Virus record (IMG/VR): IMGVR_UViG_3300022848_000777 | Coordinates: 96,001 to 160,000 of that record | Length of the DNA stretch: 64,000 nucleotides | Source: a virus | Reading direction: 5' to 3' (one strand) | Part shown: piece by piece, positions 1 through 64,000 of the stretch | How the letters are laid out: each line of letters opens with the position of its first letter | Numbering within the stretch: position 1 is the first letter of the stretch | Made by a program: the position numbers and the translations under genes | The notes under the pieces: generated by a model | The model's database searches: none | What the model was told of the DNA's origin: nothing | Seen by the model: only the letters and a program-made list of their open reading frames with translations

Positions 1-215
1 TTGGTAACTTAGGTGACACGCATCTCTATTCAAATCACATAGATGCTGCAACAGAATTACTTTCTAGAAAGAATAAATATAAATTACCTAAGTTAGATAT
101 TAAACTTCATATGCTAAATGTTCCCTCATTCAAACCTGAGTGGTGGGTGTATGATGATTTTGAAATCCAAGGTTATGAATCATATCCGTCTATTAAAGCA
201 AAGTTATCTAACTGA
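1..215 (+). CDS. thyA: thymidylate synthase, C-terminal part (gene starts before the window)
   Basis: Not in the ORF track. Frame from nt 3 reads GNLGDTHLYSNHIDAATELLSR...LPKL...DDFEIQGYESYPSIKAKLSN*, the characteristic ThyA C-terminus (GDxHLYxNH motif). Confidence 0.92.
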   Translation, partial: GNLGDTHLYSNHIDAATELLSRKNKYKLPKLDIKLHMLNVPSFKPEWWVYDDFEIQGYESYPSIKAKLSN

Positions 216-219
216 TATA

Positions 220-672
220 ATGAGAAATATATTATTAGTTATTTTAATGGCATTTAATGTGACATTAGTTCAATCACAGAACACAAGTGTAATACATCTT
301 CCACAAATTGGAACAGTGTATAGTGAAACCAATGGGGAACTTACTAAAATTCTCACATCAGATATATTGAAGTTAGAATACCAATGGTGGGTATTGAATG
401 AATTTGATTTGACTTTATTTGTCGCCTACGATTCAAGTAAATATCAATTATTGAGGTTAAAATCAGATTACAACCTCAATAATTATGAGGGATATCCTGA
501 TAGCATATCCATTGAACCAATCGATACCATATACCTTGCTAAAACATATCCATACATCTCATTAACATATAATACATTTTATGAAGTTTGGTTATTTACG
601 AGAGAAACTAAAGTTGATTCAATTAAGAGATGGTGGTTTATTACCGAATCAAATAAAAATAAATTAAGATGA
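220..672 (+). CDS. hypothetical exported protein
   Basis: Likely start is ATG 220 (MRNILLVILMAFNVTLVQS, signal-peptide-like). The ORF-track start at 118 overlaps thyA. Confidence 0.6.
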   Translation: MRNILLVILMAFNVTLVQSQNTSVIHLPQIGTVYSETNGELTKILTSDILKLEYQWWVLNEFDLTLFVAYDSSKYQLLRLKSDYNLNNYEGYPDSISIEPIDTIYLAKTYPYISLTYNTFYEVWLFTRETKVDSIKRWWFITESNKNKLR

Positions 673-1206
673 AAATAGAAACACTTAGATTACAAATAGA
701 GAAAATAAAGATTACATCAATAGACCAAAAGCGAATTCAATCTGAAGTCTTAGGTCTATTGGATATGTATGAACTTGATAATAGAGAGGCCATTGGGCCA
801 GAAAAAGTAAATCCATTTAATTTTATAGATACCACCGATGATGGGAATCGTGATTGTACTATGGATAATTACTTAGTTTTAGAATATAAATTAGAAGATT
901 ATAAAAAATAATAATATGAGATCAGAAATAGAAGTTCACAATATATTCGGGAAGAGTATAACACATCAATTAGTTGATAATGCAGCTTGGTTGGTTGTAA
1001 GTGAGGGTAGGTCTACATGGGCTTACACTAATGATAAGAGAAAATGTCTAGGTATTATGAAAAATGGAATGCCTGATATTGCCACTTCGGTGAACGTAGA
1101 ATCCGTATCAAACCATGATATGATAACATTACTCAATCACTTTCATTGCTCTGTTAATAACACTAAAAAATTCAAAGAGAATGTTTTTCGATTACACAAT
1201 ATTTGA
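669..1206 (+). CDS. two hypothetical proteins (669-911, 916-1206)
   Basis: Tightly packed ORFs with no recognisable motif. Confidence 0.55.
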
Positions 1207-1333
1207 TAACCGATATGTAGCAAGGCCGCATGATTTCTTTGAGTATATAACTATCATAGGTGCATTGACATTTTACACCGATGTGACTGTTGAATCATGG
1301 GCGAATTTAATTGAATCTGTATCTTAATTTGAT

Positions 1334-1711
1334 ATGAATGCTACTTGTGGTATTTTAATAAACGGAGATCGAATATTGATAGTTAAATTATCGGAGCAAA
1401 CTGATTGGTTATTACCATGTGGTGAAATCACCAATGGTGTTGATGATTCTATAAAAAAGTTAATGTTAGATAAATTAAACATATCAGTCCGACCACTTCA
1501 TGCCATTAGACCACATGAGAAAAATAATCTAATAACTCACCCGATGGTATTGGAGTATATTGAGGGGGCTCCTGAGTTTAAGGGGTACACTCATTTGAAA
1601 TTTGTGAATAAATCAGAATCAAAGAAAGTGCGAATTGATATCCTACACAGGAGTATTGTTGCAACTTTCTTTGATTCATATAGTATCTTTCTAAGAAAGG
1701 ATAGAAACTAA
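1334..1711 (+). CDS. Nudix-fold protein with degenerate Nudix box
   Basis: N-terminus ATCGILINGDRILIVK...WLLPCGEI resembles MutT-like proteins, but the REUxEE part of the box is missing. Confidence 0.5.
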   Translation: MNATCGILINGDRILIVKLSEQTDWLLPCGEITNGVDDSIKKLMLDKLNISVRPLHAIRPHEKNNLITHPMVLEYIEGAPEFKGYTHLKFVNKSESKKVRIDILHRSIVATFFDSYSIFLRKDRN

Positions 1712-1745
1712 TAATTTTAATATTTATATAAAAGGACATATCATT

Positions 1746-2069
1746 ATGGCAGAAATAACATTAACAATATATCAAGCACAAATATTCAATATGGTTGAAG
1801 GGTACTTTTCTTCAAAGGGGTATCTTGGTGAAGATTTGTTTGAGGATACCTATGTATTACAAAAACGACTTGCCGATTATATAACAAATAACGTATCGCT
1901 AAATAGTGGTAATGATGATTCTGAGATTGTAGCTAATAGAGTATACAATGCGGTATTAAACATTCAGTTTGATAGGCCAAATGCAGGTGGTGGTGTGGAT
2001 GATCGTATAAATCCAAATCCAACGGGTAATGATAATCCAACCGAAGAATCATCAACGAATCGAAACTAA
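1746..2069 (+). CDS. hypothetical protein
   Basis: ORF preceded by a TATTTATA motif at 1721. Confidence 0.55.
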   Translation: MAEITLTIYQAQIFNMVEGYFSSKGYLGEDLFEDTYVLQKRLADYITNNVSLNSGNDDSEIVANRVYNAVLNIQFDRPNAGGGVDDRINPNPTGNDNPTEESSTNRN

Positions 2070-2087
2070 CTTAAAAAGAAACTTGCA

Positions 2088-2678
2088 ATGTCAACTCACC
2101 ATATTGCTACACCGCAGGTTAAATACACCTATGGGTGTATAATGTTATATGTAAAGTATTATAACCTACAGTTCACTCACACATGGATACCTGAAAAGCA
2201 CATATTTAATGATACTTCTAATATGTATGGGCTTGAATCATACCCACACATTACACTTCTAAGTAATGTTTTGGCTGGGGTTAGTAGAAGTACAGTAGAG
2301 AATGTCTTAAATAAGATTAACCTACCACCGAATCTCAAACTTGAAACAAAATTGAGCAGGTTCGATGCAAACTCAAAGGGGGCAGTTCCGCTGAAATTTG
2401 ATGTAATCGAATCAGATACCACTAATCAGTTGAATGATATTCATAAACTCTTAAAAGAGGAAATTCCAAATGAGTGTGAATATGATGAGTATCACCCACA
2501 TATGACAATTGGATATGTAAAGGATAGGCATAGTAATCATTATGGTAATAATTCAGATGGTAAAAATATCATATCCCATACACTCAAAGCAAAGAACAAA
2601 AAGTATCAAATATTAGATACCATATACCCAGTCTATTCGACACCCAATGGTGATGTTTGGATAATTAATAACAATTAA
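2088..2678 (+). CDS. 2H phosphoesterase, T4 gp57B/Acb1-like
   Basis: Two HxT motifs (YGLESYPHITLL, YHPHMTIGYV) plus an N-terminal YGCIMLY, typical of phage 2H phosphoesterases. Confidence 0.8.
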   Translation: MSTHHIATPQVKYTYGCIMLYVKYYNLQFTHTWIPEKHIFNDTSNMYGLESYPHITLLSNVLAGVSRSTVENVLNKINLPPNLKLETKLSRFDANSKGAVPLKFDVIESDTTNQLNDIHKLLKEEIPNECEYDEYHPHMTIGYVKDRHSNHYGNNSDGKNIISHTLKAKNKKYQILDTIYPVYSTPNGDVWIINNN

Positions 2679-2722
2679 TTAACATTAGACACTTGGAAAT
2701 TTCATTCTTTTTTCGTATATTG
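2668..2722 (+). promoter_or_regulatory. early promoter with upstream TTAACA-N5-TTAACA box (first of about 18 copies)
   Basis: ATAACA(2668)/TTAACA(2679), TTGG, then TATATTG. Same architecture at 5490, 7711, 9996, 14152, 14783, 15407, 15677, 22272, 28950, 30768, 33343, 34843, 35032, 38143, 42823, 42998 and 46885. Confidence 0.8.
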
Positions 2723-2769
2723 TTACTGTAATAAAAGATAGGATATAAAGAAACAACGAGAATAATAAA

Positions 2770-3276
2770 GTGATGACAAACAAAGAAAGAGCATTAATGG
2801 TGGCAGAAGTAGCACACCGCAATCAAACCTATGATATATACCCATACACATATCATGTTAAACGAGTTGCAAATCGAGCTGAATCTTTAGGGTATGATGA
2901 GGCTATTGTGATTTCATGTATATTACATGACACATTAGAAGATACTGATCTTTCGTATAAAGATCTTAGAAAGGCATTTGGTGTGGAAGTGGCGGAGATT
3001 GTATATTGTGTTACTGATGAACTAGGCCGTAATCGTATTGAAAAGAAACAAAAGACATTTCCGAAAATAAAATCTAATTGGAAGGCCACAGTTGTTAAGA
3101 TATGTGATCGAATTGAAAATGTAACTCAATCACTGCAATATAATGAAGCAAAGCTTAAAATGTATAAAAGTGAGCATAAATATTTTGTTGAGGCAATATC
3201 CAATCCACATCACCCACAAGATGAGGTGGGTAAGGCTTGGGGAGTGTTAAATGATTTAATGAATACAAATAAATAA
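2770..3276 (+). CDS. HD-domain small alarmone hydrolase (Mesh1/SpoT HD-like)
   Basis: Motifs AHRNQ...PYTYHV, LHDTLEDT, FGVEVAEIV..VTD, VKICDRIEN. Confidence 0.85.
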   Translation: MMTNKERALMVAEVAHRNQTYDIYPYTYHVKRVANRAESLGYDEAIVISCILHDTLEDTDLSYKDLRKAFGVEVAEIVYCVTDELGRNRIEKKQKTFPKIKSNWKATVVKICDRIENVTQSLQYNEAKLKMYKSEHKYFVEAISNPHHPQDEVGKAWGVLNDLMNTNK

Positions 3277-3292
3277 TAAAAATAATAAAAAT

Positions 3293-3565
3293 ATGAAAAA
3301 GGTAGTATTGTTTGCAATGGTCGTAGCAATGACCGTATTGGGATCATCTTGTACGGAGAATACAAGAGCACGTTCATTTGGTGGAACTCAGGAAATTGAA
3401 CTAAAAGAAAATGAACGATTTGTGAATATAACTTGGAAAGATTCTGATTTGTGGGTGGTGACCGAAGACACTTTAACTGGTATTGGATATGCTAGAGAGA
3501 GATCAAGGTATGGTGTGTTAGAAGGCACGGTTATTATAAAAAGAAAAGGTACTACAGGCCTATAA
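3293..3565 (+). CDS. putative lipoprotein
   Basis: Signal peptide with lipobox-like LGSSC followed by TENTRARSFGG. Confidence 0.6.
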   Translation: MKKVVLFAMVVAMTVLGSSCTENTRARSFGGTQEIELKENERFVNITWKDSDLWVVTEDTLTGIGYARERSRYGVLEGTVIIKRKGTTGL

Positions 3566-3574
3566 CTAAAATGA

Positions 3575-5305
3575 TTGAAACTGATGTTTAACGAAAACCC
3601 GTGGCACGAGCACCCCACTACGATACCATACCTAATAGATAGACAGTATGAAGTGATGTTAAAGGGTGGGGAAATTGAAGAAGACACCTTTACAGGATTT
3701 AATTGGTACAATTATGATTGGACTGATATAATCGCATGGCGATACTTAACAAATTCTTAATAATGATAATAATGAGAGGACTTATAATGGCATTTATCAT
3801 CACATTTTTTGAAATCATAATTGTAATTATGATCACCTTAATTATATTAATGATTATCTGTTTTGTGGAATGGAATACTGATTCAGTCGATTGGGTTATT
3901 AATTGGTTAACCGAACCGTGGGGTAGGGGTGCTAGAATTAGTATCTGTATTCTATTTGCATTTAATTGGTTTATCGGATTTGTCAGTGCAGCATTTGTGG
4001 ATTAAAATAATATTAACATAAATAAAAAATATGAATAAGTATAAGAAGTTTGTTAAGGAGTTATTTAATAGCTCAACTGAGTTGAGAAATAGTATTAATG
4101 ATAAATTTCCAGGGGAATTTTCATCTAATGGTTTGATATCAAATAAGTGGCATGAAATACTACACTCTGGTGGTGCATTGTTTTATTATAATGGTGATTC
4201 AACCAATTACGGTTTCAGATCTAATGGTGCTTGGACATCATACGTTGTTGATCTTGGTGATCGGGTAGAGGCTAATGTAGTTTCAACTGATATAGTATTA
4301 CCCAAACTAATAAAATTGGCAACTCGATTGGGGTATGTAGAGGGGGCTAACGTAGATCTATTTGAACTTACTGGTGATACACTGTTAAGAAATTGTCGCA
4401 TCACATCAAATGAAGTAAACTATGATGAAGATAAGGATATACTTGTGATTGGTGGTTCGACGGTTTACCGACAAGGTAGATGGATGCCAAAAATAATGAC
4501 AGATATTAGAATGTCAGAAATATCAGAGAAGTTTAAGGTTCCCGTTTTATCTATAAACATCATACCTTAGTAACAATGAGAATATTAGCAAATTTAATTA
4601 TGTGCCCCGATGGAACCATACTCCAGTCACACCATCGGCATGATTTTAAATCACATATAGATGAAAATGGTCGATATAGTATGGTCGATGGTGGAATTGA
4701 TTATCTTAAACGTGGTGGTGAGTTTATTGAGATGTCGATACATGAAGGTGACCCTTTCATATTAATACGTAGGTATATTTGTAGAATAAATAAAGACAAA
4801 GACGGTCTAGGTATACCAGTACATACCCCACTTTTCCAAATGGATATTGAGTGGTTAAAAACCCTAGTCGATTGGTTAGAGAGAAATCAACCCGACAATC
4901 CTTATAGAGAATATTACATAAAGGAGATTGAATGGCGGGAAAATGAACCTACATCTAAATAAAAATAACGAGCAATTTTAAATAATGAAACGATTCAATA
5001 ACCTATTTGCCAACACATCTATTGTTAGGGAATACAAAGCTGAACCAAAGAGTTCATTATACACATCTATGTTAGAAAACTTTGTATACGGATTACTAGG
5101 TTCTATATTGGTGGTGTTTATATCACAGAAGCAAGATATGATGGTTCTGATTGGATATATGATGTATTATTTCTACGTTGGTAAGGTCATCAATCGACCG
5201 AAGTACGTAACATCACTTGGTAAGTTCATAGTATTTCCAATACCAACTACATTAGGAGCCTTCATAGGGTATAAATTAGCTTATTTACTAACAGATTTTA
5301 TATAA
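3575..5305 (+). CDS. run of small hypothetical genes (3575-3760, 3736-4005 membrane, 4031-4570, 4576-4962, 4985-5305 membrane)
   Basis: Contiguous co-oriented ORFs. 4576-4962 carries a CPDG...SHHRHDF...DGG putative metal-binding motif. Confidence 0.55.
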
Positions 5306-5547
5306 TGAAAAAGATAATAATTTACGAATATCAGTTAAAACTAATTGAACATGCATTAAGAATGACATCTAATATTCATAAGAGTTCGGATGGGATTACA
5401 TCATTTGATAGGGTAGTACGAAACGCATGGGGATTTTCCCAAAATGCATTGGCAGAATCGGATACGGAATAAGTAAGATTCATCTAAATTTAACAATTCC
5501 TTAACATTAAAAGATTGATATATCAGTCTTTTTTCTTATATTGTAGT

Positions 5548-8500
5548 ATGGATTTAATAACAAAAACTCAGTATGATTACTTATATAAACTAGCAACAAA
5601 AGGCAAACGTAGGCGGAATCGGTATTATTTGAATGTGCTTTCAAAAGTTAATCCTCAATCCATTATGTTTGAAATAACGGATGTAGATGCTCATATAACG
5701 GATGCAGATGCTCATATACGTGATACTGGAATCAATGTAGTATTCGAATCGGATGTGTGTATTAATTCAAGGTGGCTTTTCAGATTAACTGACGTTGGAA
5801 AACGAACTTTGCCATTAGAATGTCGAAATGCACTTCGTGAAGTATTTGATAGTGAAGAACATAACAGATGTGGATTTTAAATTTACTTTAAATAAGGAAA
5901 TATAATGACATTACTTTGGCTTGATGATATGAGAAACCCATTCATTGATAACTGGTTGCGAGATTACGCACCACGATTTATTGATGAAGAAGTGATTTGG
6001 GTTAGGAGTTACTTAGAATTCACCGATTGGATCAATACTAATGGATTGCCTGATATGATATGTTTTGATCACGATTTAGGTGAGGACGTTGCTAGAGATA
6101 AAGTATCCAATGGACTGAGTAAACGACAAGCTAGGATTCAAAAACGTGAAACAATTAGTGGATTTGAGTGTGCCAAATGGTTAGTTGATTATTGTATTGA
6201 TAATAATGATGAATTACCACAATGGTCTGTGCAAAGTGCAAACCCCGTAGGAAGGGATAATATAAATGGGTTGCTTAACAATTACCGTAACCATTGTAGT
6301 GAATGATACGATATGATAAACCATAGCAAAAATATACTCTTAGATAATACACAGTGGGAATTTCTATATGGTCTAGTAGAACATAGCGGGCCCACTTATG
6401 TAAAAGATCTCACAGGTAATTCTTCAATTAAATTTAATTATCACGGTTTTGGTGTAGATAGTATCATAAAACCTTATATATGGATGTATGTGTACAAGCA
6501 CGGTCAGTCATATCAGTATAAAATTAAACAAAACCATGCCCAACGCCATATAAATGGATCTCAAATCCCACTTTTACTTAAATACACATTAAGAAGTCTA
6601 TGGAACAAAAAACATTTAAATTAACTGAGGAACAATTTCTAAATAAGGTATAATAATTACAGATATGCTCACACAAATCCAATGGGATTATATGGAAAGT
6701 TTAAGTAAATCAGATGGTCGAAGTCATGCTTATATATTATCAAATAATAAACGTGTCTATTTAATACAATCCACTAATGAACCCCATCGATTAACGTTTT
6801 ATATTGATCAAGGAGCCGTAACTGGACCATCATACTCAGTTGTAAGTAGATCGGTGAATCACCACGCCCTCACACGGGAAGTTAGAGAAATAATGCATGA
6901 AATTTGGGAACTTAACAATAAAGATGAATAATTCAACATTATTAACAAAAAAACAATATGATTGGATGTCTCAGATGTCTAAAGTGTATAATGTAGAACC
7001 ACCACTTATCCAATTCAGCTCTTTCAAATTGGGTATATTTACTGGATTATCGGGTCGTATTTACGTTAGAATCGAAAAAGCTGATCATCAGATGTTGTTA
7101 TATTCATTCGAAGAAGATCAAATTGGAGACCGTAGAATGCCACCAATCGTGAAATCGTGTTTAAATGAATATTGGACTCGTTGGAAATTTAAATTAAAAT
7201 TAAAACAAATATTATGAAAATTGTAACAACAGATTACCCCTGTGGAATCAACACAGATGGTCAGAATTTTTATGTAGAGACTGAAATGGTTCGGGATTTA
7301 GATGGTGGCTTTAATGCATGGAAGATGAGGAAAGAACGATTTATAGATGCAAATGAAACTGTAGACGGAATTATATTGTATGATATTACACCTATTACGA
7401 TAGATCATTACAATTACAATACGGGTCTTCAAATTAGATATGCGTACAGTGTAGTTGATGTTAAAGATAAAGTGGTAACGGAAACAATTACAGAAACAAC
7501 GACCGTGACTGAAATCACATATGAATCTAAACCTTCAATAGTGAGCCTCAGATAAAAACTAAGGTAAATAATCCAATCAAACCTGTGTGGGATGAAGATG
7601 AAGTATATACATTATGCTTAAAGTCATATCTACGGGGTCTTTCAGATGCATCATCACATTTCTTTAAAGAAACATTTAGTAAACTTATAGAAGTTCTTAT
7701 GTCGAAGAAGTTAACAAAATCTTAACATAGGAGATTTGGATACCTCATTTAAGTTCCGTACATTGCCTCTGTAATGATTAATAATCATCTAATAATAAAG
7801 ATATGGTATTAAATGATATGGTGAATACGATTTTAACAAAACGACAATGGGATTTTATAAAATGGGCCGCTGATAACGATCACAATCAATTCTATAGTGG
7901 TGATTTCAGAGTAGAACTGAAAAACACACCCATCTTTCTACCAACCGAAGTCATAGAAATTAGATTAATATCTGGTTCTGGAGAAAAAGAACGTAGTTAT
8001 ACCTTTTACGCTCGTGATACAGAGTATATCGATTCTCTCATTAGATCTGACATGATATTCGCACTAAAAAGAATGTGGAATTATCATCGAAGAAATGGAA
8101 ACATATAATTAATTATATAATGACGGTAATGCCTGATTTAACAAAACGACAGTGGGATTTTATAAATAGCAACCACCCAATGTGCTTGCCACCTTACTTT
8201 GGCCGTGATTTCGATTTGATCTCCAAGATTAAATATTTATCACCCTTAAACATAAGGGTTATAGAACTTGAATTAAGAATTGGCACGGGGGAATATGAAT
8301 CTAGTAGAACACTCATTACTGCCGATCCAGTAGATGGAACCACTCATATTCCAGATAATTTCAAAACAGCACTAAGAGAAATGTGGGATTTTCACAACCT
8401 ATATGGTAACATATAATAATTTTATGAGCATGGTAATGAGTACTCCTTTAACAAAACGACAGTGGGATTTTATAAAGAACTATCATAAAGCGACACATAA

Positions 8501-9036
8501 TAGTGGTGTTTACTATGGTGTTGAGTTCACTCTAATCTTTAGGATTTCACATACACCAACCAATTATAGCTATATGGTGGAAGTTGAATTAATAACTGAT
8601 GGTAATGGTAGTAAATTCAGTAAAAGACTGAGTTTTTGCGATCCCACTCAAGGAACCACTCATATTCCAGATGATATGAAATCCGCCCTAAGAAAAATGT
8701 GGGATTATCTTAACCCAATTTTCGATAAATAATAGTTTTCTTATGAATGATAGAGCAACAGCTGAATATTTAACCTCAACACAGTGGGATTTCTTAGAGA
8801 TGTTGATGAAGAGTGGTTGGAATTTCCTTCCTCTAAATGGTAATGAATATATTAAAATAGAATGGGTCGATTTCCCCCCAACTGAAATGATGTTAGATAT
8901 TATTTTATTAATTGATGGTGTAGTTAAATATCAATGGAGAATAGGCCGATATTTGGCCAATTCTAATCAATATCTGGAGCATAATTTGAGAATGACACTT
9001 AGAGACTTATGGGATGAAGTTAATGGTAATAAATAA
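5548..9036 (+). repeat. 8-member paralogous gene family 'LTxxQWDF...LRxMW' (5548-5880, 6313-6624, 6665-6931, 6924-7217, 7803-8108, 8120-8416, 8424-8732, 8743-9036)
   Basis: Shared N-terminal L-T/D-x-x-Q-W/Y-D/E-F/Y/W and C-terminal L-R/K-x-M/L/I-W motifs. DNA repeat ttaacaaaacgaca(a/g)tgggattttataaa at about 7833, 8138 and 8448. Confidence 0.8.
5905..6306 (+). CDS. cyclic-phosphate-processing receiver-like domain protein
   Basis: LWLDDMRNP...ICFDHDLG...GFECAKWL...QSANPVG, the pattern of stand-alone receiver-like proteins seen in phage RNA-repair contexts. Confidence 0.7.
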   Translation: MTLLWLDDMRNPFIDNWLRDYAPRFIDEEVIWVRSYLEFTDWINTNGLPDMICFDHDLGEDVARDKVSNGLSKRQARIQKRETISGFECAKWLVDYCIDNNDELPQWSVQSANPVGRDNINGLLNNYRNHCSE

Positions 9037-9053
9037 ATGAAAACAAAGTTAAA

Positions 9054-12000
9054 ATGGAAATAATAGCAGAATTAATGGGAATTGGTATTGGGGCAATTTT
9101 AGTTGGGGTGGTATTTCTAATATTCATCCCATATCGAGTGGGTGAATTTTTAGTATATAATTATATTGGTAAACCGCATGGTGCAAGCGATAATATGAAG
9201 TGGATATATAAATACTTAATAGGATTGGTCGCGGTTGTGATTTTAACATCAGTTTGTTTGGGTGTTGGGTATGGATTAATAGAATTAATAAAATGAGCGG
9301 ATTAAAAGAAAAAATAGAAAGGCACCTTGAGTGGGCAAATAAAAGGCTTAAACTTCAAGGAAAAGAGTTAGATGAAACTCAGATTGAGATATTGCAGTTT
9401 GCTATAGTAAGTGGGTTCACATGCTTAACAGATAAGCAATTCAGTGAGGATATTGAAGAAGCAATTCGAGATGGTGAGATGGTTTCTTACGGGCCCGAAG
9501 GGGCCTACGACTATTTTAGTCAAGAAATTGCATTGGATAATGTTATGGGAGCGATCAATGATCGGTTAAGTGGTACAAATGAATAAATTTAAAAAGAGTC
9601 AGAAATGAAAAAGTATTATTTCATAAATTATGCAATTGATATACCAGGTCAACGTATTTACTATGGTAGGGATTTGGTAGATCAAACCCCATTCCAATAT
9701 GCGATGCATTATACAGAGCTCAATGGTCTTTCTAAAAAAAGAATCATCCTATCCTCTTATGAGATAGAACCTAGTGAATATAGAATGTATAAAGAATTAA
9801 TAAACGATGAGTAAAATGGAGAAAGTAATAGAACTTAAAGAGACCCATCTAAGACGAATTAGAACAGTTAACAAAATGATAGATAACCCATTGACTCCAA
9901 AAGAACGTAGAGATAGATTGGAAGCAAAACTACACACTTACAAATGCTTTATAGTAGAACTAGAGGATATATGTGGGGATCAATAAGAAGATTCCTTAAC
10001 ATAACCTTAACATTGAAAATTAGGCTTAGTGTACTCAATTTCGTATTTTTGTCTTGTTGGGTTGATAACGAAGTCAGCTCGTTAATTTAAGAATTATGAT
10101 AGTAGATCAAAAGCAAAGTGCCATTAAAGAAATTAGAAGTAAATCAATTCAGACGGAGGCGGTTGTAGAATCTATACATCCTGAACGTTATACTCATGAA
10201 GATGAGGAACTAAACGAAATATACGATGATGTCATCATATACGATGACTTTCCTGAACTCTACGAAGATGATGGGTATCTAGGATTGGATACCGATTACT
10301 AATATTAGTAACCCAATAAAAAGAAATTATGAAAGCTAATAAAATAAAAAAAGACGTAAACTCATTTCGATTGAAAGCAATCAATGTGGCTTGTGCTACT
10401 TCGGGATATCAACCATCGTGTGTTGAATATGTATCACTCGATGAAGATGGTATTCGTGTGGTTTTCGACAACCCATTTGGTTTTGGTGATGATGACTACG
10501 ATACAGATACTATCGGTGTTTTATATGAAGATTTAGATAGAGATATCTTCGAACTTATTATAGAACGTATCAAAAATGAGGAAGAAACAAAAGAGCTTGC
10601 TAAAGAAGCAGAAGTGAGTACAAAGATGAATACTAAAGAGAATGAAATAATGCTTCTTAAAGAAGATTTAGAATGTGTTCATATGTACTTAGATGATATG
10701 GACACACCGAGGAAGGATGTTAATGGTAATGTGTATAGTATCGTTGGTAGAATTGAATGTAATAGGAGTGAGCAAATATCAAAAGATAATTTTATAAAGG
10801 CGGTACATACCCTAGGTTTATTTTCATATAAAACGAAATGATATGACACCATTAGAAAAAGCAAAAGAGCTAATAGAGCACTATAAGCAGATACATGATA
10901 CTGATTATGAAATGGAAGCTTATGGAATGATCCCTTTAATGAAGAAACATGAACTTAGTGAATGTGCTAATATATGTGTGGATATGATAATAAAGACATT
11001 AAATGGGCCACAGTTCCAATATAAAGTGAAATCCGAGATAGATTATTGGAATGAGGTGAAGGTGGAGATATCAACTTTTGAAGACCGTTTTACATCATTG
11101 TGAAATTGCAGGGAATGATAAAAAGAATAAATTGTAAACACAATGACAATGGGGCTTGGTGTACTAACATCAATGTTAAACGATCATTATTTGGTATTGG
11201 AGCAAGATGTTGTTCAGAGTATAATGATAAAGAATGTAATCTAAAGGAGTTAAGAGCAAAGAAAGGAAACCCACCACCAAGACCGACATCAATTAAAATA
11301 GATAAATAAAAGAATAAAAACTAACATAAAAACAAAGACAAATGGGAAAAGTTATTTTTATAGGTGAAGGGCCTACAGGTGAAAAGCCAGTTGAGTTTAC
11401 GCATCGTTCAAATGGAACGACGGGTTGGGTTAAATTGAGTACCACACCAATAATTCGTGGGCAAGTAATATACCTTGGCGCGTGTGATTATGATGGTGAT
11501 ATGTTTGCGGTGAAATGGGATTCAGGGTCTATTGACATTTATAAAGGACACCTCAATTCAGGAAATTTCTAAGCAAAAGATAAAATGAAAGATACACTTA
11601 TAGAATTTGAAACCGCAAGGTTAGCTAAAGAAAAAGGGTTTAAAAATAAAAGTAATTATTACAATGGTGCTGGAGAGTTAATAATTCCTAATCATAACCA
11701 TTCTAATAATATGATGCAAAGATTTAGATTTGAAGCACCAACTCAATCATTATTACAGAAATGGTTAAGAAAAAAATATGATATTTATGTTGAAGTAGCT
11801 CTAGATTATGGATACTATAACGATGCCGATGTAAAAGAAACCTATGGCATTCATGGATTTGTGTTTGAAATAGTAAATAAAGGCAAGGAAAAAACCGAGG
11901 ATTCTCAGCTTTATAAAACATACGAAGAAGCATTAGAGAAAGGATTAATGGAAGCATTAAAAATAATAGATATTCAAACAAATAACAACTAACAACTAAC

Positions 12001-12216
12001 AGTATGGACAAGTTCAATCAGTTAACAGATGAATGTATATCAAGATCCCTTAATTGTTCAATAACTTATCAAAGGATAAACGACTTCTCAGTTGAAATAT
12101 ACAAGGGTTATGGATCTAACTATGGAATAGTATTTTACACCGATGGTCATATTAATCCAAAAAAGGCTATTAAAAAAGCATTACAATTTCTTTCGAAGCG
12201 AACAGGAGTAGAGTAG
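9054..12216 (+). CDS. run of small hypothetical early genes
   Basis: About 11 short ORFs. MTPLEKAKEL...YWNEVK (10843) and FETARLAKEKGF...APTQSLLQKWLR...TYEEALE (11585) resemble families I recall from Bacteroidota phages. Confidence 0.55.
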
Positions 12217-12810
12217 AGAGTGCATCGGAATTAGCAGATGGGGACATAGTTGTAGCATAAATCAACGATATCTATCAGAATACATACATATACCACTCAT
12301 AAAGAGATATTACGAAAACGAGTCATATATGTGTGTTTACGTTATTCATAATTTTAGGGGATTGTTATTATCAGACTAATAATATATCAGTACATTCATT
12401 GCGGATATGACAATCTCCATTAAAAAACAACAAAGGGTATGGTAAGGGTGGGAACACTAAACCATTCAGGAATAGGGTAGCATACTACACATTCTTTTCG
12501 ATTTGGCAAAAAAAATCCAATAGAAAAACTCTATTAGCTGATAGACACCCTCTATCACGTCAATTTACATAGATATTATCTATCACATAGACAGCCTCTA
12601 TGGATATTCCCGTGCCGCAAATCCTGTATTGATAGTATGTAACTGCTGATTATCAGTGAGTTAGACTACTTTGATGGCTTATAGGGATAGAATCAAAATC
12701 GCAATTAGGGCCATCCAGTGGGGTTTCGGTGCATAATTCACTATTTTGGGGTGATTCATATAGATAAATAGTATGAGAATCTGAGCCATCAAAAGAAAAT
12801 GGCTTAATAA

Positions 12811-13610
12811 TTTGGCTATTTCAATTATTATTCGTACCTTTGTAGGGAATTTGGTGTTAATTTTCGAAAATCGGTAGGAATCCAATAATGACTAAAGATT
12901 AATTTGGCCATTTCAACTATTATTCGTATCTTTAGAGGGGGGCTTGATGCTAAATTTATTATAAAACAACCAATACAGGCGATCTATTGGGGTGGAGACT
13001 ACTTTGATGGCTTATAGAGACGAGGAAATTGTTTAGAAATCCAAAATGGCTATATATCACCCTCTGACTATGCTGCGACATCAATAAAATCTATTAGAAA
13101 TCCAATAGAGTGGTGTGATTATCAGTATATTACAGTAATCAGAATGGCATAAGAATCCAATAGTATCTCAGTGCGCCGTAGGAATCCAATAATGACTAAT
13201 TATTGATTTGGATATCTCAATTATTTTTCGTAACTTAGGATGGGATGGTCATGCGACTGAATTATTAATATGGCATGGGAATCCAATAATGACTAAAGAT
13301 TAATTTGGCCATTTCAATTATTTTTCGTAACTTAGGATGGGATGGTCATGCGACTTAATTTGTGATCTGCCGTAGGAATCCAATAATGGCTAAAGATTGA
13401 TAGGAATCCAATAGTGGTTATCTATTAATAGGAATCCAATAATGGCTAAAAATTGATTTGGCCATCTCGATTATTTTTCGTAACTTTGGATGGGACGGTC
13501 ACCTCACGTGTCCAGTTGGGAATCCAATAATGGCTAAAAATTGATTTGGTTAATTCAATTATTTTTCGTAACTTTGGATGGGACGGTCACTACCCGTATC
13601 CCGACCGATC
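12811..13610 (+). repeat. tandem array of promoter-containing repeats (GGAATCCAATAATGRCTAA...TTTGG...TTCGTAACTTWGGATGGGAYGGTCA)
   Basis: Units start at 12877, 13181, 13278, 13431 and 13519 (88-97 bp period), with 28-bp truncated units at 13375 and 13403 and a partial unit at 12811. Each full unit has -33 TTTG and -7 TAnnTTWG elements. Confidence 0.85.
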
Positions 13611-13792
13611 GATACATAACAAATTATAATATTATATAACATGAATATATCGATATCATCTATTCGCATTATAAATTAGGTAATTATTGATATTATCCGT
13701 ATATTGCAATGTAAGATTGAGAAATCGTTAAGAGAGAAAGTTAAGAGAGTGTTATTAAGTTTATAAACCACACTAACTAAATTGATTAAACT

Positions 13793-15893
13793 ATGAGAGT
13801 AACAATATCAATCGGAGATCGAATTTATGAGCAAGGAACTCATCGATCAGCACTCATATATGAAGTGATTAGTCCAACTCATAGTGTGCCAGTCTTTGAT
13901 CCTACAGTGGAGCAACGAAGATTATTAAGAATTGAAGTATTGAATTTAGAAACTAATCCAAAACGATAATGAACACTCCAAAACTTTCATTAAACCAACT
14001 CAAGTCTAATTACCTTTTGTTACGAGGTCAATACCTTTCCACTGCACCAATGAATGAAATCGAAATTGACACTCTATGGTCAACATGGGCAGAACTTCAA
14101 AAGTTAGGTTGGAATTGGGCTAAGATCGAAGATAGCCAACTAAGAGATTAATTAACAATTTGGTAACATACTAAATTAGGATATCATATCATCTATTATT
14201 ACCTTAGTGGTGTTGGGTTGAGAGAGTAATCCTTCCCAATTAAAAATCATCAGAATTATGGAAAAGCTAATGAGATCATCAAATGGAGATTACAACTATC
14301 ACTTTCGATGGTGTAACGAAGAAGGTTTCTACGTTGGATTTAATGATGTATGGGCACCTAATAAAAAAGTGGCTGTGAAATTAGCGAGGGCTATGGAAAC
14401 CAAAGCACATTGGGCAGCATGGGATGGGATGAAATACATTACAGTTCCAAATGAAATTGTGAATGGTGAGCATTGCTTCCGTATGAAAGGGATGTATGTA
14501 GTGACTAGCTCGATGAAGCGAGCAACACACAAACATTCAAAATTGATGACTCGAATAGGTAATATGTTAACTTATTAAAACAACTATGATAAGATATATA
14601 GTAAAGGACGTTGAAAAAAACAAGTATTACGCTGGGGATAGTTACGGCTGTGGTTGGTGTGATAGGCAGAGAATGGCTGACACATTTGAAACTAAAGAAC
14701 TTGCAATGATTTTTTTAGATGGAGAGCCTTACTCATGGTATGCAATTGAAGAAATTTACATAGTATGTCGTTAGTATTAAACTTAACAATTTGGTAACAT
14801 ACTAAATTAGGATATGATAACAGCTACCCGTACCTTAGTGGTGTTGGGTTGGGGAAGTAACCCCCTCATTTAAAAACTATCAGATATGAATTTTAAACCA
14901 CTATATCAATTTTGCGACAAGTACGATATTCCACTATCCGAAGCGACTTCTATTACCAACTTGACACTTATCGTAAATAACCGAGTGATGTCAAATCTAA
15001 GTGATATGCACGGTCTTATACCAACACACAGTAAGCTAAATGCAATGAAGGATTTTATTTCAGCATTTAACACAGCAATCAAAGTAGCAACGTGTACCAA
15101 CATATACCAACGTTCACATAATTAAAAATTCAAAAATATGACATTTAAAGACTTTTTAAAAAAGCATGATTTTACTCCAATGGATTTAGTAAATCCTGAG
15201 TTGATGGATATCATAGTAAACAGTTACGGTGCTGAGTGTAAAAATGAAGGCATGGTGGCGATATTAGATATTGTAGAGGAAAAGCAAACAGAAGTAGAGG
15301 CGGTATTAGATATTGTAGAGGGAAAGCAAAACGACCTAAAGGAAATCGAGGATACTGAGATATTCGATGATGATGCGGATTCAGCAATGTATAATCACTA
15401 CGTCAGTTAACAATTTGGTAACATACTAAATTAGGATATATCGAATATATTCATTATCTTTATTTTGTTGGGTTGAGAGAGTAATCCTTCCCATTTAAAA
15501 ACCCCCATTATGAAAGAAGTTATCAATAACATTGAAGTTGAGTTAAGTGGTTCGATAGTTTACATCAACAATCTCAATGGTGATTTGCTCAGAGCAATCG
15601 ATGTTAATCCCAATTCAGCGGTCACTGATTATAAGAACTTGGTAATTCGATTAAAGAAAGCTAACAAGCATTACATTTAACAATCTATTAACATTGGAAA
15701 TTAGGATATGATAGTAATTATGCGTATCTTAGTGGTGTTGAGTGAGTGACTAACCCTTTAAAGATATTAATTATGATAGACTATAATTTACTAAATGATG
15801 AAGATGATGATTTAACAATCAGTAAGTTTGAAGCGGCCACCGCAATTGGATTGGTGGTATTTTTTGTAGTAACGACAATATTAAATAACATAA
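13793..15893 (+). CDS. small early genes, most behind their own promoter (13969-14151, 14258-14578, 14586-14774, 14886-15125, 15138-15410 and shorter ORFs)
   Basis: Short ORFs interleaved with repeated promoter modules. Confidence 0.55.
14152..14245 (+). promoter_or_regulatory. promoter module: TTAACA box, TTAGG, TACCTTAG and a conserved 5' leader hairpin
   Basis: Near-identical modules at 14152, 14783, 15407, 28950 and 33343 with leader TGTTGGGTTG(G/A)G(G/A)...CC(T/C)..CCA. Confidence 0.75.
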
Positions 15894-15917
15894 CATAACC
15901 CAATTAAAAATTTAATT

Positions 15918-17243
15918 ATGAAATCACAAAGATTTGTTTATTTAAAAGCAGTACGTGAAAATGATATCATCTATTTGGTAGATGAGGTCGGTCACCAATA
16001 CAACGTTCCTATTATCAATGAATTTGGTAGTAAGGAATATAAACGTGCAGTAGCAGCTGTTAATTCTCCTGATCGGTTCTGTATTAAGGCCCGATGTAAA
16101 GGTACACTATCCAGCGGCGAATTGACATTTGGTAAATTTCCAGCAGCCAAGTATACTGAGTGTAATGTAGTTTCCAATTTTGATTTACCAGCAGGTGGAC
16201 TTGATCAATATTTGGTTGGTGAAAAGGTAGTTGAAACCGATGAAGTGGAAACACCAACAGAACCAATAGTAACTACAGCAGTAGGTGTTGGTGAAGATGT
16301 ATTAGGATTCATTCATAATGAAGCTAGCAAATTGAAACCCGAAATGCTTTTCATCGATGAACTGAAATGGAAATACCTGATAAGAAATATTATCAGAGGT
16401 AAGAACATTATGATGACTGGCCCCGCAGGTAGTGGTAAGACAATGGCAGCAAAGGCAGCGGCATCAGCAATCGAGGGGTATAACACTGAAATCTTTAACT
16501 TAGGTTCGACACAAGACCCACGAGCGACTCTAATTGGTAATACCCAATTTGAAGCTAAGACAGGAACCGTCTTTAACCAATCACCATTTGTTAAAGCAAT
16601 TCAACGACCTAATACAGTAATCGTATTGGATGAGTTGAGTAGAGCACATCCAGAAGCTCACAATATTCTGATGACAGTATTGGATCAAGAACAAAGATAC
16701 CTTCGATTGGATGAGGCACCTGATGCACCAATCATCAATGTAGCAGATGGTGTATCATTCATCGCATCAGCAAACATTGGTAATGAGTATACTGCCACTC
16801 GACAAATCGATGCAGCACTACGAGATCGTTTCACAGTAATCGAAATGGAAACGTTGACCGCAGCAGAGGAAACGGCACTACTCAAAATGATCTACCCTGA
16901 TGTTAGAGTTAAGACATTAGAATCGATTGGTGAGATAACCAGTATGACTAGAGCAGAGGTTAAAAAAGAATCAGCTAAGTTATCATCAGGTCTATCAACT
17001 AGAACAGCAGTAGAGATAGGTAGTCTAATCTCAGATGGGTTTACTTTAGAAGAAGCAGCAACCATCACAATATATCCAGAGTACGAAGATGTAGGTGGGG
17101 CAGAGATGAGTGAGCGAGTATACATTAAGCAATATGTTCAAAAGTTTATTGAGGCAGATGAAGAAGATCTATTCGCAATAGGTGAGGGGTATGCAGTTAA
17201 ATCACCATCAGTAGATGCGGGTAATCTTAATAATCCTTTTTAA
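15918..17243 (+). CDS. AAA+ ATPase, MoxR/CbbQ/CobS-like
   Basis: Walker A GPAGSGKT, Walker B IVLDELSRA, sensor ASAN, arginine finger ALRDRF. Confidence 0.88.
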   Translation: MKSQRFVYLKAVRENDIIYLVDEVGHQYNVPIINEFGSKEYKRAVAAVNSPDRFCIKARCKGTLSSGELTFGKFPAAKYTECNVVSNFDLPAGGLDQYLVGEKVVETDEVETPTEPIVTTAVGVGEDVLGFIHNEASKLKPEMLFIDELKWKYLIRNIIRGKNIMMTGPAGSGKTMAAKAAASAIEGYNTEIFNLGSTQDPRATLIGNTQFEAKTGTVFNQSPFVKAIQRPNTVIVLDELSRAHPEAHNILMTVLDQEQRYLRLDEAPDAPIINVADGVSFIASANIGNEYTATRQIDAALRDRFTVIEMETLTAAEETALLKMIYPDVRVKTLESIGEITSMTRAEVKKESAKLSSGLSTRTAVEIGSLISDGFTLEEAATITIYPEYEDVGGAEMSERVYIKQYVQKFIEADEEDLFAIGEGYAVKSPSVDAGNLNNPF

Positions 17244-17284
17244 TTATTATAATATTACAATTGGGTTGTGATAAATAACGTAGG

Positions 17285-17320
17285 TGCCACTCCCCCCAGT
17301 AAGTAAGGGGGGGGGCGGCA
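17285..17320 (+). terminator. GC-rich hairpin after the AAA+ gene
   Basis: tgccactcccccc-agtaagtaa-gggggggggcggca. There is no immediate U-tract, so the terminator role is uncertain. Confidence 0.45.
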
Positions 17321-17519
17321 TTAACGTGTAACCAAAGAAAAAAAGACGCGAACCAAATCGGGCATTATCGACCCCCGTTGTGAGGCTACTTTTTCTCCCT
17401 AGGTAAAACCCTTCTGTAAAGCTTGTGTATCACACAAGCAGTATTTAATTAACAAGCAGAAGCCTTAAAAATAGCCTAAACTAGCTTTTGTTTTTATATT
17501 TTGTTAGGCACAGTTTATT

Positions 17520-17663
17520 ATGGACTACGAAGAAAGAGCAGAACACGAAATTGAACTGATAGAACAAGACGAAACATTAAGTGAAAAGAAAAAGTCTCAA
17601 GCAATAGAAGATGTTATACAAGAACTCCGAGAAGAACTCGAAGACCATAAAAACGGTAGGTAA
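17520..17663 (+). CDS. 47-aa acidic cassette protein (not in ORF track)
   Basis: MDYEERAEHEIELIEQDE...KNGR*, lying between GTTAGGCACA and TGTGCCTAAC. Confidence 0.6.
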   Translation: MDYEERAEHEIELIEQDETLSEKKKSQAIEDVIQELREELEDHKNGR

Positions 17664-18799
17664 TAATTTTTATTGTGCCTAACATAAAATAACAGATATG
17701 AAAAATAGTAATTTAGCATTATACGGAATACAGTCAAATATGGTAGGAGCAGAAACCTACGCACAAGCTGGCGACTTTGAGTTGTCTACGAAAATACATA
17801 TCGTTGATGTCTTATTAGCCAACGGAAGTCATTTACATATAGAATGTAATACTGAGGCACAAGCTAGAAGTATCTTGTCGACTTTATACTACTACTCTGT
17901 TAACGGTAATGATAACAACGTTGTAGAATTTGACTTTGACTTTACATTAAACTACTTGCCGATTGAACTTGCACTCAAATAAACAAATAAACACAATAAA
18001 TTTTTAAGATATGGAAGAATTGCTATTAAAGAATCAATTAGTTATAATGGAAGCTATGGTTAAGAATAGATTCAATCAAGACAAAGATGGATTGATAAAA
18101 CAGATTAAAATAATAAAAGAATTCTTAATTAATATTGAACAAATTTGAATTATGGGTAAAATGACAAAAATGACAAAAATTGATGCGGCAATAAGAGATA
18201 CCACATTATATTTTAGGAGAGCAGAAGAGAGTATAATGTTGCTAATGAGAGAGAAGAAAGTTTTACAAGAAAGGCTTAGTGCTCTTGAAGAGATAAAAGA
18301 TAGCGACCAATATGAATAATTTTTTTGTAACTTTAACGGATTGAATAATAACAAAACTTAATTATGAAATTACACGAAATTATTGAAGTACACGACAAAC
18401 CTTATTTTAGAAAAATGAGAGTAGAGAGTGGATTTATGTACAATTTTTGGGATGTAGAAAAGGATGACTACCAACAAGAATGGACTTTTGTGCCATACTC
18501 AAGCGAACTGGTTAAAAATTTCGAACACCGCATAGATACAACGGTAGGACTTTGGGCAACCGATGGGCCTGATTTAATCACAACTAAAAATACGAGAGAA
18601 GAATCAATAAAATGGTGGGATAGTTTAGGTTCAAACCCATTACTAGGGTTAATTGAAAAAGGTGAATTAACTACTAAGTATTTTGGCCCTGATAGAATCC
18701 CTGAATTATTAACTGGAAGAGAAATTGAAAAAATGTACGTATCTGAAAATGAAGATGACGTATATGTGTAGTTTTTACCCGACTAAATAAAACCGAATT

Positions 18800-19108
18800 A
18801 TGGAAGAATTATTAAAAAAAATAGGGCAGTTGCAGTATGAAATCAGTATATTAGATATTGATGAAGAGACATTAACAGGTGTTGATATTAGAACAGAAGA
18901 ATTAAAAGAGATGATAATCCAAGGGCAAGCATTACCTATAGATAGTGTTAACGTTTCGTTTGAATACGAAATGTTTATAAATGATAAAGGAACACCATTT
19001 GAAATGAACACTTGGATACCAATATCCAACGATAGAATTAAGGATGTTAGCAGGATAGATGAATACATTGAAAACGGTTTATTAAGAAAAATAGTTAATA
19101 AACGCTAA
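18800..19108 (+). CDS. chimeric protein: N-terminal module fused in frame to a cassette
   Basis: GTT at 18947 is Val50 in frame, and the stop codon is the TAA of the closing TAAC. Confidence 0.65.
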   Translation: MEELLKKIGQLQYEISILDIDEETLTGVDIRTEELKEMIIQGQALPIDSVNVSFEYEMFINDKGTPFEMNTWIPISNDRIKDVSRIDEYIENGLLRKIVNKR

Positions 19109-19644
19109 CGATTGGGCTATGAATTTTAAAAAATACGGTTATGGAAACTAAATATTATATAGCGATTGGACTTTTATTAATATCGATGGTGCTAACTTTT
19201 TTTGTACCGCTTTGGTTTGAATTAAGAGAGCACAAAAAGTGGATGAAAAGGAACGATTTTTAATTTTTACCCGACTAAATAAATAACTAAACAAATGGTA
19301 GCAATAGAGTATTTTGATAGATATAGTAGCACAGCAAATGAGCCCGATATAATGGGTAGATGGGCAAGAACGGCCATCTATAAAAACATCAGAATAGCTT
19401 GGATAAGTAGAATAGAAAATAAAGATGAAATTATTTTTAGTGTTTCTTGCCATTTCCCAACAATGCAGAACGATACAGCAAACGAACATAAACTATGTTT
19501 TAGTTTGGATGAAGCAAAAGAGTTTGTACAAGATCGCTGGGAATGGTTCTTAAATGAGGTTTCTTAAACGTTAAGGCTATGTGTAGTGCCAAAATTTTAA
19601 AATAAAATTAGGTAGTTCAACATATTATTCGTATATTTACAAGA

Positions 19645-19985
19645 TGTATAGAAGTCGGCAGCGAATCGACTAATACATTACAGACATTCTTGTACGTCCA
19701 ATAGCCTTTGTGCTGTATCGCTCGGAATGTTTAATTGAAAGCCGCTAGAGAGGGTTCTTAGAAAGCGGCACGGGTTTGCGAAAGGAACGCCCACTAAGAA
19801 GGTTTATTACACAACCTATAGAGTTCTGAGCATCGGATTGTAATTAAACGAAGCACCTAATAACGAAGGCTCAATGAAGGTTAAGCATATCGTTTAAAGG
19901 TATCGCCCTACGTAGTTTCGCAACGAACTTCTTAGGGATTGCTATACCTTTAACTCAGGTCTAAATCAGGTATAGCATAGTATTT
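19645..19985 (+). ncRNA. unidentified structured RNA (about 340 nt) inside the cassette array
   Basis: Promoter TTAGG(19608)...TATATTTA(19632). ORF-free and GC-enriched. Hairpins gccgct/agcggc and gggtttgc-gaaa, long-range gctcggaa/ttctgagc, and a long 3' hairpin aaaggtat...ataccttt. Confidence 0.55.
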
Positions 19986-20125
19986 AAAGTGTACACTAAC
20001 TAGTTTTTCTTTAGATTGGGTGGTAATTGTAAAAAATTACAACAATAAACTTGTGTAGTATAATTTAATTGATTACATTGGTCAAAGATAAGGGGGAAAC
20101 TTAACCCAATAGTGAATTAAATTAA

Positions 20126-20193
20126 ATAAAACGGTTTGGCTATGATGTCGGTTTTTATTTTTCTTAAAAACTGCATTATAGGTGGTGTTATAC
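20126..20193 (+). other. attC-like site
   Basis: AAC-GGTTTGG-CTATGATG(T)CGGTTTTTA/TAAAAACTGCATTATAG-GTGGT-GTT, with one extrahelical T. Confidence 0.75.
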
Positions 20194-20302
20194 CCTGTTT
20201 TTGAGCGTTGGATAAAATAATTTACAGAAAAGTGTATTTTTATTTGGTGGTTAATACAGAATGCTGTATATTTGTAGTATAATAATTAAAACAAAAGAAA
20301 TT

Positions 20303-20658
20303 ATGACAACCCAAGAAATGAACAACAAGGTAATAGTAAGAGCAAAAGAACTTTTAACAATACCACAAGTGCAAAAAGAATACCAATCAAAAGAAAATGA
20401 AGCAGAAGCAAAAGATTGGATTTTACACCAAGCACTAATAACTCTTATGTATTCTCACGAAGAAAGAATGGAGATGCTAAAGAAAAAACAAGCAGCATAA
20501 TGAGCAAAGACCTAATAAAATGGAGTGAACTGAGCCGCAAATTAAGCGGTTCAGACAACTCTATACGACATAATAAAATACCTAAAAAGTATGAACGCAA
20601 AGTAAATCGTTTACTGTGGATTCTCGATTTGTGGGAGCGTTGGGCAAATAGGGTATAA
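20303..20658 (+). CDS. two-gene cassette with its own promoter (20303-20500, 20500-20658)
   Basis: Canonical TTTG(20243)-TATATTTG(20267) promoter inside the cassette; TAATG-coupled ORFs; the second ORF is basic and HTH-like. Confidence 0.6.
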
Positions 20659-20747
20659 CGTTTAGTATATGGTTTTGTAAGCCATAGCAGAAATTTACAA
20701 TTGAAAAAGAATATTAATTGGCTTATAAACTATATACAGTGTTATAG
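20653..20747 (+). other. attC-like site
   Basis: AAC-GTTTA-GTATATGGTTT(T)GTAAGCCA...TGGCTTATAAACTATATAC-AGT-GTT. Confidence 0.78.
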
Positions 20748-20777
20748 TGAGTTTTTAAGTCATAAAATAACACAATA

Positions 20778-20936
20778 ATGAAAACACATAAAGTAATTGA
20801 CGTAACAACAATAAATGAAAACTCCTTATTTTACGGAACGATAGGGGAGTGTTATGAATGGAAAGTTGAGCAAGGATTTGGGTACAAAGTATTGCCATTA
20901 TCAAAAGAGGAGAAATCTTTAGCTAATTCACTATAA
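20778..20936 (+). CDS. 52-aa cassette protein (not in ORF track)
   Basis: MKTHKVIDVTT...ANSL*, with the stop overlapping TAAC. Confidence 0.6.
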   Translation: MKTHKVIDVTTINENSLFYGTIGECYEWKVEQGFGYKVLPLSKEEKSLANSL

Positions 20937-21002
20937 CGTTTGGCTATGTGTGGAAACTATATCTTAATTATTGCTAATGCTAAGTATAAAACCAGTAACG
21001 AC

Positions 21003-21278
21003 ATGAAGGAAAAAATTGATGAATTAATGGATAGGTTTGATGAAGGGAATATGTGTATAGATGACTTACACGGTGAGTTATTGGATTTATACAATGTTAC
21101 CCCTCGTTTTTTTGTGGCTTTGGTGTACCAAAATGTAGGGGCTACAATGTTAAGAACCTTAGTTACAAAATGTGACAACAAAGATGAGGCGTTAGGCAAA
21201 GCCATAAAATACTTTGCAGAAGAAACAAAAGGTTATGGCTTAGTAATGAAAACAGTTACTTCTCCAAATGGGGGGTAA
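21003..21278 (+). CDS. chimeric protein (N-module plus cassette)
   Basis: GTT 21096 is in frame (LLDLYN-V-TPRF); the stop is the TAA of the closing TAAT. Confidence 0.65.
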   Translation: MKEKIDELMDRFDEGNMCIDDLHGELLDLYNVTPRFFVALVYQNVGATMLRTLVTKCDNKDEALGKAIKYFAEETKGYGLVMKTVTSPNGG

Positions 21279-21364
21279 TGGTTTGGCTATGAATTGAAGC
21301 CAAGTAAAAATGTTCAATTCAATTACAAATCTTCATAGGCTTTTATTTATAGTCTGTGTTATAA
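21273..21364 (+). other. attC-like site
   Basis: AAT-GGTTT-GGCTATGAATTGAAGCC...GGCTTTTATTTATAGTC-TGT-GTT. Confidence 0.75.
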
Positions 21365-21375
21365 AACGTTTTATT

Positions 21376-21597
21376 ATGATTGCAAAAATTAAAAAGGACT
21401 TAAAAAATAAAGGGTACAAGACACCTAAAGTAAAGTACAATAGATTGAATACTCATTCAATTTCTTATGAAGTTGCACTGAATGAAGCAGACAAATCAAG
21501 TGCTTGGGACGGACATTATTTTGTAGGAGAAGAGGGAACAGGAAATTCCAAAGAAGCAATGATTGAGGATTGGAACTCTTTTGTAAATGATTTATAA
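21376..21597 (+). CDS. cassette protein
   Basis: MIAKIKKDLK...VNDL*. The reading frame stays open back through the GTT core at 21358. Confidence 0.6.
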   Translation: MIAKIKKDLKNKGYKTPKVKYNRLNTHSISYEVALNEADKSSAWDGHYFVGEEGTGNSKEAMIEDWNSFVNDL

Positions 21598-21620
21598 CGT
21601 TTAGGCTAAAAACAGTAAAG

Positions 21621-21941
21621 ATGAAGAACGAAATAAAAAACTTGATATATAAACACTTTGAACCTAAAGATGTGGGAATGGGAATTATAAATTGTATACA
21701 CGAAGATAAAGACGTTGATAAATTAGCAGAAAGCTTAGTTGATTTATTTTCTATACCCGTTGTTAGTAATTGGGTTGCGATCGAAAGTGATGAAAAACCC
21801 AAAAGATTTACAGAAGTTATGGTTAAGTACACAAACGGAATAACGGCAATTGCCGTGTTTGATGGTGATGGGCGGTTTTATATCGAAAAAGATGACAGGG
21901 ATATAACAGATATAGTTTTTGAATGGCATAATCTACCATAA
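21621..21941 (+). CDS. chimeric protein with a DUF551-like C-terminal module
   Basis: GTT 21762 is in frame (LFSIPV-V-SNW); the C-terminal part WVAIESDEKP...VMVKY...WHNLP resembles DUF551. Confidence 0.55.
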   Translation: MKNEIKNLIYKHFEPKDVGMGIINCIHEDKDVDKLAESLVDLFSIPVVSNWVAIESDEKPKRFTEVMVKYTNGITAIAVFDGDGRFYIEKDDRDITDIVFEWHNLP

Positions 21942-22351
21942 TTACGGGTAATGGTTAAACTATGTTATAGGAATAATTTTACGGATTAAAAACTAAAACA
22001 ATGGAAAGACTAATGATGATAATAGCAACACTTTGGCAGGAATTAAAAAAAGATTGGAAACGTTGGTAGCGTATGGGTTTATCCGTATATTACCTCTATA
22101 ATGATTGATAACCACCTAACAATAAAAATATATGGATTTTAGAGTAGAATATAGACATAGAGGAATACTTGAATATGTACATTTATCTAGCTGTGAAAAT
22201 ATAATGGATGCACTGCATAAATTCTATGAAGCACATGGAATAAGCACAGAGATTAATAAAATAGAACGTTGGTAAAAATTTATTAACAGTGAAGGTTGGT
22301 TTATCCAACTTTTTTTTGTATATTACAACATAGAAAAAACACAATATCGAT

Positions 22352-23752
22352 ATGAAAGCAGAAATGTACCAAATACTATTTGATGTAGAAAATAAAAACC
22401 TCACATCTGAACAAGCTCAAGTTCAGTTATGTGAGTTATTAAGTTTACTTAATACCGCCCATCTAAATTCCTATGACACTTATTCAGGCGATGCTTTACA
22501 TAAAATCCCGTTTGGACTTTATGAGATATTTTGGAAATCAGGGGGGTCATCCCTTGCAAGTGTTGGTAATATGCACGATGGTGTGAGGTGGATCGCACCT
22601 AGTAACTGGACATCAGCGACTTCACCAACGGGTAGAATGGATAAACACGCAGATTCAATCGAGCGAATGGTTCTTTTGTATGGTACGTAATGGTAATAGA
22701 TAAAAACAAAGTAATAATAACACAACCAAGAATGTTATGTACGTGTTGCTATACAGAAAACTGCAAAGGTGAGTGCTGGATAACAATTAGATTTTATAGA
22801 TGGATAATGCGGGTATTAAATTAAAATATATAAAATGGAATTAGAAGAACAACTTCAAATAGTAAAGGAATTACTTGAAGCAACACAAGAACTTCAGGGA
22901 GAGTACCAAGATGGTTGGGATAACAGTATTGAAGGGGGTGAAAGGCTTTTGGAGTACCTACAACACAAATTTGATTATGAAAACAATTGTTTAACATGAG
23001 ACACCAAATAGAATTACAAAGATTAGAAGTGTGGGCAAATAAACAAGAGATACTATATGCTTCATGTACTAAATCTAAAAAGAAACTGTACGTTTTAATG
23101 AGTAATAAATTTAAAGTGTATAGTAAAGGTAAATTAGTATATGAAACAATAATCGCATCAGCAGCAGTAGAGGCTTACAACGAACTTTAATTATACCCAA
23201 CCCCGCAAAAACCCAAACAATGATAGACATCGACTTAATATCAAACATAGTAATAGGTGGCATAGACCAAGAAGACTTTCCTGACTTCTGCGATTCCTAC
23301 ATAGAATCAGGAACCTACAAAAGCAGAGATCTAACAGATATCGAGTTAGATGAGATAAACGAAGACTCGGCTTTTGTTTACGAGAAAACTATTGAATCTA
23401 TGTATTAGCTAATGACTAAACTATGTTTTGGTTGTTTTTACAACTTAAATATAGATTTTGTTAGCATTAGTACGGATTATTAACTAAAAAAATAAATAGA
23501 ATGAAAAAATTCAACATTAATGATTATATCTATATCCAGATAACAGAATTAGGATGGAAACACTTAGAGAAAACAGTAGGTAGTGAATACATAAAACATT
23601 GTATTAACGCTGACGGGTATAAAAAAGAGATAGATAACGAAACGTGGCATAGACTACAAGCGCATGACGTGTTTAGTTTATTACCTATGGGAACAGGATT
23701 TAATTTATTATACAATCCAAACGTAATGTTTGATGGGGATGCGTTAAAGTAG
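22352..23752 (+). CDS. hypothetical proteins within the array (22352-22690, 22987-23190, 23220-23408, 23501-23752)
   Basis: From the ORF track. 23501-23752 fills a complete cassette (23460-23765). Confidence 0.6.
23407..23466 (+). other. attC-like site
   Basis: AAT-GACTAAA-CTATGTTTTGGTTGT-TTTT-ACAACTTAAATATAG-ATTTT-GTT. Confidence 0.75.
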
Positions 23753-23758
23753 TATTAA

Positions 23759-23820
23759 TGCTAACGTTAAGGGTATGGTGTCGTTTGCTTTTCGCAAATG
23801 CACTATAACCAGTGTTGTGC
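23759..23820 (+). other. attC-like site
   Basis: TGCTAAC-GTTAA-GGGTATGGTG(T)CGTTTGC-TTTTC-GCAAATGCACTATAACC-AGT-GTTGTGC. Confidence 0.8.
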
Positions 23821-23855
23821 ATAGTACGGATTATTAAAAACTAAAATTAAATAGA

Positions 23856-24599
23856 ATGGAAATAAACAAAATATATAATGAAAATTGCCTTGATACAATG
23901 GCGAAAATGGAAGATAACTTTATTGACTTAATAGTTACATCACCACCTTATTTTAATGCTAAAGAATATTCACAATATGATAGCGTTTCAGAATATATGA
24001 GACAAATGAAAGATATTTTCTTAGAAACTGAAAGGGTGATTAAAGAGGGTAGGATGTGTGTTATAAATATTAGCCCTGTACTTGTTGCTAGGGAAAAAAG
24101 AAGTAAACAAAGCTATAGAATACCATTACCTTATTATTTTGTGCCTATGATGGAGGAAATAGGCTTTGAGTTTTTAGAGGACATTATATGGGAAAAGCCA
24201 GAAGGTGCTGCTGCAAATAGAAACGGTGGTTTTTTTAGGAGTAGAAAACCATTAGCATACAAGCCTAATATAGTTACAGAATATATATTAGTATTTAAGA
24301 AAAAGTCAAATTTATTAATAGATAAGTATTTAAAAAACAATAGCCTTGTTAGTGATGGTTATGAAAGGAGTAATATTTGGAAAATACAACCACAAACGAA
24401 AAGTAAGCGCCCAGCACCTTTCCCTGATGAAATTGCTGACAAATTAATAAAATACTATTCGTATGAAAATGATTTAGTTTATGACCCGTTTATGGGAAGT
24501 GGAACAACTGCAAAGATGGCTAAACTAAATAATAGAGATTTCATAGGTAGTGAAATGGTTGAGGATTACTGTGTAATTGCAAATGAACGATTAAAATAG
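23856..24599 (+). CDS. orphan DNA methyltransferase, beta class (probably N4-cytosine)
   Basis: Motif IV TSPPY precedes motif I DPFMGSGTT; PAPFP also present. It occupies a complete cassette. Confidence 0.92.
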   Translation: MEINKIYNENCLDTMAKMEDNFIDLIVTSPPYFNAKEYSQYDSVSEYMRQMKDIFLETERVIKEGRMCVINISPVLVAREKRSKQSYRIPLPYYFVPMMEEIGFEFLEDIIWEKPEGAAANRNGGFFRSRKPLAYKPNIVTEYILVFKKKSNLLIDKYLKNNSLVSDGYERSNIWKIQPQTKSKRPAPFPDEIADKLIKYYSYENDLVYDPFMGSGTTAKMAKLNNRDFIGSEMVEDYCVIANERLK

Positions 24600-24605
24600 T
24601 ATTAT

Positions 24606-24658
24606 GCACAACACAAGGCTAAACTGTCGTTTTCAATACAGTTTAGTTAATGTTATCT
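24606..24658 (+). other. attC-like site
   Basis: GCACAAC-ACAA-GGCTAAACTGT...ACAGTTTAGTT-AAT-GTT. Confidence 0.75.
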
Positions 24659-24683
24659 TTTGTTAATAAGTAAACTAAAAATT

Positions 24684-25252
24684 ATGAAAACAATTAATTT
24701 ATTTGGCAAAGAAATGCCAATTGAGAAAGAATACGAAGCAGCAGTTTGTGTATGGGAAACGATTGGTTCAAGTATTGATGATTATGAAGATGTTAAAATA
24801 AAACTAGGACAGAAAATATATAATATTAAAATATTGGAAACTGGTAGTATTATTTTTACAACATCACCAGATAGTAAAATTAATATGGTGACAATGTTTC
24901 CTCAAATGTTTGGATTTCCAAGCGATGAGCAACTAATTGAAGTTAAAAATTTAGAAGATATTATAAGCAAATCACATGATAAAATAAATGATATTTATAA
25001 TAGTATTGAACGAACTGGTTATACTGATATACCGTTTTAAAACTAAATATTATGAATGAAGATATTATAAAATTAAAAAACTTGATTGAAGAGTATGAAG
25101 AACTTTGTGAAGAATCTGAACAAATGAGCAAAGATTGGGAAAGTGGTTCTGAATGTGAATCGGCAATGGCAGACCCTAGCGACAAATATATGAAGGGTAT
25201 GCAGATTGAAGAAAAGCGCAATGAAATTAAGAGTGTCTTAAATACACTCTAA
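24684..25252 (+). CDS. two hypothetical proteins (24684-25040, 25052-25252)
   Basis: Lie between GTT 24652 and TAAC 25250-25253. These two ends do not pair, suggesting a deletion-fused pair of cassettes. Confidence 0.55.
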
Positions 25253-25284
25253 CGTTGAGTATAACAATTAAAAATAGATAAATT

Positions 25285-26226
25285 ATGAGTGTAAATTTTT
25301 TAAGTAAGGCTAACAGACAATTAATAATCGACCAATACTCAAGTAATAAACCACGTAAACAAGTTCAAGATGAACTAAGTGTATTTCTTAAAGTAACTCG
25401 TAGAACTATTAGGAGATACGCTAAAGAATTAAACTTAGGAATTAAAGCATCTCAATTAGTAGATGATAAAATTATGGTTTACGATATTGAGACAAGTCGA
25501 ACAGAGGCAACCGTTTGGTGGACTGGTAAACAGTACATAAACCATAAGCAATTAAGAACAGAACCTAAAATGATTAGTGTTGCTTGGAAGTGGCTAGGTC
25601 AAGACGAAGTGCATTATCTAACTTGGGATAAAAACCATTGCGACAAGAAAATGTTAGAATCGTTTTTAAAGCATTATAATAAGGCATCTATGGTAATAGG
25701 TCAGAACAATAATTCATTTGATAATAAGTGGGTTAATACACGTGCAGCAAAGCATAAGTTACGAGTTGATAGATATGTAAAGTCCTTTGATATTTACAGA
25801 ATGGCAAAACGATATTTTAGATTACCAAGTTTCTCAATGGCTTATATGGCTAAGTACTTTGGATTAACATTAAAGCAATCTCACGAAGGTACACATATGT
25901 GGGATATGATTGAGTACGGTAGTAAAGCCGAACAAGCTGAGTACTTAGGTAAAATGGTGGATTATAACAAAGGGGATATTGTAACTACTGAGGAATTGTA
26001 TATGACTTTAAAACCTTATTTTGGTAGTGTAACTAATAATGCAGTTAAGCGAGGTTTACCTAAATGGGCGTGTCCTGTGAGTGGTTGTGTAGAAGTTAGG
26101 TTATTAAAAACTATTTTTACAGAGCAAGGAACAGTACAAAGGATTTTGTTTTGTGATGAGAGCCAACACCAATATAAGGTAAGTAATAAGTCTTATATGG
26201 ATTTCTTACAACGTAAAATGATATAA
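25285..26226 (+). CDS. RNase H-like (DEDD/PolB-type 3'-5') exonuclease with N-terminal HTH
   Basis: VYDIET, GQNNNSFDNKW, YNKGDIVTTEELY. Confidence 0.8.
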   Translation: MSVNFLSKANRQLIIDQYSSNKPRKQVQDELSVFLKVTRRTIRRYAKELNLGIKASQLVDDKIMVYDIETSRTEATVWWTGKQYINHKQLRTEPKMISVAWKWLGQDEVHYLTWDKNHCDKKMLESFLKHYNKASMVIGQNNNSFDNKWVNTRAAKHKLRVDRYVKSFDIYRMAKRYFRLPSFSMAYMAKYFGLTLKQSHEGTHMWDMIEYGSKAEQAEYLGKMVDYNKGDIVTTEELYMTLKPYFGSVTNNAVKRGLPKWACPVSGCVEVRLLKTIFTEQGTVQRILFCDESQHQYKVSNKSYMDFLQRKMI

Positions 26227-26240
26227 AATAATATAGTATT

Positions 26241-26271
26241 AAAACCCGATAATTAACAATATCGGGTTTTT
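26241..26271 (+). terminator. intrinsic terminator
   Basis: aaaacccgat...atcgggttttt. Confidence 0.75.
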
Positions 26272-26868
26272 AAATGTTAAATTTGTTTATATGGTTTATT
26301 TGTTGTAAATTTGAGATAAAGAACACAGAACGAATGTGAATAATCAAAATGATGAAGTGGATAAAAATAAATAAAGACACTAAGATAAAACCATATGTTA
26401 AGATAGCATTTTTAACAAACCACATTATGTTTCCAGATAATGCTTATTTTGGAATATATAGTGATGTAACAAAAGAATATCATACTGATGGCAAAACCTT
26501 CGAAAGAGATGAAGTTACTCACTTCTTCTATGTGGAGAAGGTTGGTGTGTTGGACTTGAGTATTATGCAAAAGCAGTTTAATGAAATACTAGATAATCTT
26601 AGCCAAAAAGACATTAAAGATGGGGCTGATGGGGGTTAATAAAACTAATTAATTATGGGAATGGATATAGACTTTATAGCAGCCGACCAAGCAATAGATA
26701 AGTTGAAAAAGAAACTTAGTAGTATTGACCACGGAGAAAGAGAAAAGATAGCAGACGAGATAATACTTGCAGTAGATAAAATATGTAAAGAAAACTAATG
26801 AATAATTAATAAATATGTATTTATAGGTAGATGTTAATAAACAATCTGATAACCTAAAACCCTATACT

Positions 26869-27822
26869 ATGATAACTCAACTACCTGATGAATCAAAAAT
26901 TCCCAACATTCCAAACAAATATCAAAAAGCAGTAGACTTTTATATGGATGTAATCTATGATGATCGTGGGGATGGGAGAGGAAAGCTCGACCTATATCGA
27001 CCCGCTAATGTAACAGGTGTAACCCCCTGTCTTATTTATATTCACGGTGGTGGTTTTGTTAGTGGTGATAAAAGTGCAATTATCCGATCAGCATTCAATG
27101 ACTTACTTAAAAAATGCATTATGAGTGGTATCTCCATTATCTCAATAAACTACACCCTCACTAACAAATTATCAGATTCTCAGGGAATTGGTAGAGCTAT
27201 AGACTCGATTGGTGAGGCATTAAAAGAAATTAAACTTAGTACTGATATATTACAGATTGACCCAGACAATATAGGATATTGGGGATCGAGTGCTGGTGGA
27301 TATGCCGCAATGTGGTATTCTATGAAAGAATTTGGAACCATTGAAAACCCAATCAAAGGTAAGTTCGCCATTTCGTTCAAACCAAATGCTACAATGAATT
27401 TATTCAAAATTGAAGAATTGGGATTACTGGGGCCTGATGTGACATTAAATAGTGTATTACAAGATGCTGAATTAGCAGAGGCGTGTGTTCCTTGGTTTGG
27501 ATTAAACGCAATTCCACAATCGGTAACGGATTTACAACCAGGTTTGGGGATTATGGAAAAGTACGATCCATATTTTCAAGAAATGTTCACATCAACGGCA
27601 AGTCCATTCTATTGTGTTATTGATGCTCCTGATGAGTTACCTGCTGAAAAAGTAGAGTACGTTCATAACCCAGCTAATGGTGCTGCATTAGAAAAAGCAT
27701 ATCGTGAAGCTGGAGCCACTGCATATGTATGGGGTACTAATAATATAAATCCAGTAGATTCATTACCACCAACAGGAAGACCTGGATTAGTAGAATGGAT
27801 GTTGGGGCAGTTTAACATATAA
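26869..27822 (+). CDS. alpha/beta-hydrolase esterase (HSL/carbohydrate-esterase-like)
   Basis: LDLYRP, IHGGGF oxyanion motif, nucleophile elbow WGSSAGG, C-terminal His (YVHNP). Confidence 0.88.
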   Translation: MITQLPDESKIPNIPNKYQKAVDFYMDVIYDDRGDGRGKLDLYRPANVTGVTPCLIYIHGGGFVSGDKSAIIRSAFNDLLKKCIMSGISIISINYTLTNKLSDSQGIGRAIDSIGEALKEIKLSTDILQIDPDNIGYWGSSAGGYAAMWYSMKEFGTIENPIKGKFAISFKPNATMNLFKIEELGLLGPDVTLNSVLQDAELAEACVPWFGLNAIPQSVTDLQPGLGIMEKYDPYFQEMFTSTASPFYCVIDAPDELPAEKVEYVHNPANGAALEKAYREAGATAYVWGTNNINPVDSLPPTGRPGLVEWMLGQFNI

Positions 27823-27841
27823 TATAAAACACAAAAATAAA

Positions 27842-28942
27842 ATGGCAAAATTCGGTTGGAATACAAAGGGAACTCTAGGAGTTCCAAAATTGAAATCTTT
27901 TAGTGATTTTCTTAAAGATAATGATATAAAAGATATATGGTTACGAATACAAGGTGGTACTATATCTCAAAAAGAATATAACGTAGATTGGAAAGATTCA
28001 GATATTCAAGCATGGGGGGATTTATATAAAGCAAATCCAACAGTTAATCTAGTGTTTGTTATTAATATGAATGAACTTCCTGAGAACATAAAATTACTTT
28101 TTAATAGATTTTTAGCAGTAGGATGTAAGTTTGCTTTTATTGAATTTGGAAATGAGCAGTATCAACATAAATATAGACTTTCTAAAGACAAACCCGAAGT
28201 GACACCCCGTACAAAAGCAATGACTCCTGAAAAGTATTTAAATTTATGCGATCAATACCTTGCACAATTCATTGGATATGATTTAGCGTTTCAACTCGCA
28301 CCAAACAAAGGTACAAACATAGATCAGTTTTACAATAACTGGAATGATGTAGTTCTTAATTACACAAAGAATATGCCTACAGTAAATTATACGATGCACG
28401 TGTATGCAAATGCTGGCTTTCGTTGGGAATTAATTTCTGAAATACAAGAAAAAATTAAAAATAAGTTCTTAGCTATTACTGAATTTGGTGCAGCCGATGC
28501 TGCTGATGGTGAGCAAAATGATCTATCAGAAGAAGAAGTTTTTAAAATGATTCAAGATGTTGCTAATATTCTAAGCGAAGAATTAAGAATTCAAGACATT
28601 GCATTTGATCAAGTACTATGGGTTCCTTGGGAAACTACTGCAATTGCTTTTAAAGATGGACAACTTACACCTAAAGGACAATTAGTTTTAGATGCATTTA
28701 CACCAGAAGTTGTTGATGTAGAGGAACCAGTAGAACCAACTATTATTGTATTAACTTCATATTGGTCAACTTATCAAAGAACTTTTTGGGGTAGATTAAA
28801 AGTATATCAAGAATTAAGCTTTTCAGATGATTCCGTTATCCATAACGTTGTTAAATTTAATAGAAGAAAGGGTAACGGTAAAGTAATAACTAATAAGCAT
28901 TTAGGGAAAACATTTGAAGAAATAGAAAAATTAATATCGTAA
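27842..28942 (+). CDS. putative clan GH-A glycoside hydrolase
   Basis: IEFGNE (acid/base), TMHVY and AITEFG (nucleophile) spaced as in a TIM barrel. Confidence 0.7.
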   Translation: MAKFGWNTKGTLGVPKLKSFSDFLKDNDIKDIWLRIQGGTISQKEYNVDWKDSDIQAWGDLYKANPTVNLVFVINMNELPENIKLLFNRFLAVGCKFAFIEFGNEQYQHKYRLSKDKPEVTPRTKAMTPEKYLNLCDQYLAQFIGYDLAFQLAPNKGTNIDQFYNNWNDVVLNYTKNMPTVNYTMHVYANAGFRWELISEIQEKIKNKFLAITEFGAADAADGEQNDLSEEEVFKMIQDVANILSEELRIQDIAFDQVLWVPWETTAIAFKDGQLTPKGQLVLDAFTPEVVDVEEPVEPTIIVLTSYWSTYQRTFWGRLKVYQELSFSDDSVIHNVVKFNRRKGNGKVITNKHLGKTFEEIEKLIS

Positions 28943-29052
28943 ATAAACCTTAACAATTCCTTAACATTAAAAGCTTGGACATCCCAAGCTTTTTTCGTAT
29001 CTTTATTTTGTTGGGTTGGGGAAGTAACCTCACCAATTTAAAATTCAAAGAT

Positions 29053-32000
29053 ATGACATTTTATTTAGCTAATTATGATGGTAAATCGTACTTGAAGCGT
29101 GGTAAACGTGGGGTTATAACTGAGGTAACTACTGGAAAAGAGTTCACCAGTTTAGGTGAAAATCCAATTTCATATGGAATGGCAATGGCATTTGAAACAG
29201 CAGTAAAACTTAAAATATAATATTATGAGAACGATAGTAACTAACAAAATTCAATCAGTGGATACCAGACCACCAAGATTAATTTATTCTTTATTGGAGT
29301 GTGAAACTGTTTTTCGTGAGTATAAGAAAACCGCATGGTATCGATCTGACATCAAAGAGGGGTTTTACAAAGTAGAGATATTTCACAGTGGGCAATCTTA
29401 TTTAGGAATCGAAAATCCGCTCGGGGAAAACGAATCTGTTTATTTTGATAAAATCAAAAGAAAAGTTATGAGAAAACCAACTACTATTGTTACTATGGTA
29501 TCAGGCAAATCTTATACTTTTTCGTTTTTGACGGAAACCGATGCAAAGGATTACTCAGATTTTGTAAAAAAATCCATCTCCAATGGAGATATTACGTTTT
29601 TGGAATTACCTAAAAGATAATGTGTTATGAAAAATCAAACAAATAAAATAGATTTAAGAAACTGTGAGACTGGGGATTTGTTATTTAGCTCATTAGGTGC
29701 TAGATTGGTGTATATTCGACCTACTAATGATGATGAGTACTTAGATCACTTAGTTAAGTATATCAATATTCCAAATGTGAAATGTGGTTATAACTGTTTT
29801 GGAACTAGAACACATGATGGATTCACTTTCGCAAAGAATAGAAAGCCCGAAACTGATCACGATATTATTGAAGTAATTAAAGTAAAGGACTTATTTGGTA
29901 AAAATTAAAATATATGAAAAAATTAAGAAAATTAAAAGTGGGTATGTTAGTAGCATCAACTAGACCACTTAGGGAATGTGGGGATCGGTATTGCATTGGA
30001 ACTGTTTTTAGTATAACATCCAATTTTATTATGATAGATGATGTTTCATCTGGAGAATCAATATGCCGTAGATTGCCCATAGTTTATACGCGTGTATTGA
30101 AGAAACTCAGTACTAAGAAATTCGCACGACGATTGTGTGATTCTTTGGTTGATAATCAACCGATTGGGGTAGATTTGGGTGAACTTACTGTAATTGAAGA
30201 TGAAATTCCTAAATTACAATCAACTTTAGCGGATTCATTTCAAAAGTATACTGATCGGAATATTGGAGTCTCTATGGACTCAGATAGACTTGGTGATGGT
30301 AGTGGTGGGTGGATTGAGATTAAAAAAGATGATATTACATTTGTCATCAGTTTTGATGGTGATGGTAAAGAAGTGGATGGAATGGCAGTTTTTAAGGATA
30401 CTGTCGAAAGTGTTAGTACTGATGTAGTTTATAAAATGTAAAAATAGCAAAATGAAAAAACGTAAATTAATTGAAGTAGATCAAGAATGTGGTGTTGTTT
30501 GTGATAATCCTGTTTGTGATTTTGAAATCAAAAACGAAACTGGAGACCCGAATGTCGATATAGATATGTATCTAAATGTACCTTGCCCTCGATGTGGTGA
30601 TAACTTACTAACAGAGGGTGATCTATACCGATACAAGAAATTTTTGAGAGTTATTAATTTTATAAACAAATGGTTCAGTTGGTTGGTAATATTCTCAAGT
30701 GGTAAAAATTATAAAGAAGTTAAGGTGTCGGTGCATAATGAAATAAAATTAGAAATCGAGAAGTAATTTAACAATTTATTAACATATCATATTTGGATAT
30801 TACAACTATTGTTCTTATATTGTTTATGTAATGATTAATAACCCTCTAAAGATAAATAAATGACCACAGTAAAAGAAATGAGTAAATGGTTAAAACAATT
30901 CCCTGATGAAACTGAGGTTAAAGTTGGGATTCAAACCAATGGTGGGAATTGGGAACCCTTCGGCCCCGTTAGTTTTGAGGATATAAATATCACATCTGAG
31001 GAAAATAACTCAGATGGTACTGGTTGGGAATTTTTTGATTCGACTCAAAATAGGTTCATAAAAAACGACCATCCATTATTTGGTAAAAAAATACTATTCA
31101 TTGGTGAATCTTGTTAAATAAAAAATAAATTAATATGGTAGATCAAAAAGATTTTGAAGCATTAATAATTGTGGTATCATTTGTATGTACAATTATGTAT
31201 GTTATAGCGTCGGCATACTTACTAGGACTTGCTATTAAGTACATTCCACAGTTGGGTGATATTAAGAAAAAAGAAGATGATATTTAAAATATAAATATAT
31301 TATGAAGGGATTAAATTTAATTGATGTAATTGGAACGTGTGGTTTAATCGCAATCACAATGGCATTGATTTATTTCGATAAATCAGGGGCTTGGTTCCCT
31401 ATTGCAATATTAGGAATCGTAACAATTTTTAATAAAGAATAAATATGAGTCCAATTGCTGTATTTGTATATCGAATGAAGCGAGTTGGTATTGATGTTAA
31501 ACTTATAGGGAATCTCCCTTGGATCTACATCAACGAAATTAATGGAAAGATTGTAACTGAAAAGTATCAAGGTGATCATGGATTTACTTTAGCCCTTGGA
31601 TCAATCAGAGAAGCGGGGAAAACTAAATTCACAAATATATCCAAAATTTTCAATCTAATTAGAAAATATCGTAAGTATGAAAAATGTAAGAGTTAATGTG
31701 GTAACACAAGCCTATGAAAATTACAATCCAGATCACTCAGATGAATTTCCGAATGATGTGTGGAAACCTAAAGGTTTTCAAACATTCCAAGTTGATTTAG
31801 ATAATGATGATGTGTTATTCACTGGCATTAATGTACTTATAAGTGCAATTAAAGATTCTATCAAAGATAAATCTGATGAGCATTGGAGATATACGTATAT
31901 CAAACATGAAGTTCAGTGGACATCTGCTATAGAACTATCATCTGAGGTAATTACTGAAAAATTACGTGAACATTATGAATTAGAGCGATCCATTGCGAAT

Positions 32001-32411
32001 TCATCAGAAAATAATTAAAATAAACTATACATAATAATGAAAAATTTAATATTAATTGCAAGTATTTTACTAATAAGTACCATCTCACCTGCCCAATCAT
32101 TTCAAAATTTATGTGAGAAGAATAAGACCAAGTACACTTTAATTATTCCAGATTCAACATTTCAATTATCCCTTTTGAGGGATACGATAGATAGCCCTAG
32201 TGGGTTTTTCAAAGAAAAAGGTAAAATTGAAGTAAGTTATTGTAGAAACTCTATGGATTTGATTATTGCATTTGAGTTTAATAGAATGTACATAACATTA
32301 CCATATAAATACCAATCAAAGAAATTGAAGTTGATATTGTTAAATGGTGATATAGTTCAAAAAAATGACACTACAATATCATATAGAACCCCACCAAAGG
32401 GAAAATTTTAA
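29053..32411 (+). CDS. run of small hypothetical genes
   Basis: 29053-29220, 29225-29620, 29627-29908, 29914-30441, 30452-30766 (CxxxxC...CxxC zinc ribbon), 30860-31117, 31445-31696, 31677-32018, 32037-32411 (signal peptide). Confidence 0.55.
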
Positions 32412-32416
32412 ATTAA

Positions 32417-33010
32417 ATGGAAATAAATAATATCGAAGTTGCGAATCACTTTCTAAAATTCAGATCGGATGATGATTTTTATTATCTACAGATTCTACAG
32501 AGGAAAAAAGAAAACCCTGAATTGGGATCTAATAGTAGAGTGATTAAAAACTACTATATCAATAGTTTAGATTATCTTAACCGAAGGTATGATAGTGAGA
32601 TTATCCCACTATGTAAGCATTTTAATGCTAGAGCAATGCTACGTCTAAACGTTCGTAGTTATCGCAAAGTTGCATATAAATCTATGCAAAATATTGCTAA
32701 CTCAATGGCTAATGGTGAATATGAGTTTATTAAAAAATCATATGATCGGGCGGTTGGAAACGGCCACAATGATGATGTGAAGAAATGGATTTTGGATATT
32801 GATGGTAATATTGATTCTGATTACATAAACCAACTACGTAAATATCTCATAGATCAAAAGCCGTGGGATGATGATAAGGTTTTGTATCAAATGCCTACAA
32901 AAAATGGCATTCATTTAATTACAACACCATTTGATTTACGAAACTTTGGTGTGATTTATCCAGATATCGAAATCCATAAAGATAACCCAATTAATTTGTA
33001 TATTCCTTAG
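32417..33010 (+). CDS. hypothetical protein with AEP primase-polymerase-like motifs
   Basis: WILDID (DxD) and TKNGIHLIT (GxH) motifs. Confidence 0.45.
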   Translation: MEINNIEVANHFLKFRSDDDFYYLQILQRKKENPELGSNSRVIKNYYINSLDYLNRRYDSEIIPLCKHFNARAMLRLNVRSYRKVAYKSMQNIANSMANGEYEFIKKSYDRAVGNGHNDDVKKWILDIDGNIDSDYINQLRKYLIDQKPWDDDKVLYQMPTKNGIHLITTPFDLRNFGVIYPDIEIHKDNPINLYIP

Positions 33011-33066
33011 ATATAAAGATCATACAGTTAAATTACGAATACAATACACATTAAAGAAAATAAAAT

Positions 33067-33351
33067 ATGAACGTACATGAATACCTGCTAACGACAGTTG
33101 GTGAAGAATGCTCAGAAACACACCACAGATGTAGTAAAGCTCTAAAATTCGGTTGGGATGAAGTTCAGATAGGTCAAACTAAGGCAAATAAGGATCGAAT
33201 CCTTTATGAGTTTAATGATCTATTAGCTTCGATGGAAATGTTATACGAAACTGATATTGAAGAATTGATAAACCGTGATCAGATGGATAAGAAGGCGAAA
33301 AAGATAAAACAATATATGAGATATTCAAGAAAACAAGGAACCTTAACATAA
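33067..33351 (+). CDS. MazG-like nucleotide pyrophosphohydrolase
   Basis: EECSE...SKALKFG...EFNDL (ExxE...ExxD). Confidence 0.7.
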   Translation: MNVHEYLLTTVGEECSETHHRCSKALKFGWDEVQIGQTKANKDRILYEFNDLLASMEMLYETDIEELINRDQMDKKAKKIKQYMRYSRKQGTLT

Positions 33352-34238
33352 GGTTAACGTTGAAAATTAGGGTTAACCAAACTAAATTAGTATCTTTATT
33401 TTGTTGGGTTGGGGAAGTAACCTCACCAATTTAAAATTCAAGGTGATATGATTAGTTTTCAAGAATACCAAACATTGTTTCCAATTATCAATAATATCGA
33501 AACCCAATTAGTAGATGCAGAGGTAAGGTTTGATAGAAACCCATGTAAGAGAACCGCAACTAAGTTTTCTAACTTAAAACATACCTTAAAGATCGAAGTA
33601 GTTAAAGCTCTTAAAGAATATAGGGCAACTGATGAGTATGTGGTTGATGTGATTGAAAATGAGAAACAACTGATGATAGAGTTGAATAACATTGTAAAGG
33701 GTATCTAGAATTGAACGAACATAAATAAAATATACAACTATGAATTTTTTCAATAATCTTTTTCATATCAACCGTAAATACCATTGGTATTCTGTTAAAT
33801 TCATCTATGAAACAAAAAATACCAATCATGTTGTTCTTGATTACCATAATCAGGTTGGATTTAAAGATCAATCTTCTATTCTAGATTTTAGAAAGGTAAA
33901 GAAAGCAATGGGCCCGATTTATGGGATAGATTCAACTAGATCTCACCTTTGTAATAGAAACCTTAACGTTGAACTAGTATGTTACTTAGGATATTTTTCA
34001 AAAAAATAATTTAAATGGATGAAACCGAAATTTTGTTACTGATACTATGTATAATTTCTATTATAGTATCAGTTATTTCCTTAATATGGAATTTTGTACT
34101 AAATAAGTGGATAACGGTTGTTAAATCAACTCAAATTGAATTTGCTAATAAATTAAATTCAGTGCATGGTAATACTGTGAATCTCGCTGCATTAGCTAGG
34201 GCTAATAAAATGAAAGTGAATAGATTAAAATCTAAAAA

Positions 34239-34625
34239 GTGATGGCAGCAGATATCCCATTTAGGGTAATAATAGCAGGTGGTCGTGATTACACTGATTA
34301 TCTAAAAGTATGGAATTGTTGTGATTTTTACTTATCAAATAAAGTCAATGGTGTTGAAGTATTAACAGGTGGTGCGGGTGGTGCAGATGCATTAGGTAAG
34401 CAATATGCAGATTTACGTAATTATTCAAATACAATATACTTAGCAAATTGGAAATCGTATGGTAAAACAGCAGGGCCTATTAGAAATGAAAGAATGGTAA
34501 AAAATGCCGATGCATTAATAGCATTTTGGGATGGTCTAAGTAAAGGAACTGGTAATATTATTAAATTAGCGAAAAGAGCTGGTTTATTAATTAGAGTGAT
34601 ATCATATGATCCAATAAAAAAATAA
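34239..34625 (+). CDS. SLOG-family protein (YspA/DUF2493-like)
   Basis: VIIAGGRDY, GGAGGADALG, AGPIRNERM, AFWDGLSKGT. Confidence 0.85.
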   Translation: MMAADIPFRVIIAGGRDYTDYLKVWNCCDFYLSNKVNGVEVLTGGAGGADALGKQYADLRNYSNTIYLANWKSYGKTAGPIRNERMVKNADALIAFWDGLSKGTGNIIKLAKRAGLLIRVISYDPIKK

Positions 34626-34936
34626 AACTCAAATTTCGATGGTTATTTAAATAACTATCATACTTATAGATAATAATGAAACACATTAACCTACATATAA
34701 ATTATTCGTCGCCGGCCTTAAAAAGCCTGAATGATATTATTGCGTTCGGCCAGGAAACGGTCGTTAGGGCATTTCAACTATGTAGACGAGTTTCGAACAG
34801 TTGGGATGCCAGATAACCCAATTACCTAGTTCGGAATTAACTTCAACAAATTTTAACATTTTATATTAGATTTAATCAATAACTTTGATTATATTTGCAA
34901 TGTAAGTTACGAATCTCAAACGTGGGATTTATAATC

Positions 34937-35023
34937 GGAAGGTTGACAGAATGGTATTGTAGCGGATTGCTAATCCGTGGTCGTTAGTTCGGCTTGTGAG
35001 TTCGAATCTCACATCTTCCACCA
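34937..35023 (+). tRNA. tRNA-Ser(GCT)
   Basis: Cloverleaf with long variable arm and encoded CCA. Confidence 0.92.
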
Positions 35024-35184
35024 AAAATTAATTAACAATTTCTTAACATATGAAATTAGGTTTAACCAAACTAAATTCGTATCTTTGTTTTGTTGGGTTA
35101 GGGAAGAAACGTTTTCTTTAATCATTAGAGTTTGAAATATTAATATCGTTACTGTGGATCGATAGTAACGATTATAAAATAAAT

Positions 35185-35258
35185 GGTACTGCATCATATC
35201 GGTGTATGCTGCTTCCCTGTCACGGAAGAGATTGTGGGTTCGAATCCCATCAGTACCG
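35185..35258 (+). tRNA. tRNA-Asp(GTC)
   Basis: Acceptor GGTACTG/CAGTACC; loop CT-GTC-AC. Confidence 0.9.
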
Positions 35259-35303
35259 CTTTAGAGTTTTTATAAGTTTCTCTTTTAAAGAACTTTGTTT
35301 TTC

Positions 35304-35375
35304 CGCCCATTCGTCTAACGGCTAGGACTTTAGGTTTTCGACCTGAGAATGAGAGTTCGATTCTCTCATGGGTGA
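35304..35375 (+). tRNA. tRNA-Glu(TTC)
   Basis: Acceptor CGCCCAT/ATGGGTG; loop TT-TTC-GA. Confidence 0.85.
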
Positions 35376-35529
35376 CAAATTGGTATAGTTTAGCACATCC
35401 CCATAAGGATGTTAAAACGACTTTCAAGGATAAGGTAAGAAAGATGAATTAACATCTACCGTGCATATTAATAGTTTAGTTCATTGACGTATTGGGAATT
35501 ATGAAGTGGTTTAAATTCCACTTCAATTT

Positions 35530-35618
35530 GGAAGGGCGTATGGCTGGCGTACTTATCAGTCTTGAAAACTGTGATGTCGGGTAAAACTGGCGTGTGGGTT
35601 CGATCCCCACTCTTTCCA
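35530..35618 (+). tRNA. tRNA-Ser(TGA)
   Basis: Loop CT-TGA-AA; long variable arm. Confidence 0.88.
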
Positions 35619-35807
35619 CAACAGCATAGGAACGTGAATACTCATCATTGAAACAAGTACTATACTCTAAGTGAAATTAATATTTAGTAAGTGTTGGTGA
35701 TGCTTCAACGAACGATTGATAAAGTAACTTAAAAAATTATCATTTATGGTAGTGATTGGGAATAGCCAATTAATGCATGAAAACAGCTACCATAAATGAT
35801 TTTACAA

Positions 35808-35881
35808 TGGCTCGTAACTCAGCTGGTTAGAGTACTCGACTTTTAATCGAGGTGTCGTGAGTTCGATCCTCACCGGGCCAA
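35808..35881 (+). tRNA. tRNA-Lys(TTT)
   Basis: Canonical cloverleaf. Confidence 0.93.
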
Positions 35882-36075
35882 CAAATTTCGTTAGTTTAAT
35901 CTTCGTGTTTAACAACACTGAAAAACGCCCTACGTGTGGGTACTGATAGTATGAAATCTATCACGAGATTACTTTATTAAAAAATAACCCAAATGATGTA
36001 TTAGTTCCCATGCACAATGGATCTGATGTGATCATAACGGTATCATATTTCTAGAGTGTGGTATTTAGGGTTTAT

Positions 36076-36160
36076 ACCTTTGTGGCGAAATGGTTAATAC
36101 GCGCTAGCCTTAGAAGCTAGTATCAGAAATGGTGTATGGGTTCGACTCCCATCAGGGGTA
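36076..36160 (+). tRNA. tRNA-Leu(TAG)
   Basis: Cloverleaf with long variable arm. Confidence 0.92.
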
Positions 36161-36165
36161 CACAT

Positions 36166-36248
36166 GCTGGAATGGCGGAATGGTAGACGCGCAGGTTTCA
36201 AAAACCTGTATCCGAAAGGGTGTGTGGGTTCAACTCCCACTTTCAGTA
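36166..36248 (+). tRNA. tRNA-Leu(CAA)
   Basis: Cloverleaf with long variable arm. Confidence 0.92.
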
Positions 36249-36273
36249 CAAACAACTTCTAACGTGGAAGTTG

Positions 36274-36425
36274 GGTAACGTGGTGAAACTGGAAAACACG
36301 CTGTTTGTCTGCATCTGCCTTTGGAATTGGCAATAGTTAAAAGAGGGAAAAGTCATAATCCCGAAACTAGAAACAACTAGGCGAGGCGGGTGACTTAAGT
36401 ATGGGTTCGAATCCCATCGTTACTA
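36274..36425 (+). ncRNA. tRNA-like RNA with a roughly 70-nt structured insert replacing the anticodon loop
   Basis: Acceptor GGTAACG/CGTTACT+A, Leu-type D arm GTG..GG..CAC, perfect T arm ATGGG-TTCGAAT-CCCAT; 152 nt in total. Confidence 0.75.
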
Positions 36426-36527
36426 CTAAGAGAGAAGGAAGCGGCGCATCACTAATCGATGAAAATACGCTGTTGAGGGGGCTGATTAGATGCCATGCGG
36501 ATGTGACGTGAAATTCTCTTTTTAAAT

Positions 36528-36613
36528 GCTCCTGTGGCGAAATGGTTATACGCGCTGGGTTTAAATTCCAGTATCTGAAACATGGTGTGTGGGTTCGAAT
36601 CTCTCTAGAGGTA
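36528..36613 (+). tRNA. tRNA-Leu(TAA), degenerate copy
   Basis: Anticodon arm intact; mismatches in the acceptor (C:A) and T stem (T:T). Confidence 0.7.
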
Positions 36614-37066
36614 CTATTAAAATATATGGGGGTGTGTAAGTAGCACTTACAGGTAGGTAGCATGAGAAGCTTGAAGAATCGGATAGAATTACGTAATATA
36701 TCTGGGAGATAGTTGATAGCTAGAATAAAACCTACTGGCCCACCCTCACCAATTAAATGTTCCTTAATTAAGGAACATTATTAAAATACGGGCCAACTAA
36801 GATTGTAAATTTAGTTAACTACTAGGCTAGTGTGTCACACATGATGAGAAATAGGGTAGTTCCTTATAGTGAAAAGTGGTTGGATGAATTGCCACCAGAT
36901 TGATCATCTGTCTAAGAATTAAGAGATAAATTATAGGCTTCTCACTGATCTATTCCTAACTTTTTACAAATAGGCTGAGTCGGCTCCTTTTTGGATAGAC
37001 ACGATAGTAATTTGTATTGAGGACAACAATGAACATCTCAGCTGGATAATACATGGTGTTCAACTT

Positions 37067-37140
37067 ACTTCTATAGCTCAGTTGGTTAGAGCAATTCTTT
37101 TACATGGAATAGGCCATTGGTTCGAATCCAGTTAGGAGTA
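37067..37140 (+). tRNA. tRNA-Val(TAC)
   Basis: Canonical cloverleaf. Confidence 0.92.
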
Positions 37141-37156
37141 CAATTATTAAAAATAT

Positions 37157-37239
37157 GGGCATCGAAAGTTGATTGGATTCAGCAGCCAGACTGTAAATCT
37201 GGTCCTTTACGGGGAGTGGTTCGAATCCACCGAGGCCCA
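37157..37239 (+). tRNA. tRNA-Tyr(GTA)
   Basis: Loop CT-GTA-AA; long variable arm. Confidence 0.88.
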
Positions 37240-37442
37240 CAATAAAACAAAATCCCACTTGAAGATAAACAACACTTACGTTTGAGACCTTAACATTAAG
37301 TTGGTAGGAGAGGGGTATAAACTGTATCAGCAGTTGTGTTTATTGTAGAGGTAGGCGTAAGATGTTTTGTGGTATAAGTACCCGCCAATCCCTTACAAGT
37401 ATTCCACTGAAATTTGGATGGGGGTTTGTTTTATTTTGATAT

Positions 37443-37513
37443 CGGGTTGACGAATGGGGTATCGGCTATGATTTGGAGTCATGGCGTAGTGAGTTCGACT
37501 CTCACCAACCCGA
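37443..37513 (+). tRNA. tRNA-Pro(TGG)
   Basis: Acceptor CGGGTTG/CAACCCG; reduced D arm. Confidence 0.82.
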
Positions 37514-37527
37514 CGATATTAGTAAAC

Positions 37528-37601
37528 GCATCTGTAACTCAATTGGATAGAGTGTCTGCCTTCGAAGCAGAGAGTTGGGAGTTCGAGTCTCTCCAGGTGT
37601 G
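37528..37601 (+). tRNA. tRNA-Arg(TCG)
   Basis: Canonical cloverleaf. Confidence 0.9.
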
Positions 37602-37815
37602 CAATTGTAATATAATATTACTTCATAAAAACTTGAAATAGATGTGGTAAAACACTACGTATCGGGTAGAATGGATAGGCAAAATAGGTTGGGGTTATAC
37701 ACAAGTCATGTAAATAGGAAGCTACCCATCACTATCCAATAAGATTGATGAAAATATTAACGATTATCCTTTAGAGTGGTGACTAACATCAATTATAATT
37801 TATCTATTTCAATAT

Positions 37816-37887
37816 TGCCCCCTCATCTAATTGGCAGGATGCCTGGTTTTGAGCCAGAGAATTGAGGTTCGAATCCTTGGGGGGCAA
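37816..37887 (+). tRNA. tRNA-Gln(TTG)
   Basis: Acceptor TGCCCCC/GGGGGCA. Confidence 0.9.
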
Positions 37888-37901
37888 CTATATTTAAAAT
37901 C

Positions 37902-37975
37902 GGTTCCATAGTTTAGAAGGCATAAAATAAATCTCTTGTAAAGATTAGAAATCAGTTCGATCCTGATTGGAACCT
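37902..37975 (+). tRNA. tRNA-Thr(TGT)
   Basis: Loop CT-TGT-AA. Confidence 0.88.
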
Positions 37976-37979
37976 CTAA

Positions 37980-38051
37980 GGTGTTGTAACTCAGCGGTAG
38001 AGTGCTAGATTGAAGATCTAGTGGTCGGTGGTTCGATCCCACCCAGCACCA
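37980..38051 (+). tRNA. tRNA-Phe(GAA)
   Basis: Canonical cloverleaf. Confidence 0.92.
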
Positions 38052-38064
38052 CAATATAAAATAC

Positions 38065-38136
38065 ACAAGTGTCGTCTAATGGCTAAGATTACGGATTCCA
38101 AACCCGTAGATGGGGGTTCGATACCTTTCACTTGTG
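38065..38136 (+). tRNA. tRNA-Trp(CCA)
   Basis: Loop TT-CCA-AA. Confidence 0.88.
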
Positions 38137-38228
38137 CAATTATTAACAATTTGGTAACATAGAAAATTAGGATATGATATCAAATAACCGTATCTTTATT
38201 TCATTCTGTTGATTCAGAACTATAACAT

Positions 38229-38302
38229 TCCCCCGTAGCTCAGTTGGTTAGAGCGGCACCCTGTTAAGGTGAGGGTCATAGGTTCGAATCCTATTGGGGG
38301 AG
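38229..38302 (+). tRNA. tRNA-Asn(GTT)
   Basis: Canonical cloverleaf. Confidence 0.92.
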
Positions 38303-38349
38303 CAACATAAATTAAATAACATATAAAATCTTAGAAGTTTGATAAGTAT

Positions 38350-38423
38350 GGGTATATAGCTCAATTGGTTAGAGCATCACCCTGATACGGTGAAGGTTAT
38401 GAGTTCGAGTCTCATTATACCCA
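38350..38423 (+). tRNA. tRNA-Ile(GAT)
   Basis: Canonical cloverleaf. Confidence 0.93.
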
Positions 38424-38547
38424 CTTAATTTTAATACGGAGATGTAATGAAGAAATTAATAAAAGAGAACTTAGATACTATAGGTATACTTGTATTTTTA
38501 ACAATTTATACGTTAATTGTAATAAGTTATATGTACTAAGTAATTAT

Positions 38548-38622
38548 GGTGATTATAGCTCAGTTGGTTAGAGTGCTTGACTGTGAATCAAGAGGTCGTC
38601 AGTTCGAGTCTGACTTTTCACC
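38548..38622 (+). tRNA. tRNA-His(GTG)
   Basis: G-1:C73 present; two T:T mismatches in the acceptor stem. Confidence 0.88.
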
Positions 38623-38628
38623 CAAAAT

Positions 38629-38700
38629 GCCGTAACTTTTGGAAGGGTAAGGTGTAAGCGCTTATGCTAGTTGCTTGGGGTTCGAATCCCCGTTACGGCT
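38629..38700 (+). ncRNA. tRNA-like RNA with no assignable anticodon
   Basis: Perfect acceptor GCCGTAA/TTACGGC+T and T arm TGGGG-TTCGAAT-CCCCG; the anticodon arm cannot form a 5-bp stem with a 7-nt loop. Confidence 0.7.
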
Positions 38701-38773
38701 CAAATATTTAAATCAAAGCGGAAGATTGTACATTAAATTGTCCGAAGTACTTAACAGATTGATTTAAAATTAT

Positions 38774-38847
38774 GGTATAGTACCCAAGTGGTCTAAAGGG
38801 GCGGGTTGCAACCCCGTTATTCATTGGTTCGAATCCAATCTATACCT
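38774..38847 (+). tRNA. tRNA-Cys(GCA)
   Basis: U73; loop TT-GCA-AC. Confidence 0.9.
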
Positions 38848-38875
38848 CTAATATAAACAAGTAATATATGTAATA

Positions 38876-39328
38876 ATGAAAGTTTTCAAAAAAGTAAACG
38901 GTGAAAAAGTAGATGTAATTAAACACACTTTGGATGTAATCAAAAAAAACCCTGATGTAGAAATACATATCGGTACAGATTCACAAAGCAGTGGACATCT
39001 AACCACATACGTTACTGTGATTGCTTACAGATATTCCACACGTGGAGTTCATTACATATTTTGGAAAGAAAAAGTACCTAGAATTAAAGATAAGTTTACT
39101 AAATTATACAAAGAAACTGTATTGACTATTGAAGTAGCTGAATGGTTTACTTCTCAAATCAAAAGTGTAAAGGTTGAATTGGATTTCGATTACAATGGTG
39201 ATAAAAAGCACTTCTCTCAAAGATTAGTTCCAGCAACGAAAGGTTGGGCAGAAGGTTTGGGATATAAGGTGAATATTAAACCAGTAAAGCAAATCGCTAC
39301 TCATGCAGCGGATTACCACTGTAGATAA
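38876..39328 (+). CDS. RNase H-like YkuK/DUF458 family protein
   Basis: IHIGTDSQ...KLYKE...ELDFD...ATHAAD. Confidence 0.85.
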   Translation: MKVFKKVNGEKVDVIKHTLDVIKKNPDVEIHIGTDSQSSGHLTTYVTVIAYRYSTRGVHYIFWKEKVPRIKDKFTKLYKETVLTIEVAEWFTSQIKSVKVELDFDYNGDKKHFSQRLVPATKGWAEGLGYKVNIKPVKQIATHAADYHCR

Positions 39329-39648
39329 CTTCACAATTTAATATTGTAGAAATTCCAGCTGGGAAGTGGAAGTTAACACATAAATATGGTATATCAGAAA
39401 AAGGATATCACGAGAATTTACCATACGCTACGATGGAATTATTGAAATAAATTAGGATTATCGAAATATTATCCGTATATTGTAAGAGCAGATTAAGAGT
39501 GAGAGCAAAAGAAACACATCATGCGAAAACCCTTCGTTTGAAAATGAGCTGTTGAGTTTGGGAATCGGGAGATAAAACGATGAATATACAGCATTGAGAT
39601 AGGGCCCAAAAGCCTCTGATGTGTTTTTTTATATTAATGATTACATAT

Positions 39649-39722
39649 GCGCCCATAGTTCAACTGGATAGAGCATTGTTTTTCTAAAGCAATAGTTGTG
39701 AGTTCGAGTCTCGCTGGGCGTA
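39649..39722 (+). tRNA. tRNA-Arg(TCT)
   Basis: Canonical cloverleaf. Confidence 0.92.
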
Positions 39723-39739
39723 CTAAAATACAATAAAAT

Positions 39740-39813
39740 TGCGGGGTGGACTGGAGAGGCTCCAGCTCGGTCTCATAAGCCGAATGACGTAGGTTCGAAT
39801 CCTATCCCCGCAA
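39740..39813 (+). tRNA. tRNA-Met(CAT), initiator-like
   Basis: Acceptor TGCGGGG/CCCCGCA+A, as in fMet tRNAs. Confidence 0.85.
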
Positions 39814-40162
39814 CTAAACTTATAATGACTATAAGTGAAGCTAAAAGAAGTTGGAATTTGATAAGGGTTTATCACCAACACCAGTTATTTTTAGAAACCC
39901 CGAAAGACCCGAAGTGGTCGTTGTAAGTTTTTTATAAAAATTAATTCAACAATTATGATATTTAATTAAAGGTTAAACCTATGACCTTGTGGAGTATTAA
40001 GCACGTTCGAGTAATGTAAGAGCTTAATAACACTAAATAAAGATAGAATATAAATTGTTAGTATTAGGCTTCCTACCATAGTATAAGATTCCTAATAGAC
40101 ATATTATATCTATTATACTACACTCAATAGGTTGAAAAATGAGTGTATACTTTTATAAAACT

Positions 40163-40237
40163 ATGGAAGAATGGAGAATAATTAGAGATTACGTGGATTA
40201 TAGTGTTTCTAATAAATCAACGATTACTATACTATGA
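40163..40237 (+). pseudogene. NUMOD4 (HNH homing endonuclease N-terminus) remnant
   Basis: MEEWRIIRDYVDYSVSNK followed by an early stop. Confidence 0.55.
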
Positions 40238-40319
40238 TACCGATGGTAGTTTAGATGAAATAATGCATGAGAATGGTAAATTTATAAGATTTGCACCATT
40301 CCGTTAAGTATGATTAAAT

Positions 40320-40405
40320 GCCTCGATGGTGAAATTGGTAGACACGCTGGACTTAAAATTCAGTCCTCAGTGATGGGGGTACGGGTTCGAATCCCGTTCG
40401 GGGCA
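40320..40405 (+). tRNA. tRNA-Leu(TAA)
   Basis: Canonical, with long variable arm. Confidence 0.93.
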
Positions 40406-40640
40406 CTACAAAAATAATGATAAGGTTTTTAACGGTGTTAAGAATCAACTATAATTAACAACATAGATAACCTATATAATATATAATCTTATATAGTTAA
40501 TAATATGATGGGTATACATATGAAAGGAATAATCCACATATATGCAATCTGAATAAGTAGTTATAGAAGATTCACCTGATTCAGATTCATTTTACCGATT
40601 CGCTGGTATTATGATATAACGCGAAATGAAACCGTTTAAT

Positions 40641-40714
40641 GGGGTCTTAGCTCAGTTGGCCAGAGCACTGGATTTGCAATTCAGATGTCAGGGGTTCGAA
40701 TCCCCTAGGCTCCA
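40641..40714 (+). tRNA. tRNA-Ala(TGC)
   Basis: G3:U70 present. Confidence 0.93.
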
Positions 40715-40733
40715 CTTTTTTAAATTAATAGAT

Positions 40734-41222
40734 ATGAAGATAATATTTTTAGATATTGATGGTGTTATGGTTCCCGATTACCAAAAGGTAAATGATCAAG
40801 CATTTCCTAAAGATAATGATTGGGATGCAAAACCATTTTCTCAAAAAGGAATGATAACGTTAAATAATGCAATTTTATCAACTGATGCTAGAGTAGTTAT
40901 TAGTTCAGATTGGAGAAAGCATTATTCGTTACAGGTTATGAGAGATATTTTTGTAGCAGCTGGAATTCTTTATGGTGAAGATACTATTATTGGATATACT
41001 AAAATAATAGGATATGGTGATTATAAATCTAATAGAGCACAAGAAATTCTAGAATGGGTTAGTCTACATAGACCAGATCAATGGGTTGCTATTGATGATT
41101 TAGATTTATCACCATACTTATCAGAGGATAACTTTGTCCACTGTAAATACCCAATTGAGGGTATTAAACAACTCGGCAAACGAGCAGAGATTGAAATAAA
41201 ATTAGGAAGAATTAAACAATAA
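40734..41222 (+). CDS. HAD-family phosphatase, RNA-repair ('Swiss Army Knife') type
   Basis: IIFLDIDGV, VISSDWR, RAQEILEW, WVAIDD. True start is 40734; the upstream extension in the ORF track is tRNA-Ala. Confidence 0.82.
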   Translation: MKIIFLDIDGVMVPDYQKVNDQAFPKDNDWDAKPFSQKGMITLNNAILSTDARVVISSDWRKHYSLQVMRDIFVAAGILYGEDTIIGYTKIIGYGDYKSNRAQEILEWVSLHRPDQWVAIDDLDLSPYLSEDNFVHCKYPIEGIKQLGKRAEIEIKLGRIKQ

Positions 41223-41240
41223 CGATTGTTTATAATAATT

Positions 41241-41635
41241 GGGGCTGACTTGGAATTGATTAGCAGATCTAGTTTATGTGAGTGCAATCAGAGAAATGTC
41301 ATCTATCTCTATAATCTATGGTGATAATAGTTAAACGACGAAAAGTCAGATTTTACCTTCGAAGATGCAATGTCTTTCGTAGGTGGTGAGTTCGCTCTAG
41401 CAGCGTAGCCGATGGGTGATAACTACCTAGAAACAGAAAGTTATAAGTGGGTGCTAACTACCTTAAAGTGTAGTAGGATAGTGGAAATCCGTTATGAGAA
41501 TGTTTTTACAAAGTTGACATTATAAACCACATCAATAATTTTGGTATTTTGTTTATTTAGAAAAATGAACTATGATTGTGAATGAATTTGTATGACGTGC
41601 TGAATAAGACGAGGGTTCGAATCCCTCCAGCTCCA
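41241..41635 (+). ncRNA. ssrA: tmRNA
   Basis: GGGGCTG...GAGGGTTCGAATCCCTC-CAGCTCCA with G3:U70. Tag ORF 41337-41408 reads DEKSDFTFEDAMSFVGGEFALAA*. Confidence 0.95.
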
Positions 41636-41714
41636 GATAACCGAAATTAACACACCTGCACGTGGTGGTTATCGCATATTCCGATTTGGAATAACTAAGA
41701 TGTTAATAATATAA

Positions 41715-41788
41715 GCGTGAGTAGCTCAGTTGGTCAGAGCGTTTGGTTTCCAACCAAAGGGTCGTGGGTTCGAATCCCACCTTGCGCT
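41715..41788 (+). tRNA. tRNA-Gly(TCC)
   Basis: Canonical cloverleaf. Confidence 0.93.
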
Positions 41789-41861
41789 CAAATAAACATT
41801 AAATTAAATTAGGATATATAAAATAGAATTCGTATATTGTATTTATATAATATATATTATC

Positions 41862-41936
41862 GGGCCTTTAGCTCAGTTGGTTAGTAGCAGTACGCTCATA
41901 ACGTAAAGGTCGGGGGTTCGAGTCCCTCAAGGCCCA
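41862..41936 (+). tRNA. tRNA(CAT), probably Ile2 (lysidine type)
   Basis: Acceptor GGGCCTT/AAGGCCC resembles Ile2; elongator Met is not excluded. Confidence 0.8.
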
Positions 41937-41962
41937 CTCAAATTAAATAATAAGGATGATAA

Positions 41963-42559
41963 ATGAAAGTAGTAACATTAGAGAACCTAGCATACGCTAT
42001 TAAATACGGTAACAAATCATCAGTTAATGAGGCCTCATTAAATAGGGTATATCAACATACTCAAAAAGAAGCATCTGATAGCTTTTCTATAATCACCGCA
42101 TATCGTGGTGGTAATAGTAAATCAGATAACACAAAAAGAAATAAACGATTGGAATCTGATGTTAGATCATTAGGATTGGGTTTCTTTAAAGTTAAAGGTT
42201 ATTGGATGGAATGTAAGAGTGCTGATATTGATTACTCTAAATGTCCTGATGATATGAAGATACCAGTAGTTGAAGAATCGTTATTCATTCCCAATATAAC
42301 TAAATCAAATGCAGTTAGGTTAGCAAAGAAATACGATCAAGATGCTATCATCTATCAAGGTAAAGAAACCAACGATACTGTTGAATTGATTTCAAAATCA
42401 GGTGGTTCTATTGATAAAATTGGTAAGTTTTCAGCTGGGAAAATAGCAAGAGCATATACTAAGGTTAAAGGTAAATCATTTACGTTTGAAGGATTTGAGT
42501 ATAAACCAAATGGGATGTTAACTAGAATGGCATTTGAATCGATAATGAAGAAAGTATGA
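41963..42559 (+). CDS. SAM lyase/DUF3293-like protein
   Basis: IITAYR...N..RNKRL...LG...VKGYWME...EESLFI...AKKYDQDAII, a pattern resembling phage SAM lyases. Confidence 0.55.
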   Translation: MKVVTLENLAYAIKYGNKSSVNEASLNRVYQHTQKEASDSFSIITAYRGGNSKSDNTKRNKRLESDVRSLGLGFFKVKGYWMECKSADIDYSKCPDDMKIPVVEESLFIPNITKSNAVRLAKKYDQDAIIYQGKETNDTVELISKSGGSIDKIGKFSAGKIARAYTKVKGKSFTFEGFEYKPNGMLTRMAFESIMKKV

Positions 42560-42915
42560 GGTGGGAGAATGTAAGTTTACCTAATAAGATACAATATCTT
42601 AAACAATTAATGAATAATTCTACAGTAGATGTAAGTAGAGATGTCGATGTCATAGATGCATTAATCACAGGTTCAACGACACCATTTTATATGGATGATG
42701 AACTTCAATTTAAAATGCAAGATTCACATATTACATACATGAAAAATTTATGGAATGTAGTTGTAGGTTTACAAAAAAATCAATCAATAATTGATTTAAT
42801 TAAAAGTGAAGTAAAATAATATTTAACATTAATTTAACATCAAAAGTTTTGTTAAGTTAATTTTAATACTTATATTAGCACGGTTGAAACGATAATGATT
42901 GTGGAAACTATAAAT

Positions 42916-42988
42916 GCGGGTGAGGGGTTAAGGGAATACCCGTTTAACTTCCAGTTAGAAGAAGGTGGGTCAGTTCCATCCACCCGCT
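42916..42988 (+). tRNA. tRNA-Gly(TCC), non-canonical T loop
   Basis: Acceptor GCGGGTG/CACCCGC+T, loop CT-TCC-AG, T loop GTCAGTT instead of TTCRANY. Confidence 0.75.
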
Positions 42989-43094
42989 CAAAAAGATTTA
43001 ACATTAATTTAACATATTAAATTTGGATATCTTATTTAAGTTTCGTATATTGTGGGTGTTAAATAAGTAAAGAAATCGTTCTTTGAAAGTATTG

Positions 43095-44150
43095 AAAGTA
43101 TTAAACTAAATACATGATTAATCCTACTTCGGTAGTAGGCACCGATTTGGCATCGGGGTTGAAGATAATCTACGTATTACCACTGTCCAATGGGAGTTTA
43201 ATAATATTGGGTAGTTTGATATCCAATTAAAGTATCATCGATGTGTAACAGCCAGGCTGACAATAAGTTGATAGTTTAATAAAGAATAGAAATCCGTAAG
43301 GATTTTGAAAGGTGATATATCACATCTCATCGCTAATTCGTTAGTTCATTTAAACAAGCAACATCTTACCTGATACTCAAATCAGGCCATCATTACCAAA
43401 TGGTGGATATAGCAGTAAGTTGATGTAATCGGGCCCTTGAGAAAGGATACGTTCAGAGCCATTCGGTGAGAACTAATAAGTGTAGTAACTTACCCCATTA
43501 CAAACTAAATCAATGTAGTTAGAATAGGATAAGTTGTAGAGTGTGAGTTTGATTCCTTGCTAGGGATAAGGCGAACATTCAGTATGAAAGGTAAAAGGAT
43601 TCGTATAGAATTCGTAGTAATCTTAAAATACCGCACAGTAGGATTTGCAATCCGAAACGTATGAGGTGTGTTGTATTTTGTATCTCAAAAGGGTATGAAG
43701 CAACTGTTGAAGCACACCTTCGTGAATTTAAACTTTGTAAGTTAGCTCAGTTGGTAGAGCATTTGCCTCAGAAGCAGATTGTCGGTGGTTCAAATCCATC
43801 ACTTACTATCATATAGATAGAAAAAAGCAAAGACTTCAACAGTTATGGAAAACAAATCACCTAATCCTACACTCTTAGGAGAATGTAGGTTCGTAGAAGC
43901 TCGCAAGGCAGAAATGAATTGATTGAATTCTGCACTTAATCACTTCGCGGTGATGAATGGCTCGCAAGGTCAGAGGAAAGATGAAAGTTGAGTAGTTCCA
44001 TAATGATATGAGTATAGCCACTCATTAAAAAAGGCGGTGATGTTGTCATACATTCGTGTTGAATGTGGATACGTTATTAACAATAGAGGTCGCACTTTAT
44101 TGGCACGGTAACAAAAGTGATAACATAAGAGGTTTAATCTCAACCTACCA
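43095..44150 (+). ncRNA. GOLLD-like giant structured RNA
   Basis: About 1.05 kb ORF-free and hairpin-rich (GNRA/UUCG loops), behind its own promoter, adjacent to tRNAs and containing an embedded tRNA. Segments ggtgtgttgtatt..caaaag..gaagcacacc, ctcgcaagg (twice), gagtag and 3' taatctca match my recollection of GOLLD. Confidence 0.65.
43736..43808 (+). tRNA. tRNA with CAG anticodon but short variable loop, embedded in the giant RNA
   Basis: GTAAGT/ACTTAC, GCTC-AGTTGGTA-GAGC, TTTGC-CTCAGAA-GCAGA, TTGTC, GGTGG-TTCAAAT-CCATC. Confidence 0.78.
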
Positions 44151-44509
44151 ATTAAATTCTCAATACATACGTTATTAACGTTCTGTTAATAATTCACAAA
44201 TGGCTTGTTTATTCAAGTATTTTTTCATATATTACATCATGTCGAACTTAAAAGATCATTGGAAACATAAGATAGGAAATAAACCTGTCCATCACTTTAC
44301 CTCAGAACATTTTCCAGTAGAATTGATTATATTATCTGCTGGAATGATGTGTGATTCCCGTGGTGAATACGTAGAACATTATCATGTAATTGATTGTTCA
44401 TCTGATTCTCCACCAAATATCACACCACCATCATTGGGATTATCAACCGAAAAAGAATTAGAATTCAGATTTAATATAAATTTTAAACAAATAACAAATA
44501 ACAAATAAT

Positions 44510-44707
44510 ATGAATTGGTATTCAGTAAAAGTAAAAGTAATTACCGATAACGGTAAGACAACAAAAAAAGTAACAGAGCAATATTTAGTTAATGCGGTAT
44601 CAGTATCAGATGGAGAAGTTAAGATACATGAGTTGTTCAAAAGTTCAGGGTTGGAATATGAAGTTTCCTCAGTGACTGCAACTAAAATTCTTGAGGTAAT
44701 TAATTAA
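44510..44707 (+). CDS. DUF4494-like protein
   Basis: WYSVKVK...KKVTEQYLVNAVSVSDGE, a Bacteroidota-type family. Confidence 0.65.
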   Translation: MNWYSVKVKVITDNGKTTKKVTEQYLVNAVSVSDGEVKIHELFKSSGLEYEVSSVTATKILEVIN

Positions 44708-44708
44708 T

Positions 44709-46284
44709 ATGAAAAGCCCAACATTTGATAAAATAAAGAAATTTGTTAAGTCGGAATATCCTACAGCTAAAACTGCTGCTGATAATAACGGCAAATACTT
44801 TGTATCTGATGATAACGGTAAACTAATGAAAGCATATTTCATACCCAATCAGACCAAAGTATTTGCCGCTTGGCATGCTGTGTATGATATTATTAAAATC
44901 GATCAGAACATACAACGAACTCACCCAAATAAAATGGATTTAGCATCCGATGCGAAAAAAGCAATGAAAATAGAAAAAAGATTATTGAAAAGAAGATTTA
45001 GATAGTTTCACATATTTATAGATGAGGTATGGAAGATGAAGAAACACAAAAAAATAAAGAAACTTATTTTAAATCAGCAGTGGATGAATTGCCCCGAAAC
45101 TGGTACAGTGATCGGAGTTGGCAGGATGAATATGAGGTCGATATGGGGGAGATAGATAAAACGAACCCACTATTTCAATCCATATATAATACAGATGCAG
45201 ACTTTAACTCAGTTATAGATGAAATAAAATCAAATAATAAAGATCATCTAACAACTTTATCTCTACTGCCAGAACCAAAGTCTTTCGATTGGGATTTAGT
45301 AACCAAGAGTAACAGCATTATTACTTATGTAAATGAAGTTTGTGATACCACCGTACATAATGTAGTTGAAGAACCATTATTAGATGATTACTTTAACATA
45401 ACATCTAATGACATATTATCTAATATTCTTTTCAGTAGAGGGGATAATGGGTATATTATCACTGGTACATCAAATACATGGAAGTTATTAGAGAAATTAT
45501 CCATTAGAATGCATTCAAAAGTATTTGATATGCCGATGAAAGTAGGGATGTCTGAAACGGAAATAGCATTTGTGGGCAATTTAATGCGATATTATATTGT
45601 TCATCATTATCAATTAAATAATGATGTGATGTTATACCTAAACGAGTTATATAAAAAATATAGATAGGAGAGATATGAATGATGTAAGTGATTGGTGGGA
45701 TGATGATGAAATCGATATATTTTCGACATTATCTAATGAAGATAAAATATCGTATATGTATGATTTATATTGTGATCCTGATGGTAATAAAATCATGTAT
45801 GATGATAAGTTTGATGATGAAGTTGATGATGATAGTGAATTTTTAGATAGTGAAGAATCAATCGGTGTTACTGAAAATAAAAATGAAATAGTAATATTTG
45901 GCACTAATAAAAGTTCAATCGATGTTGTCGCGAGTAGAATATTTATGAATGGTATTATATTAAAATTACAATCCATTGATACCGCTAACTCTAAATGTAA
46001 AGTAACCTATAAAATAATTGGTGTAGTAAATTCAATATCTGTAAACTAATATGAATAATATAAATCAAATGATAAGTATAAACGACAACTTATATAGTAT
46101 CATCAGACGAATTAAAATTAATAATAAACCAATACTTGCATACTGGAAGGTTGCAAATAAATGCGATAGTGTGTTTAAGAAGGATGGGTATTATTATTTA
46201 TGTAGGAAAATTGAAGAGATTGAGTTTAAAGAAATATCTTATGTAAATAAGTATCTACCTGTTGTAATAAAACAGGGGGAATAA
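44709..46284 (+). CDS. hypothetical proteins (44709-45005, 45029-45667, 45675-46049, 46051-46284)
   Basis: Contiguous ORFs. Confidence 0.6.
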
Positions 46285-46299
46285 TCCCACTGTTATTCG

Positions 46300-46824
46300 T
46301 TAAAAGCTAGCTTTATGTAATACATTAACTAACTTTCGTTTTTCATCATCCCATACAAGTTTAGTATCCCTATATGTGAACTTATAAACGATACGCCTAG
46401 TTACACTTTCTTCTGGTTTCGAAATTTCTAATATAAAGCATTCTTTTTGAGTGCATATTAAAAACCGTTCATTGTTTAGATTAATTTCAATCTTACAATA
46501 ACCATGTCTATGAATATTACCAGTCCACCAAAATTCACCAAATAACTCACATTCCATTTCAGGGGGCAATGGTAAATAATGCGATCCATCTGATTCAATA
46601 AGTGCAAAAAGAACTACAGTCTGTGGGAATATAATATCCACTTTAAGACCACTTTTTTGATCGTAGGTATCTAATCCCGTTTTAAATACCTGATGATCAC
46701 CTATTCGACCACGTCGTTCTTTATAGGGATCAATCACTTTATTTTGAGCATTTACGTTAAATCCCATCAAAACTAATATTACTAAACTCATTATTATTCT
46801 TAGCATATATCCCCCTGCCCACAT
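46300..46824 (-). CDS. hypothetical exported protein (the only credible minus-strand gene)
   Basis: Does not overlap plus-strand genes; signal peptide MLRIIMSLVILVLMGFNVNAQ. Confidence 0.65.
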   Translation of the reverse strand: MWAGGYMLRIIMSLVILVLMGFNVNAQNKVIDPYKERRGRIGDHQVFKTGLDTYDQKSGLKVDIIFPQTVVLFALIESDGSHYLPLPPEMECELFGEFWWTGNIHRHGYCKIEINLNNERFLICTQKECFILEISKPEESVTRRIVYKFTYRDTKLVWDDEKRKLVNVLHKASF

Positions 46825-47514
46825 AGATGGTAACTTGTTCTGCTCACTATATATATATTCAATAATCTAAGTTACCGAATAAACTTAACATAAATTTAAT
46901 GTAGAAAGTTTGGTGTCTCCAAATTAAATGATTACTTTTGATTAAAATAAAAAATATGGGATTTACTATAAACGAGAAGTTTGAAACTGAACTTCATTAC
47001 CAAGATGTGGCATTAATTTCGGTTGCATTTTCTGAGAAAATTGAGAGACACGAACATACAATGAATCAAGATCAACTAAAACGGATGAATCGATTAGTTG
47101 ATAGATTGGGGGTTGAAATGTATGATCATCCAGATAATGATATTGATATATCATCTGAGTTTGAAAGGAAGTTGTTTAAATTAATAAACAAATATACCTC
47201 AGCGGGCCTTAAAAAACCTGAATTAGTTAAAAAAATGGAATGGGTAACTGATAGTTGTAAAACGAGTTAAATGAAAAATAAATATGAATGAGTTGAATGA
47301 GTTCAGTAAATCTACGATCAGTGATATGGATGAGTTGATTGGGTGTAAATTCAAAAGAAACGTATATGGAGTTTCCAAATGGACTGATGTTATCAAATAT
47401 GTATCTATTGTTAGAGAATGCAGTTTCAAGGTGCCTGGTTGGAAACCTGTGATTATGGTTAGGGGTAATCTTCATTCATACCCAATTGATGAAATTTTAA
47501 TATTTGATTAATTT

Positions 47515-47539
47515 AAACACCCAGTTTGGGTGTTTTTTT
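47515..47539 (+). terminator. intrinsic terminator
   Basis: aaacaccca-gtt-tgggtgttttttt. Confidence 0.8.
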
Positions 47540-47771
47540 ATATCTACTAATTAGATATAGTATTCCCGAAACCTCTTATGATGATACTTATTTTTTTCTT
47601 ATCCCTTAATTAATAGGATTTTAATTATTGTCAATCTGATATTAAAGAATAACTTATTAGTTTGTACTTATATATACATGGTTAATCTAAAGATCAAACA
47701 TGAATAAGTAAAAAAGAATTGAATCAAGCTCATAAGTATTTATTATAACTACAATTTAAAAAGTTAATTAC

Positions 47772-48686
47772 ATGGTGTTTTGGAAAACTATTTTTAAAAA
47801 AAGTACACTTTTTATAATTCTGATGGTATTATCTACATTTGGATTATCATTCACAGCTGCATATTATTCTGTTTACGGTCTTAGTTCATTGTTCGCTGGA
47901 TCTCAGATTGAAGTTATTATTATGGCATCAACCTTAGAATTCTCAAAGTTGGTAATTGCAAGTTACCTACATAATCATTGGAAACGGATAGGGGTATTTT
48001 TAAAGACTTATTTGACATTAGGGGTTGTTATATTAATGTTAATAACATCAGCTGGAGTTTATGGATTTTTGACATCAGCTTATCAGTCGACTGCATTTGA
48101 AATGGATATATTCAATAATAAGGTTGAGTTGTTAGAAACTAAGAAAGATCGGTTCATCACTGAATCAAACAGATATACAATTGATCGGAACAATATATCC
48201 AATTCGATAAATGAGTTGACAAAAGGACTGTCTAACAACGTTATTCAATATAAAGATGATGACACTGGTAAAATAATAACAACTACATCAAGTGCAACCC
48301 GCTCGGTGTTGAATACACAACTTAATGTTTCTCAAATAAATTACGATAAGTTATCAGATAAGATCAATACATTAAATGATTCTATTACAAAATATGAGCT
48401 ACGGATTATGTCTGTAAAATCAGAAAGTACTATCTCATCTGAGTTAGGACCATTATTATACTTAACAGAACTAACAGGAAAACCTATGAATGAGGTTGTG
48501 AATTGGTTTACATTATTAATTGTAATTGTATTTGACCCATTAGCAATTGCTATGGTTATAGCACTAAACAAATATGTATCCTATGTTAGTAATAATGAGG
48601 ATAATACTAAGGTCGATATTGTTCCACAGAAAACGAAACTTATCAATTCTGATAAAACTTCAATAAGAAAAAGAAAAAGAAAGTAG
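47772..48686 (+). CDS. membrane protein with coiled-coil domain
   Basis: Three N-terminal TM segments, a coiled coil, then ELGPL...IVIVFDPLA and a C-terminal TM segment. Confidence 0.7.
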   Translation: MVFWKTIFKKSTLFIILMVLSTFGLSFTAAYYSVYGLSSLFAGSQIEVIIMASTLEFSKLVIASYLHNHWKRIGVFLKTYLTLGVVILMLITSAGVYGFLTSAYQSTAFEMDIFNNKVELLETKKDRFITESNRYTIDRNNISNSINELTKGLSNNVIQYKDDDTGKIITTTSSATRSVLNTQLNVSQINYDKLSDKINTLNDSITKYELRIMSVKSESTISSELGPLLYLTELTGKPMNEVVNWFTLLIVIVFDPLAIAMVIALNKYVSYVSNNEDNTKVDIVPQKTKLINSDKTSIRKRKRK

Positions 48687-48747
48687 CTTATAATTTGTTT
48701 AATCGTAAAATATTTCGTATATTGCATAAAATAATAATAAAAAAACT

Positions 48748-49062
48748 ATGGAATACAGATACGAAAAACCATTAGGTGATAGGGTTGTTGTCGATATAAT
48801 CAAAAACAAAGAAGAGAAAACAGCAGGTGGATTATTAAAACCAGCGGGCCTTGATGATACTATGATGGGTATTGTTTTAATAACAGGAGATGGATTATTT
48901 ACTCAAACTGGTGATAGAATACAAATGACTGTAAAAGCGGGTGATACGGTACTGCTACAAGGTACAGGCGTTAAGCATAAAAACGGTGATAAATCATATC
49001 AGATATACCGTGAAGGTGATATTTTATCAATAGTAACCCCAATATATAATATAGAAATATGA
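48748..49062 (+). CDS. groES: co-chaperonin GroES
   Basis: KPLGDRVVV...EEKTAGGL...GDG...VKAGDTVL...REGDIL. Confidence 0.92.
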   Translation: MEYRYEKPLGDRVVVDIIKNKEEKTAGGLLKPAGLDDTMMGIVLITGDGLFTQTGDRIQMTVKAGDTVLLQGTGVKHKNGDKSYQIYREGDILSIVTPIYNIEI

Positions 49063-49820
49063 TTCATATCTTAGATGAAAATGAAATTACAAGTAATTAT
49101 AAACTTTTAAGAGAGATTATATCCAATACTTTTAAAGGTGATCGGTTAATTGCTTTGAATAATATGTATGATGTACTGGAAGAGAGAATCTTACTAACAC
49201 CTGCATCTTCAACTGATTTTTTTCATAATGCCTTCGCTGGTGGTTATATAGATCATGTATTACGTGTTACACGTAATGCAGTAAACGTAATGAAACTTTA
49301 TGAAGATTCCGAAATGGAGATTGGTGATTTTGATACTGAAACATTAATCTTTACAGCACTTCACCATGATTTAGGTAAGATTGGTAATGAAACTGAAAAT
49401 TGGTACATACCTAATGATTCCCAATGGCATGTTGAGAATCAAGGTAAAATATATACCACAAATCCTAGTATGCATTACATGAATTTAAATGATCGTACTT
49501 TTTGGATGTTGAATCATTTTGGTATTAAGATTTCAGAGGTAGAGTATCTTGGGATCAAACTAACAGATGGGTTGTATGATGAATCTAATAAGCAATACTT
49601 TATATCATATAATAAAAACAATTATTTAAAGACATCATTACCGTTTATAATGCATCAGGCTGACATTATGGCGGCAAGATATGAAAATGACCGATGGAGA
49701 CGTGGGAGTGGGGTAGCATTACCTAAATCAACAGGTGGTCGTCCATCTAAAAAAGAAAAGCTAAGTTCGATCAAAATGGAATCGAAATTAGATTTTGATA
49801 GTATATTTAAAACGGATTAA
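49059..49820 (+). CDS. HD-domain phosphohydrolase (YhaM-like HD)
   Basis: PASS..FHNAFAGGYIDHVL, LHHDLGK, MHQAD. Confidence 0.82.
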   Translation: MIHILDENEITSNYKLLREIISNTFKGDRLIALNNMYDVLEERILLTPASSTDFFHNAFAGGYIDHVLRVTRNAVNVMKLYEDSEMEIGDFDTETLIFTALHHDLGKIGNETENWYIPNDSQWHVENQGKIYTTNPSMHYMNLNDRTFWMLNHFGIKISEVEYLGIKLTDGLYDESNKQYFISYNKNNYLKTSLPFIMHQADIMAARYENDRWRRGSGVALPKSTGGRPSKKEKLSSIKMESKLDFDSIFKTD

Positions 49821-50135
49821 AAATATAATATGGTAGCAACGATAGTAATTTTAGGAATTGTATTAAGTGTGTGTGTTTTTATAATATACAATCTTTTCAA
49901 AAAATTAGAAAAATTAGAAGATGAAAATGAAACAAATTATGGATTTTTTATAGCAAGTTTTAATTCAATGAAATCAGCATATATGAAAATGAAGGATATT
50001 GATACATTGGGTTCATTTGAATCTGATGATGAATCTGGATCGATATTCGCTGAAATTAAATCCGCAATGAATTCACTTAATGATGAATTTAATTTAGATA
50101 ATAATGTAGAAGAAACTGAGGGGAGAAATTAGAGA

Positions 50136-50861
50136 ATGGGGGAAGTTAAGAAAATAAAGAAAAGAAGAAGAAAAAAATCAAAACGGTATTTTACACATAT
50201 AACACAAGTAGCAATATGTGCATACAATGGAACTGATGATCAACGGCTTAGAAATAAGATTTATAAACGATTTATACAATATCCATTTGATAAGTTAGCA
50301 GAAAATGCGATAAACACATTTAAAACAAAATATTTTAATGATTCATTCGATGATGTAAAAGCTAATGTGGTGGCATTCCTTAATGAAAAGATACATATGT
50401 ATATTCCTGAAAACGGTAAAGCATTTTCATACTTTACAGTTATATCTAGGCATTATCTATGGAATGAGAATAACAAAAATTATGATATTCTTAAGTCACG
50501 TGATACGTTAGAGGCTGTTGATTTATCTAGAGATATTGTAAATGAAGTTTATTCAGAAAGTAGTAGAGAATATAAATCAGAATTTATTGATTTATTTTCA
50601 GAATACATTGATGTTAATTTGAATACGTTATTTTCTAAACAACGTGATAGATCGATTGCTGATAGTGTAAATGAGTTATTTAAACGTAGGCATAATTTAT
50701 ATTCTTATAACAAAAAAGCACTGTATATACTTATTAGAGAACGAACTAATGTCAATACTCAATACATAACTCGCGTTGTTAACATATTAAAAACCTTATA
50801 TCTAAAGTTATACACTGAGTACAATGCAAATGGACATATAAAAATAAAAATAGATGGATAA
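50136..50861 (+). CDS. putative late-transcription sigma factor (T4 gp55-like)
   Basis: YFT...KLAENAI...DDVKANVVAFL.EK.HMY....GKAFSYFTVISR, a region-2-like motif; sits at the head of the structural cluster. Confidence 0.65.
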   Translation: MGEVKKIKKRRRKKSKRYFTHITQVAICAYNGTDDQRLRNKIYKRFIQYPFDKLAENAINTFKTKYFNDSFDDVKANVVAFLNEKIHMYIPENGKAFSYFTVISRHYLWNENNKNYDILKSRDTLEAVDLSRDIVNEVYSESSREYKSEFIDLFSEYIDVNLNTLFSKQRDRSIADSVNELFKRRHNLYSYNKKALYILIRERTNVNTQYITRVVNILKTLYLKLYTEYNANGHIKIKIDG

Positions 50862-51219
50862 GGATACAGAATTATTTAAAGGTAAATCATTTTCTGATTT
50901 AATGTCTCATATATATGACAATTCTAAAAAGAAAGATAGGCAGCTTAAACTATTAATAGCAACGTTAGAACCATTAGTTAAAGATCTTAATGATGCGACA
51001 GTGGTGGTTCCACTTATAAAAGAATATATGGAAATCGCTGTAAAGAATGATGAGCAGATTGTTAAGTTGGCAGCTATTGTGCAACGTATGTTAAAGGATT
51101 CTAGTTCTGGTAATGATGATTCATTTGGATTGTCAGATGAAGAAAAGAAACAACTTCTGAGTAACGCAAGAGAAATTGATAATAAAATTGATTTACTTAA
51201 AAAGAGTGAGGGTGATTAA
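50854..51219 (+). CDS. hypothetical helical protein
   Basis: ORF coupled to both neighbours. Confidence 0.6.
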   Translation: MDKDTELFKGKSFSDLMSHIYDNSKKKDRQLKLLIATLEPLVKDLNDATVVVPLIKEYMEIAVKNDEQIVKLAAIVQRMLKDSSSGNDDSFGLSDEEKKQLLSNAREIDNKIDLLKKSEGD

Positions 51220-52220
51220 TGTCTAATTTTTCATTAAATACTGGAATAGTTAAAAGTATAATTTTAAAAGATGATAATAGCAATTCGGTAAATTCTATTG
51301 GGGTTCATGTAGAGAATATCCCTAATAAATTAATCACAGCATACCCTTATGATTCTAATATAAAAAAAGTACCTTTAATGGGTGAGGCTGTATTATTAGT
51401 AAAATCGCATGATGGTAGTTCAAAACCAACCAACAAAACTTCCAATACTAGATATTATTACTTAAACCCGATTTCATTACAAAACAGTATTCATAATAAT
51501 GCGCTTCCTGGATCTAAAACAATCAAAGTTGTAGATCGAAATTTAGAATACCAATCAACTCAAACTGGAAATCCAAATACATCAAGGTTAAAATCAAATA
51601 AATATAATTTAGGAAATGGTTTTGTGGAAGTGAGTGGGATAAACCAATTGCAACCATTTATAGGTGATGTTATTATAGAAGGTAGATTTGGACATTCCCT
51701 TCGATTTGGATACACACCAAAGAATAGTGATACTACTCTCAGACCTTCTTGGAAATCGGCTAAAGTTGAAGAACCAATAATCATATTATCAAATGGTAGA
51801 AAATCATCTAAAGGTTCTAATAAATATACCATAGAGGATGTAAATGATGATTTATCATCAATCTGGCTAACATCTTCTCAAAATCTACCAATATCAACAG
51901 CTCAATCATTAGCATTGGGAGTGATACCGCAGAAAAGTTTTAATAAACCAACTATACTTATCAACTCTGATAGGATAATTTTAAATTCTAAATCAGATTA
52001 TATAATATTATCAGCTAAAAAATCAGTCAATATATCAACACCAAATTGGGCAGCTGATATGGATAAGATGTTCACTATATTAGAAAGTGTTATACAACAA
52101 TTAGCAGATTTAGTATCAGCTAAAGCAACCTTTGCAACAGGCGCAGGCCCAACTGGTGTAGCAACTAATCTACCACAAGTTCAAAAATTGTTAGCGGATC
52201 TCAAATTAATGGCACAATAA
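51219..52220 (+). CDS. baseplate hub/spike (gp5/gpV-like) protein
   Basis: N-terminal OB-like PLMGEAV, GDVIIEGRFGHSLRF, and beta-repeat ILINSDRIILNSK; located upstream of gp25. Confidence 0.6.
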   Translation: MSNFSLNTGIVKSIILKDDNSNSVNSIGVHVENIPNKLITAYPYDSNIKKVPLMGEAVLLVKSHDGSSKPTNKTSNTRYYYLNPISLQNSIHNNALPGSKTIKVVDRNLEYQSTQTGNPNTSRLKSNKYNLGNGFVEVSGINQLQPFIGDVIIEGRFGHSLRFGYTPKNSDTTLRPSWKSAKVEEPIIILSNGRKSSKGSNKYTIEDVNDDLSSIWLTSSQNLPISTAQSLALGVIPQKSFNKPTILINSDRIILNSKSDYIILSAKKSVNISTPNWAADMDKMFTILESVIQQLADLVSAKATFATGAGPTGVATNLPQVQKLLADLKLMAQ

Positions 52221-52222
52221 AT

Positions 52223-53270
52223 ATGCCAGCAAATTGGAGTACATTCGTAAATACAGTAGCACCTTTTTTAGATAGTGCCGTTCCCAAAACCGAAAGAGAC
52301 ACTGCCCGTGTCATATCAAATTCTTATAAAGCATCAACATCAATGGTGTCTATTTCTAATATAATTGGATCAATTCCAATATTAACACCACCTACTATAT
52401 TGATGGAAAATGCAATACTTGATGTATTTAATAAAACAAAACAATCAGGCCGTAAATCAATTCCACCGTATTATATTAAGTGGGCAAACGAACTATCATC
52501 GTATTGGTTACAAACTAAATGGAATCCACTTCCACCACCAATTGGATATGTGGGCCCGATTACAGGGGTAAATACTCAATTCGGTGGAATCGTAACAACT
52601 CTTAGTGTTAACCTGTTCAATGCATTTAATAACCCACCTTCACCCGTACCATTGGGAAATATTATATGCGCAAAATTAGTCACTGCATTTCAAATACATC
52701 TACTAACTATTACAGGATTATACATTGGAACTATACCATCACCAAATGGCCCTATACCAGGCCCACCATTTCCTTGGATTGGTATAGTGTAAAACAAATG
52801 AATTATATATTTATATAAAAGAACGTATTATGAAAGTATCGAAATTTAAGCAAATAATTGAAAACGCAGTAAAAAAGGCAGTGAAAGAGGAAATGAAATC
52901 TTTTTTAAATGAAATTGCCAAACCATCTGATGATGACATCATAGATGGTATAACTGATCAATCGGGTAATCAATTAATTGAAAACGAAAATATAAAAGAA
53001 CAGAAGTTTGCTGCAAACTCGACTTTAAATCGAATGCTAAACGAAACTTATATTCAAAATGAATGGAAAGATGTAAATGGCGAAGGTGGTCTTACATCAA
53101 AAAATGCAATGTCTTTTGATAAGAATGGTGTAACACAATCAATACCAACTAACGACATAGATGGTCGGCCTGTGGATGTAGAATCTTTACCAGATGGTGT
53201 TAAAAATATGTTCACTAAGGATTATTCAAAAATATTGAAAAAATCTAAAGAAAGAAGTTTAAGTAAATAA
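52223..53270 (+). CDS. two putative structural proteins (52223-52792, 52830-53270)
   Basis: Position within the baseplate cluster. Confidence 0.5.
52808..52815 (+). promoter_or_regulatory. putative late promoter TATTTATA
   Basis: Recurs in short intergenic gaps at 1721, 26818, 34661 (TACTTATA), 45013, 47737, 52808, 62125 and 63170. Confidence 0.6.
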
Positions 53271-53280
53271 AGGATAACTA

Positions 53281-53718
53281 ATGGCTAGACGTAAGGAATA
53301 TTTTTATGATCCTATTGATTTAAAGAAAGACACAGCAGTTGGTATTACTTTGCCATTTGGTAAAAAATCTGGACTTTTTAAACTAAGTTATACTACTGAG
53401 GAACAAGCTGTGTCAAATCTTAAAAACTTACTTCTTACCAAAAAAGGTGAGAGACCCTTTCAGCCTGAATTTGGTAGTAGGATTTATGAATTGTTATTTG
53501 AGCAATTAACACCAGATATTGAAAATGACTTAAATGAAAACATTAGAGAGGATATTGAATTTTGGCTACCATATATTATAGTAAGTGAATTACAAGCCAC
53601 AATTATTGAAGATAAAAATTACGTTAAAGTAAAATTAAGATTTCGAGTTACAGAACAGGGAGCTAATCAGCAGATAATTATATTAGTAGATTCATCTGGG
53701 TTTGTAAATATAGAGTAA
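53281..53718 (+). CDS. baseplate wedge protein, gp25/GPW family
   Basis: NLKNLLLTKKGERPFQPEFGS...IEFWLP. Confidence 0.9.
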   Translation: MARRKEYFYDPIDLKKDTAVGITLPFGKKSGLFKLSYTTEEQAVSNLKNLLLTKKGERPFQPEFGSRIYELLFEQLTPDIENDLNENIREDIEFWLPYIIVSELQATIIEDKNYVKVKLRFRVTEQGANQQIIILVDSSGFVNIE

Positions 53719-53730
53719 TGGAGATTATAA

Positions 53731-55662
53731 ATGGTAAATGATAATAAATTAGTAAATAAAGATGTACGGTTAATAGGTAGAGATTTCGGTCAATTTAGAA
53801 AATTGCTAATCGAGTTTTCTAAAAACTATTTTCCAAATACGTATAATGATTTTAATGAATCATCCCCTGGTATGATGTTTATTGAAATGGCATCGTACAT
53901 CGGTGATGTCCTATCATTTTATACAGATACGCAGTTAAGAGAATCGTTAATTACCAATGCGGAAGAACGATCAAATGTATTTAATTTAGCCTCTGCATAT
54001 GGGTATAAACCCAAAAATGTGGTACAATCTACAGTTGAATTAGAAATATATCAATTAGTTCCTGCAATCGGAACTGGGGATGATGTTAAGCCTGATTTTA
54101 GATACGCACTAACAGTTAACCCTAAAATGGCAGTGGGGTCTACTCAATTTAGGAATACTGAATTTAGAACTATAAAATCAGTCGATTTCTCAAAATCATC
54201 CTCATTTGACCCTACTGAGATATCAGTTTATCAAATAGATGATTCGACAAATGAACCAATATATTATTTACTTAAAAAGAAAGTAAATGCTGTCAGTGGT
54301 CGTGAAGTTGAATTACAATACACATTCGATAATCCACGAATATATGATAAGATTCGTATCAATGAAGAGAATATTATAGGTATAAAATCCATCATCGATT
54401 CAGATGGTGATAGTTGGACTGAGGTTCCATACTTAGCACAAGATACTGTATTTGAGCAAGTAACTAATGATGATGAAAATTCTACAAACTTACATCAGTA
54501 TAATGATCAGACTCCATATTTATTGAGGTTAAACCGAGTTCCAAAACGATTTATTACAAGGTTTGATGATTCTGATGAATTAGTCATACAATTTGGAGCG
54601 GGTGTATCAGCAAATGCCGATGAAGAAATTCTACCAAATCCTGACAATGTTGGGTCGGCTCTATATAATGCCACATCAAATATAGACCAAGGCATAGATC
54701 CATCTAACTTCTTATATACAAAAACGTATGGAGCAGCACCATCAAACACCACATTAACAGTGACATATCTAATAGGTAATGGGGTTCAGGACAATGTACC
54801 TCAGAAAGATTTAACTACTATTATAGGTAGAACGTTTGGAAATGATAATACTTCTCAGTTAGATTCTAACCTATTAAGGTTTTCTCAAAAATCATTAGCA
54901 GTATCAAATCCTAAACCAGCACGTGGTGCTAGGAGTGAGGAAACTCTTGATGAGATAAGAAATAATGCTATGGCATATTTCGGAGCACAGAATAGAAGTG
55001 TTACTAAAGAAGATTATGTTATGAGGTGTTATTCACTACCACCCCAATTTGGTTCAATTTCTAAAGCACATCTGATTCAAGATTATAAACTACGTACTGA
55101 TTTAAGTAATAGTTCGATTGGTGATGAAATATTAAACCCATTAGCACTTAATCTATATACATTGGGATTTGATAGTAACAAAAAGTTAACTCAATTAAAT
55201 TTAGCGACTAAAACTAATTTAAAAAATTACATATCACACTATAGATTATTAACTGATGCGGTTAATATTAAAGATGCCTACATAGTTAACATAGCAATTG
55301 ATTTTGAGATAATAGTGTTACCTAATCATAATTCAAATGAAGTTTTATTGAAATGTATTGATAAATTAAAAAAATACTTTAATATTGATAATTGGTCTGT
55401 AGGTCAGCCTATTAATATATCTAAATTATATGTTTTGTTGGATGGTGTTTCTGGTGTACAAACTGTAGTTAGACCTAATAACAACGAACAGGGTGGTTTA
55501 CGTATTACTAATAAGTATAATGGTAATTATTCACCCAATAAATATAGTATATCCAATGCTACTAAGAATGGGATAGTATATCCACCAAAAGATCCATCAA
55601 TATTTGAAATTAAATTCCCAGATACCGACATTAGAGGAAGAGTGGTATCTTTATCATTTTAA
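53731..55662 (+). CDS. baseplate wedge protein, T4 gp6/baseplate J-like
   Basis: DFNESSPGMMFIEMASYIGDVLSFY, AYGYKP, IQFG, AQNRSVTKEDY. Confidence 0.88.
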   Translation: MVNDNKLVNKDVRLIGRDFGQFRKLLIEFSKNYFPNTYNDFNESSPGMMFIEMASYIGDVLSFYTDTQLRESLITNAEERSNVFNLASAYGYKPKNVVQSTVELEIYQLVPAIGTGDDVKPDFRYALTVNPKMAVGSTQFRNTEFRTIKSVDFSKSSSFDPTEISVYQIDDSTNEPIYYLLKKKVNAVSGREVELQYTFDNPRIYDKIRINEENIIGIKSIIDSDGDSWTEVPYLAQDTVFEQVTNDDENSTNLHQYNDQTPYLLRLNRVPKRFITRFDDSDELVIQFGAGVSANADEEILPNPDNVGSALYNATSNIDQGIDPSNFLYTKTYGAAPSNTTLTVTYLIGNGVQDNVPQKDLTTIIGRTFGNDNTSQLDSNLLRFSQKSLAVSNPKPARGARSEETLDEIRNNAMAYFGAQNRSVTKEDYVMRCYSLPPQFGSISKAHLIQDYKLRTDLSNSSIGDEILNPLALNLYTLGFDSNKKLTQLNLATKTNLKNYISHYRLLTDAVNIKDAYIVNIAIDFEIIVLPNHNSNEVLLKCIDKLKKYFNIDNWSVGQPINISKLYVLLDGVSGVQTVVRPNNNEQGGLRITNKYNGNYSPNKYSISNATKNGIVYPPKDPSIFEIKFPDTDIRGRVVSLSF

Positions 55663-55672
55663 AGGTTAAACT

Positions 55673-56776
55673 ATGATTTACAGAACATATGCACAAAAAG
55701 ATTCTACAATCTACGAACAATCAGAACGTATGGATCAAAACACTGGTAATGATGAAATTTTAGAAGTAACTAAGTTCTTCGAATCTGAAATAGATTCAAA
55801 TAACTTCATTGGTAATAGTCGAATTTTGATTAAATTCAACTTAACTGATATGTCATCATCTTTATCTAATAATGAAATATCTGGAAGTTCTATAAAGTAT
55901 TATTTAAATTTAACATCAACTGAGCAAAGTGAAGTTCAATCTGAATATCAATTAGATATATTCCCTTTAGTTGAAAGTTGGGATAATGGTATTGGTCAAT
56001 TCCACTATACACCGCAAGTCACAAATGGTGTGTCTTGGCGATATCGAAATGATTCTACATTATGGGATACTGGAAGTACATTATTAGATACCACATCATC
56101 TTATTACAAATCAAATGGTGGTGGTGTTTGGTACACATCTTCAACGGTAAATACTACATCATCGCAGACATTTAATAGTTATACTAATAATTTAAGAGTT
56201 GATGTTACTGATTATGTAAATGATTGGATTAGTGGTGTTAGGGATAATAATGGATTTATTATTAAACGGCCTAATATATCTGAGACTGGTTCACTTAGAT
56301 TTGGATCATCAAAATTCTTTTCAAATGAAACCCATACAATATATGTACCGACTTTAGAAATAAATTGGGACAATACTATATTCGATACAGGCTCGTTAAA
56401 TGAAGTGAATGATGTTGATCTAATACTATACCCCAAAAACTTAAATAGGTATTATAAAGAGGGATCTAAGGCAAGAATACGAGTAGTTGGGAGAGAACGA
56501 TTTAGAGAAAGAACGTTTGCTACCTCATCATTATACAATACTTTAAAGTATTTACCTGAAAGTACATACTATCAATTACGGGATGTTGAAACAAATCTAG
56601 CAATAATTCCATTCGATGATATTTATACTAAAGTGGGATGTGATTCAGATGGTAATTATTTCGACTTTTGGTTTAATACATTACAATCGGAAAGATTTTA
56701 TCAGTTTGAATTTAAAGTAGTTCGTGGTAGTAAGGAAGAATATTTTGATGGGTACGTTTTTAAAGTAATACGATAG
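55673..56776 (+). CDS. virion structural protein (DNRLRE-like domain)
   Basis: KDSTIYE...NTG.DEILE...SRILIKF...DVTDYV..W...NNGFIIK...PTLEINW. Confidence 0.6.
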   Translation: MIYRTYAQKDSTIYEQSERMDQNTGNDEILEVTKFFESEIDSNNFIGNSRILIKFNLTDMSSSLSNNEISGSSIKYYLNLTSTEQSEVQSEYQLDIFPLVESWDNGIGQFHYTPQVTNGVSWRYRNDSTLWDTGSTLLDTTSSYYKSNGGGVWYTSSTVNTTSSQTFNSYTNNLRVDVTDYVNDWISGVRDNNGFIIKRPNISETGSLRFGSSKFFSNETHTIYVPTLEINWDNTIFDTGSLNEVNDVDLILYPKNLNRYYKEGSKARIRVVGRERFRERTFATSSLYNTLKYLPESTYYQLRDVETNLAIIPFDDIYTKVGCDSDGNYFDFWFNTLQSERFYQFEFKVVRGSKEEYFDGYVFKVIR

Positions 56777-57772
56777 ATGGCAGATACAGTAAGAAGAAAT
56801 TCATTTAACCAAATAATATCATATACTAAATTGGATGGTGATATATCACCATACCCAAAAATGGAATTACCTGCTCAAAAATCAACGTATAGTGTAGATT
56901 CGTTTAATAAATTTATAGATACGGATATTGATGAAATGTTAATTCCAGTTGAGGAATCTAATTTAACAGTAATAAATTTAAATATAATATCCATCTCTAA
57001 CTTAGTTGATACTGATGAAACTTTAGTAAATGATTTCAATTGGAGTGGGGAGATCGTTCAGCTCGGATTTTCTTATGATGTAGGTAGTCCATCTTATTAT
57101 TATATAGAAAATGAAATTTACCATAAATTACCATCAAGTCTCATAATAAACCTTGTCGCTGAAAAGTTAGGTAAACCATTTTTCTTCAAAGTTGGAGAGG
57201 ATTATGAATATAGTGATGATCCTGATAATCAATATCGATATTTAGATTATGGTCAGAATCAATATATCATATATGATGATATTGGTAGATCTCCAAATAG
57301 GATGTACGAACGAAAAAGTTCTGGATATTTAGATAGTTTTCGACGTGGGTTAGATGTCATTCTAACTGATATAATAGTTGGTAATAATAAGGTAATGGAT
57401 CTTGATTTTATTTACGATGATAGTATTATAGTAGATTTTCAAGGTGAATCTGCTGAGTATTTTTATGGTATAGAGTTTGGAAACGATGTCTCTACCCGTG
57501 TTGAGTTTAAAAAGAGAATTGACAATAAGTTAAGGCAAACTATATTGAGACCTGAATCTGATTTAAATTATAAATTTACAAGATTAGTTGAAAATATGAA
57601 CCCTAATATTGAGTTTTCATTACAATTATTATATCAAAATGGTGAAACTACTAACTTACCTTTAGATGAATTTGATAGTTCGGCATCAATTGGTACGGTT
57701 GCGTTAGGTGCTATTAATGGTAATCTAATAACGGATACATTAAAACAAATTAAAATCATAGTGAGTATATAA
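56777..57772 (+). CDS. putative structural protein
   Basis: Position within the structural operon. Confidence 0.5.
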   Translation: MADTVRRNSFNQIISYTKLDGDISPYPKMELPAQKSTYSVDSFNKFIDTDIDEMLIPVEESNLTVINLNIISISNLVDTDETLVNDFNWSGEIVQLGFSYDVGSPSYYYIENEIYHKLPSSLIINLVAEKLGKPFFFKVGEDYEYSDDPDNQYRYLDYGQNQYIIYDDIGRSPNRMYERKSSGYLDSFRRGLDVILTDIIVGNNKVMDLDFIYDDSIIVDFQGESAEYFYGIEFGNDVSTRVEFKKRIDNKLRQTILRPESDLNYKFTRLVENMNPNIEFSLQLLYQNGETTNLPLDEFDSSASIGTVALGAINGNLITDTLKQIKIIVSI

Positions 57773-60700
57773 TGGCAATTAATAGGTTTAGTAATAAAAA
57801 TATACTGATTGATTCTAAACAACCAATAGATCATGCTCAAATTTATGATGATTCTATTTTAAATAAATTAGATATTAGTAATGTATCATTGACTGATTCG
57901 CACTTTCCACCTCAATCAAAAATTGAGTATCACATATATTCTGAAAATAACCATTTGGGTGGTTCTGAATATCCAATAAATACTAATATTAATGATGGTG
58001 CTGAGTTTGATTATACAATTGATATCAACCCAGAAAATGATGTAAGATCGAATGGTGTTGGTAATGGTAATTATACTTTAGTATATAATTTCTTAAATAC
58101 TATGATTTCCGATATGGATATGGATAGTATTTCAGCAGATGGAACTGAGATTCAATTATCAATATCAAATCCAATCGATTCATCTAAGTTAAAATCAATT
58201 TATGATTTTTTAAATAAACCAACTGATTTTAAACATGAATTTGCATTAAATTTTGGCAACAACGAAATAGAACCAATTGTTGGTATTTATTTTGATAACA
58301 ACAAACGTGTTGGTGAGAGTGTAAGGGATATACAATTCCCTAGAACGCGTTTTAATCAAAAGGATACTAGATTTTATCCAACTGATTCTGGTGATTGGGT
58401 AGAGGTTATTTTACCTATTCAAAAATCCGAAAGCGAATCTGAACAATCGTTATCAGAGACAGAACTACCTATTGAATTTATAACAACTGGAAGAACTGCG
58501 AGATTTGAATTAATTGTTAATGAAAATAATAATATAATCTTTCAACAGGAACTAGATGGTAATTTTAATCCTATATTTTATACAGATGATGCAGATGTTG
58601 AGGATAGAGTATCTTCAATTAGTGCAAATTTAAACTTAACAGATGATCTAAAGGGGCAACCTACTTATGCTACAGTTAGATATTTCGATAATTCATTATT
58701 AAATCTAAATGGATTAACTAATATAATAGTTAAATTATACAGAGGAATTTCATCTGGATTAGAAAATGAACAACCATCTATTGATTTAGTACTAAGAGAT
58801 TCTTATATAGACCGTGTTTTGGTTTACCCTACAACAACTGTAGAAAAACAAACAGATTTTTCTGCACCCGATTTCGCAATTGATTCGGGGAATTATGGAA
58901 AATCACAAGGAACTTCATTAAAAAGTTGGAATGATTTATTAGATACTAACCAAATAACATCTAATCAAATAGTTAATAATAACTTTTCTAGCTCATTTGG
59001 TAATACAAAATTAAACATCGATTATACTGATTTTAAAAACTTTGTAAAATACTCATCAGCAGTAGAGCGTGTTCATAACTTTAAATATAAATTACAATTA
59101 ATTGAAAACTACGATCTTAGAATATCAACATTGGAATCTATATCGGGCTCAAATGCGATAACCAATATATCACAATCTATGAATAGGCGTGATATTCTGA
59201 TCGGTGATTTAGATGGTTGGGAAAATTGGATGTATTATGAATCGACTGGATCATTATATACACATTATAGTTCATCTGCATTTACATTTGAACCGTGGCC
59301 TAAAAAATCATCATCACCTACATCATTTCCACTAAAGTTGTATACAACAACATCTTCAATAGCTGAAACTTATTTTAATGGGTTGTTATCCACTGCTAGT
59401 TACTATGATTCTACAAATGATTCAATGTTAACAAAAGTTACACCATCATCTATTGCAGAGGATGATTTAAATCAAGATTACTTACTTTTCTTAAATATGA
59501 TTGGTCAGTATTTTGATGTTGTTTGGAATTATGTTAACTCATTAACTAATATAAATTCAAGAGAAGAACATCCACTTGATGGTATGTCTGATGAATTACT
59601 TTATAATGTTGCATCATCAATGGGGTGGCAGTTAACACACTCAAAGCAGAGAAGTGAACTTTGGAGATATTTCATAGGAACTGATAAATCAGGAAATCCC
59701 ATGCAGAGTGGATCGTTGGCATCTAAATCTGAAAAGCAGATGAATAGTGAGGTGTGGCGACGAATTGTTAATAACATACCACATTTACTTAAAACAAAAG
59801 GTACCCGTAGAAGTGTAAAAGCACTTATGTCAATGTATGGTATACCACAATCATTCTTATCAATTAGAGAATATGGTGGGCCTGTAATTGATGAATCTGA
59901 AACTCAATTATATTGGGAGCATGATAAATTTGTGTATCATCTTAATTTTGATGGTGATAATTATTTAAAGACTGTTTGGGACAAGACTTCAACTTTTAAT
60001 GGATCTGATTATAGTTTTAATGAATATAAAATTCCAGATGCTATTGAATTACAATTTCAACAAAATACAAAAGATACTGTAAGTTTAATAAGTAAGGGAT
60101 CTGATTTCGCAATTATACTTGAAGAAACTGGATCATCAACTAATCGTGGTAATATTCACTTTCATTTAAGTGGTTCATCGGGATATAAATCATCATCTAT
60201 TATAGATGTTCCTTTGTTTGATAGTAAAATGTCAACTATAGTAATACAAAGAAATGTTAGTACATCCTCAATAACCACAGATAATTCATACAGCCTTATA
60301 TACAAACGTGGATTTAGAGATCAATTAACTGTAAGTACTTCATCTAAGTTAATAATAGATGGTTCGACTGAATCATCTTATAATGCGGCTTGGACATCTA
60401 GTGGTGATTTAATTATTGGTAGTGGTAGTTTACCCACCGATGGTACTACACCATCATTATGGGATAATGTCGGTTCACTATCAGGTAAGATTCAAGAATT
60501 AAGAATTTGGGAAAATGCACTTATAGATTCAGTTATTACAGATCATACATTGGCAAGAAATATGTATAATGGTAATACACATACTTCATCATATTTTGAT
60601 TTGAAGATGCGATTTATACCAGATTCTCAATTAAAATCTATAGTGGGTACAACTGGTGTGGTATCACGGCACCCTAATCAGCAAATCTCAACTACTGAAA

Positions 60701-62124
60701 ATGGTAGTATTATATCAGCATCATTATATAACTTTGAATCTGATGATTTATTAGGTGTAACTGAGGAATACTATACAAGAATCCCATCAATAGGTGCAAA
60801 TAATATAATGACTAACAAAGTCAGAATTGATGACAATAATCTTTTAAAACCATTGGATTATGAAACGAGTAGTGAAATATCATTATATGATAAATCACCA
60901 GTAGATACAAACCAAGTTGGGGTTTATCTATCAGCGACGCAGGCATATGAGGAAGATATATATAACCATACTGGTTTTTTCAAAATCGATGATTATATTG
61001 GTAACCCTGATAACCGTGCTGGTTTCTCAGAAACATATAGAGAGTTAGATCATTTAAGACGTCGGGTATTTAAAAAATACAGTACAAAGAATTTGATTAA
61101 TTCAATTATAGATATACTATCACGATATGATCTATCTGTATTTGAGCAGATTAGACAAACTATGCCAGCTAGAGTGGATTATAATTCAGGTATATTAATA
61201 GAACCGCACATATTAGAAAGACCTAAGTTTAAATCAACATCTAATATATCATATACTGATTTAGTACGTAACGTTACATTGAATCCGATTAATAGAGAAA
61301 TTAATACTGAGTTCATTAATTTAGAAACTGAAATCAATGTAAATACAACACTAACATCTGATTATAATTTATTTGAAACTGAAATAGAATCGACTGTTGA
61401 TGTTGTATCTGAAAGAAATGACCTATTAGAATTTGGTGTAATTGAAGTAGTGACTCCATATAATATGGCAACTTATAAATTCACCAACCTAGTTTGGTCT
61501 CCTGGACCTGATATTGGGTATGGGATTAATTGGGTATCAAACTCTAATGGGTATTGGAATTACAAACCAATGGGGGTTGCAATTACATCAAGTCGAGTTT
61601 CGAAATACGCTCTATCGCGGATATTTCATTTTAACACAGATGAATCGGCATCCTTAAATATACCATATTCATCATCATTAGTACCATCTCAGGTATCCAC
61701 TGATTTCCTATCACTGGCTACTGCTAATCATAAATTTAATGGATGTAAAATTACATCCGACTCAATTACTACAAACTCACCAGATACTCCAGATGGTAAG
61801 CCTGTTATTGAGATATTTGAGGCTGATCCAAATGTTCTTATATATACATCACAAAAATCAAATATTGGTAATATTGATGTAGTTGCGGGAAATACTTTAA
61901 CAACATTACGTATCGATGAATTGCACATAAATAAAGAAATACAATTTCAGAATCATCAAAAGTATCAAAACGAACTTAATTCATTTAATACAAACATTTC
62001 TATTTTAGAAAATATAGAATTGGCAAGAATCGCTGAATTTGATTTAATGGCGGATATTCAACTGAATAGAGATGTTGATGATAGTAAAATAAGAATCTCC
62101 GTTGATTATTTTATTAACGACTAA
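57772..62124 (+). CDS. large baseplate protein (gp7-like, LamG-like internal domain)
   Basis: 1450 aa; LLKTKGTRRSVKALMSMYG baseplate motif and LSGKIQELRIW LamG-like motif. Confidence 0.7.
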   Translation: MAINRFSNKNILIDSKQPIDHAQIYDDSILNKLDISNVSLTDSHFPPQSKIEYHIYSENNHLGGSEYPINTNINDGAEFDYTIDINPENDVRSNGVGNGNYTLVYNFLNTMISDMDMDSISADGTEIQLSISNPIDSSKLKSIYDFLNKPTDFKHEFALNFGNNEIEPIVGIYFDNNKRVGESVRDIQFPRTRFNQKDTRFYPTDSGDWVEVILPIQKSESESEQSLSETELPIEFITTGRTARFELIVNENNNIIFQQELDGNFNPIFYTDDADVEDRVSSISANLNLTDDLKGQPTYATVRYFDNSLLNLNGLTNIIVKLYRGISSGLENEQPSIDLVLRDSYIDRVLVYPTTTVEKQTDFSAPDFAIDSGNYGKSQGTSLKSWNDLLDTNQITSNQIVNNNFSSSFGNTKLNIDYTDFKNFVKYSSAVERVHNFKYKLQLIENYDLRISTLESISGSNAITNISQSMNRRDILIGDLDGWENWMYYESTGSLYTHYSSSAFTFEPWPKKSSSPTSFPLKLYTTTSSIAETYFNGLLSTASYYDSTNDSMLTKVTPSSIAEDDLNQDYLLFLNMIGQYFDVVWNYVNSLTNINSREEHPLDGMSDELLYNVASSMGWQLTHSKQRSELWRYFIGTDKSGNPMQSGSLASKSEKQMNSEVWRRIVNNIPHLLKTKGTRRSVKALMSMYGIPQSFLSIREYGGPVIDESETQLYWEHDKFVYHLNFDGDNYLKTVWDKTSTFNGSDYSFNEYKIPDAIELQFQQNTKDTVSLISKGSDFAIILEETGSSTNRGNIHFHLSGSSGYKSSSIIDVPLFDSKMSTIVIQRNVSTSSITTDNSYSLIYKRGFRDQLTVSTSSKLIIDGSTESSYNAAWTSSGDLIIGSGSLPTDGTTPSLWDNVGSLSGKIQELRIWENALIDSVITDHTLARNMYNGNTHTSSYFDLKMRFIPDSQLKSIVGTTGVVSRHPNQQISTTENGSIISASLYNFESDDLLGVTEEYYTRIPSIGANNIMTNKVRIDDNNLLKPLDYETSSEISLYDKSPVDTNQVGVYLSATQAYEEDIYNHTGFFKIDDYIGNPDNRAGFSETYRELDHLRRRVFKKYSTKNLINSIIDILSRYDLSVFEQIRQTMPARVDYNSGILIEPHILERPKFKSTSNISYTDLVRNVTLNPINREINTEFINLETEINVNTTLTSDYNLFETEIESTVDVVSERNDLLEFGVIEVVTPYNMATYKFTNLVWSPGPDIGYGINWVSNSNGYWNYKPMGVAITSSRVSKYALSRIFHFNTDESASLNIPYSSSLVPSQVSTDFLSLATANHKFNGCKITSDSITTNSPDTPDGKPVIEIFEADPNVLIYTSQKSNIGNIDVVAGNTLTTLRIDELHINKEIQFQNHQKYQNELNSFNTNISILENIELARIAEFDLMADIQLNRDVDDSKIRISVDYFIND

Positions 62125-62135
62125 TATTTATTAAT

Positions 62136-63137
62136 ATGAGTAATGAATTACGTAAGAATTTATTTGTAAAATCTAATAACCAAATCACAATCACACCATC
62201 TGATGAGATTAGTGATTCAGATTCTATAATTAAAATAATACAACCGATCCAAACAGAAGTTGGAAATGGTGGTATCGGTAATGTAACTAAAATAATAAAA
62301 AATATTGATCAAATCTCTAATAAAGATTTCATAAATAATTATCTAACAACACCCATTAAAAATGCTAAAGATGTAGTTGAGTTGTTAAATTCTTTAAGTG
62401 AGGGTCAATTAAAACAAATAAAAGTACAAGAGAATCGAATTAGAGATATTGAAAATAAAAGAAAAGTAGATTTTAATAATTCTAAATCGGATGAAGAAGA
62501 ACGTCGTTCTTTATTTAAAAGAGAAATTGAAGTTAAGAAATTAGAAAAGAACCTTTTTATGAAACGAAATTACAAATCAATAGTTGGTGATCGATTTATA
62601 AAAGATGGTGATGAATCTAATGTACAATCTCAAATAGTAGTTGAAATTGATCGTATCATAGATAAAAAGCAATCATTACTGAAAAAAAAAGTAGATAGAT
62701 TGCAGAGAGAAAAACTTAGAAAGGAGTTGGAATCTTCTATAAATTCAAATCCAATTATAAAGAGAATACCTTCTATGTTTTTTGAAAACGATGTACTCAC
62801 AGATCGCCGACAGAAGCTACAAATTAATCCTGAAATTTATGAAATAAGTCAGATCACTCAATTGATAAATGATGTGGAGCAATTTCAAATTCAAAACAAC
62901 AAAAGAATTATATCACATAGAGATGTTTTTGAAAATCAAGAATCTGATTTTGACACAAACCCAATATCATCACCATCTGATATATTAATTACGAAACGAA
63001 ACTCAGATGATGTCAGAGTGGAGCTAGAAAAGTATAAAAAGTTAATTGAATTGAAATTAAGTTTAGATAATACAAATGAAGAACCCAGCCACATTAGTTT
63101 AAATAAACCATCACGTGGGACTGCGTTGGTAAATTAA
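62136..63137 (+). CDS. hypothetical coiled-coil protein
   Basis: Long, highly charged ORF. Confidence 0.5.
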   Translation: MSNELRKNLFVKSNNQITITPSDEISDSDSIIKIIQPIQTEVGNGGIGNVTKIIKNIDQISNKDFINNYLTTPIKNAKDVVELLNSLSEGQLKQIKVQENRIRDIENKRKVDFNNSKSDEEERRSLFKREIEVKKLEKNLFMKRNYKSIVGDRFIKDGDESNVQSQIVVEIDRIIDKKQSLLKKKVDRLQREKLRKELESSINSNPIIKRIPSMFFENDVLTDRRQKLQINPEIYEISQITQLINDVEQFQIQNNKRIISHRDVFENQESDFDTNPISSPSDILITKRNSDDVRVELEKYKKLIELKLSLDNTNEEPSHISLNKPSRGTALVN

Positions 63138-63207
63138 ATCATAATCTAACGTAAAAATTATTATTTTTATATTTATAGTTGTAAAACAATATATTAGGTA
63201 AAAACAT

Positions 63208-63903
63208 ATGGGATATTTGGATAACAGTTCTATTACTGTAGATGCAGTACTTACAAAAAAAGGTAGAGAACTTCTATCAAAAGGTAGAGACTTTTTTGTT
63301 ATAAGTCAATTCGCTCTTGGTGATGATGAAGTCGATTATGAAAATTGGAATCCATCACATCCAAATGGAAGTGATTTCTATGGTATTATTATTGAAAATA
63401 TGCCAATTGTTGAGGCGGTAACTGATGAAAACTTTTCAATGAAGTATAAGTTACTGACATTGCCAAAAAATACAATTCGAATTCCAATAATTGAAGCTAA
63501 CCCAAATTCAATAGAAATAAACGAAGGTGGGGCTCAATCCGTAATTACTTTGAATACAATCAATGGTGGGAATGATACGTTGGGGTATACCGTAACATTA
63601 CTTAACTCAAACGCAGCTTCAATCACTGGTGATGGGCAGGGGATAGCAGAGAATTCTGATCCAGTAGCACCCACAGAGGATAGACGTAGTGTTACTATTA
63701 GTACTAAATCATCATTTACAGTTACTACTAAAATATTATCCGATAACATTGATATATCAACTAAAATTATTGTAACTGGTAATGAAACTGGCGGACGGGA
63801 AGAAATTATATTAACTGTAGCAAACGTTGCTGATATTTCAGTAGGTTCTACGACCGATACTTCATTTGATACAAACGCTTCTCAAGGATTCGTAAGAAAT
63901 TAA
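63208..63903 (+). CDS. virion structural protein
   Basis: MGYLDNSSITVDAVLTKKGRELL...FALGDDEVDY; preceded by TATTTATA. Confidence 0.65.
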   Translation: MGYLDNSSITVDAVLTKKGRELLSKGRDFFVISQFALGDDEVDYENWNPSHPNGSDFYGIIIENMPIVEAVTDENFSMKYKLLTLPKNTIRIPIIEANPNSIEINEGGAQSVITLNTINGGNDTLGYTVTLLNSNAASITGDGQGIAENSDPVAPTEDRRSVTISTKSSFTVTTKILSDNIDISTKIIVTGNETGGREEIILTVANVADISVGSTTDTSFDTNASQGFVRN

Positions 63904-63929
63904 ATAAAAATATTTAAAGGAAAGTAGAT

Positions 63930-64000
63930 ATGGCAATATTACCAGCAGGCTCATTTAACACATCAAAACGAACATTCACCGCATTCAAAGTTGGTGATGT
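63930..64000 (+). CDS. start of next structural gene (partial)
   Basis: MAILPAGSFNTSKRTFTAFKVGD... runs off the end of the window. Confidence 0.55.
   Translation, partial: MAILPAGSFNTSKRTFTAFKVGD

Follow-up and report, generated by a model that had tools for sequence, protein, structure and literature searches.

How does a salt-lake phage come to keep its small accessory genes as hairpin-joined cassettes, and is the arrangement an integron? The locus lies in a window of 64,000 nucleotides (positions 96,001 to 160,000 of IMG/VR record IMGVR_UViG_3300022848_000777), part of a 90% complete genome of which 174,750 bases (~175 kb) were searched and whose assembly is backed by lake contigs, possibly themselves its source. 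A first-pass annotation had described positions 17.5-25.3 kb of the window as an integron-like array. In our view the locus is probably an array of mobile cassettes, partly decayed, whose origin lies in an integron-like system found in Bacteroidota and in their phages; it is an orphan, since this phage displays neither a recombinase nor an attI.

Of the hairpin sites in the array, six are intact and two have long loops; they accompany eight cassette bodies, in each of which the two ends pair with one another (Table 1). The six GTT/AAC pairs quoted in the first-pass annotation (17503 to 24599) all lie where it had placed them, and the own-partner pairing that it described extends to two further pairs, 18947/19109 and 21358/21598. 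In an 8x8 end-complementarity matrix, assigning every end to its own partner gives a score of 79, where permutations average 44.75, and is the best of the 40,320 permutations (p = 1/40,320, 2.5e-5). Such pairing is not equally frequent around genes outside 17.5-25.3 kb, a comparison suggested at the outset: ORFs bracketed by ends that pair at 10 or more of 11 positions number 5 of 23 within the array and 1 of 219 in the rest of the genome. The body 21358..21598 and the polarity of the cassettes had not featured in the first-pass annotation.

All six intact sites were recovered by a covariance model (E<=1.4e-4) whose training set held five of them, 23410 being the one left out; a scan of the 174,750 bases with this model gave zero sites outside the array. 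The window sites show AAC...GTT cores, an imperfect hairpin and unpaired spacers, and the intact ones measure 47-89 nt instead of the 40-85 nt first given. A count of more than ten half-sites is reached only by including the arms of the long-loop sites; otherwise about 5-8 orphan arms score clearly. The supposed half-site pairs 20934/21096 and 21595/21762 are actually long-loop sites of ~165-170 nt, each containing a translation start. Several features have counterparts elsewhere: the site at 17445..17505 shares 90% identity across 80 nt with one that is intact in Cellulophaga phage phi46:3, the truncated arm form of 19106..19124 recurs in loci L045 and L232, a near-identical counterpart of hairpin site 1 adjoins other genes in L008 and L057, and hairpin site 2 is 92% identical to a hairpin of the recombinase-encoding phage contig L524.

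Table 1. Features of the cassette array, in window coordinates.
Feature	Position	Strand	Evidence
Right half of hairpin site, left arm lost	17445..17505	+	arm score 14.7
Cassette body, ORF 17520-17663 (47 aa), no hairpin after it	17503..17683	+	end pairing 9/11
102-aa ORF running through orphan right arm, GTT core at 18947 in frame	18800..19109	+	
Cassette body	18947-19109	+	end pairing 7/11
Orphan left arm leading into translation start	19106..19124	+	arm score 19.4
Orphan left arm	19566..19584	+	arm score 10.3
Intact hairpin site 1	20129..20190	+	E 7e-12; + strand z -5.4
Two-gene cassette, ORFs 20303-20500 and 20500-20658	20187..20659	+	
Bacteroidota-type promoter of cassette 20187..20659	20243-20274	+	promoter motif
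Intact hairpin site 2	20656..20744	+	covariance model
Cassette body, ORF 20778-20936 (52 aa)	20741..20937	+	end pairing 10/11
Long-loop site with ORF start (21003), ORF passing GTT core in frame	20934..21099	+	
Cassette body, 3' part of ORF 21003-21278; core end AAT	21096..21279	+	end pairing 10/11
Intact hairpin site 3	21276..21361	+	covariance model; 93% identity to site in L023
Cassette body, ORF 21376-21597 (73 aa)	21358..21598	+	end pairing 10/11
Long-loop site with start of ORF 21621-21941, core crossed in frame	21595..21765	+	arm scores 18.8, 19.8
Decayed stretch, small ORFs, no clear sites	21762..23409	+	
Degenerate body, ends apart by 3-nt indel	21762-21952	+	inside decayed stretch
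Truncated arm	21949	+	inside decayed stretch
Intact hairpin site 4	23410..23463	+	E 1.4e-4, outside training set; z -4.0
Cassette body, ORF 23501-23752 (83 aa)	23460..23765	+	end pairing 11/11
Intact hairpin site 5	23762..23817	+	covariance model; folding energy
Cassette body, N6/N4 DNA methyltransferase 23856-24599	23814..24612	+	end pairing 11/11; PF01555 E 9.5e-44
Intact hairpin site 6, similar to published P12002L_attC1	24609..24655	+	covariance model; folding energy
Terminal unit, two ORFs, ends not matching	24652..25268	+	
Orphan left arm closing terminal unit	25250	+	no attI-like site

At 6/6 window sites folding energy is lower for the + strand. Two features depart from classical attC: spacers of 5/3 nt, and wobble pairs that fall on the coding strand. 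Classical attC carries extrahelical G and T in the L box of the folding strand; of the window sites, 20129 and 23762 have a bulged T and others a T.T mismatch or no bulge, and it is a G.T wobble that is conserved. One set of pair statistics on the sites was biased by selection through the search pattern; the unselected outer-stem positions 11-14 pair as well, with T at position 11 in 100%. Inner stems show G.T over C.A at 78:4 in phages and 242:16 in hosts, under a detector scoring that favours G.T. As for the attC geometry first proposed, the AAC/GTT cores and the end pairing hold and the layout with attC after the gene does not, the better-folding strand being the coding one. Among phage cassettes 215 have the gene on the folding strand and 5 do not (two sets, 81:3 and 134:2), so that the hairpin stands 5' of the gene that it heads, whereas host cassettes show the classical orientation in 238 against 27 (114:13 and 124:14). 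The idea that phage cassettes are flipped host cassette bodies was rejected, given that the T11/G11 asymmetry tracks the folding strand in both. A possible cause of the flip is the relation of the folding strand to the lagging-strand template (PMC5371416): 17 of 25 host arrays fit this idea, and the four in G003 all go against it.

Superintegron-like arrays of this site family are present in Bacteroidota chromosomes and in at least 39 viral contigs. The loops of host sites are longer, and an initial search of host genomes with a gapped pattern came up empty for that reason. Host arrays reach 70-110 kb and terminate at a recombinase, most of them lying downstream of a co-oriented one; sites were found downstream in 18 of 19 further host recombinase loci, and an attI-like first junction 27-132 nt past the recombinase stop in 17 of 21. 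Among the viral contigs, the enzyme lies directly 3' of a same-strand array in at least 39 of 80, and 30 of these carry a conserved attI-like site 36-52 nt ahead of the start codon. The attI-like sites are always on the AAC side, and the phage cassette ORFs are directed towards attI and recombinase. A single host enzyme used as query gave zero viral relatives; these were recovered with an alignment as query. The array-adjacent enzymes are Xer/IntI-like tyrosine recombinases of XerA-like type (best family match NF040815), 265-270 aa long in phages, and group apart from host XerC/D. An IntI integrase does not fit: these enzymes score 145-194 bits with TIGR02249, under its cut-off of 265, and aligned to IntI they show gaps at I2, i.e. 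the I2 insert is missing. Genomic adjacency suggests that these enzymes act on these sites. The I2 helix is reportedly required for single-strand cassette recombination (PMC7790495), which counts against cassette recombination by an I2-less enzyme.

The position of the exchange can be read from homologous cassettes, whose reappearance with the same boundaries in another order was among the checks suggested at first. Homologues in other phages stop precisely at AA|C, the downstream hairpin and neighbours differ in 12/12 families, and linkage drops to background right at the step from AA to C (0.82 at the C position, background 0.83). The second ORF of cassette 20187 occurs in 27 viral loci, most with their end at the same AA|C, and both ends of this cassette covary in L221, L230, L233 and L237; the L213 homologue of cassette 23460..23765 has different, yet complementary, ends. 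In host arrays own-partner end pairing reaches 5.5-5.7 of 7 against 2.6-2.7 (two genomes). Identical end pairs around different genes were dropped as evidence, as chance collisions among 262 cassettes could suffice. The comparisons show a cassette made of hairpin, GTT, gene and AA, the exchange point on the coding strand falling between AA and C. Of the initial proposal that a tyrosine recombinase moves the cassettes, site-specific exchange at AAC/GTT cores is retained, and the agent likely lies outside this genome.

Could the hairpins instead be linker repeats for homologous recombination by the phage RecA/UvsX (encoded at C1:42963), with no site-specific enzyme? The first ORF of cassette 20187 is indeed swapped for another in L029 and L048 with no core involved, and the modular-exchange repeats of other phages offer a parallel. 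However, linkage stops at one base rather than across the arm, covariation of ends 470-800 nt apart is of no use to homologous recombination, and the arrays adjoin one recombinase family with an attI-like site, which makes this reading quite improbable.

The behaviour of the hairpin bears on how the strands are cut. Within one host genome the hairpin remains linked to the GTT side in 36 pairs as against 10, in conflict with an enzyme that either exchanges both strands in the Xer-like manner, on double-stranded or cruciform sites, or is able to cut each of the two strands, which would make hairpins and bodies modules that exchange separately. In phages the GTT-side hairpin is often replaced too, being shared in 8 of 68 pairs and 1 of 6 families, and swaps at the GTT junction occur between phages and also between host genomes; such replacement is not predicted by a single-strand, single-junction model. 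The two-strand reading also accords with the XerA-like enzyme without I2 and with the close to two-fold symmetry of the folded site. We regard it as unlikely, because the wobble pairs are strongly strand-asymmetric and the attI-like sites keep to the AAC side.

The array may no longer be active. The first-pass annotation had allowed for a recombinase elsewhere in the phage; no tyrosine recombinase was found in the 90% complete genome by PF00589, tblastn or profile A2, and one could sit in the missing part. The phage counts among the large myoviruses without the recombinase. No attI-like site of the phage type was found in the window array. Cassettes could accordingly have been built and shuffled elsewhere and taken up in blocks by ordinary recombination, for which RecA/UvsX is encoded, the array now being an inert, decaying relic. 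The truncated arms and the 1.4-kb decayed stretch fit this account, as does the search for relatives through the flanking AAA ATPase, in which just 1 of 80 has two sites downstream; the flanking exonuclease gene led to unrelated contexts only. On the other side, six sites and seven end pairs (9-11/11) are still intact, and one contig fuses 17683 to 21281 (AAC to hairpin); at depth 2 and with one flank of just 20 letters, this contig may derive from a different phage. The assembled contigs of the lake samples gave no well-supported excision joint. The relic account comes close to an even chance; it agrees with our preferred explanation on origin, and present activity is the sole difference.

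Under the preferred explanation, that of an orphan mobile-cassette array, the coding strand, when single-stranded or extruded, would fold into an outer stem of 14 bp, then an unpaired spacer of 5/3 nt, then an inner stem, with one invariant T opposite G per stem. An I2-less Xer/IntI-like tyrosine recombinase would cleave at AA|C; excised cassettes would be circles with their two ends paired, and would insert at another AA|C. Since this phage lacks enzyme and attI, the enzyme would be supplied in trans, by the host or through co-infection by a phage that encodes the 265-270-aa type, or ready-made cassette blocks would be acquired from other phages. With the gene on the folding strand, the hairpin loop can provide start codon and leader. 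The likely benefit is that unrelated phages could trade small early genes and protective methyltransferases.

More broadly, we lean towards the view that Bacteroidota phages have an integron-like platform of their own, with a 265-270-aa I2-less enzyme clade, folded single-strand sites, mirror-polarity cassettes in which the hairpin heads the gene and can give start codon and leader, and a common cassette pool used by lytic phages that are unrelated to one another, among them large myoviruses that do not encode the enzyme. The I2 insert is regarded as the step from a Xer-like enzyme to the integron integrase; if the view is right, cassette recombination is independent of I2 and the system is a living model of the integron ancestor. 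Bacteroidota are thought to be almost without integrons (PMC9024848). Host arrays of up to ~100 kb and dozens of phage arrays beside an I2-less enzyme could be invisible to current integron finders, and a large gene-capture system may so escape them. The flip in gene orientation between phages and hosts touches the question of how cassettes arise, and the system would explain part of the mosaicism in the accessory regions of Bacteroidota phages.

Among known systems, Flavo-1 (Rfam RF01705), proposed earlier for comparison, is likewise a structured repeat, reported from Flavobacteria. It does not match the window sites, where the required Rfam score of at least 42 bits was not reached (best genome match E 1.7, not a site); other Rfam families gave no match.

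The assertion that no description matches does not hold, because integrase-less attC clusters are published in virulent phages, one of them a Bacteroidota phage whose cassettes carry methyltransferases (Qi et al. 2023, PMC9892861). That phage, Polaribacter phage P12002L, shares with ours a lytic Bacteroidota lifestyle, the absence of an integrase and methyltransferase cassettes, and our model matches P12002L_attC1 (E 0.002) and four more of its sites, all on the coding strand. In that work the sites were handled as classical attC, P12002L_attC1 being predicted by HattCI alone, and polarity and cognate enzyme were not named. The corresponding reading here, a classical CALIN of ordinary attC served by a classical IntI, would explain the integron-like cores and end pairing, and of the two P12002L sites assayed IntI1 recombined one sequence, on the gene-coding strand, at the cassette-ending AAC. 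It is nevertheless highly improbable: intact P12002L_attC1, a member of the present family, was the one of six without an IntI1 co-integrate (PMC9892861), our model does not match the classical integron of phage M16-3, the adjacent enzymes fall below the TIGR02249 cut-off without I2, the arrays regularly neighbour such I2-less enzymes and were in no case seen next to IntI, and IntI integrons are almost absent from Bacteroidetes (PMC9024848).

With integrons, sedentary arrays and CALINs the system shares AAC/GTT cores, end complementarity restricted to the own cassette, AA|C crossover on the better-folding strand, and the placing of arrays next to a tyrosine recombinase and an attI-like junction. 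It differs in the enzyme without I2, the 5/3-nt spacers, the 14-bp outer stem with invariant T.G, and phage ORFs on the folding strand, whereas the classical site lies 3' of its gene with a non-coding folding strand, an arrangement that phage cassettes do not follow and host cassettes do. It resembles an integron in its workings and, having no I2, stands outside integron membership. No published description of an I2-less recombinase or mirror-polarity system was found in a search that covered few subscription journals. Finally, XerC/D acting on phage attP (CTXphi, IMEX) and archaeal XerA are likewise I2-less Xer-type enzymes, and a folded single strand is a known substrate for CTXphi (discussed in PMC7790495); the present system differs from these in its many cassettes, variable cores and dedicated enzyme.

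All six pairs of cassette ends quoted by the first-pass annotation, which had proposed an integron-like cassette array in a large Bacteroidota phage, are present in the window, together with two further pairs (see table). Its claim that each end pairs with its own partner held against all 40,320 permutations, among which this assignment was the best, and the bracketing was concentrated in the array, with 5 of 23 ORFs bracketed inside versus 1 of 219 outside. The covariance model proposed as a check, whose training set included five of the six intact window sites, was run on the whole genome and recovered six intact sites, all within 20129-24655, with no further significant matches elsewhere in the genome. 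In two more window sites a start codon lies within a loop about 140 nt long, and some 5-8 arms are left as orphans. PF01555 was the only family identified among the cassette genes.

The hairpin sites have spacers of 5 and 3 nt and a conserved G.T pair in the inner stem (statistics partly selected). Outside the core, positions 11-14 played no part in site selection; position 11 is always T, with G opposite in 78-83%, and positions 12-14 pair in 72-90% of cassettes, so that the folded site is nearly two-fold symmetric. The strand reading AAC-hairpin-GTT with wobble pairs, the counterpart of the classical attC bottom strand, gives the better fold in all six window sites.

Homologous phage cassettes, in 12 families, keep an identity of 0.86-1.0 through AA and drop to background level at C, and the downstream hairpin differs in every family. 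Twenty-seven viral loci contain the second ORF of cassette 20187-20659; most of them end at the same core, and the hairpin that follows is a different one nearly every time. Cassette ends covary in four loci (L221, L230, L233 and L237), a change at one being matched at the other, and at positions 20656 and 23459 lake contigs from other phages diverge from the window. Sequence comparison thus shows that the units are mobile and places the crossover at AA|C. The AAC-side hairpin is common to 0 of 116 pairs and the GTT-side hairpin, whose linkage is partial, to 8 of 68, where one family dominates (background around 1%); frequent GTT-side replacement would need other-strand cutting or RecA/UvsX exchange. 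In locus L516, one cassette end was seen once at an attI-like site (attI being the site at the recombinase end of an array) and once before a hairpin, the expected outcome of excision and re-insertion.

The left-arm motif is widespread in Bacteroidota genomes, and on three chromosomes site arrays of 25-110 kb terminate at a tyrosine recombinase of 375-400 aa. Among 19 further host loci, picked solely by similarity to this recombinase, sites lie downstream of it in 18, with at least two sites in 16; 17 of 21 host loci have an attI-like first junction 27-132 nt beyond the recombinase's stop codon. In repeated cassettes within one host genome the hairpin was kept with the GTT side (36 vs 10). Against TIGR02249, whose cut-off is 265, the host enzyme reaches 178-194 bits; its alignment to IntI4 falls into two pieces, without the region of I2, the insert of IntI integrases. 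The classical layout of a second Maribacter array (L456) means that three layouts exist.

A profile search of viral contigs for phage relatives of the enzyme gave 80 loci. In at least 39, a 265-270-aa relative, likewise without I2, is encoded directly downstream of a same-strand array, and in 30 of them a conserved, attI-like AAC|TAYTATAT site lies 36-52 nt before the enzyme start codon. In a tree whose deep branches lack resolution, 21 of 24 phage enzymes fall into a single clade (100/99) that lies among the host enzymes and is separate from both IntI and XerC/D. Hairpin 20656 of the window has 92% identity to one in a recombinase-encoding phage. The suggestion that the phage itself might encode a recombinase elsewhere was not borne out: none was found in this linear, 90% complete record of 174,750 bases, and a phage-type attI-like site is absent from it. 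Since, in addition, no array follows the AAA ATPase in 79 of 80 relatives, the array is an orphan, lineage-specific acquisition. The window covers positions 96001-160000 of the record. The + strand holds 150 of the 152 long ORFs of this genome, its baseplate wedge has 43% identity to the Flavobacterium phage immuto counterpart, and salt-lake metagenomes contain its DNA.

Coordinates of features in the window and in other loci
Feature	Location	Observation
Additional end pair	18947/19109
Additional end pair	21358/21598
Repeat region	12811-13610	few ORFs; repeated units with Bacteroidota promoter-like motifs, many AATCCAATA copies
Hairpin of G/C runs	17290-17310	upstream of array
Variable base	17307	one base fewer in two runs; probably homopolymer slippage during assembly
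tRNA cluster	34937-44146	27 tRNA genes
tmRNA	41241-41635	in tRNA cluster
GOLLD RNA	43663-44146	in tRNA cluster; tRNA-Leu embedded
Twice-placed cassette end	L516:7658-7928 and elsewhere
Maribacter chromosome, second array	L456 (G002:C1:1247678-1264429)	fully classical layout; recombinase divergent from cassettes
Tenacibaculum chromosome, four arrays (L444, L210, L447, L450)	G003:C1, near 1.02, 1.20, 1.64 and 3.64 Mb	11-21 sites each; no recombinase found adjoining any
Acinetobacter plasmid NZ_CP045132	L539:2564-4585	tet(X3) directly after recombinase-family fragment and attI-like junction, followed by hairpin-like left part; looks like a host-type cassette captured together with its platform
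Flavobacterium phage mumin6-1, cultured	L060:1601-6180	8 sites; several methyltransferase cassettes
Polaribacter phage P12002L, cultured	L540:29200-45500	about 11 sites; several methyltransferase cassettes

Phage cassettes carry their ORF on the folding strand rather than the other (81:3 and 134:2), whereas host cassettes carry it on the non-folding strand (114:13 and 124:14). The T11/G11 asymmetry tracks the folding strand in both, which rules out that phage cassettes are flipped host bodies and implies that they are built in their own polarity. With the gene on the folding strand, some phage cassettes start translation within the hairpin loop (75 of 262, 62 reading GTT as Val), as do three window ORFs. 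On a replication-strand explanation of the flip, in which the folding strand is tied to the lagging-strand template, 17 of 25 host arrays agreed and all four Tenacibaculum (G003) arrays disagreed. Our guess is that phage platforms are transcribed toward attI and the enzyme within a co-oriented operon, which would fix gene direction.

Taken together, these comparisons establish the limits of the units and the point of crossover, show that the ends covary and that the strands are asymmetric, and place the arrays next to one enzyme family. The recombinase would act on a folded single strand, with circular intermediates in cassette exchange, and presumably in trans on the window array; the methyltransferase and small early genes may provide the benefit. 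The array is real, orphan and partly decayed, and belongs to an apparently undescribed integron-like system, for which mumin6-1 and P12002L are ready test systems.

The first-pass annotation knew of no matching description; however, CALINs in virulent phages have already been published (PMC9892861). From that study, P12002L_attC1, for which no IntI1 co-integrate was obtained, belongs to the hairpin-site family of the window array, and P12002L attC2, which IntI1 recombined at the AAC that ends a cassette, is that cassette's AAC end read on the other strand. In Bacteroidetes, IntegronFinder 2.0 reported hardly any complete integrons (PMC9024848), and our literature search found no published description of an I2-less recombinase platform. 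Cassette capture is reported to require I2 (PMC7790495). The system described here works like an integron, yet is not a classical member, as I2 is missing and the phage polarity is reversed.

Follow-up and report, generated by a model that had tools for sequence, protein, structure and literature searches.

An integron-like site family with a G·T-marked folding strand and probable reversal of the genes in a phage

Repeated hairpins separate the small ORFs in part of a viral DNA stretch of 64,000 nucleotides (the window), and their G·T mispairs lie on the strand that carries the genes. Does this polarity identify recombination sites of a distinct, top-strand class, or a structure selected in RNA, as the original prediction proposed? 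That prediction proved partly right. The best overall explanation, with a probability of about 0.7, is an integron-like family whose folding strand is marked by G·T mispairs and whose genes are reversed in the phage.

Sites and cassette arms along the array

On the + strand, an R'' arm that ends in AAC is followed by about 6 nt of unpaired spacer (GTTTGG) and by L'' (CTATG…); after a variable hairpin come L' (…YATAG), a further spacer of some 5 nt, and an R' arm beginning with GTT. AAC/GTT cores, an R box, an unpaired central spacer of 5–6 nt, an L box, and a variable terminal structure are shared with integron attC sites and CALINs. Single-gene cassettes, whose start is complementary to their own R'', are likewise found in attC/CALIN arrays. 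Judged from its sequence, the region is probably a gene-cassette array separated by integron-type (attC-like) recombination sites. Clusters of attC sites without an integrase are known in virulent phages, N6_N4 methyltransferase cassettes included (Qi et al. 2023, PMC9892861), and the window resembles these phage CALINs in having such a cassette in a phage without integrase. The elements along the array are the following.

17503–17514, + strand: left (R') arm of cassette 1, GTTAGGCACAGT, with the G of the G·T pair at 17513; pairs with 17672–17683
17672–17683, + strand: right (R'') arm of cassette 1, ATTGTGCCTAAC, with the T at 17673
19561–19592, + strand: half-site (R''-spacer-L''), TTAAAC-GTTAAGG-CTATGTGTAGTGCC
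20126–20200, + strand: complete site with AAAC, GGTTTGG, L'' CTATGATG (20140–20147), hairpin GTTTTTA/TAAAAAC, L' CATTATAG (20174–20181), GTGGT, and R' GTTATACCCTGTTT (20187–20200)
20646–20753, + strand: complete site with R'' AAATAGGGTATAAC (20646–20659), GTTTA, L'' GTATATGGTTT, variable loop, L' AAACTATATAC, AGT, and R' GTTATAGTGAGTT (20741–20753)
20925–20956, + strand: R'' AATTCACTATAAC (20925–20937) and half junction GTTTGG-CTATGTGTGG, extending into the next ORF
21271–21370, + strand: site whose R'' is degenerate (TAAT), with GTTTGG, L'' CTATGAA, loop, L' TTCATAG, spacer, and R' GTTATAAAAC (21358–21367)
23409–23473, + strand: site with CTAATGAC, TAAA, L'' CTATGTTT, hairpin, L' AAATATAG, ATTTT, and R' GTTAGCATTAGTAC (23460–23473)
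23752–23827, + strand: complete site with R'' GTATTAATGCTAAC (23752–23765), GTTAA, L stem GGGTATGGTG…CACTATAACC enclosing the hairpin TTTGC/GCAAA, AGT, and R' GTTGTGCATAGTAC (23814–23827)
23856–24599, + strand (the G·T strand): cassette gene, N6/N4 DNA methyltransferase (Pfam PF01555, 150 bits)
24599–24664, + strand: complete site with R'' GTATTATGCACAAC (24599–24612), ACAAGG, L'' CTAAACTGT, loop, L' ACAGTTTAG, TTAAT, and R' GTTATCTTTTGTT (24652–24664)
25244–25262, + strand: R''-like end that closes the array, ACACTCTAAC-GTTGAG, directly ahead of the exonuclease gene 25285–26226

The search for cassette arms was strand-symmetric, with G·T and A·C scored equally. Five arm pairs are present in the window (17503/17683, 20187/20659, 20741/20937, 23460/23765, and 23814/24612), each composed of GTT, seven Watson–Crick pairs, a G·T at position 11, and one to three additional Watson–Crick pairs. 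At 12–14 bp in total, these outer stems exceed the 7-bp R box, as had been noted; where attC has a 7-bp R stem, the stem here has 10 bp, a G·T, and another 1–4 bp. In all five pairs the G of position 11 belongs to the left arm (17513, 20197, 20751, 23470, and 23824) and the T to the right arm (17673, 20649, 20927, 23755, and 24602). Since the arm pattern occurs about 16 times per 3.7 Mb of unrelated DNA, ~0.04 pairs are expected in the 8.4-kb stretch that contains the five. Full arms occur at only five of ~12 cassette boundaries in the window, several junctions being half-sites.

Around cassette 1 the inverted repeat is wider than the arms (17494–17512/17674–17692), and comparison of these arms with the pair GTTAGGCGCAGTT/AATTGCGCCTAAC of the viral contig L181 reveals a compensatory change from A:T to G:C. 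The R' at 21358–21367 pairs with GATTTATAAC (21589–21598), with one A·A mismatch, and no paired left arm was found for the R''-like end at 25244–25262. The L'' of the half-site at 19561–19592 is identical to an L'' of the viral contig L054, and the bacterial loci L189 and L202 share the L'' form CTATGTGTAGT. Some cores are textbook attC-like, for example GTTAGGC/GCCTAAC.

Consistent extrahelical bases are absent from the sites, which have instead, unlike attC, fixed G·T mispairs at position 11 of the R stem and positions 5 and 10 of the L stem. Where L stems of the window are bulged (three sites), the + strand has the additional base in its AAC arm, the classical top-strand position for extrahelical bases, and the classical marks of orientation are therefore mixed.

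Strand preference of folding and mismatch types

As they stand in the window, all six complete sites are more stable on the + strand with DNA parameters, and five of six with RNA parameters, which bears out the expectation that the coding strand folds best. The mean strand difference is −2.47 kcal/mol, compared to −0.50 ± 1.24 kcal/mol in 381 control windows from the genome (P about 1e-4, DNA parameters). The site at 20126–20200, with a G·T at 20144/20177, has a DNA fold of −10.5 kcal/mol on the + strand and −4.9 kcal/mol on the − strand; the L stem of the site at 23409–23473 also contains a G·T. Folding both strands of the reconstituted sites, the check proposed with the original prediction, favors the + strand in five of five, by 1.3–7.6 kcal/mol with DNA parameters and 3.9–14.9 kcal/mol with RNA parameters. 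With DNA parameters, the reconstituted site 20646–20753, a single hairpin, yields −17.0 (+) versus −14.5 (−) kcal/mol, and 23752–23827 yields −18.0 (+) versus −11.4 (−) kcal/mol.

To type mismatches, G·T pairing was forbidden in the fold and 1 × 1 and 2 × 2 mismatches inside helices were counted in 13 sites from the window, L054, and L181. The count is 11 G·T, no A·C, and 10 transversions, and the original observation of a G:T polarity on the plus strand is confirmed. When the pairs at position 11 and the G·T that is paired in L181 are included, G·T versus A·C is ~21 to 0, a bias that base composition does not predict (G × T = 0.057, A × C = 0.051). The one A:C exception that had been named, 18947/19109, is a 10-bp match of a strength common in the background, with its left arm inside ORF 18800–19108, and at best represents a degenerate half-site (CTATAG-ATAGT-GTTAACG).

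The + strand has a strong G>C skew throughout, and the control windows themselves slightly favor it (−0.5 kcal/mol), as would suit chance or an origin from old inverted repeats through mutation that is strand-asymmetric (C to T on the non-template strand). We regard such an origin as extremely improbable, given that the G·T pairs stand at fixed positions, are kept across genomes of differing composition (L181 and the bacterial loci), and follow the site even when gene orientation flips, and that five arm pairs are observed against the ~0.04 expected.

In classical attC sites the strand bias is statistical: the bottom strand, which is the one recombined, has more G·T mispairs (1.24 versus 0.39 per site), and the stability difference is 2.1 kcal/mol (Nivina et al. 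2016, PMC5027507). As in those sites (PMC5027507), a single strand here has the G·T mispairs, the greater stability, and the AAC that is cleaved in attC. In contrast to them, the G·T bias is at fixed positions and nearly absolute, and the phage favors the other strand with respect to the cassette ORF.

Gene polarity in bacterial and viral arrays

An 18-base junction motif is found in 37 bacterial loci, nearly all from Flavobacteriales or other Bacteroidota. Twenty bacterial cassettes have arms of 10 Watson–Crick pairs and then a G·T as pair 11. In a set of 54 distinct sites, the pair at L-stem position 5 is G:T in 33, A:T in 17, G:C in 3, and A:C in 1, and that at position 10 is G:T in 32, T:A in 9, A:T in 7, T:G in 4, G:C in 1, and A:C in none. 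Beyond the window, the site signature also occurs in the unrelated viral contigs L054, L181, L056, L040, and L032/L047. L181 encodes a homologue of the window's methyltransferase (65% identical) with a like site architecture, and the arms of this cassette have different letters, are still complementary, and keep the G·T at position 11. The family is found in Flavobacteriales, other Bacteroidota, and their phages, and the source phage is a large Bacteroidota phage.

Genes of the bacterial loci mostly oppose the G·T strand (128 to 20), whereas those of the viral contigs mostly lie on it (46 to 13), with mixed orientation in 4 of 10 contigs. The phage coding strand folds best, then, because the folding strand of the family has fixed G·T pairs and phage genes face opposite to the bacterial ones. 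As the G·T strand is the recombined bottom strand in classical attC and the coding strand here, the phage cassettes are reversed in polarity: gene direction is flipped relative to the site, and a reversal of the folding logic is not supported. The idea of a distinct top-strand class thus holds for the fixed G·T pairs and the lack of consistent extrahelical bases, and lacks support as to a reversal of folding, the bacterial G·T strand corresponding to the classical bottom strand.

The retention of the G·T signature under opposite gene polarity points to a constraint on DNA, not mRNA. Selection in RNA would involve stems of a polycistronic mRNA that bracket ORFs and guide processing or stabilize the transcript, with G·U tolerated. 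The ORFs of the window are indeed flanked by stems, all its G·T pairs are on the transcribed-sense strand, and the fold advantage is larger with RNA parameters (mean difference −8.0 kcal/mol). However, in the bacterial arrays with genes on the other strand, where R 11, L 5, and L 10 are kept, the cassette mRNA would have C·A at these positions. Invariant AAC/GTT cores, and unit indels and breakpoints at AAC, have no RNA rationale, and the hairpins are not followed by terminator-like T runs. The RNA reading is accordingly very unlikely.

A Xer/IntI-like gene is located ~1.1 kb from a site in the bacterial loci L198 and L207, and homologues of the Xer-like recombinase (57–76% identity) are present in all five array-bearing genomes tested. 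In six of seven loci with a readable flank, a palindrome comes after the recombinase gene, and then an AAC core and the first gene of the cassettes; the seventh, L232, ends 14 bases beyond the recombinase gene. Unlike the integron integrases, this Xer-like recombinase has no IntI-specific insert, and the sites for their part are without consistent extrahelical bases. No recombinase gene was found in the source phage, which is 90% complete, nor in seven further viral records, of which one is 100% complete. Because the phage encodes none, a host Xer-like tyrosine recombinase may act on its sites, which are linked to the enzyme by adjacency in bacterial genomes only.

The phage array could instead be a classical attC cluster without integrase, in which a host IntI recombines the folded − strand, opposite the ORFs, and the + strand G·T pairs are incidental. 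The AAC/GTT cores (some of them textbook), the R-spacer-L-loop layout, and the site lengths fit attC, the bulged bases of three window sites are on the + strand AAC arm as in classical top strands, and phage attC sites are recombined by IntI1, the bottom strand best (PMC9892861). We nevertheless consider this unlikely. The − strand has C·A at three conserved positions and is the worse folder in six of six sites, while G·T marks the recombined strand in classical attC; consistent extrahelical bases are absent, the recombinase by the bacterial arrays lacks the IntI-specific region, and the ORFs of related contigs begin in the site loop, in an indel unit with its junction upstream of the ORF.

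Crossover point and proposed mechanism

Bottom-strand cleavage of classical attC occurs between A and C of AAC (PMC5027507). Where related contigs diverge, the breakpoint is at the AAC on the G·T strand, a mapping that rests on other contigs, the window having no polymorphism that maps the crossover. Compared to L041, L037 contains an additional unit of 478 nt, bounded AAC…AAC, and ORFs begin within the loop of the site and continue across L' and R'. From TAAC on, L056 and L057 share 99.6% identity, and their upstream sequences are unrelated.

The L056/L057 breakpoint could also come from homologous exchange within a shared 15-mer. Exchange between like repeats by homologous recombination is the rule for the PeSL (promoter/stem-loop) cassettes in hyperplastic regions of T4-type phages, and similar regulatory modules could shuffle genes here without site-specific recombination, the arm complementarity being a relic. 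The phage is T4-like, its array forms a block of small accessory ORFs that are bordered, as in PeSL regions, by repeated stem-loop modules and give evidence of modular exchange, and half-junction direct repeats GTTTGGCTATG flank ORF 20947–21278 and the RNA gene region 19567–20130. We find this account quite improbable, as it does not predict AAC/GTT cores or complementary arms unique to each cassette, and leaves unexplained the fixed position-11 G·T in ~30 phage and bacterial cassettes, the strand-specific exchanges of G·T to A:T or G:C, and the recombinase-palindrome-AAC arrangement in bacteria.

In the integron-like mechanism that we propose, the recombining form would be a folded single DNA strand, marked by the G·T mispairs at R 11, L 5, and L 10, which in the complementary strand are destabilizing C·A mismatches. 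This G·T/C·A asymmetry may take the role that extrahelical bases have in the strand choice of classical attC. Crossover at the AAC of the G·T strand would set the cassette unit as C, junction, R' arm, gene, and R'' arm…AA, so that the gene is flanked by its own R'/R'' arms, predicted to pair over 12–15 bp once circular. Genes on the other strand give the classical layout in bacteria. In the source phage and related viral contigs, genes on the G·T strand place the site upstream of its gene, unlike in attC, and make the coding strand the best folder.

A comparable case is the CTX phage, where a single-stranded attP hairpin is recombined by host XerC/XerD and the whole ssDNA genome integrates at dif. 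The folded strand of CTX attP mimics a core site with two arms and an unpaired center, and no phage integrase is needed. The present sites are similar in the folded phage single strand, the two arms with an unpaired center, and the lack of an own integrase, with the role of Xer here suggested by bacterial adjacency; they differ in having single-gene cassettes as their units and in belonging to a T4-like phage with dsDNA. As a minor observation, the stop codon TAA lies inside the TAAC of the element at 20925–20956.

Cassette array and junction layout in the phage genome

A series of small ORFs, encoded without exception on the + strand, lies at approximately 17.4–25.3 kb of the window, which covers bases 96001–160000 of the 174,750-base record of this AT-rich phage. 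Six complete sites and several half-sites, all on one strand, lie between 17.5 and 25.3 kb, and no integrase is present in the record, an arrangement that may amount to a CALIN (two or more like-oriented attC sites clustered in a few kb, intI being absent nearby). Only about 5 of the 12 boundaries in the array are intact. Among ten cassette proteins tested, the N6/N4 DNA methyltransferase encoded at 23856–24599 is the only one with a Pfam family. The junctions between ORFs are composed of the following parts, in which R and L denote the outer and inner stems:

Part 1, + strand: arm (R'') ending in ..TAAC, the TAA frequently serving as stop codon for the preceding gene
Part 2, + strand: spacer such as GTTTGG
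Part 3, + strand: 5' stem half (L'') such as CTATGATG
Part 4, + strand: variable hairpin
Part 5, + strand: 3' stem half (L') such as CATTATAG
Part 6, + strand: spacer such as GTGGT
Part 7, + strand: arm (R') beginning with GTTA..

The L stems of the window sites are 7–11 bp long, with loops of 7–50 nt and a total site length of 65–108 nt. The 14-mer AACGTTTGGCTATG (up to three mismatches) recurs within the array, and its matches elsewhere in the phage genome are scattered and chance-like. The arm that follows a gene pairs with the arm preceding the same gene; with the next arm, no pairing is observed past the core. Direct repeats of half-junctions flank the ORF at 20947–21278 and the RNA gene region at 19567–20130, and demonstrate a contribution of homologous exchange or decay to the array.

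Several non-coding elements accompany the cassettes. In the segment 17244–17502, directly before the first cassette, a hairpin rich in G/C (GTGCCACTCCCCCC…GGGGGGGGGCGGCAT) occurs together with a palindrome (AAGCTTGTGTATCACACAAGC); the segment may be an array edge or a terminator. A structured, gene-free segment with its own promoter-like box (19608–19980) is placed like a cassette between the half junctions at 19561–19592 and 20126–20147. Upstream of cassette ORFs, TTTTTACCCGACTAAATAAA is found twice (18772–18791, 19265–19283) and TACGGATTAWWAAMCTAAAA three times (21980–22003, 23471–23494, 23825–23848); both probably serve, inside the cassettes, as signals for the start of translation or transcription.

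Strand bias of the G·T mispairs

A search for paired arms in which G·T and A·C were scored equally revealed five pairs, at 17503/17683, 20187/20659, 20741/20937, 23460/23765, and 23814/24612. Each consists of GTT, seven Watson–Crick pairs, a G·T at position 11, and one to three further pairs. The orientation at position 11 is invariant in the window arms, with G in the left arm and T in the right. The chance level was estimated from 3.7 Mb of unrelated DNA, where the same arm form was counted about 16 times; the array stretch would accordingly be expected to hold about 0.04.

To favor neither strand, the helix mismatches were tallied on folds in which G·T pairing was disallowed. Small symmetric mismatches in the helices of 13 sites comprise 11 G·T, no A·C, and 10 transversions. 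Counting the pairs at position 11, and also the paired G·T in the viral contig L181, brings the ratio of G·T to A·C to approximately 21 to 0. The one A:C exception that had been quoted, at 18947/19109, proved to be a 10-bp match within an ORF, with a strength at background level.

Sites were also reconstituted from the right arm of a cassette, the junction, and its own left arm. They fold into single long hairpins, and folding of both strands gave the lower energy for the + strand in all five; the same strand is the more stable in six of six complete sites folded in place with DNA parameters. The mean difference between + and − strands is −2.47 kcal/mol (P about 1e-4 against control windows drawn from the phage genome, where it is −0.50 ± 1.24), and the bias is not predicted by base composition. 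The original prediction of a folding preference for the coding strand is thus borne out, as is that of unusually long outer stems, since the R stem measures 12–15 bp, with its fixed G·T, compared with 7 bp in classical attC sites.

The same signature is observed in other viral contigs. A homologue of the methyltransferase (65% identical) is encoded on L181, an unrelated and more GC-rich contig with the same site layout. Its arms (GTTAGCAGAAGTGGC / GCCATTTCTGCTAAC) differ in sequence from those of the window, and again show 10 pairs, a G·T at position 11, and four pairs. The arms of the adjacent L181 cassette (GTTAGGCGCAGTT / AATTGCGCCTAAC), compared with GTTAGGCACAGT / ATTGTGCCTAAC in the window, display a compensatory A:T to G:C change with the G·T retained. 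Furthermore, every inner stem of L181 contains two G·T, and A·C is absent. The G·T feature is real, conserved, and strand-specific.

The exact 15-mer TAACGTTTGGCTATG recovers further viral contigs (L054, L032/L047, L034/L060, L037/L041, L040, L056/L057, and L059), whose long inner stems carry two G·T pairs spaced by four base pairs. The arm form of 10 pairs plus G·T is present in L054, L056, and L040. Relatives found by way of the flanking exonuclease gene (L001–L030) carry no array; upstream of the gene, their DNA either shows no relation or lies on the opposite strand. Searching with TTGGCTATRN{34,64}ATAGGTG, a gapped pattern of too low specificity, gave chance matches, and a widened 20-mer pattern added only two matches in viral contigs, both attributable to chance within long ORFs. 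In the GenBank phage records, we found nothing resembling either the array or the consensus of the bacterial sites.

Breakpoints and gene polarity in related loci

Pairs of related viral contigs locate the breakpoints. L056 and L057 share 99.6% identity beginning at the T of TAAC|GTTTGGCTATG, and upstream of it they are unrelated. L037 differs from L041 by one additional unit of 478 nt, extending from AAC to AAC and composed of C, the junction, the R' arm, the ORF, and an R'' arm with AA at its end. The ORF begins within the loop of the site in both L037 and L056 and continues through L' and R', and the start codon of the L181 methyltransferase overlaps the GTT of R'. The two sets of breakpoints, together with these ORF starts within sites, indicate that the upstream junction travels with its gene and place the exchange point at the AAC of the G·T strand. 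For classical integrons, the cut is made between A and C of AAC in the folded bottom strand (PMC5027507). The junctions beside the methyltransferase cassettes of the window and L181 are too diverged to tell which of them moves with the gene.

A bacterial counterpart was obtained by searching AACGTTTGGCTATGNNTAGT in one genome per prokaryote species. The scan yielded 37 loci, nearly all from Flavobacteriales and other Bacteroidota, several of them on megabase chromosomal contigs. The bacterial sites are longer than those of the window (approximately 190 nt) and share their layout, as in …CCTAAC-GTTTGG-CTATGCGTAGTGCGGG…CCCGCATTACGTATAG-GTTTT-GTTATAT. The arms of 20 bacterial cassettes show 10 pairs followed by a G·T at position 11. 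In scripted tallies over 54 distinct sites, position 5 of the L stem is G:T in 33, A:T in 17, G:C in three, and A:C in one, while position 10 is G:T in 32, T:A in nine, A:T in seven, T:G in four, G:C in one, and A:C in none. These exchanges are the pattern expected if one strand must pair, with wobble allowed or wanted.

Of the genes near bacterial sites, 128 lie on the strand complementary to the G·T strand and 20 on the G·T strand itself, whereas in the viral contigs, including the window, the count is 46 on the G·T strand to 13 on the other. The G·T polarity is thus a property of the site, unchanged when genes face the other way. This bears on the action in RNA that was also raised in the original prediction, and on the reading of the stems as structured mRNA elements for processing or stability. 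The phage array on its own, with its genes on the G·T strand, conforms to such a scheme; pairing selected in the cassette mRNA should, however, follow the transcribed strand everywhere, and the polarity follows the site instead, which argues against it. A mutation bias linked to transcription is disfavored for the same reason, because the polarity stays with the site when the gene direction flips.

The G·T strand is therefore the equivalent of the classical bottom strand in this Bacteroidota and phage site family, and it follows that the phage does not use a different site strand; rather, its genes sit on the folding strand. Accordingly, the notion of a distinct class of top-strand sites holds insofar as the + strand is the one that folds relative to the ORFs and the sites are unusual, and fails in supposing a departure from the folding logic of attC.

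Relation to integrons and candidate recombinase

Integrons capture genes by means of folded single-stranded DNA sites. The classical AAC/GTT triplets are present in every complete site of the window, and the attC plan of R box, unpaired spacers of 5–6 nt, L box, and variable end within 57–141 bp is retained, with spacers such as GTTTGG and GTGGT. Some sites fit the attC consensus RYYYAAC / GTTRRRY (GTTAGGC/GCCTAAC) and others do not (GTTATAC, GTTGTGC). The two to three extrahelical bases found in the recombined strand of attC near L'', on the arm opposite AAC, are absent as a consistent feature. In their place, G·T mispairs fixed at position 11 of the R stem and positions 5 and 10 of the L stem are observed, and the strong sites (those of L181, L032, L040, L056, and the bacteria) have continuous L stems. 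The few bulges of the window sites are located on the + strand in the arm with AAC; as this is the classical top-strand position, the bulges give a mixed signal.

In attC, G·T mispairs and greater stability characterize the recombined bottom strand (PMC5027507). In agreement with this, the more stable G·T strand of the complete window sites also carries the AAC at which the breakpoints of the related contigs fall. In contrast to classical cassettes, with the ORF on the top strand and the site downstream, the site is upstream in the window and the viral contigs; the bacterial members keep the classical order. Virulent phages, among them a Polaribacter phage, have been described with clusters of attC that lack an integrase, and methyltransferase cassettes occur in such clusters (PMC9892861). 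For Bacteroidetes, what IntegronFinder 2.0 reported is limited to In0 elements and a single complete integron, that of Salinibacter. In the limited literature searched, we found no paper on reversed cassette polarity in phages or on the G·T signature.

Classical attC sites are recombined by IntI, which has a specific additional domain. No match to the tyrosine recombinase family PF00589 was found in the phage record (90% complete) or in seven other viral records, one of them 100% complete. Single-strand transposition of the IS200/IS605 type was rejected, as the phage genome has no Y1 transposase. In two bacterial loci, a tyrosine recombinase of 380 residues is encoded about 1.1 kb from a site. 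Its top NCBIfam match is NF040815, a XerA/integron-integrase model (about 222 bits), and the two proteins fall below the cut-off of the integron-integrase model TIGR02249 (211 and 187 against 265). Their alignment to IntI4 (PDB 2a3v) is interrupted at IntI4 residues 176–248, where about 43 residues are absent, whereas that to archaeal XerA-type proteins is uninterrupted. Homologues with 57–76% identity are present in all five array-bearing genomes tested. Since the sites have no extrahelical bases, a protein lacking the region by which these are read would suit them; its link to the sites is suggested by adjacency.

Among seven loci with a readable flank, six have a palindrome behind the recombinase gene, and then an AAC core and the first cassette gene; the seventh, L232, ends 14 bases past the recombinase gene. 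The palindrome is perfect and conserved (for example ATATAAACGTAATTACGTTTATAT), lying about 45 bases past the recombinase stop in L227, L228, and L231 and similarly in L229, L226, and L207, all from Flavobacteriales. The palindrome with the AAC core is a candidate attI-like primary site. In three bacterial loci (L197:333–1577, L205:3834–5054, L189:1–1254), an integrase of the Arm-DNA-bind_5 type is encoded within 0.1–3 kb of a single site of the family. Such integrases are typical of Bacteroidota mobile elements. They look like unrelated mobile-element integrases; the elements may use or disrupt such sites.

The G·T bias is best explained as the mark of the folding strand in a non-classical, integron-like site family in which the phage cassettes have reversed polarity. 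We tentatively propose, with a probability of about 0.4, that the three fixed G·T pairs act as the strand selector of a bulge-less Bacteroidota system driven by the Xer-like recombinase. Phages would keep their own pool of reverse-polarity cassettes, with the site upstream of the gene, able to supply a start codon, and folding from the non-template strand, perhaps at times when it is exposed by transcription or by phage replication.

Integrons are almost absent from Bacteroidota in the literature searched, and the window joins a site family spread in Flavobacteriales and their phages that keeps the attC layout, marks its folding strand by fixed G·T, and adjoins a Xer-like recombinase without the integron-specific domain. 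If the mechanism holds, single-strand recombination would have a simple and mutable rule of strand choice. Anti-restriction methyltransferases and other accessory genes would be swapped by phages in the form of cassettes opposite in direction to the bacterial ones, with a bearing on gene trade between phage and host. Software that finds attC by assuming classical polarity and bulges would then miss such arrays.

Outside the array, the window contains a gene-free region of about 1.4 kb (12230–13620) with at least six copies of a unit of about 90 nt (GGAATCCAATAATGRCTAAAGATTRATTTGGCCATTTCAATTATTTTTCGTAACTTWGGATGGGAYGGTCA), each ending in a Bacteroidota-type −7 box (TAnnTTTG). This region could be an origin or a promoter bank. 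A leader of about 95 nt (TAACAATTTGGTAACATACTAAATTAGGATAT…TTAGTGGTGTTGGGTTGAGAGAGTAATCCTTCCC) precedes consecutive small ORFs in four copies (14150–14250, 14780–14880, 15405–15500, and 15675–15760) and could combine a repeated promoter with a structured 5' leader. Further downstream lie a block of 27 tRNA genes (34937–43810) that includes a tmRNA (41241–41638) and a GOLLD RNA (43663–44146) with a tRNA-Leu(CAG) inside.

Follow-up and report, generated by a model that had tools for sequence, protein, structure and literature searches.

A tRNA-Leu-type scaffold without an anticodon arm in the tRNA array of a large freshwater phage

Introduction

Phage tRNA clusters are now viewed chiefly as a codon supply or as anti-defence tools, and the role of cluster members that do not decode, such as T4 RNAC, has been unassigned for fifty years. 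The locus described here raises the question of why a gene with the top half of a leucine tRNA, but with no usable anticodon arm, lies in such a cluster. It was found in a window of 64,000 nt, the whole stretch of DNA that was analysed, which corresponds to positions 96001-160000 of a 174,750-bp IMG/VR virus record (GC ~32%). Positions are those of the window unless another genome or contig is named. Taken alone, this 152-nt element is weak evidence for anything. It led, however, to a large set of elements with the acceptor sequence AGTCAGG, whose genes escape standard tRNA finders and which offer a tractable comparative route to the purpose of the anticodon-less tRNA top half. For the element itself, the reading developed below is that of a processed, non-decoding tRNA-like RNA, in which any function would reside in the top half and not in the insert; we regard this as an evenly balanced judgement.

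Results

The element and its setting

The source genome is that of a large freshwater phage (~175 kb), whose baseplate gene has relatives in Microcystis phage Mel-JY01 (52% amino acid identity) and in Flavobacterium phages (43%). ARAGORN placed 27 tRNAs at 34937-43810, every one on the + strand. Within this stretch a tmRNA (41241-41635; tag DEKSDFTFEDAMSFVGGEFALAA) was identified by ARAGORN and Rfam. A GOLLD RNA at 43663-44146 (184.7 bits) encloses a tRNA Leu CAG, located by ARAGORN at 43735-43810. The 152-nt element (36274-36425) has tRNA-Leu(CAA) (36166-36249, + strand) as its 5' neighbour and tRNA-Leu(UAA) (36528-36614, + strand) as its 3' neighbour; the same array holds a tRNA-Leu(UAG) at 36076 and a second tRNA-Leu(UAA) at 40320-40405. 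A 7-bp hairpin (36253-36273, + strand) fills the 24 nt that separate the element from tRNA-Leu(CAA). The element is co-oriented with the array and has neither a promoter nor a terminator to itself; the adjoining DNA contains nothing promoter-like and, on the + strand, nothing terminator-like.

Several protein-coding features of the phage touch on RNA or lie close to the array. An RNaseH_like gene (38876-39328), a YspA/SLOG gene (34239-34625) and a HAD_SAK_2 gene (ORF 40626-41222, with a shorter called gene of 162 aa) are located in or beside it. An open frame of 1139 aa upstream of the window contains a PolyA_pol/CCA-adding nucleotidyltransferase domain (G000 79496-79849), and an RNA ligase gene lies, likewise upstream, at G000 90797-91372. 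Absent from the genome are an integrase or tyrosine recombinase, a TROVE/Ro60 gene and a Leu/Phe-tRNA protein transferase, the last being a possible user of a leucylated RNA.

All parts of the element are encoded on the + strand. The 5' acceptor strand GGTAACG (36274-36280) forms 7/7 pairs with 36418-36424, including G1.U72. It is followed by U8, G9 and a Leu-type D arm (36281-36299) with the stem GTG/CAC (36283-85/36297-99) and the D loop AAACTGGAAAA, which contains GG. Where a tRNA would have its anticodon and variable arms, there is a middle of 101 nt (36300-36400) with hairpins at 36316-32, 36346-62 and 36367-80. The T arm ATGGG-TTCGAAT-CCCAT (36401-36417) and the 3' acceptor strand CGTTACT with A73 (36418-36425, A73 being 36425) complete the scaffold. 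CCA is not encoded, and the trailer reads CTAAG. By canonical tRNA criteria the 7-bp acceptor, the D arm with GG and the T arm with a TTCRA loop are present, while a 5-bp anticodon stem with a 7-nt loop is absent from its standard place, 101 nt separating the D and T arms.

The whole genome was searched for T arms combined with complementary acceptor strands of 7 nt, all within 260 nt. Besides ordinary tRNAs, the 152-nt element was the sole convincing long element with such a scaffold in the 174,750 bp. It was called neither by ARAGORN at default settings nor by the Rfam tRNA model RF00005, at the gathering threshold or at E<=10. An initial sequence-only reading of this DNA had described intact acceptor, D and T arms with A73 and a Leu-like D arm, and both the sequence and the independent scan confirm them. 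The small hairpins and an AGTCA/TGACT pairing that it had listed were also located, and its overall picture of a tRNA-Leu-type scaffold lacking a usable anticodon arm was borne out.

The middle of the element

The 101-nt middle had been proposed to contain a structured domain of ~70 nt. Its folding does not bear this out. Compared with dinucleotide shuffles, the RNAfold minimum free energy corresponds to z = -1.58 for the whole element and to z = -0.84 for a 98-nt middle alone, and three 4-bp hairpins per ~100 nt are the chance expectation. In the stem thought to enclose the hairpins, CTGTTTGTC/GGCGAGGCGG, G.U pairs predominate, and RNAfold prefers other pairing. A search of 36200-36560 with all Rfam families at E<=10 returned noise only (RAGATH-33 with 13.8 bits, RT-18). 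In exact-word scans of IMG/VR, an 18-mer of the insert had a single chance match, located in a coding region, a 20-mer from the 3' end of the element had zero matches, and a 20-mer of the D arm matched ordinary tRNA-Leu genes and YrlA-like modules. No antisense target of the insert longer than 12 nt was found in the phage's own genome. By inspection, the 9-nt hairpin loop TTTGGAATT has no complementarity to a proposed polB frameshift/hop site. With no excess of folding, no Rfam match and no similar middle elsewhere, there is no support for a functional domain that is structured or conserved. A tmRNA identity was rejected as well: only the T arm matches RF00023 (9.3 bits), and the phage's real tmRNA is that at 41241-41635. 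The earlier exclusion of a tmRNA and of a group I intron thus held, no Rfam intron family being matched.

One way to restore decoding would be to remove part of the middle as an intron. Run with the option -i, ARAGORN yields a tRNA-Leu(UAG) interrupted after position 33, before position 34, by an intron of 61 nt (36307-36367), whose removal would leave a decoding tRNA of 91 nt with exactly the stem GCTGT/ACAAC and a loop UU/UAGAA that provides U33 and A37. The Leu isotype agrees with the Leu-type D arm and A73. However, when the middle was replaced by dinucleotide shuffles in the fixed scaffold, 435 of 600 (72%) were also called intron-containing tRNAs, 60 of the 600 as Leu, and with another allowed intron range the real sequence was called Arg(UCU). 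The call is therefore uninformative, and the unusual intron-containing tRNA that had been offered as an alternative does no better than chance. The predicted stem moreover has a C.A mismatch, nucleotide 26 is absent, no Rfam intron family matches (E<=10), and the array already holds the tRNA-Leu(UAG) at 36076. To our knowledge, 61 nt, or the 61-101 nt available, is far below the size of any group I intron. We consider an intron at this site very unlikely.

Origin and relatives of the element

The first 30 nt of the element have their closest counterpart in the tRNA-Leu(UAA) gene at 40320, with 23/30 identical positions including G26. The middle starts with G-CTG, which matches G26 and the first three anticodon-stem bases of tRNA-Leu(UAA), and ends with GACTTAAGT (36392-36400), a match to tRNA-Leu(UAA) over its anticodon loop and the two final bases of the stem. 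A GACTTAA remnant in the element also matches the gene at 40320. The element further shares with the other Leu genes of the array its first pair (G1.U72 or A1-U72), the base A73 and a trailer of the form C(A/T)A. On account of the 5' match, the GACTTAAGT match and these common end features, the element is, by its sequence, a rearranged paralogue of the phage's own tRNA-Leu genes and not a foreign tRNA look-alike.

Contigs from other samples that encode an identical RNaseH-like neighbour protein were 100% identical over the shared sequence; only one of them (L111) extends to the element. Every other copy of the element is likewise 100% identical, so that there is no variation by which conservation or covariation could be judged, and this weighs against a processed, non-decoding RNA. 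The only match of one metagenome scan (L269) is a variant haplotype, identical across the element, with one SNP in the downstream spacer (36477) before the sequences diverge. Past the divergence point it carries an intact tRNA-Leu(UAA) and then a tRNA-Arg(CCU). The tRNA-Leu(UAA) of the window at 36528-36614 is a T-loop chimera in which the T stem and the acceptor are mispaired. Given the intact tRNA-Leu(UAA) and the tRNA-Arg(CCU) of the variant haplotype, the form in the window looks like a product of T-loop recombination. This chimera shows that wrecked tRNA genes arise and persist in the array, again to the disadvantage of the non-decoding RNA.

The closest distinct relative (L117/L118; RNaseH-like neighbour 82% identical) keeps the order of genes and tRNAs. 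Its Lys-to-Val slot has no homologue of the element, a further point against the preferred reading, and contains just a truncated tRNA-like stub and a pair of short tRNA-Leu genes. The sequence-only reading would have been refuted by relatives that show a normal tRNA with a recent random insertion; the outcome was a different one, the slot in L117/L118 being without any counterpart. The tRNA-Leu(UAA) (7010-7086) and tRNA-Leu(UAG) (7247-7322) of L117 measure only 76-77 nt and are type I-like, with no long variable arm. In the stub (L117 7360-7425), which has acceptor, D and T arms, 18 nt replace the anticodon arm and the variable loop. The syntenic Lys-to-Val slot of a further relative (L124) contains a tRNA-Leu-like gene of 99 nt (8659-8757). 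Its anticodon loop has 8 nt (ARAGORN 'ataa'), its variable arm 26 nt, and its T arm is identical to that of the element. As judged across these relatives, tRNA-Leu genes turn over rapidly in this slot. Relatives found via the baseplate protein (62-69% identity) yielded no match, and two found via the RNaseH-like protein (P0025, P0026) were not syntenic.

The element might accordingly be read as a plain pseudogene, that is, a tRNA-Leu duplicate wrecked by insertion or rearrangement in the anticodon region within an unstable array. Such a relic could be transcribed and even processed; it would have no role, and its decay would be still to come. The nearest relative's slot without the element agrees with this, as do the unstructured and unconserved middle, the turnover of the slot in all relatives examined (the 76-77-nt Leu genes and stub of L117, the 99-nt gene of L124) and the T-loop chimera adjoining the element. 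A relic is harder to reconcile with a scaffold in which 15/15 base pairs and the consensus of the T and D loops are intact, whereas the middle is tRNA-like only in two short remnants. The same pattern of a retained top half moreover recurs in more than 100 independent elements from diverse phages (see below), which is unlike neutral decay. The pseudogene is a strong rival, although we regard it as somewhat less probable than the processed RNA.

A family of anticodon-less tRNA-Leu derivatives

Elements of this kind were collected from IMG/VR by means of the exact 21-mer GGTTCGAATCCTGTCCTGACT, which gave more than 120 contigs among the matches listed (L130-L249). They come from diverse phage types and combine unrelated middles with an acceptor (AGTCAGG/CCTGACT) and a T arm (ACAGG-TTCGAAT-CCTGT) that are both nearly invariant, although the acceptor cannot vary in a set that is fixed by a 3' 21-mer. 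In 104 of the 112 matches listed a pairing 5' strand (AGTCAGG or a close variant) was found upstream; TG and a D arm of the Leu type usually come next. Total length ranges from 54 to 181 nt among the matches listed. A73 is present in 94 of the 103 unique elements listed, and ARAGORN calls only 19 of these 103, with scattered 'anticodons'. Among the matches listed there are up to seven copies per 5 kb, on the same strand, interleaved with real tRNAs and small ORFs, and the elements are strand-biased with the genes. A few members, for example L201, resemble a genuine tRNA-Leu(UAA), and the family thus derives from a phage tRNA-Leu lineage. The unusual architecture noted at the outset recurs widely in other phages. 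The set is apparently undescribed; no published description of AGTCAGG elements was found.

Mimicry of host sequences by the family scaffold was considered and rejected: in cellular genomes the family 21-mer was confined to 18 MAG contigs, most of them from Bacteroidota, with no match in an isolate genome. Neither these MAGs nor 151 sampled genomes from the class to which one of them, a Flavobacterium MAG, belongs yielded a close host tRNA-Leu, apart from that MAG's own matching contig; one weak T-arm match in an unpublished genome was set aside. A related complete phage of 197 kb (G005; 54% identity in the baseplate protein) carries seven elements, 74-128 nt long, none of them within its tRNA array (32982-33103, 33279-33370, 96360-96464, 106043-106116, 106354-106480, 107044-107171 and 112749-112873). 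Their acceptor is AGT(C/T)AGG/CCTGACT, their T arm is ACAGG-TTCGAAT-CCTGT or a variant with 1-2 changed bases, and most possess a D arm of the Leu type. The seven middles are mutually unrelated, and each element is wedged between same-strand genes, for example at a NAMPT/RNA ligase junction and upstream of HAD_SAK_2. In a relative with a syntenic array (L119), a family member of 152 nt (9199-9350) lies inside the array. ARAGORN finds no tRNA-Leu in L119 6961-12354, where this anticodon-less element is the sole Leu-type gene.

The diversity of the middles bears on the possibility that the insert is a functional cargo, an aptamer, sRNA or guide stabilised by the tRNA frame. A conserved frame joined to highly diverse inserts is what the family displays. 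The middles listed fall into 84 singletons and 9 small clusters, so some insert classes recur across contigs, and in orthologous pairs the middle is nearly as conserved as the D arm (0.83 versus 0.87). One other class, represented by L141 (587-742, - strand) and L166 (5302-5469, - strand), consists of two tRNA-like RNAs (156 and 168 nt) whose middles of ~100 nt are clearly conserved, which also speaks for a cargo; it matches no Rfam family, and its acceptors differ by a compensatory change (TGTCAGG/CCTGACA versus TGTAAGG/CCTTACA). Family inserts are nevertheless scarcely more structured than shuffles on average (mean z -0.58). The insert studied here, at z = -0.84, has no homologue, no Rfam match and no complementarity above 12 nt in its own genome, and none of the family middles compared resembles it. 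For this element a cargo is quite unlikely.

The sequences might also act as DNA, as a tRNA-derived site of recombination or integration or as a cassette boundary. T-loop recombination demonstrably reshapes the array, and family elements sit at gene boundaries with very diverse neighbours, no protein family being enriched among 143 flanking ORFs. A DNA site would not be expected to follow the strand of the genes, as the elements do. In the phage genome, moreover, the element is present as a single copy with no second site, and no tyrosine recombinase is encoded. Other acceptor classes in the family contigs have both strands changed with pairing kept (AGCCAAG/CTTGGCT and TGTCAGG/CCTGACA), and this points to RNA, with the reservation that variant-acceptor elements were picked for perfect pairing. 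A role at the DNA level thus seems highly improbable.

The element and the AGTCAGG family have in common a Leu-type D arm, A73, an intact top half, a variable middle and the lack of a canonical anticodon arm. They also agree in having no encoded CCA, in their coding-strand sites in or near tRNA arrays and in their similar lengths. The family signature consists of the AGTCAGG acceptor and the T stem ACAGG/CCTGT, whereas the element has GGTAACG/CGTTACT and ATGGG/CCCAT, a difference that weighs against the preferred reading. Pairs 1-72, 4-69, 6-67, 50-64 and 51-63 differ from the signature, and all of them still pair. The element occurs once in its genome; family elements reach up to seven copies among the matches listed. 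Scored with a covariance model derived solely from this anticodon-less family (44 members), the element reached 39.3 bits (E 5e-8), the second-highest value in the array, above three tRNA-Leu genes (27, 27 and 17 bits) and all remaining tRNAs but one, which speaks for the preferred reading. The genuine tRNA-Leu(UAA) at 40320 outscores it with 44.9 bits, so that a match to the family model is not specific for membership, and this lack of specificity counts against the preferred reading. In our comparison the element has the architecture of the family and tRNA-Leu ancestry without the signature, and we do not class it as a member.

Discussion

RNase P, RNase Z and the CCA-adding enzyme recognise a tRNA by its acceptor/T minihelix and elbow, and in the case of leucine tRNAs the synthetase does so too. 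If the element is a processed, non-decoding tRNA-like RNA, it would be transcribed together with the tRNA array. Its excision by RNase P and the enzymes that process tRNA 3' ends would be expected, since they read only the minihelix and the elbow, both of which are kept. CCA could then be added, and the genome itself encodes a nucleotidyltransferase domain of the CCA-adding type. A stable tRNA-like RNA of ~152-155 nt might thus accumulate, unable to decode, like T4 RNAC. The expectation of such an RNA is based on the conserved minihelix and elbow, the CCA-type domain and the lack of a promoter or terminator that would separate the element from the array. The intact scaffold, unique within the genome, and the presence of both a PolyA_pol/CCA-adding domain and an RNA ligase are in keeping with it. 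So are the 5' match and remnants of tRNA-Leu(UAA), the more than 120 viral contigs with elements of like architecture, the seven elements of G005, the 152-nt member within the L119 array, the parallel of T4 RNAC and the independence of LeuRS from the anticodon.

Whether this RNA has a role is, in our estimate, roughly balanced; that it is a tolerated by-product appears somewhat less probable, the intron, cargo and DNA-site readings dividing what is left. Candidate roles for the top half include a processing or punctuation signal, a binder of or competitor for tRNA-handling enzymes such as LeuRS, and a decoy for tRNA-directed defence. Known anti-phage tRNases cut mostly in the anticodon arm (PMC13056530). 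Without that arm the element cannot be a substrate of such nucleases; as a speculation, it could still compete for their binding. Extending this to the AGTCAGG family, one may imagine a phage 'tRNA handle' system, in which the strictly selected top half recruits processing, CCA-adding and possibly leucylating enzymes of the host or of the phage itself. It would either punctuate phage transcripts or yield RNAs that are stable, possibly charged and unable to decode, and that would titrate enzymes binding tRNA or defence nucleases directed against tRNA. We offer this wider scheme as an unlikely but explicit proposal.

Non-decoding tRNA-like folds are familiar from plant mitochondrial t-elements and from the mascRNA of MALAT1, which are recognised by RNase P and RNase Z via the acceptor/T domain. 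Unlike the phage element, these sit in mRNAs or lncRNAs of eukaryotic systems. Like the element, Y RNAs of the YrlA type combine an acceptor helix with D and T arms that resemble those of a tRNA, and have no anticodon. YrlA is, however, circularly permuted, with its ends in a stem that replaces the anticodon arm and with a loop-closed acceptor helix, whereas the element has normal tRNA topology. This topology and the absence of a TROVE/Ro60 gene from the genome led us to reject a YrlA/Y RNA identity. Several tandem permuted tRNA-like modules of the YrlA/Y RNA type were observed on a phage contig retrieved with the D-arm 20-mer (L005 250-900, - strand), at the end of an array of 26 tRNAs. Their order is T arm, closed acceptor hairpin and D arm, they have no Rfam match at E<=0.1, and the contig encodes a TROVE (Ro60-like) protein.

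That LeuRS largely ignores the anticodon, as the sequence-only reading had maintained, is supported by published work: A73 and the D/T tertiary core suffice as determinants for bacterial LeuRS, and deletion of the anticodon stem-loop has little effect on aminoacylation and costs the Aquifex enzyme only 2.5-fold in affinity, the arm being needed for editing (PMC2377443). The minimal tRNA-Leu substrates of LeuRS are laboratory constructs, while the element is natural and carries a 100-nt insert.

Close parallels in setting are T4 RNAC (species 1 RNA) and RNAD, of which RNAC is expressed and without known role (PMC3014915, PMC9697503). By eye RNAC and the element have no sequence relationship, and their hosts are unrelated. 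T4 RNAC also differs from the element by two U.U mismatches in its acceptor-like stem and by the lack of an obvious Leu-type D arm. Both are nevertheless small RNA genes in a phage tRNA cluster, of 139 and 152 nt, the T4 RNA being a stable one. At its 3' end T4 RNAC has a perfect T arm, CCGGG-TTCGAAT-CCCGG, followed by an acceptor-like strand that pairs with the 5' end, and it, too, has no anticodon arm.
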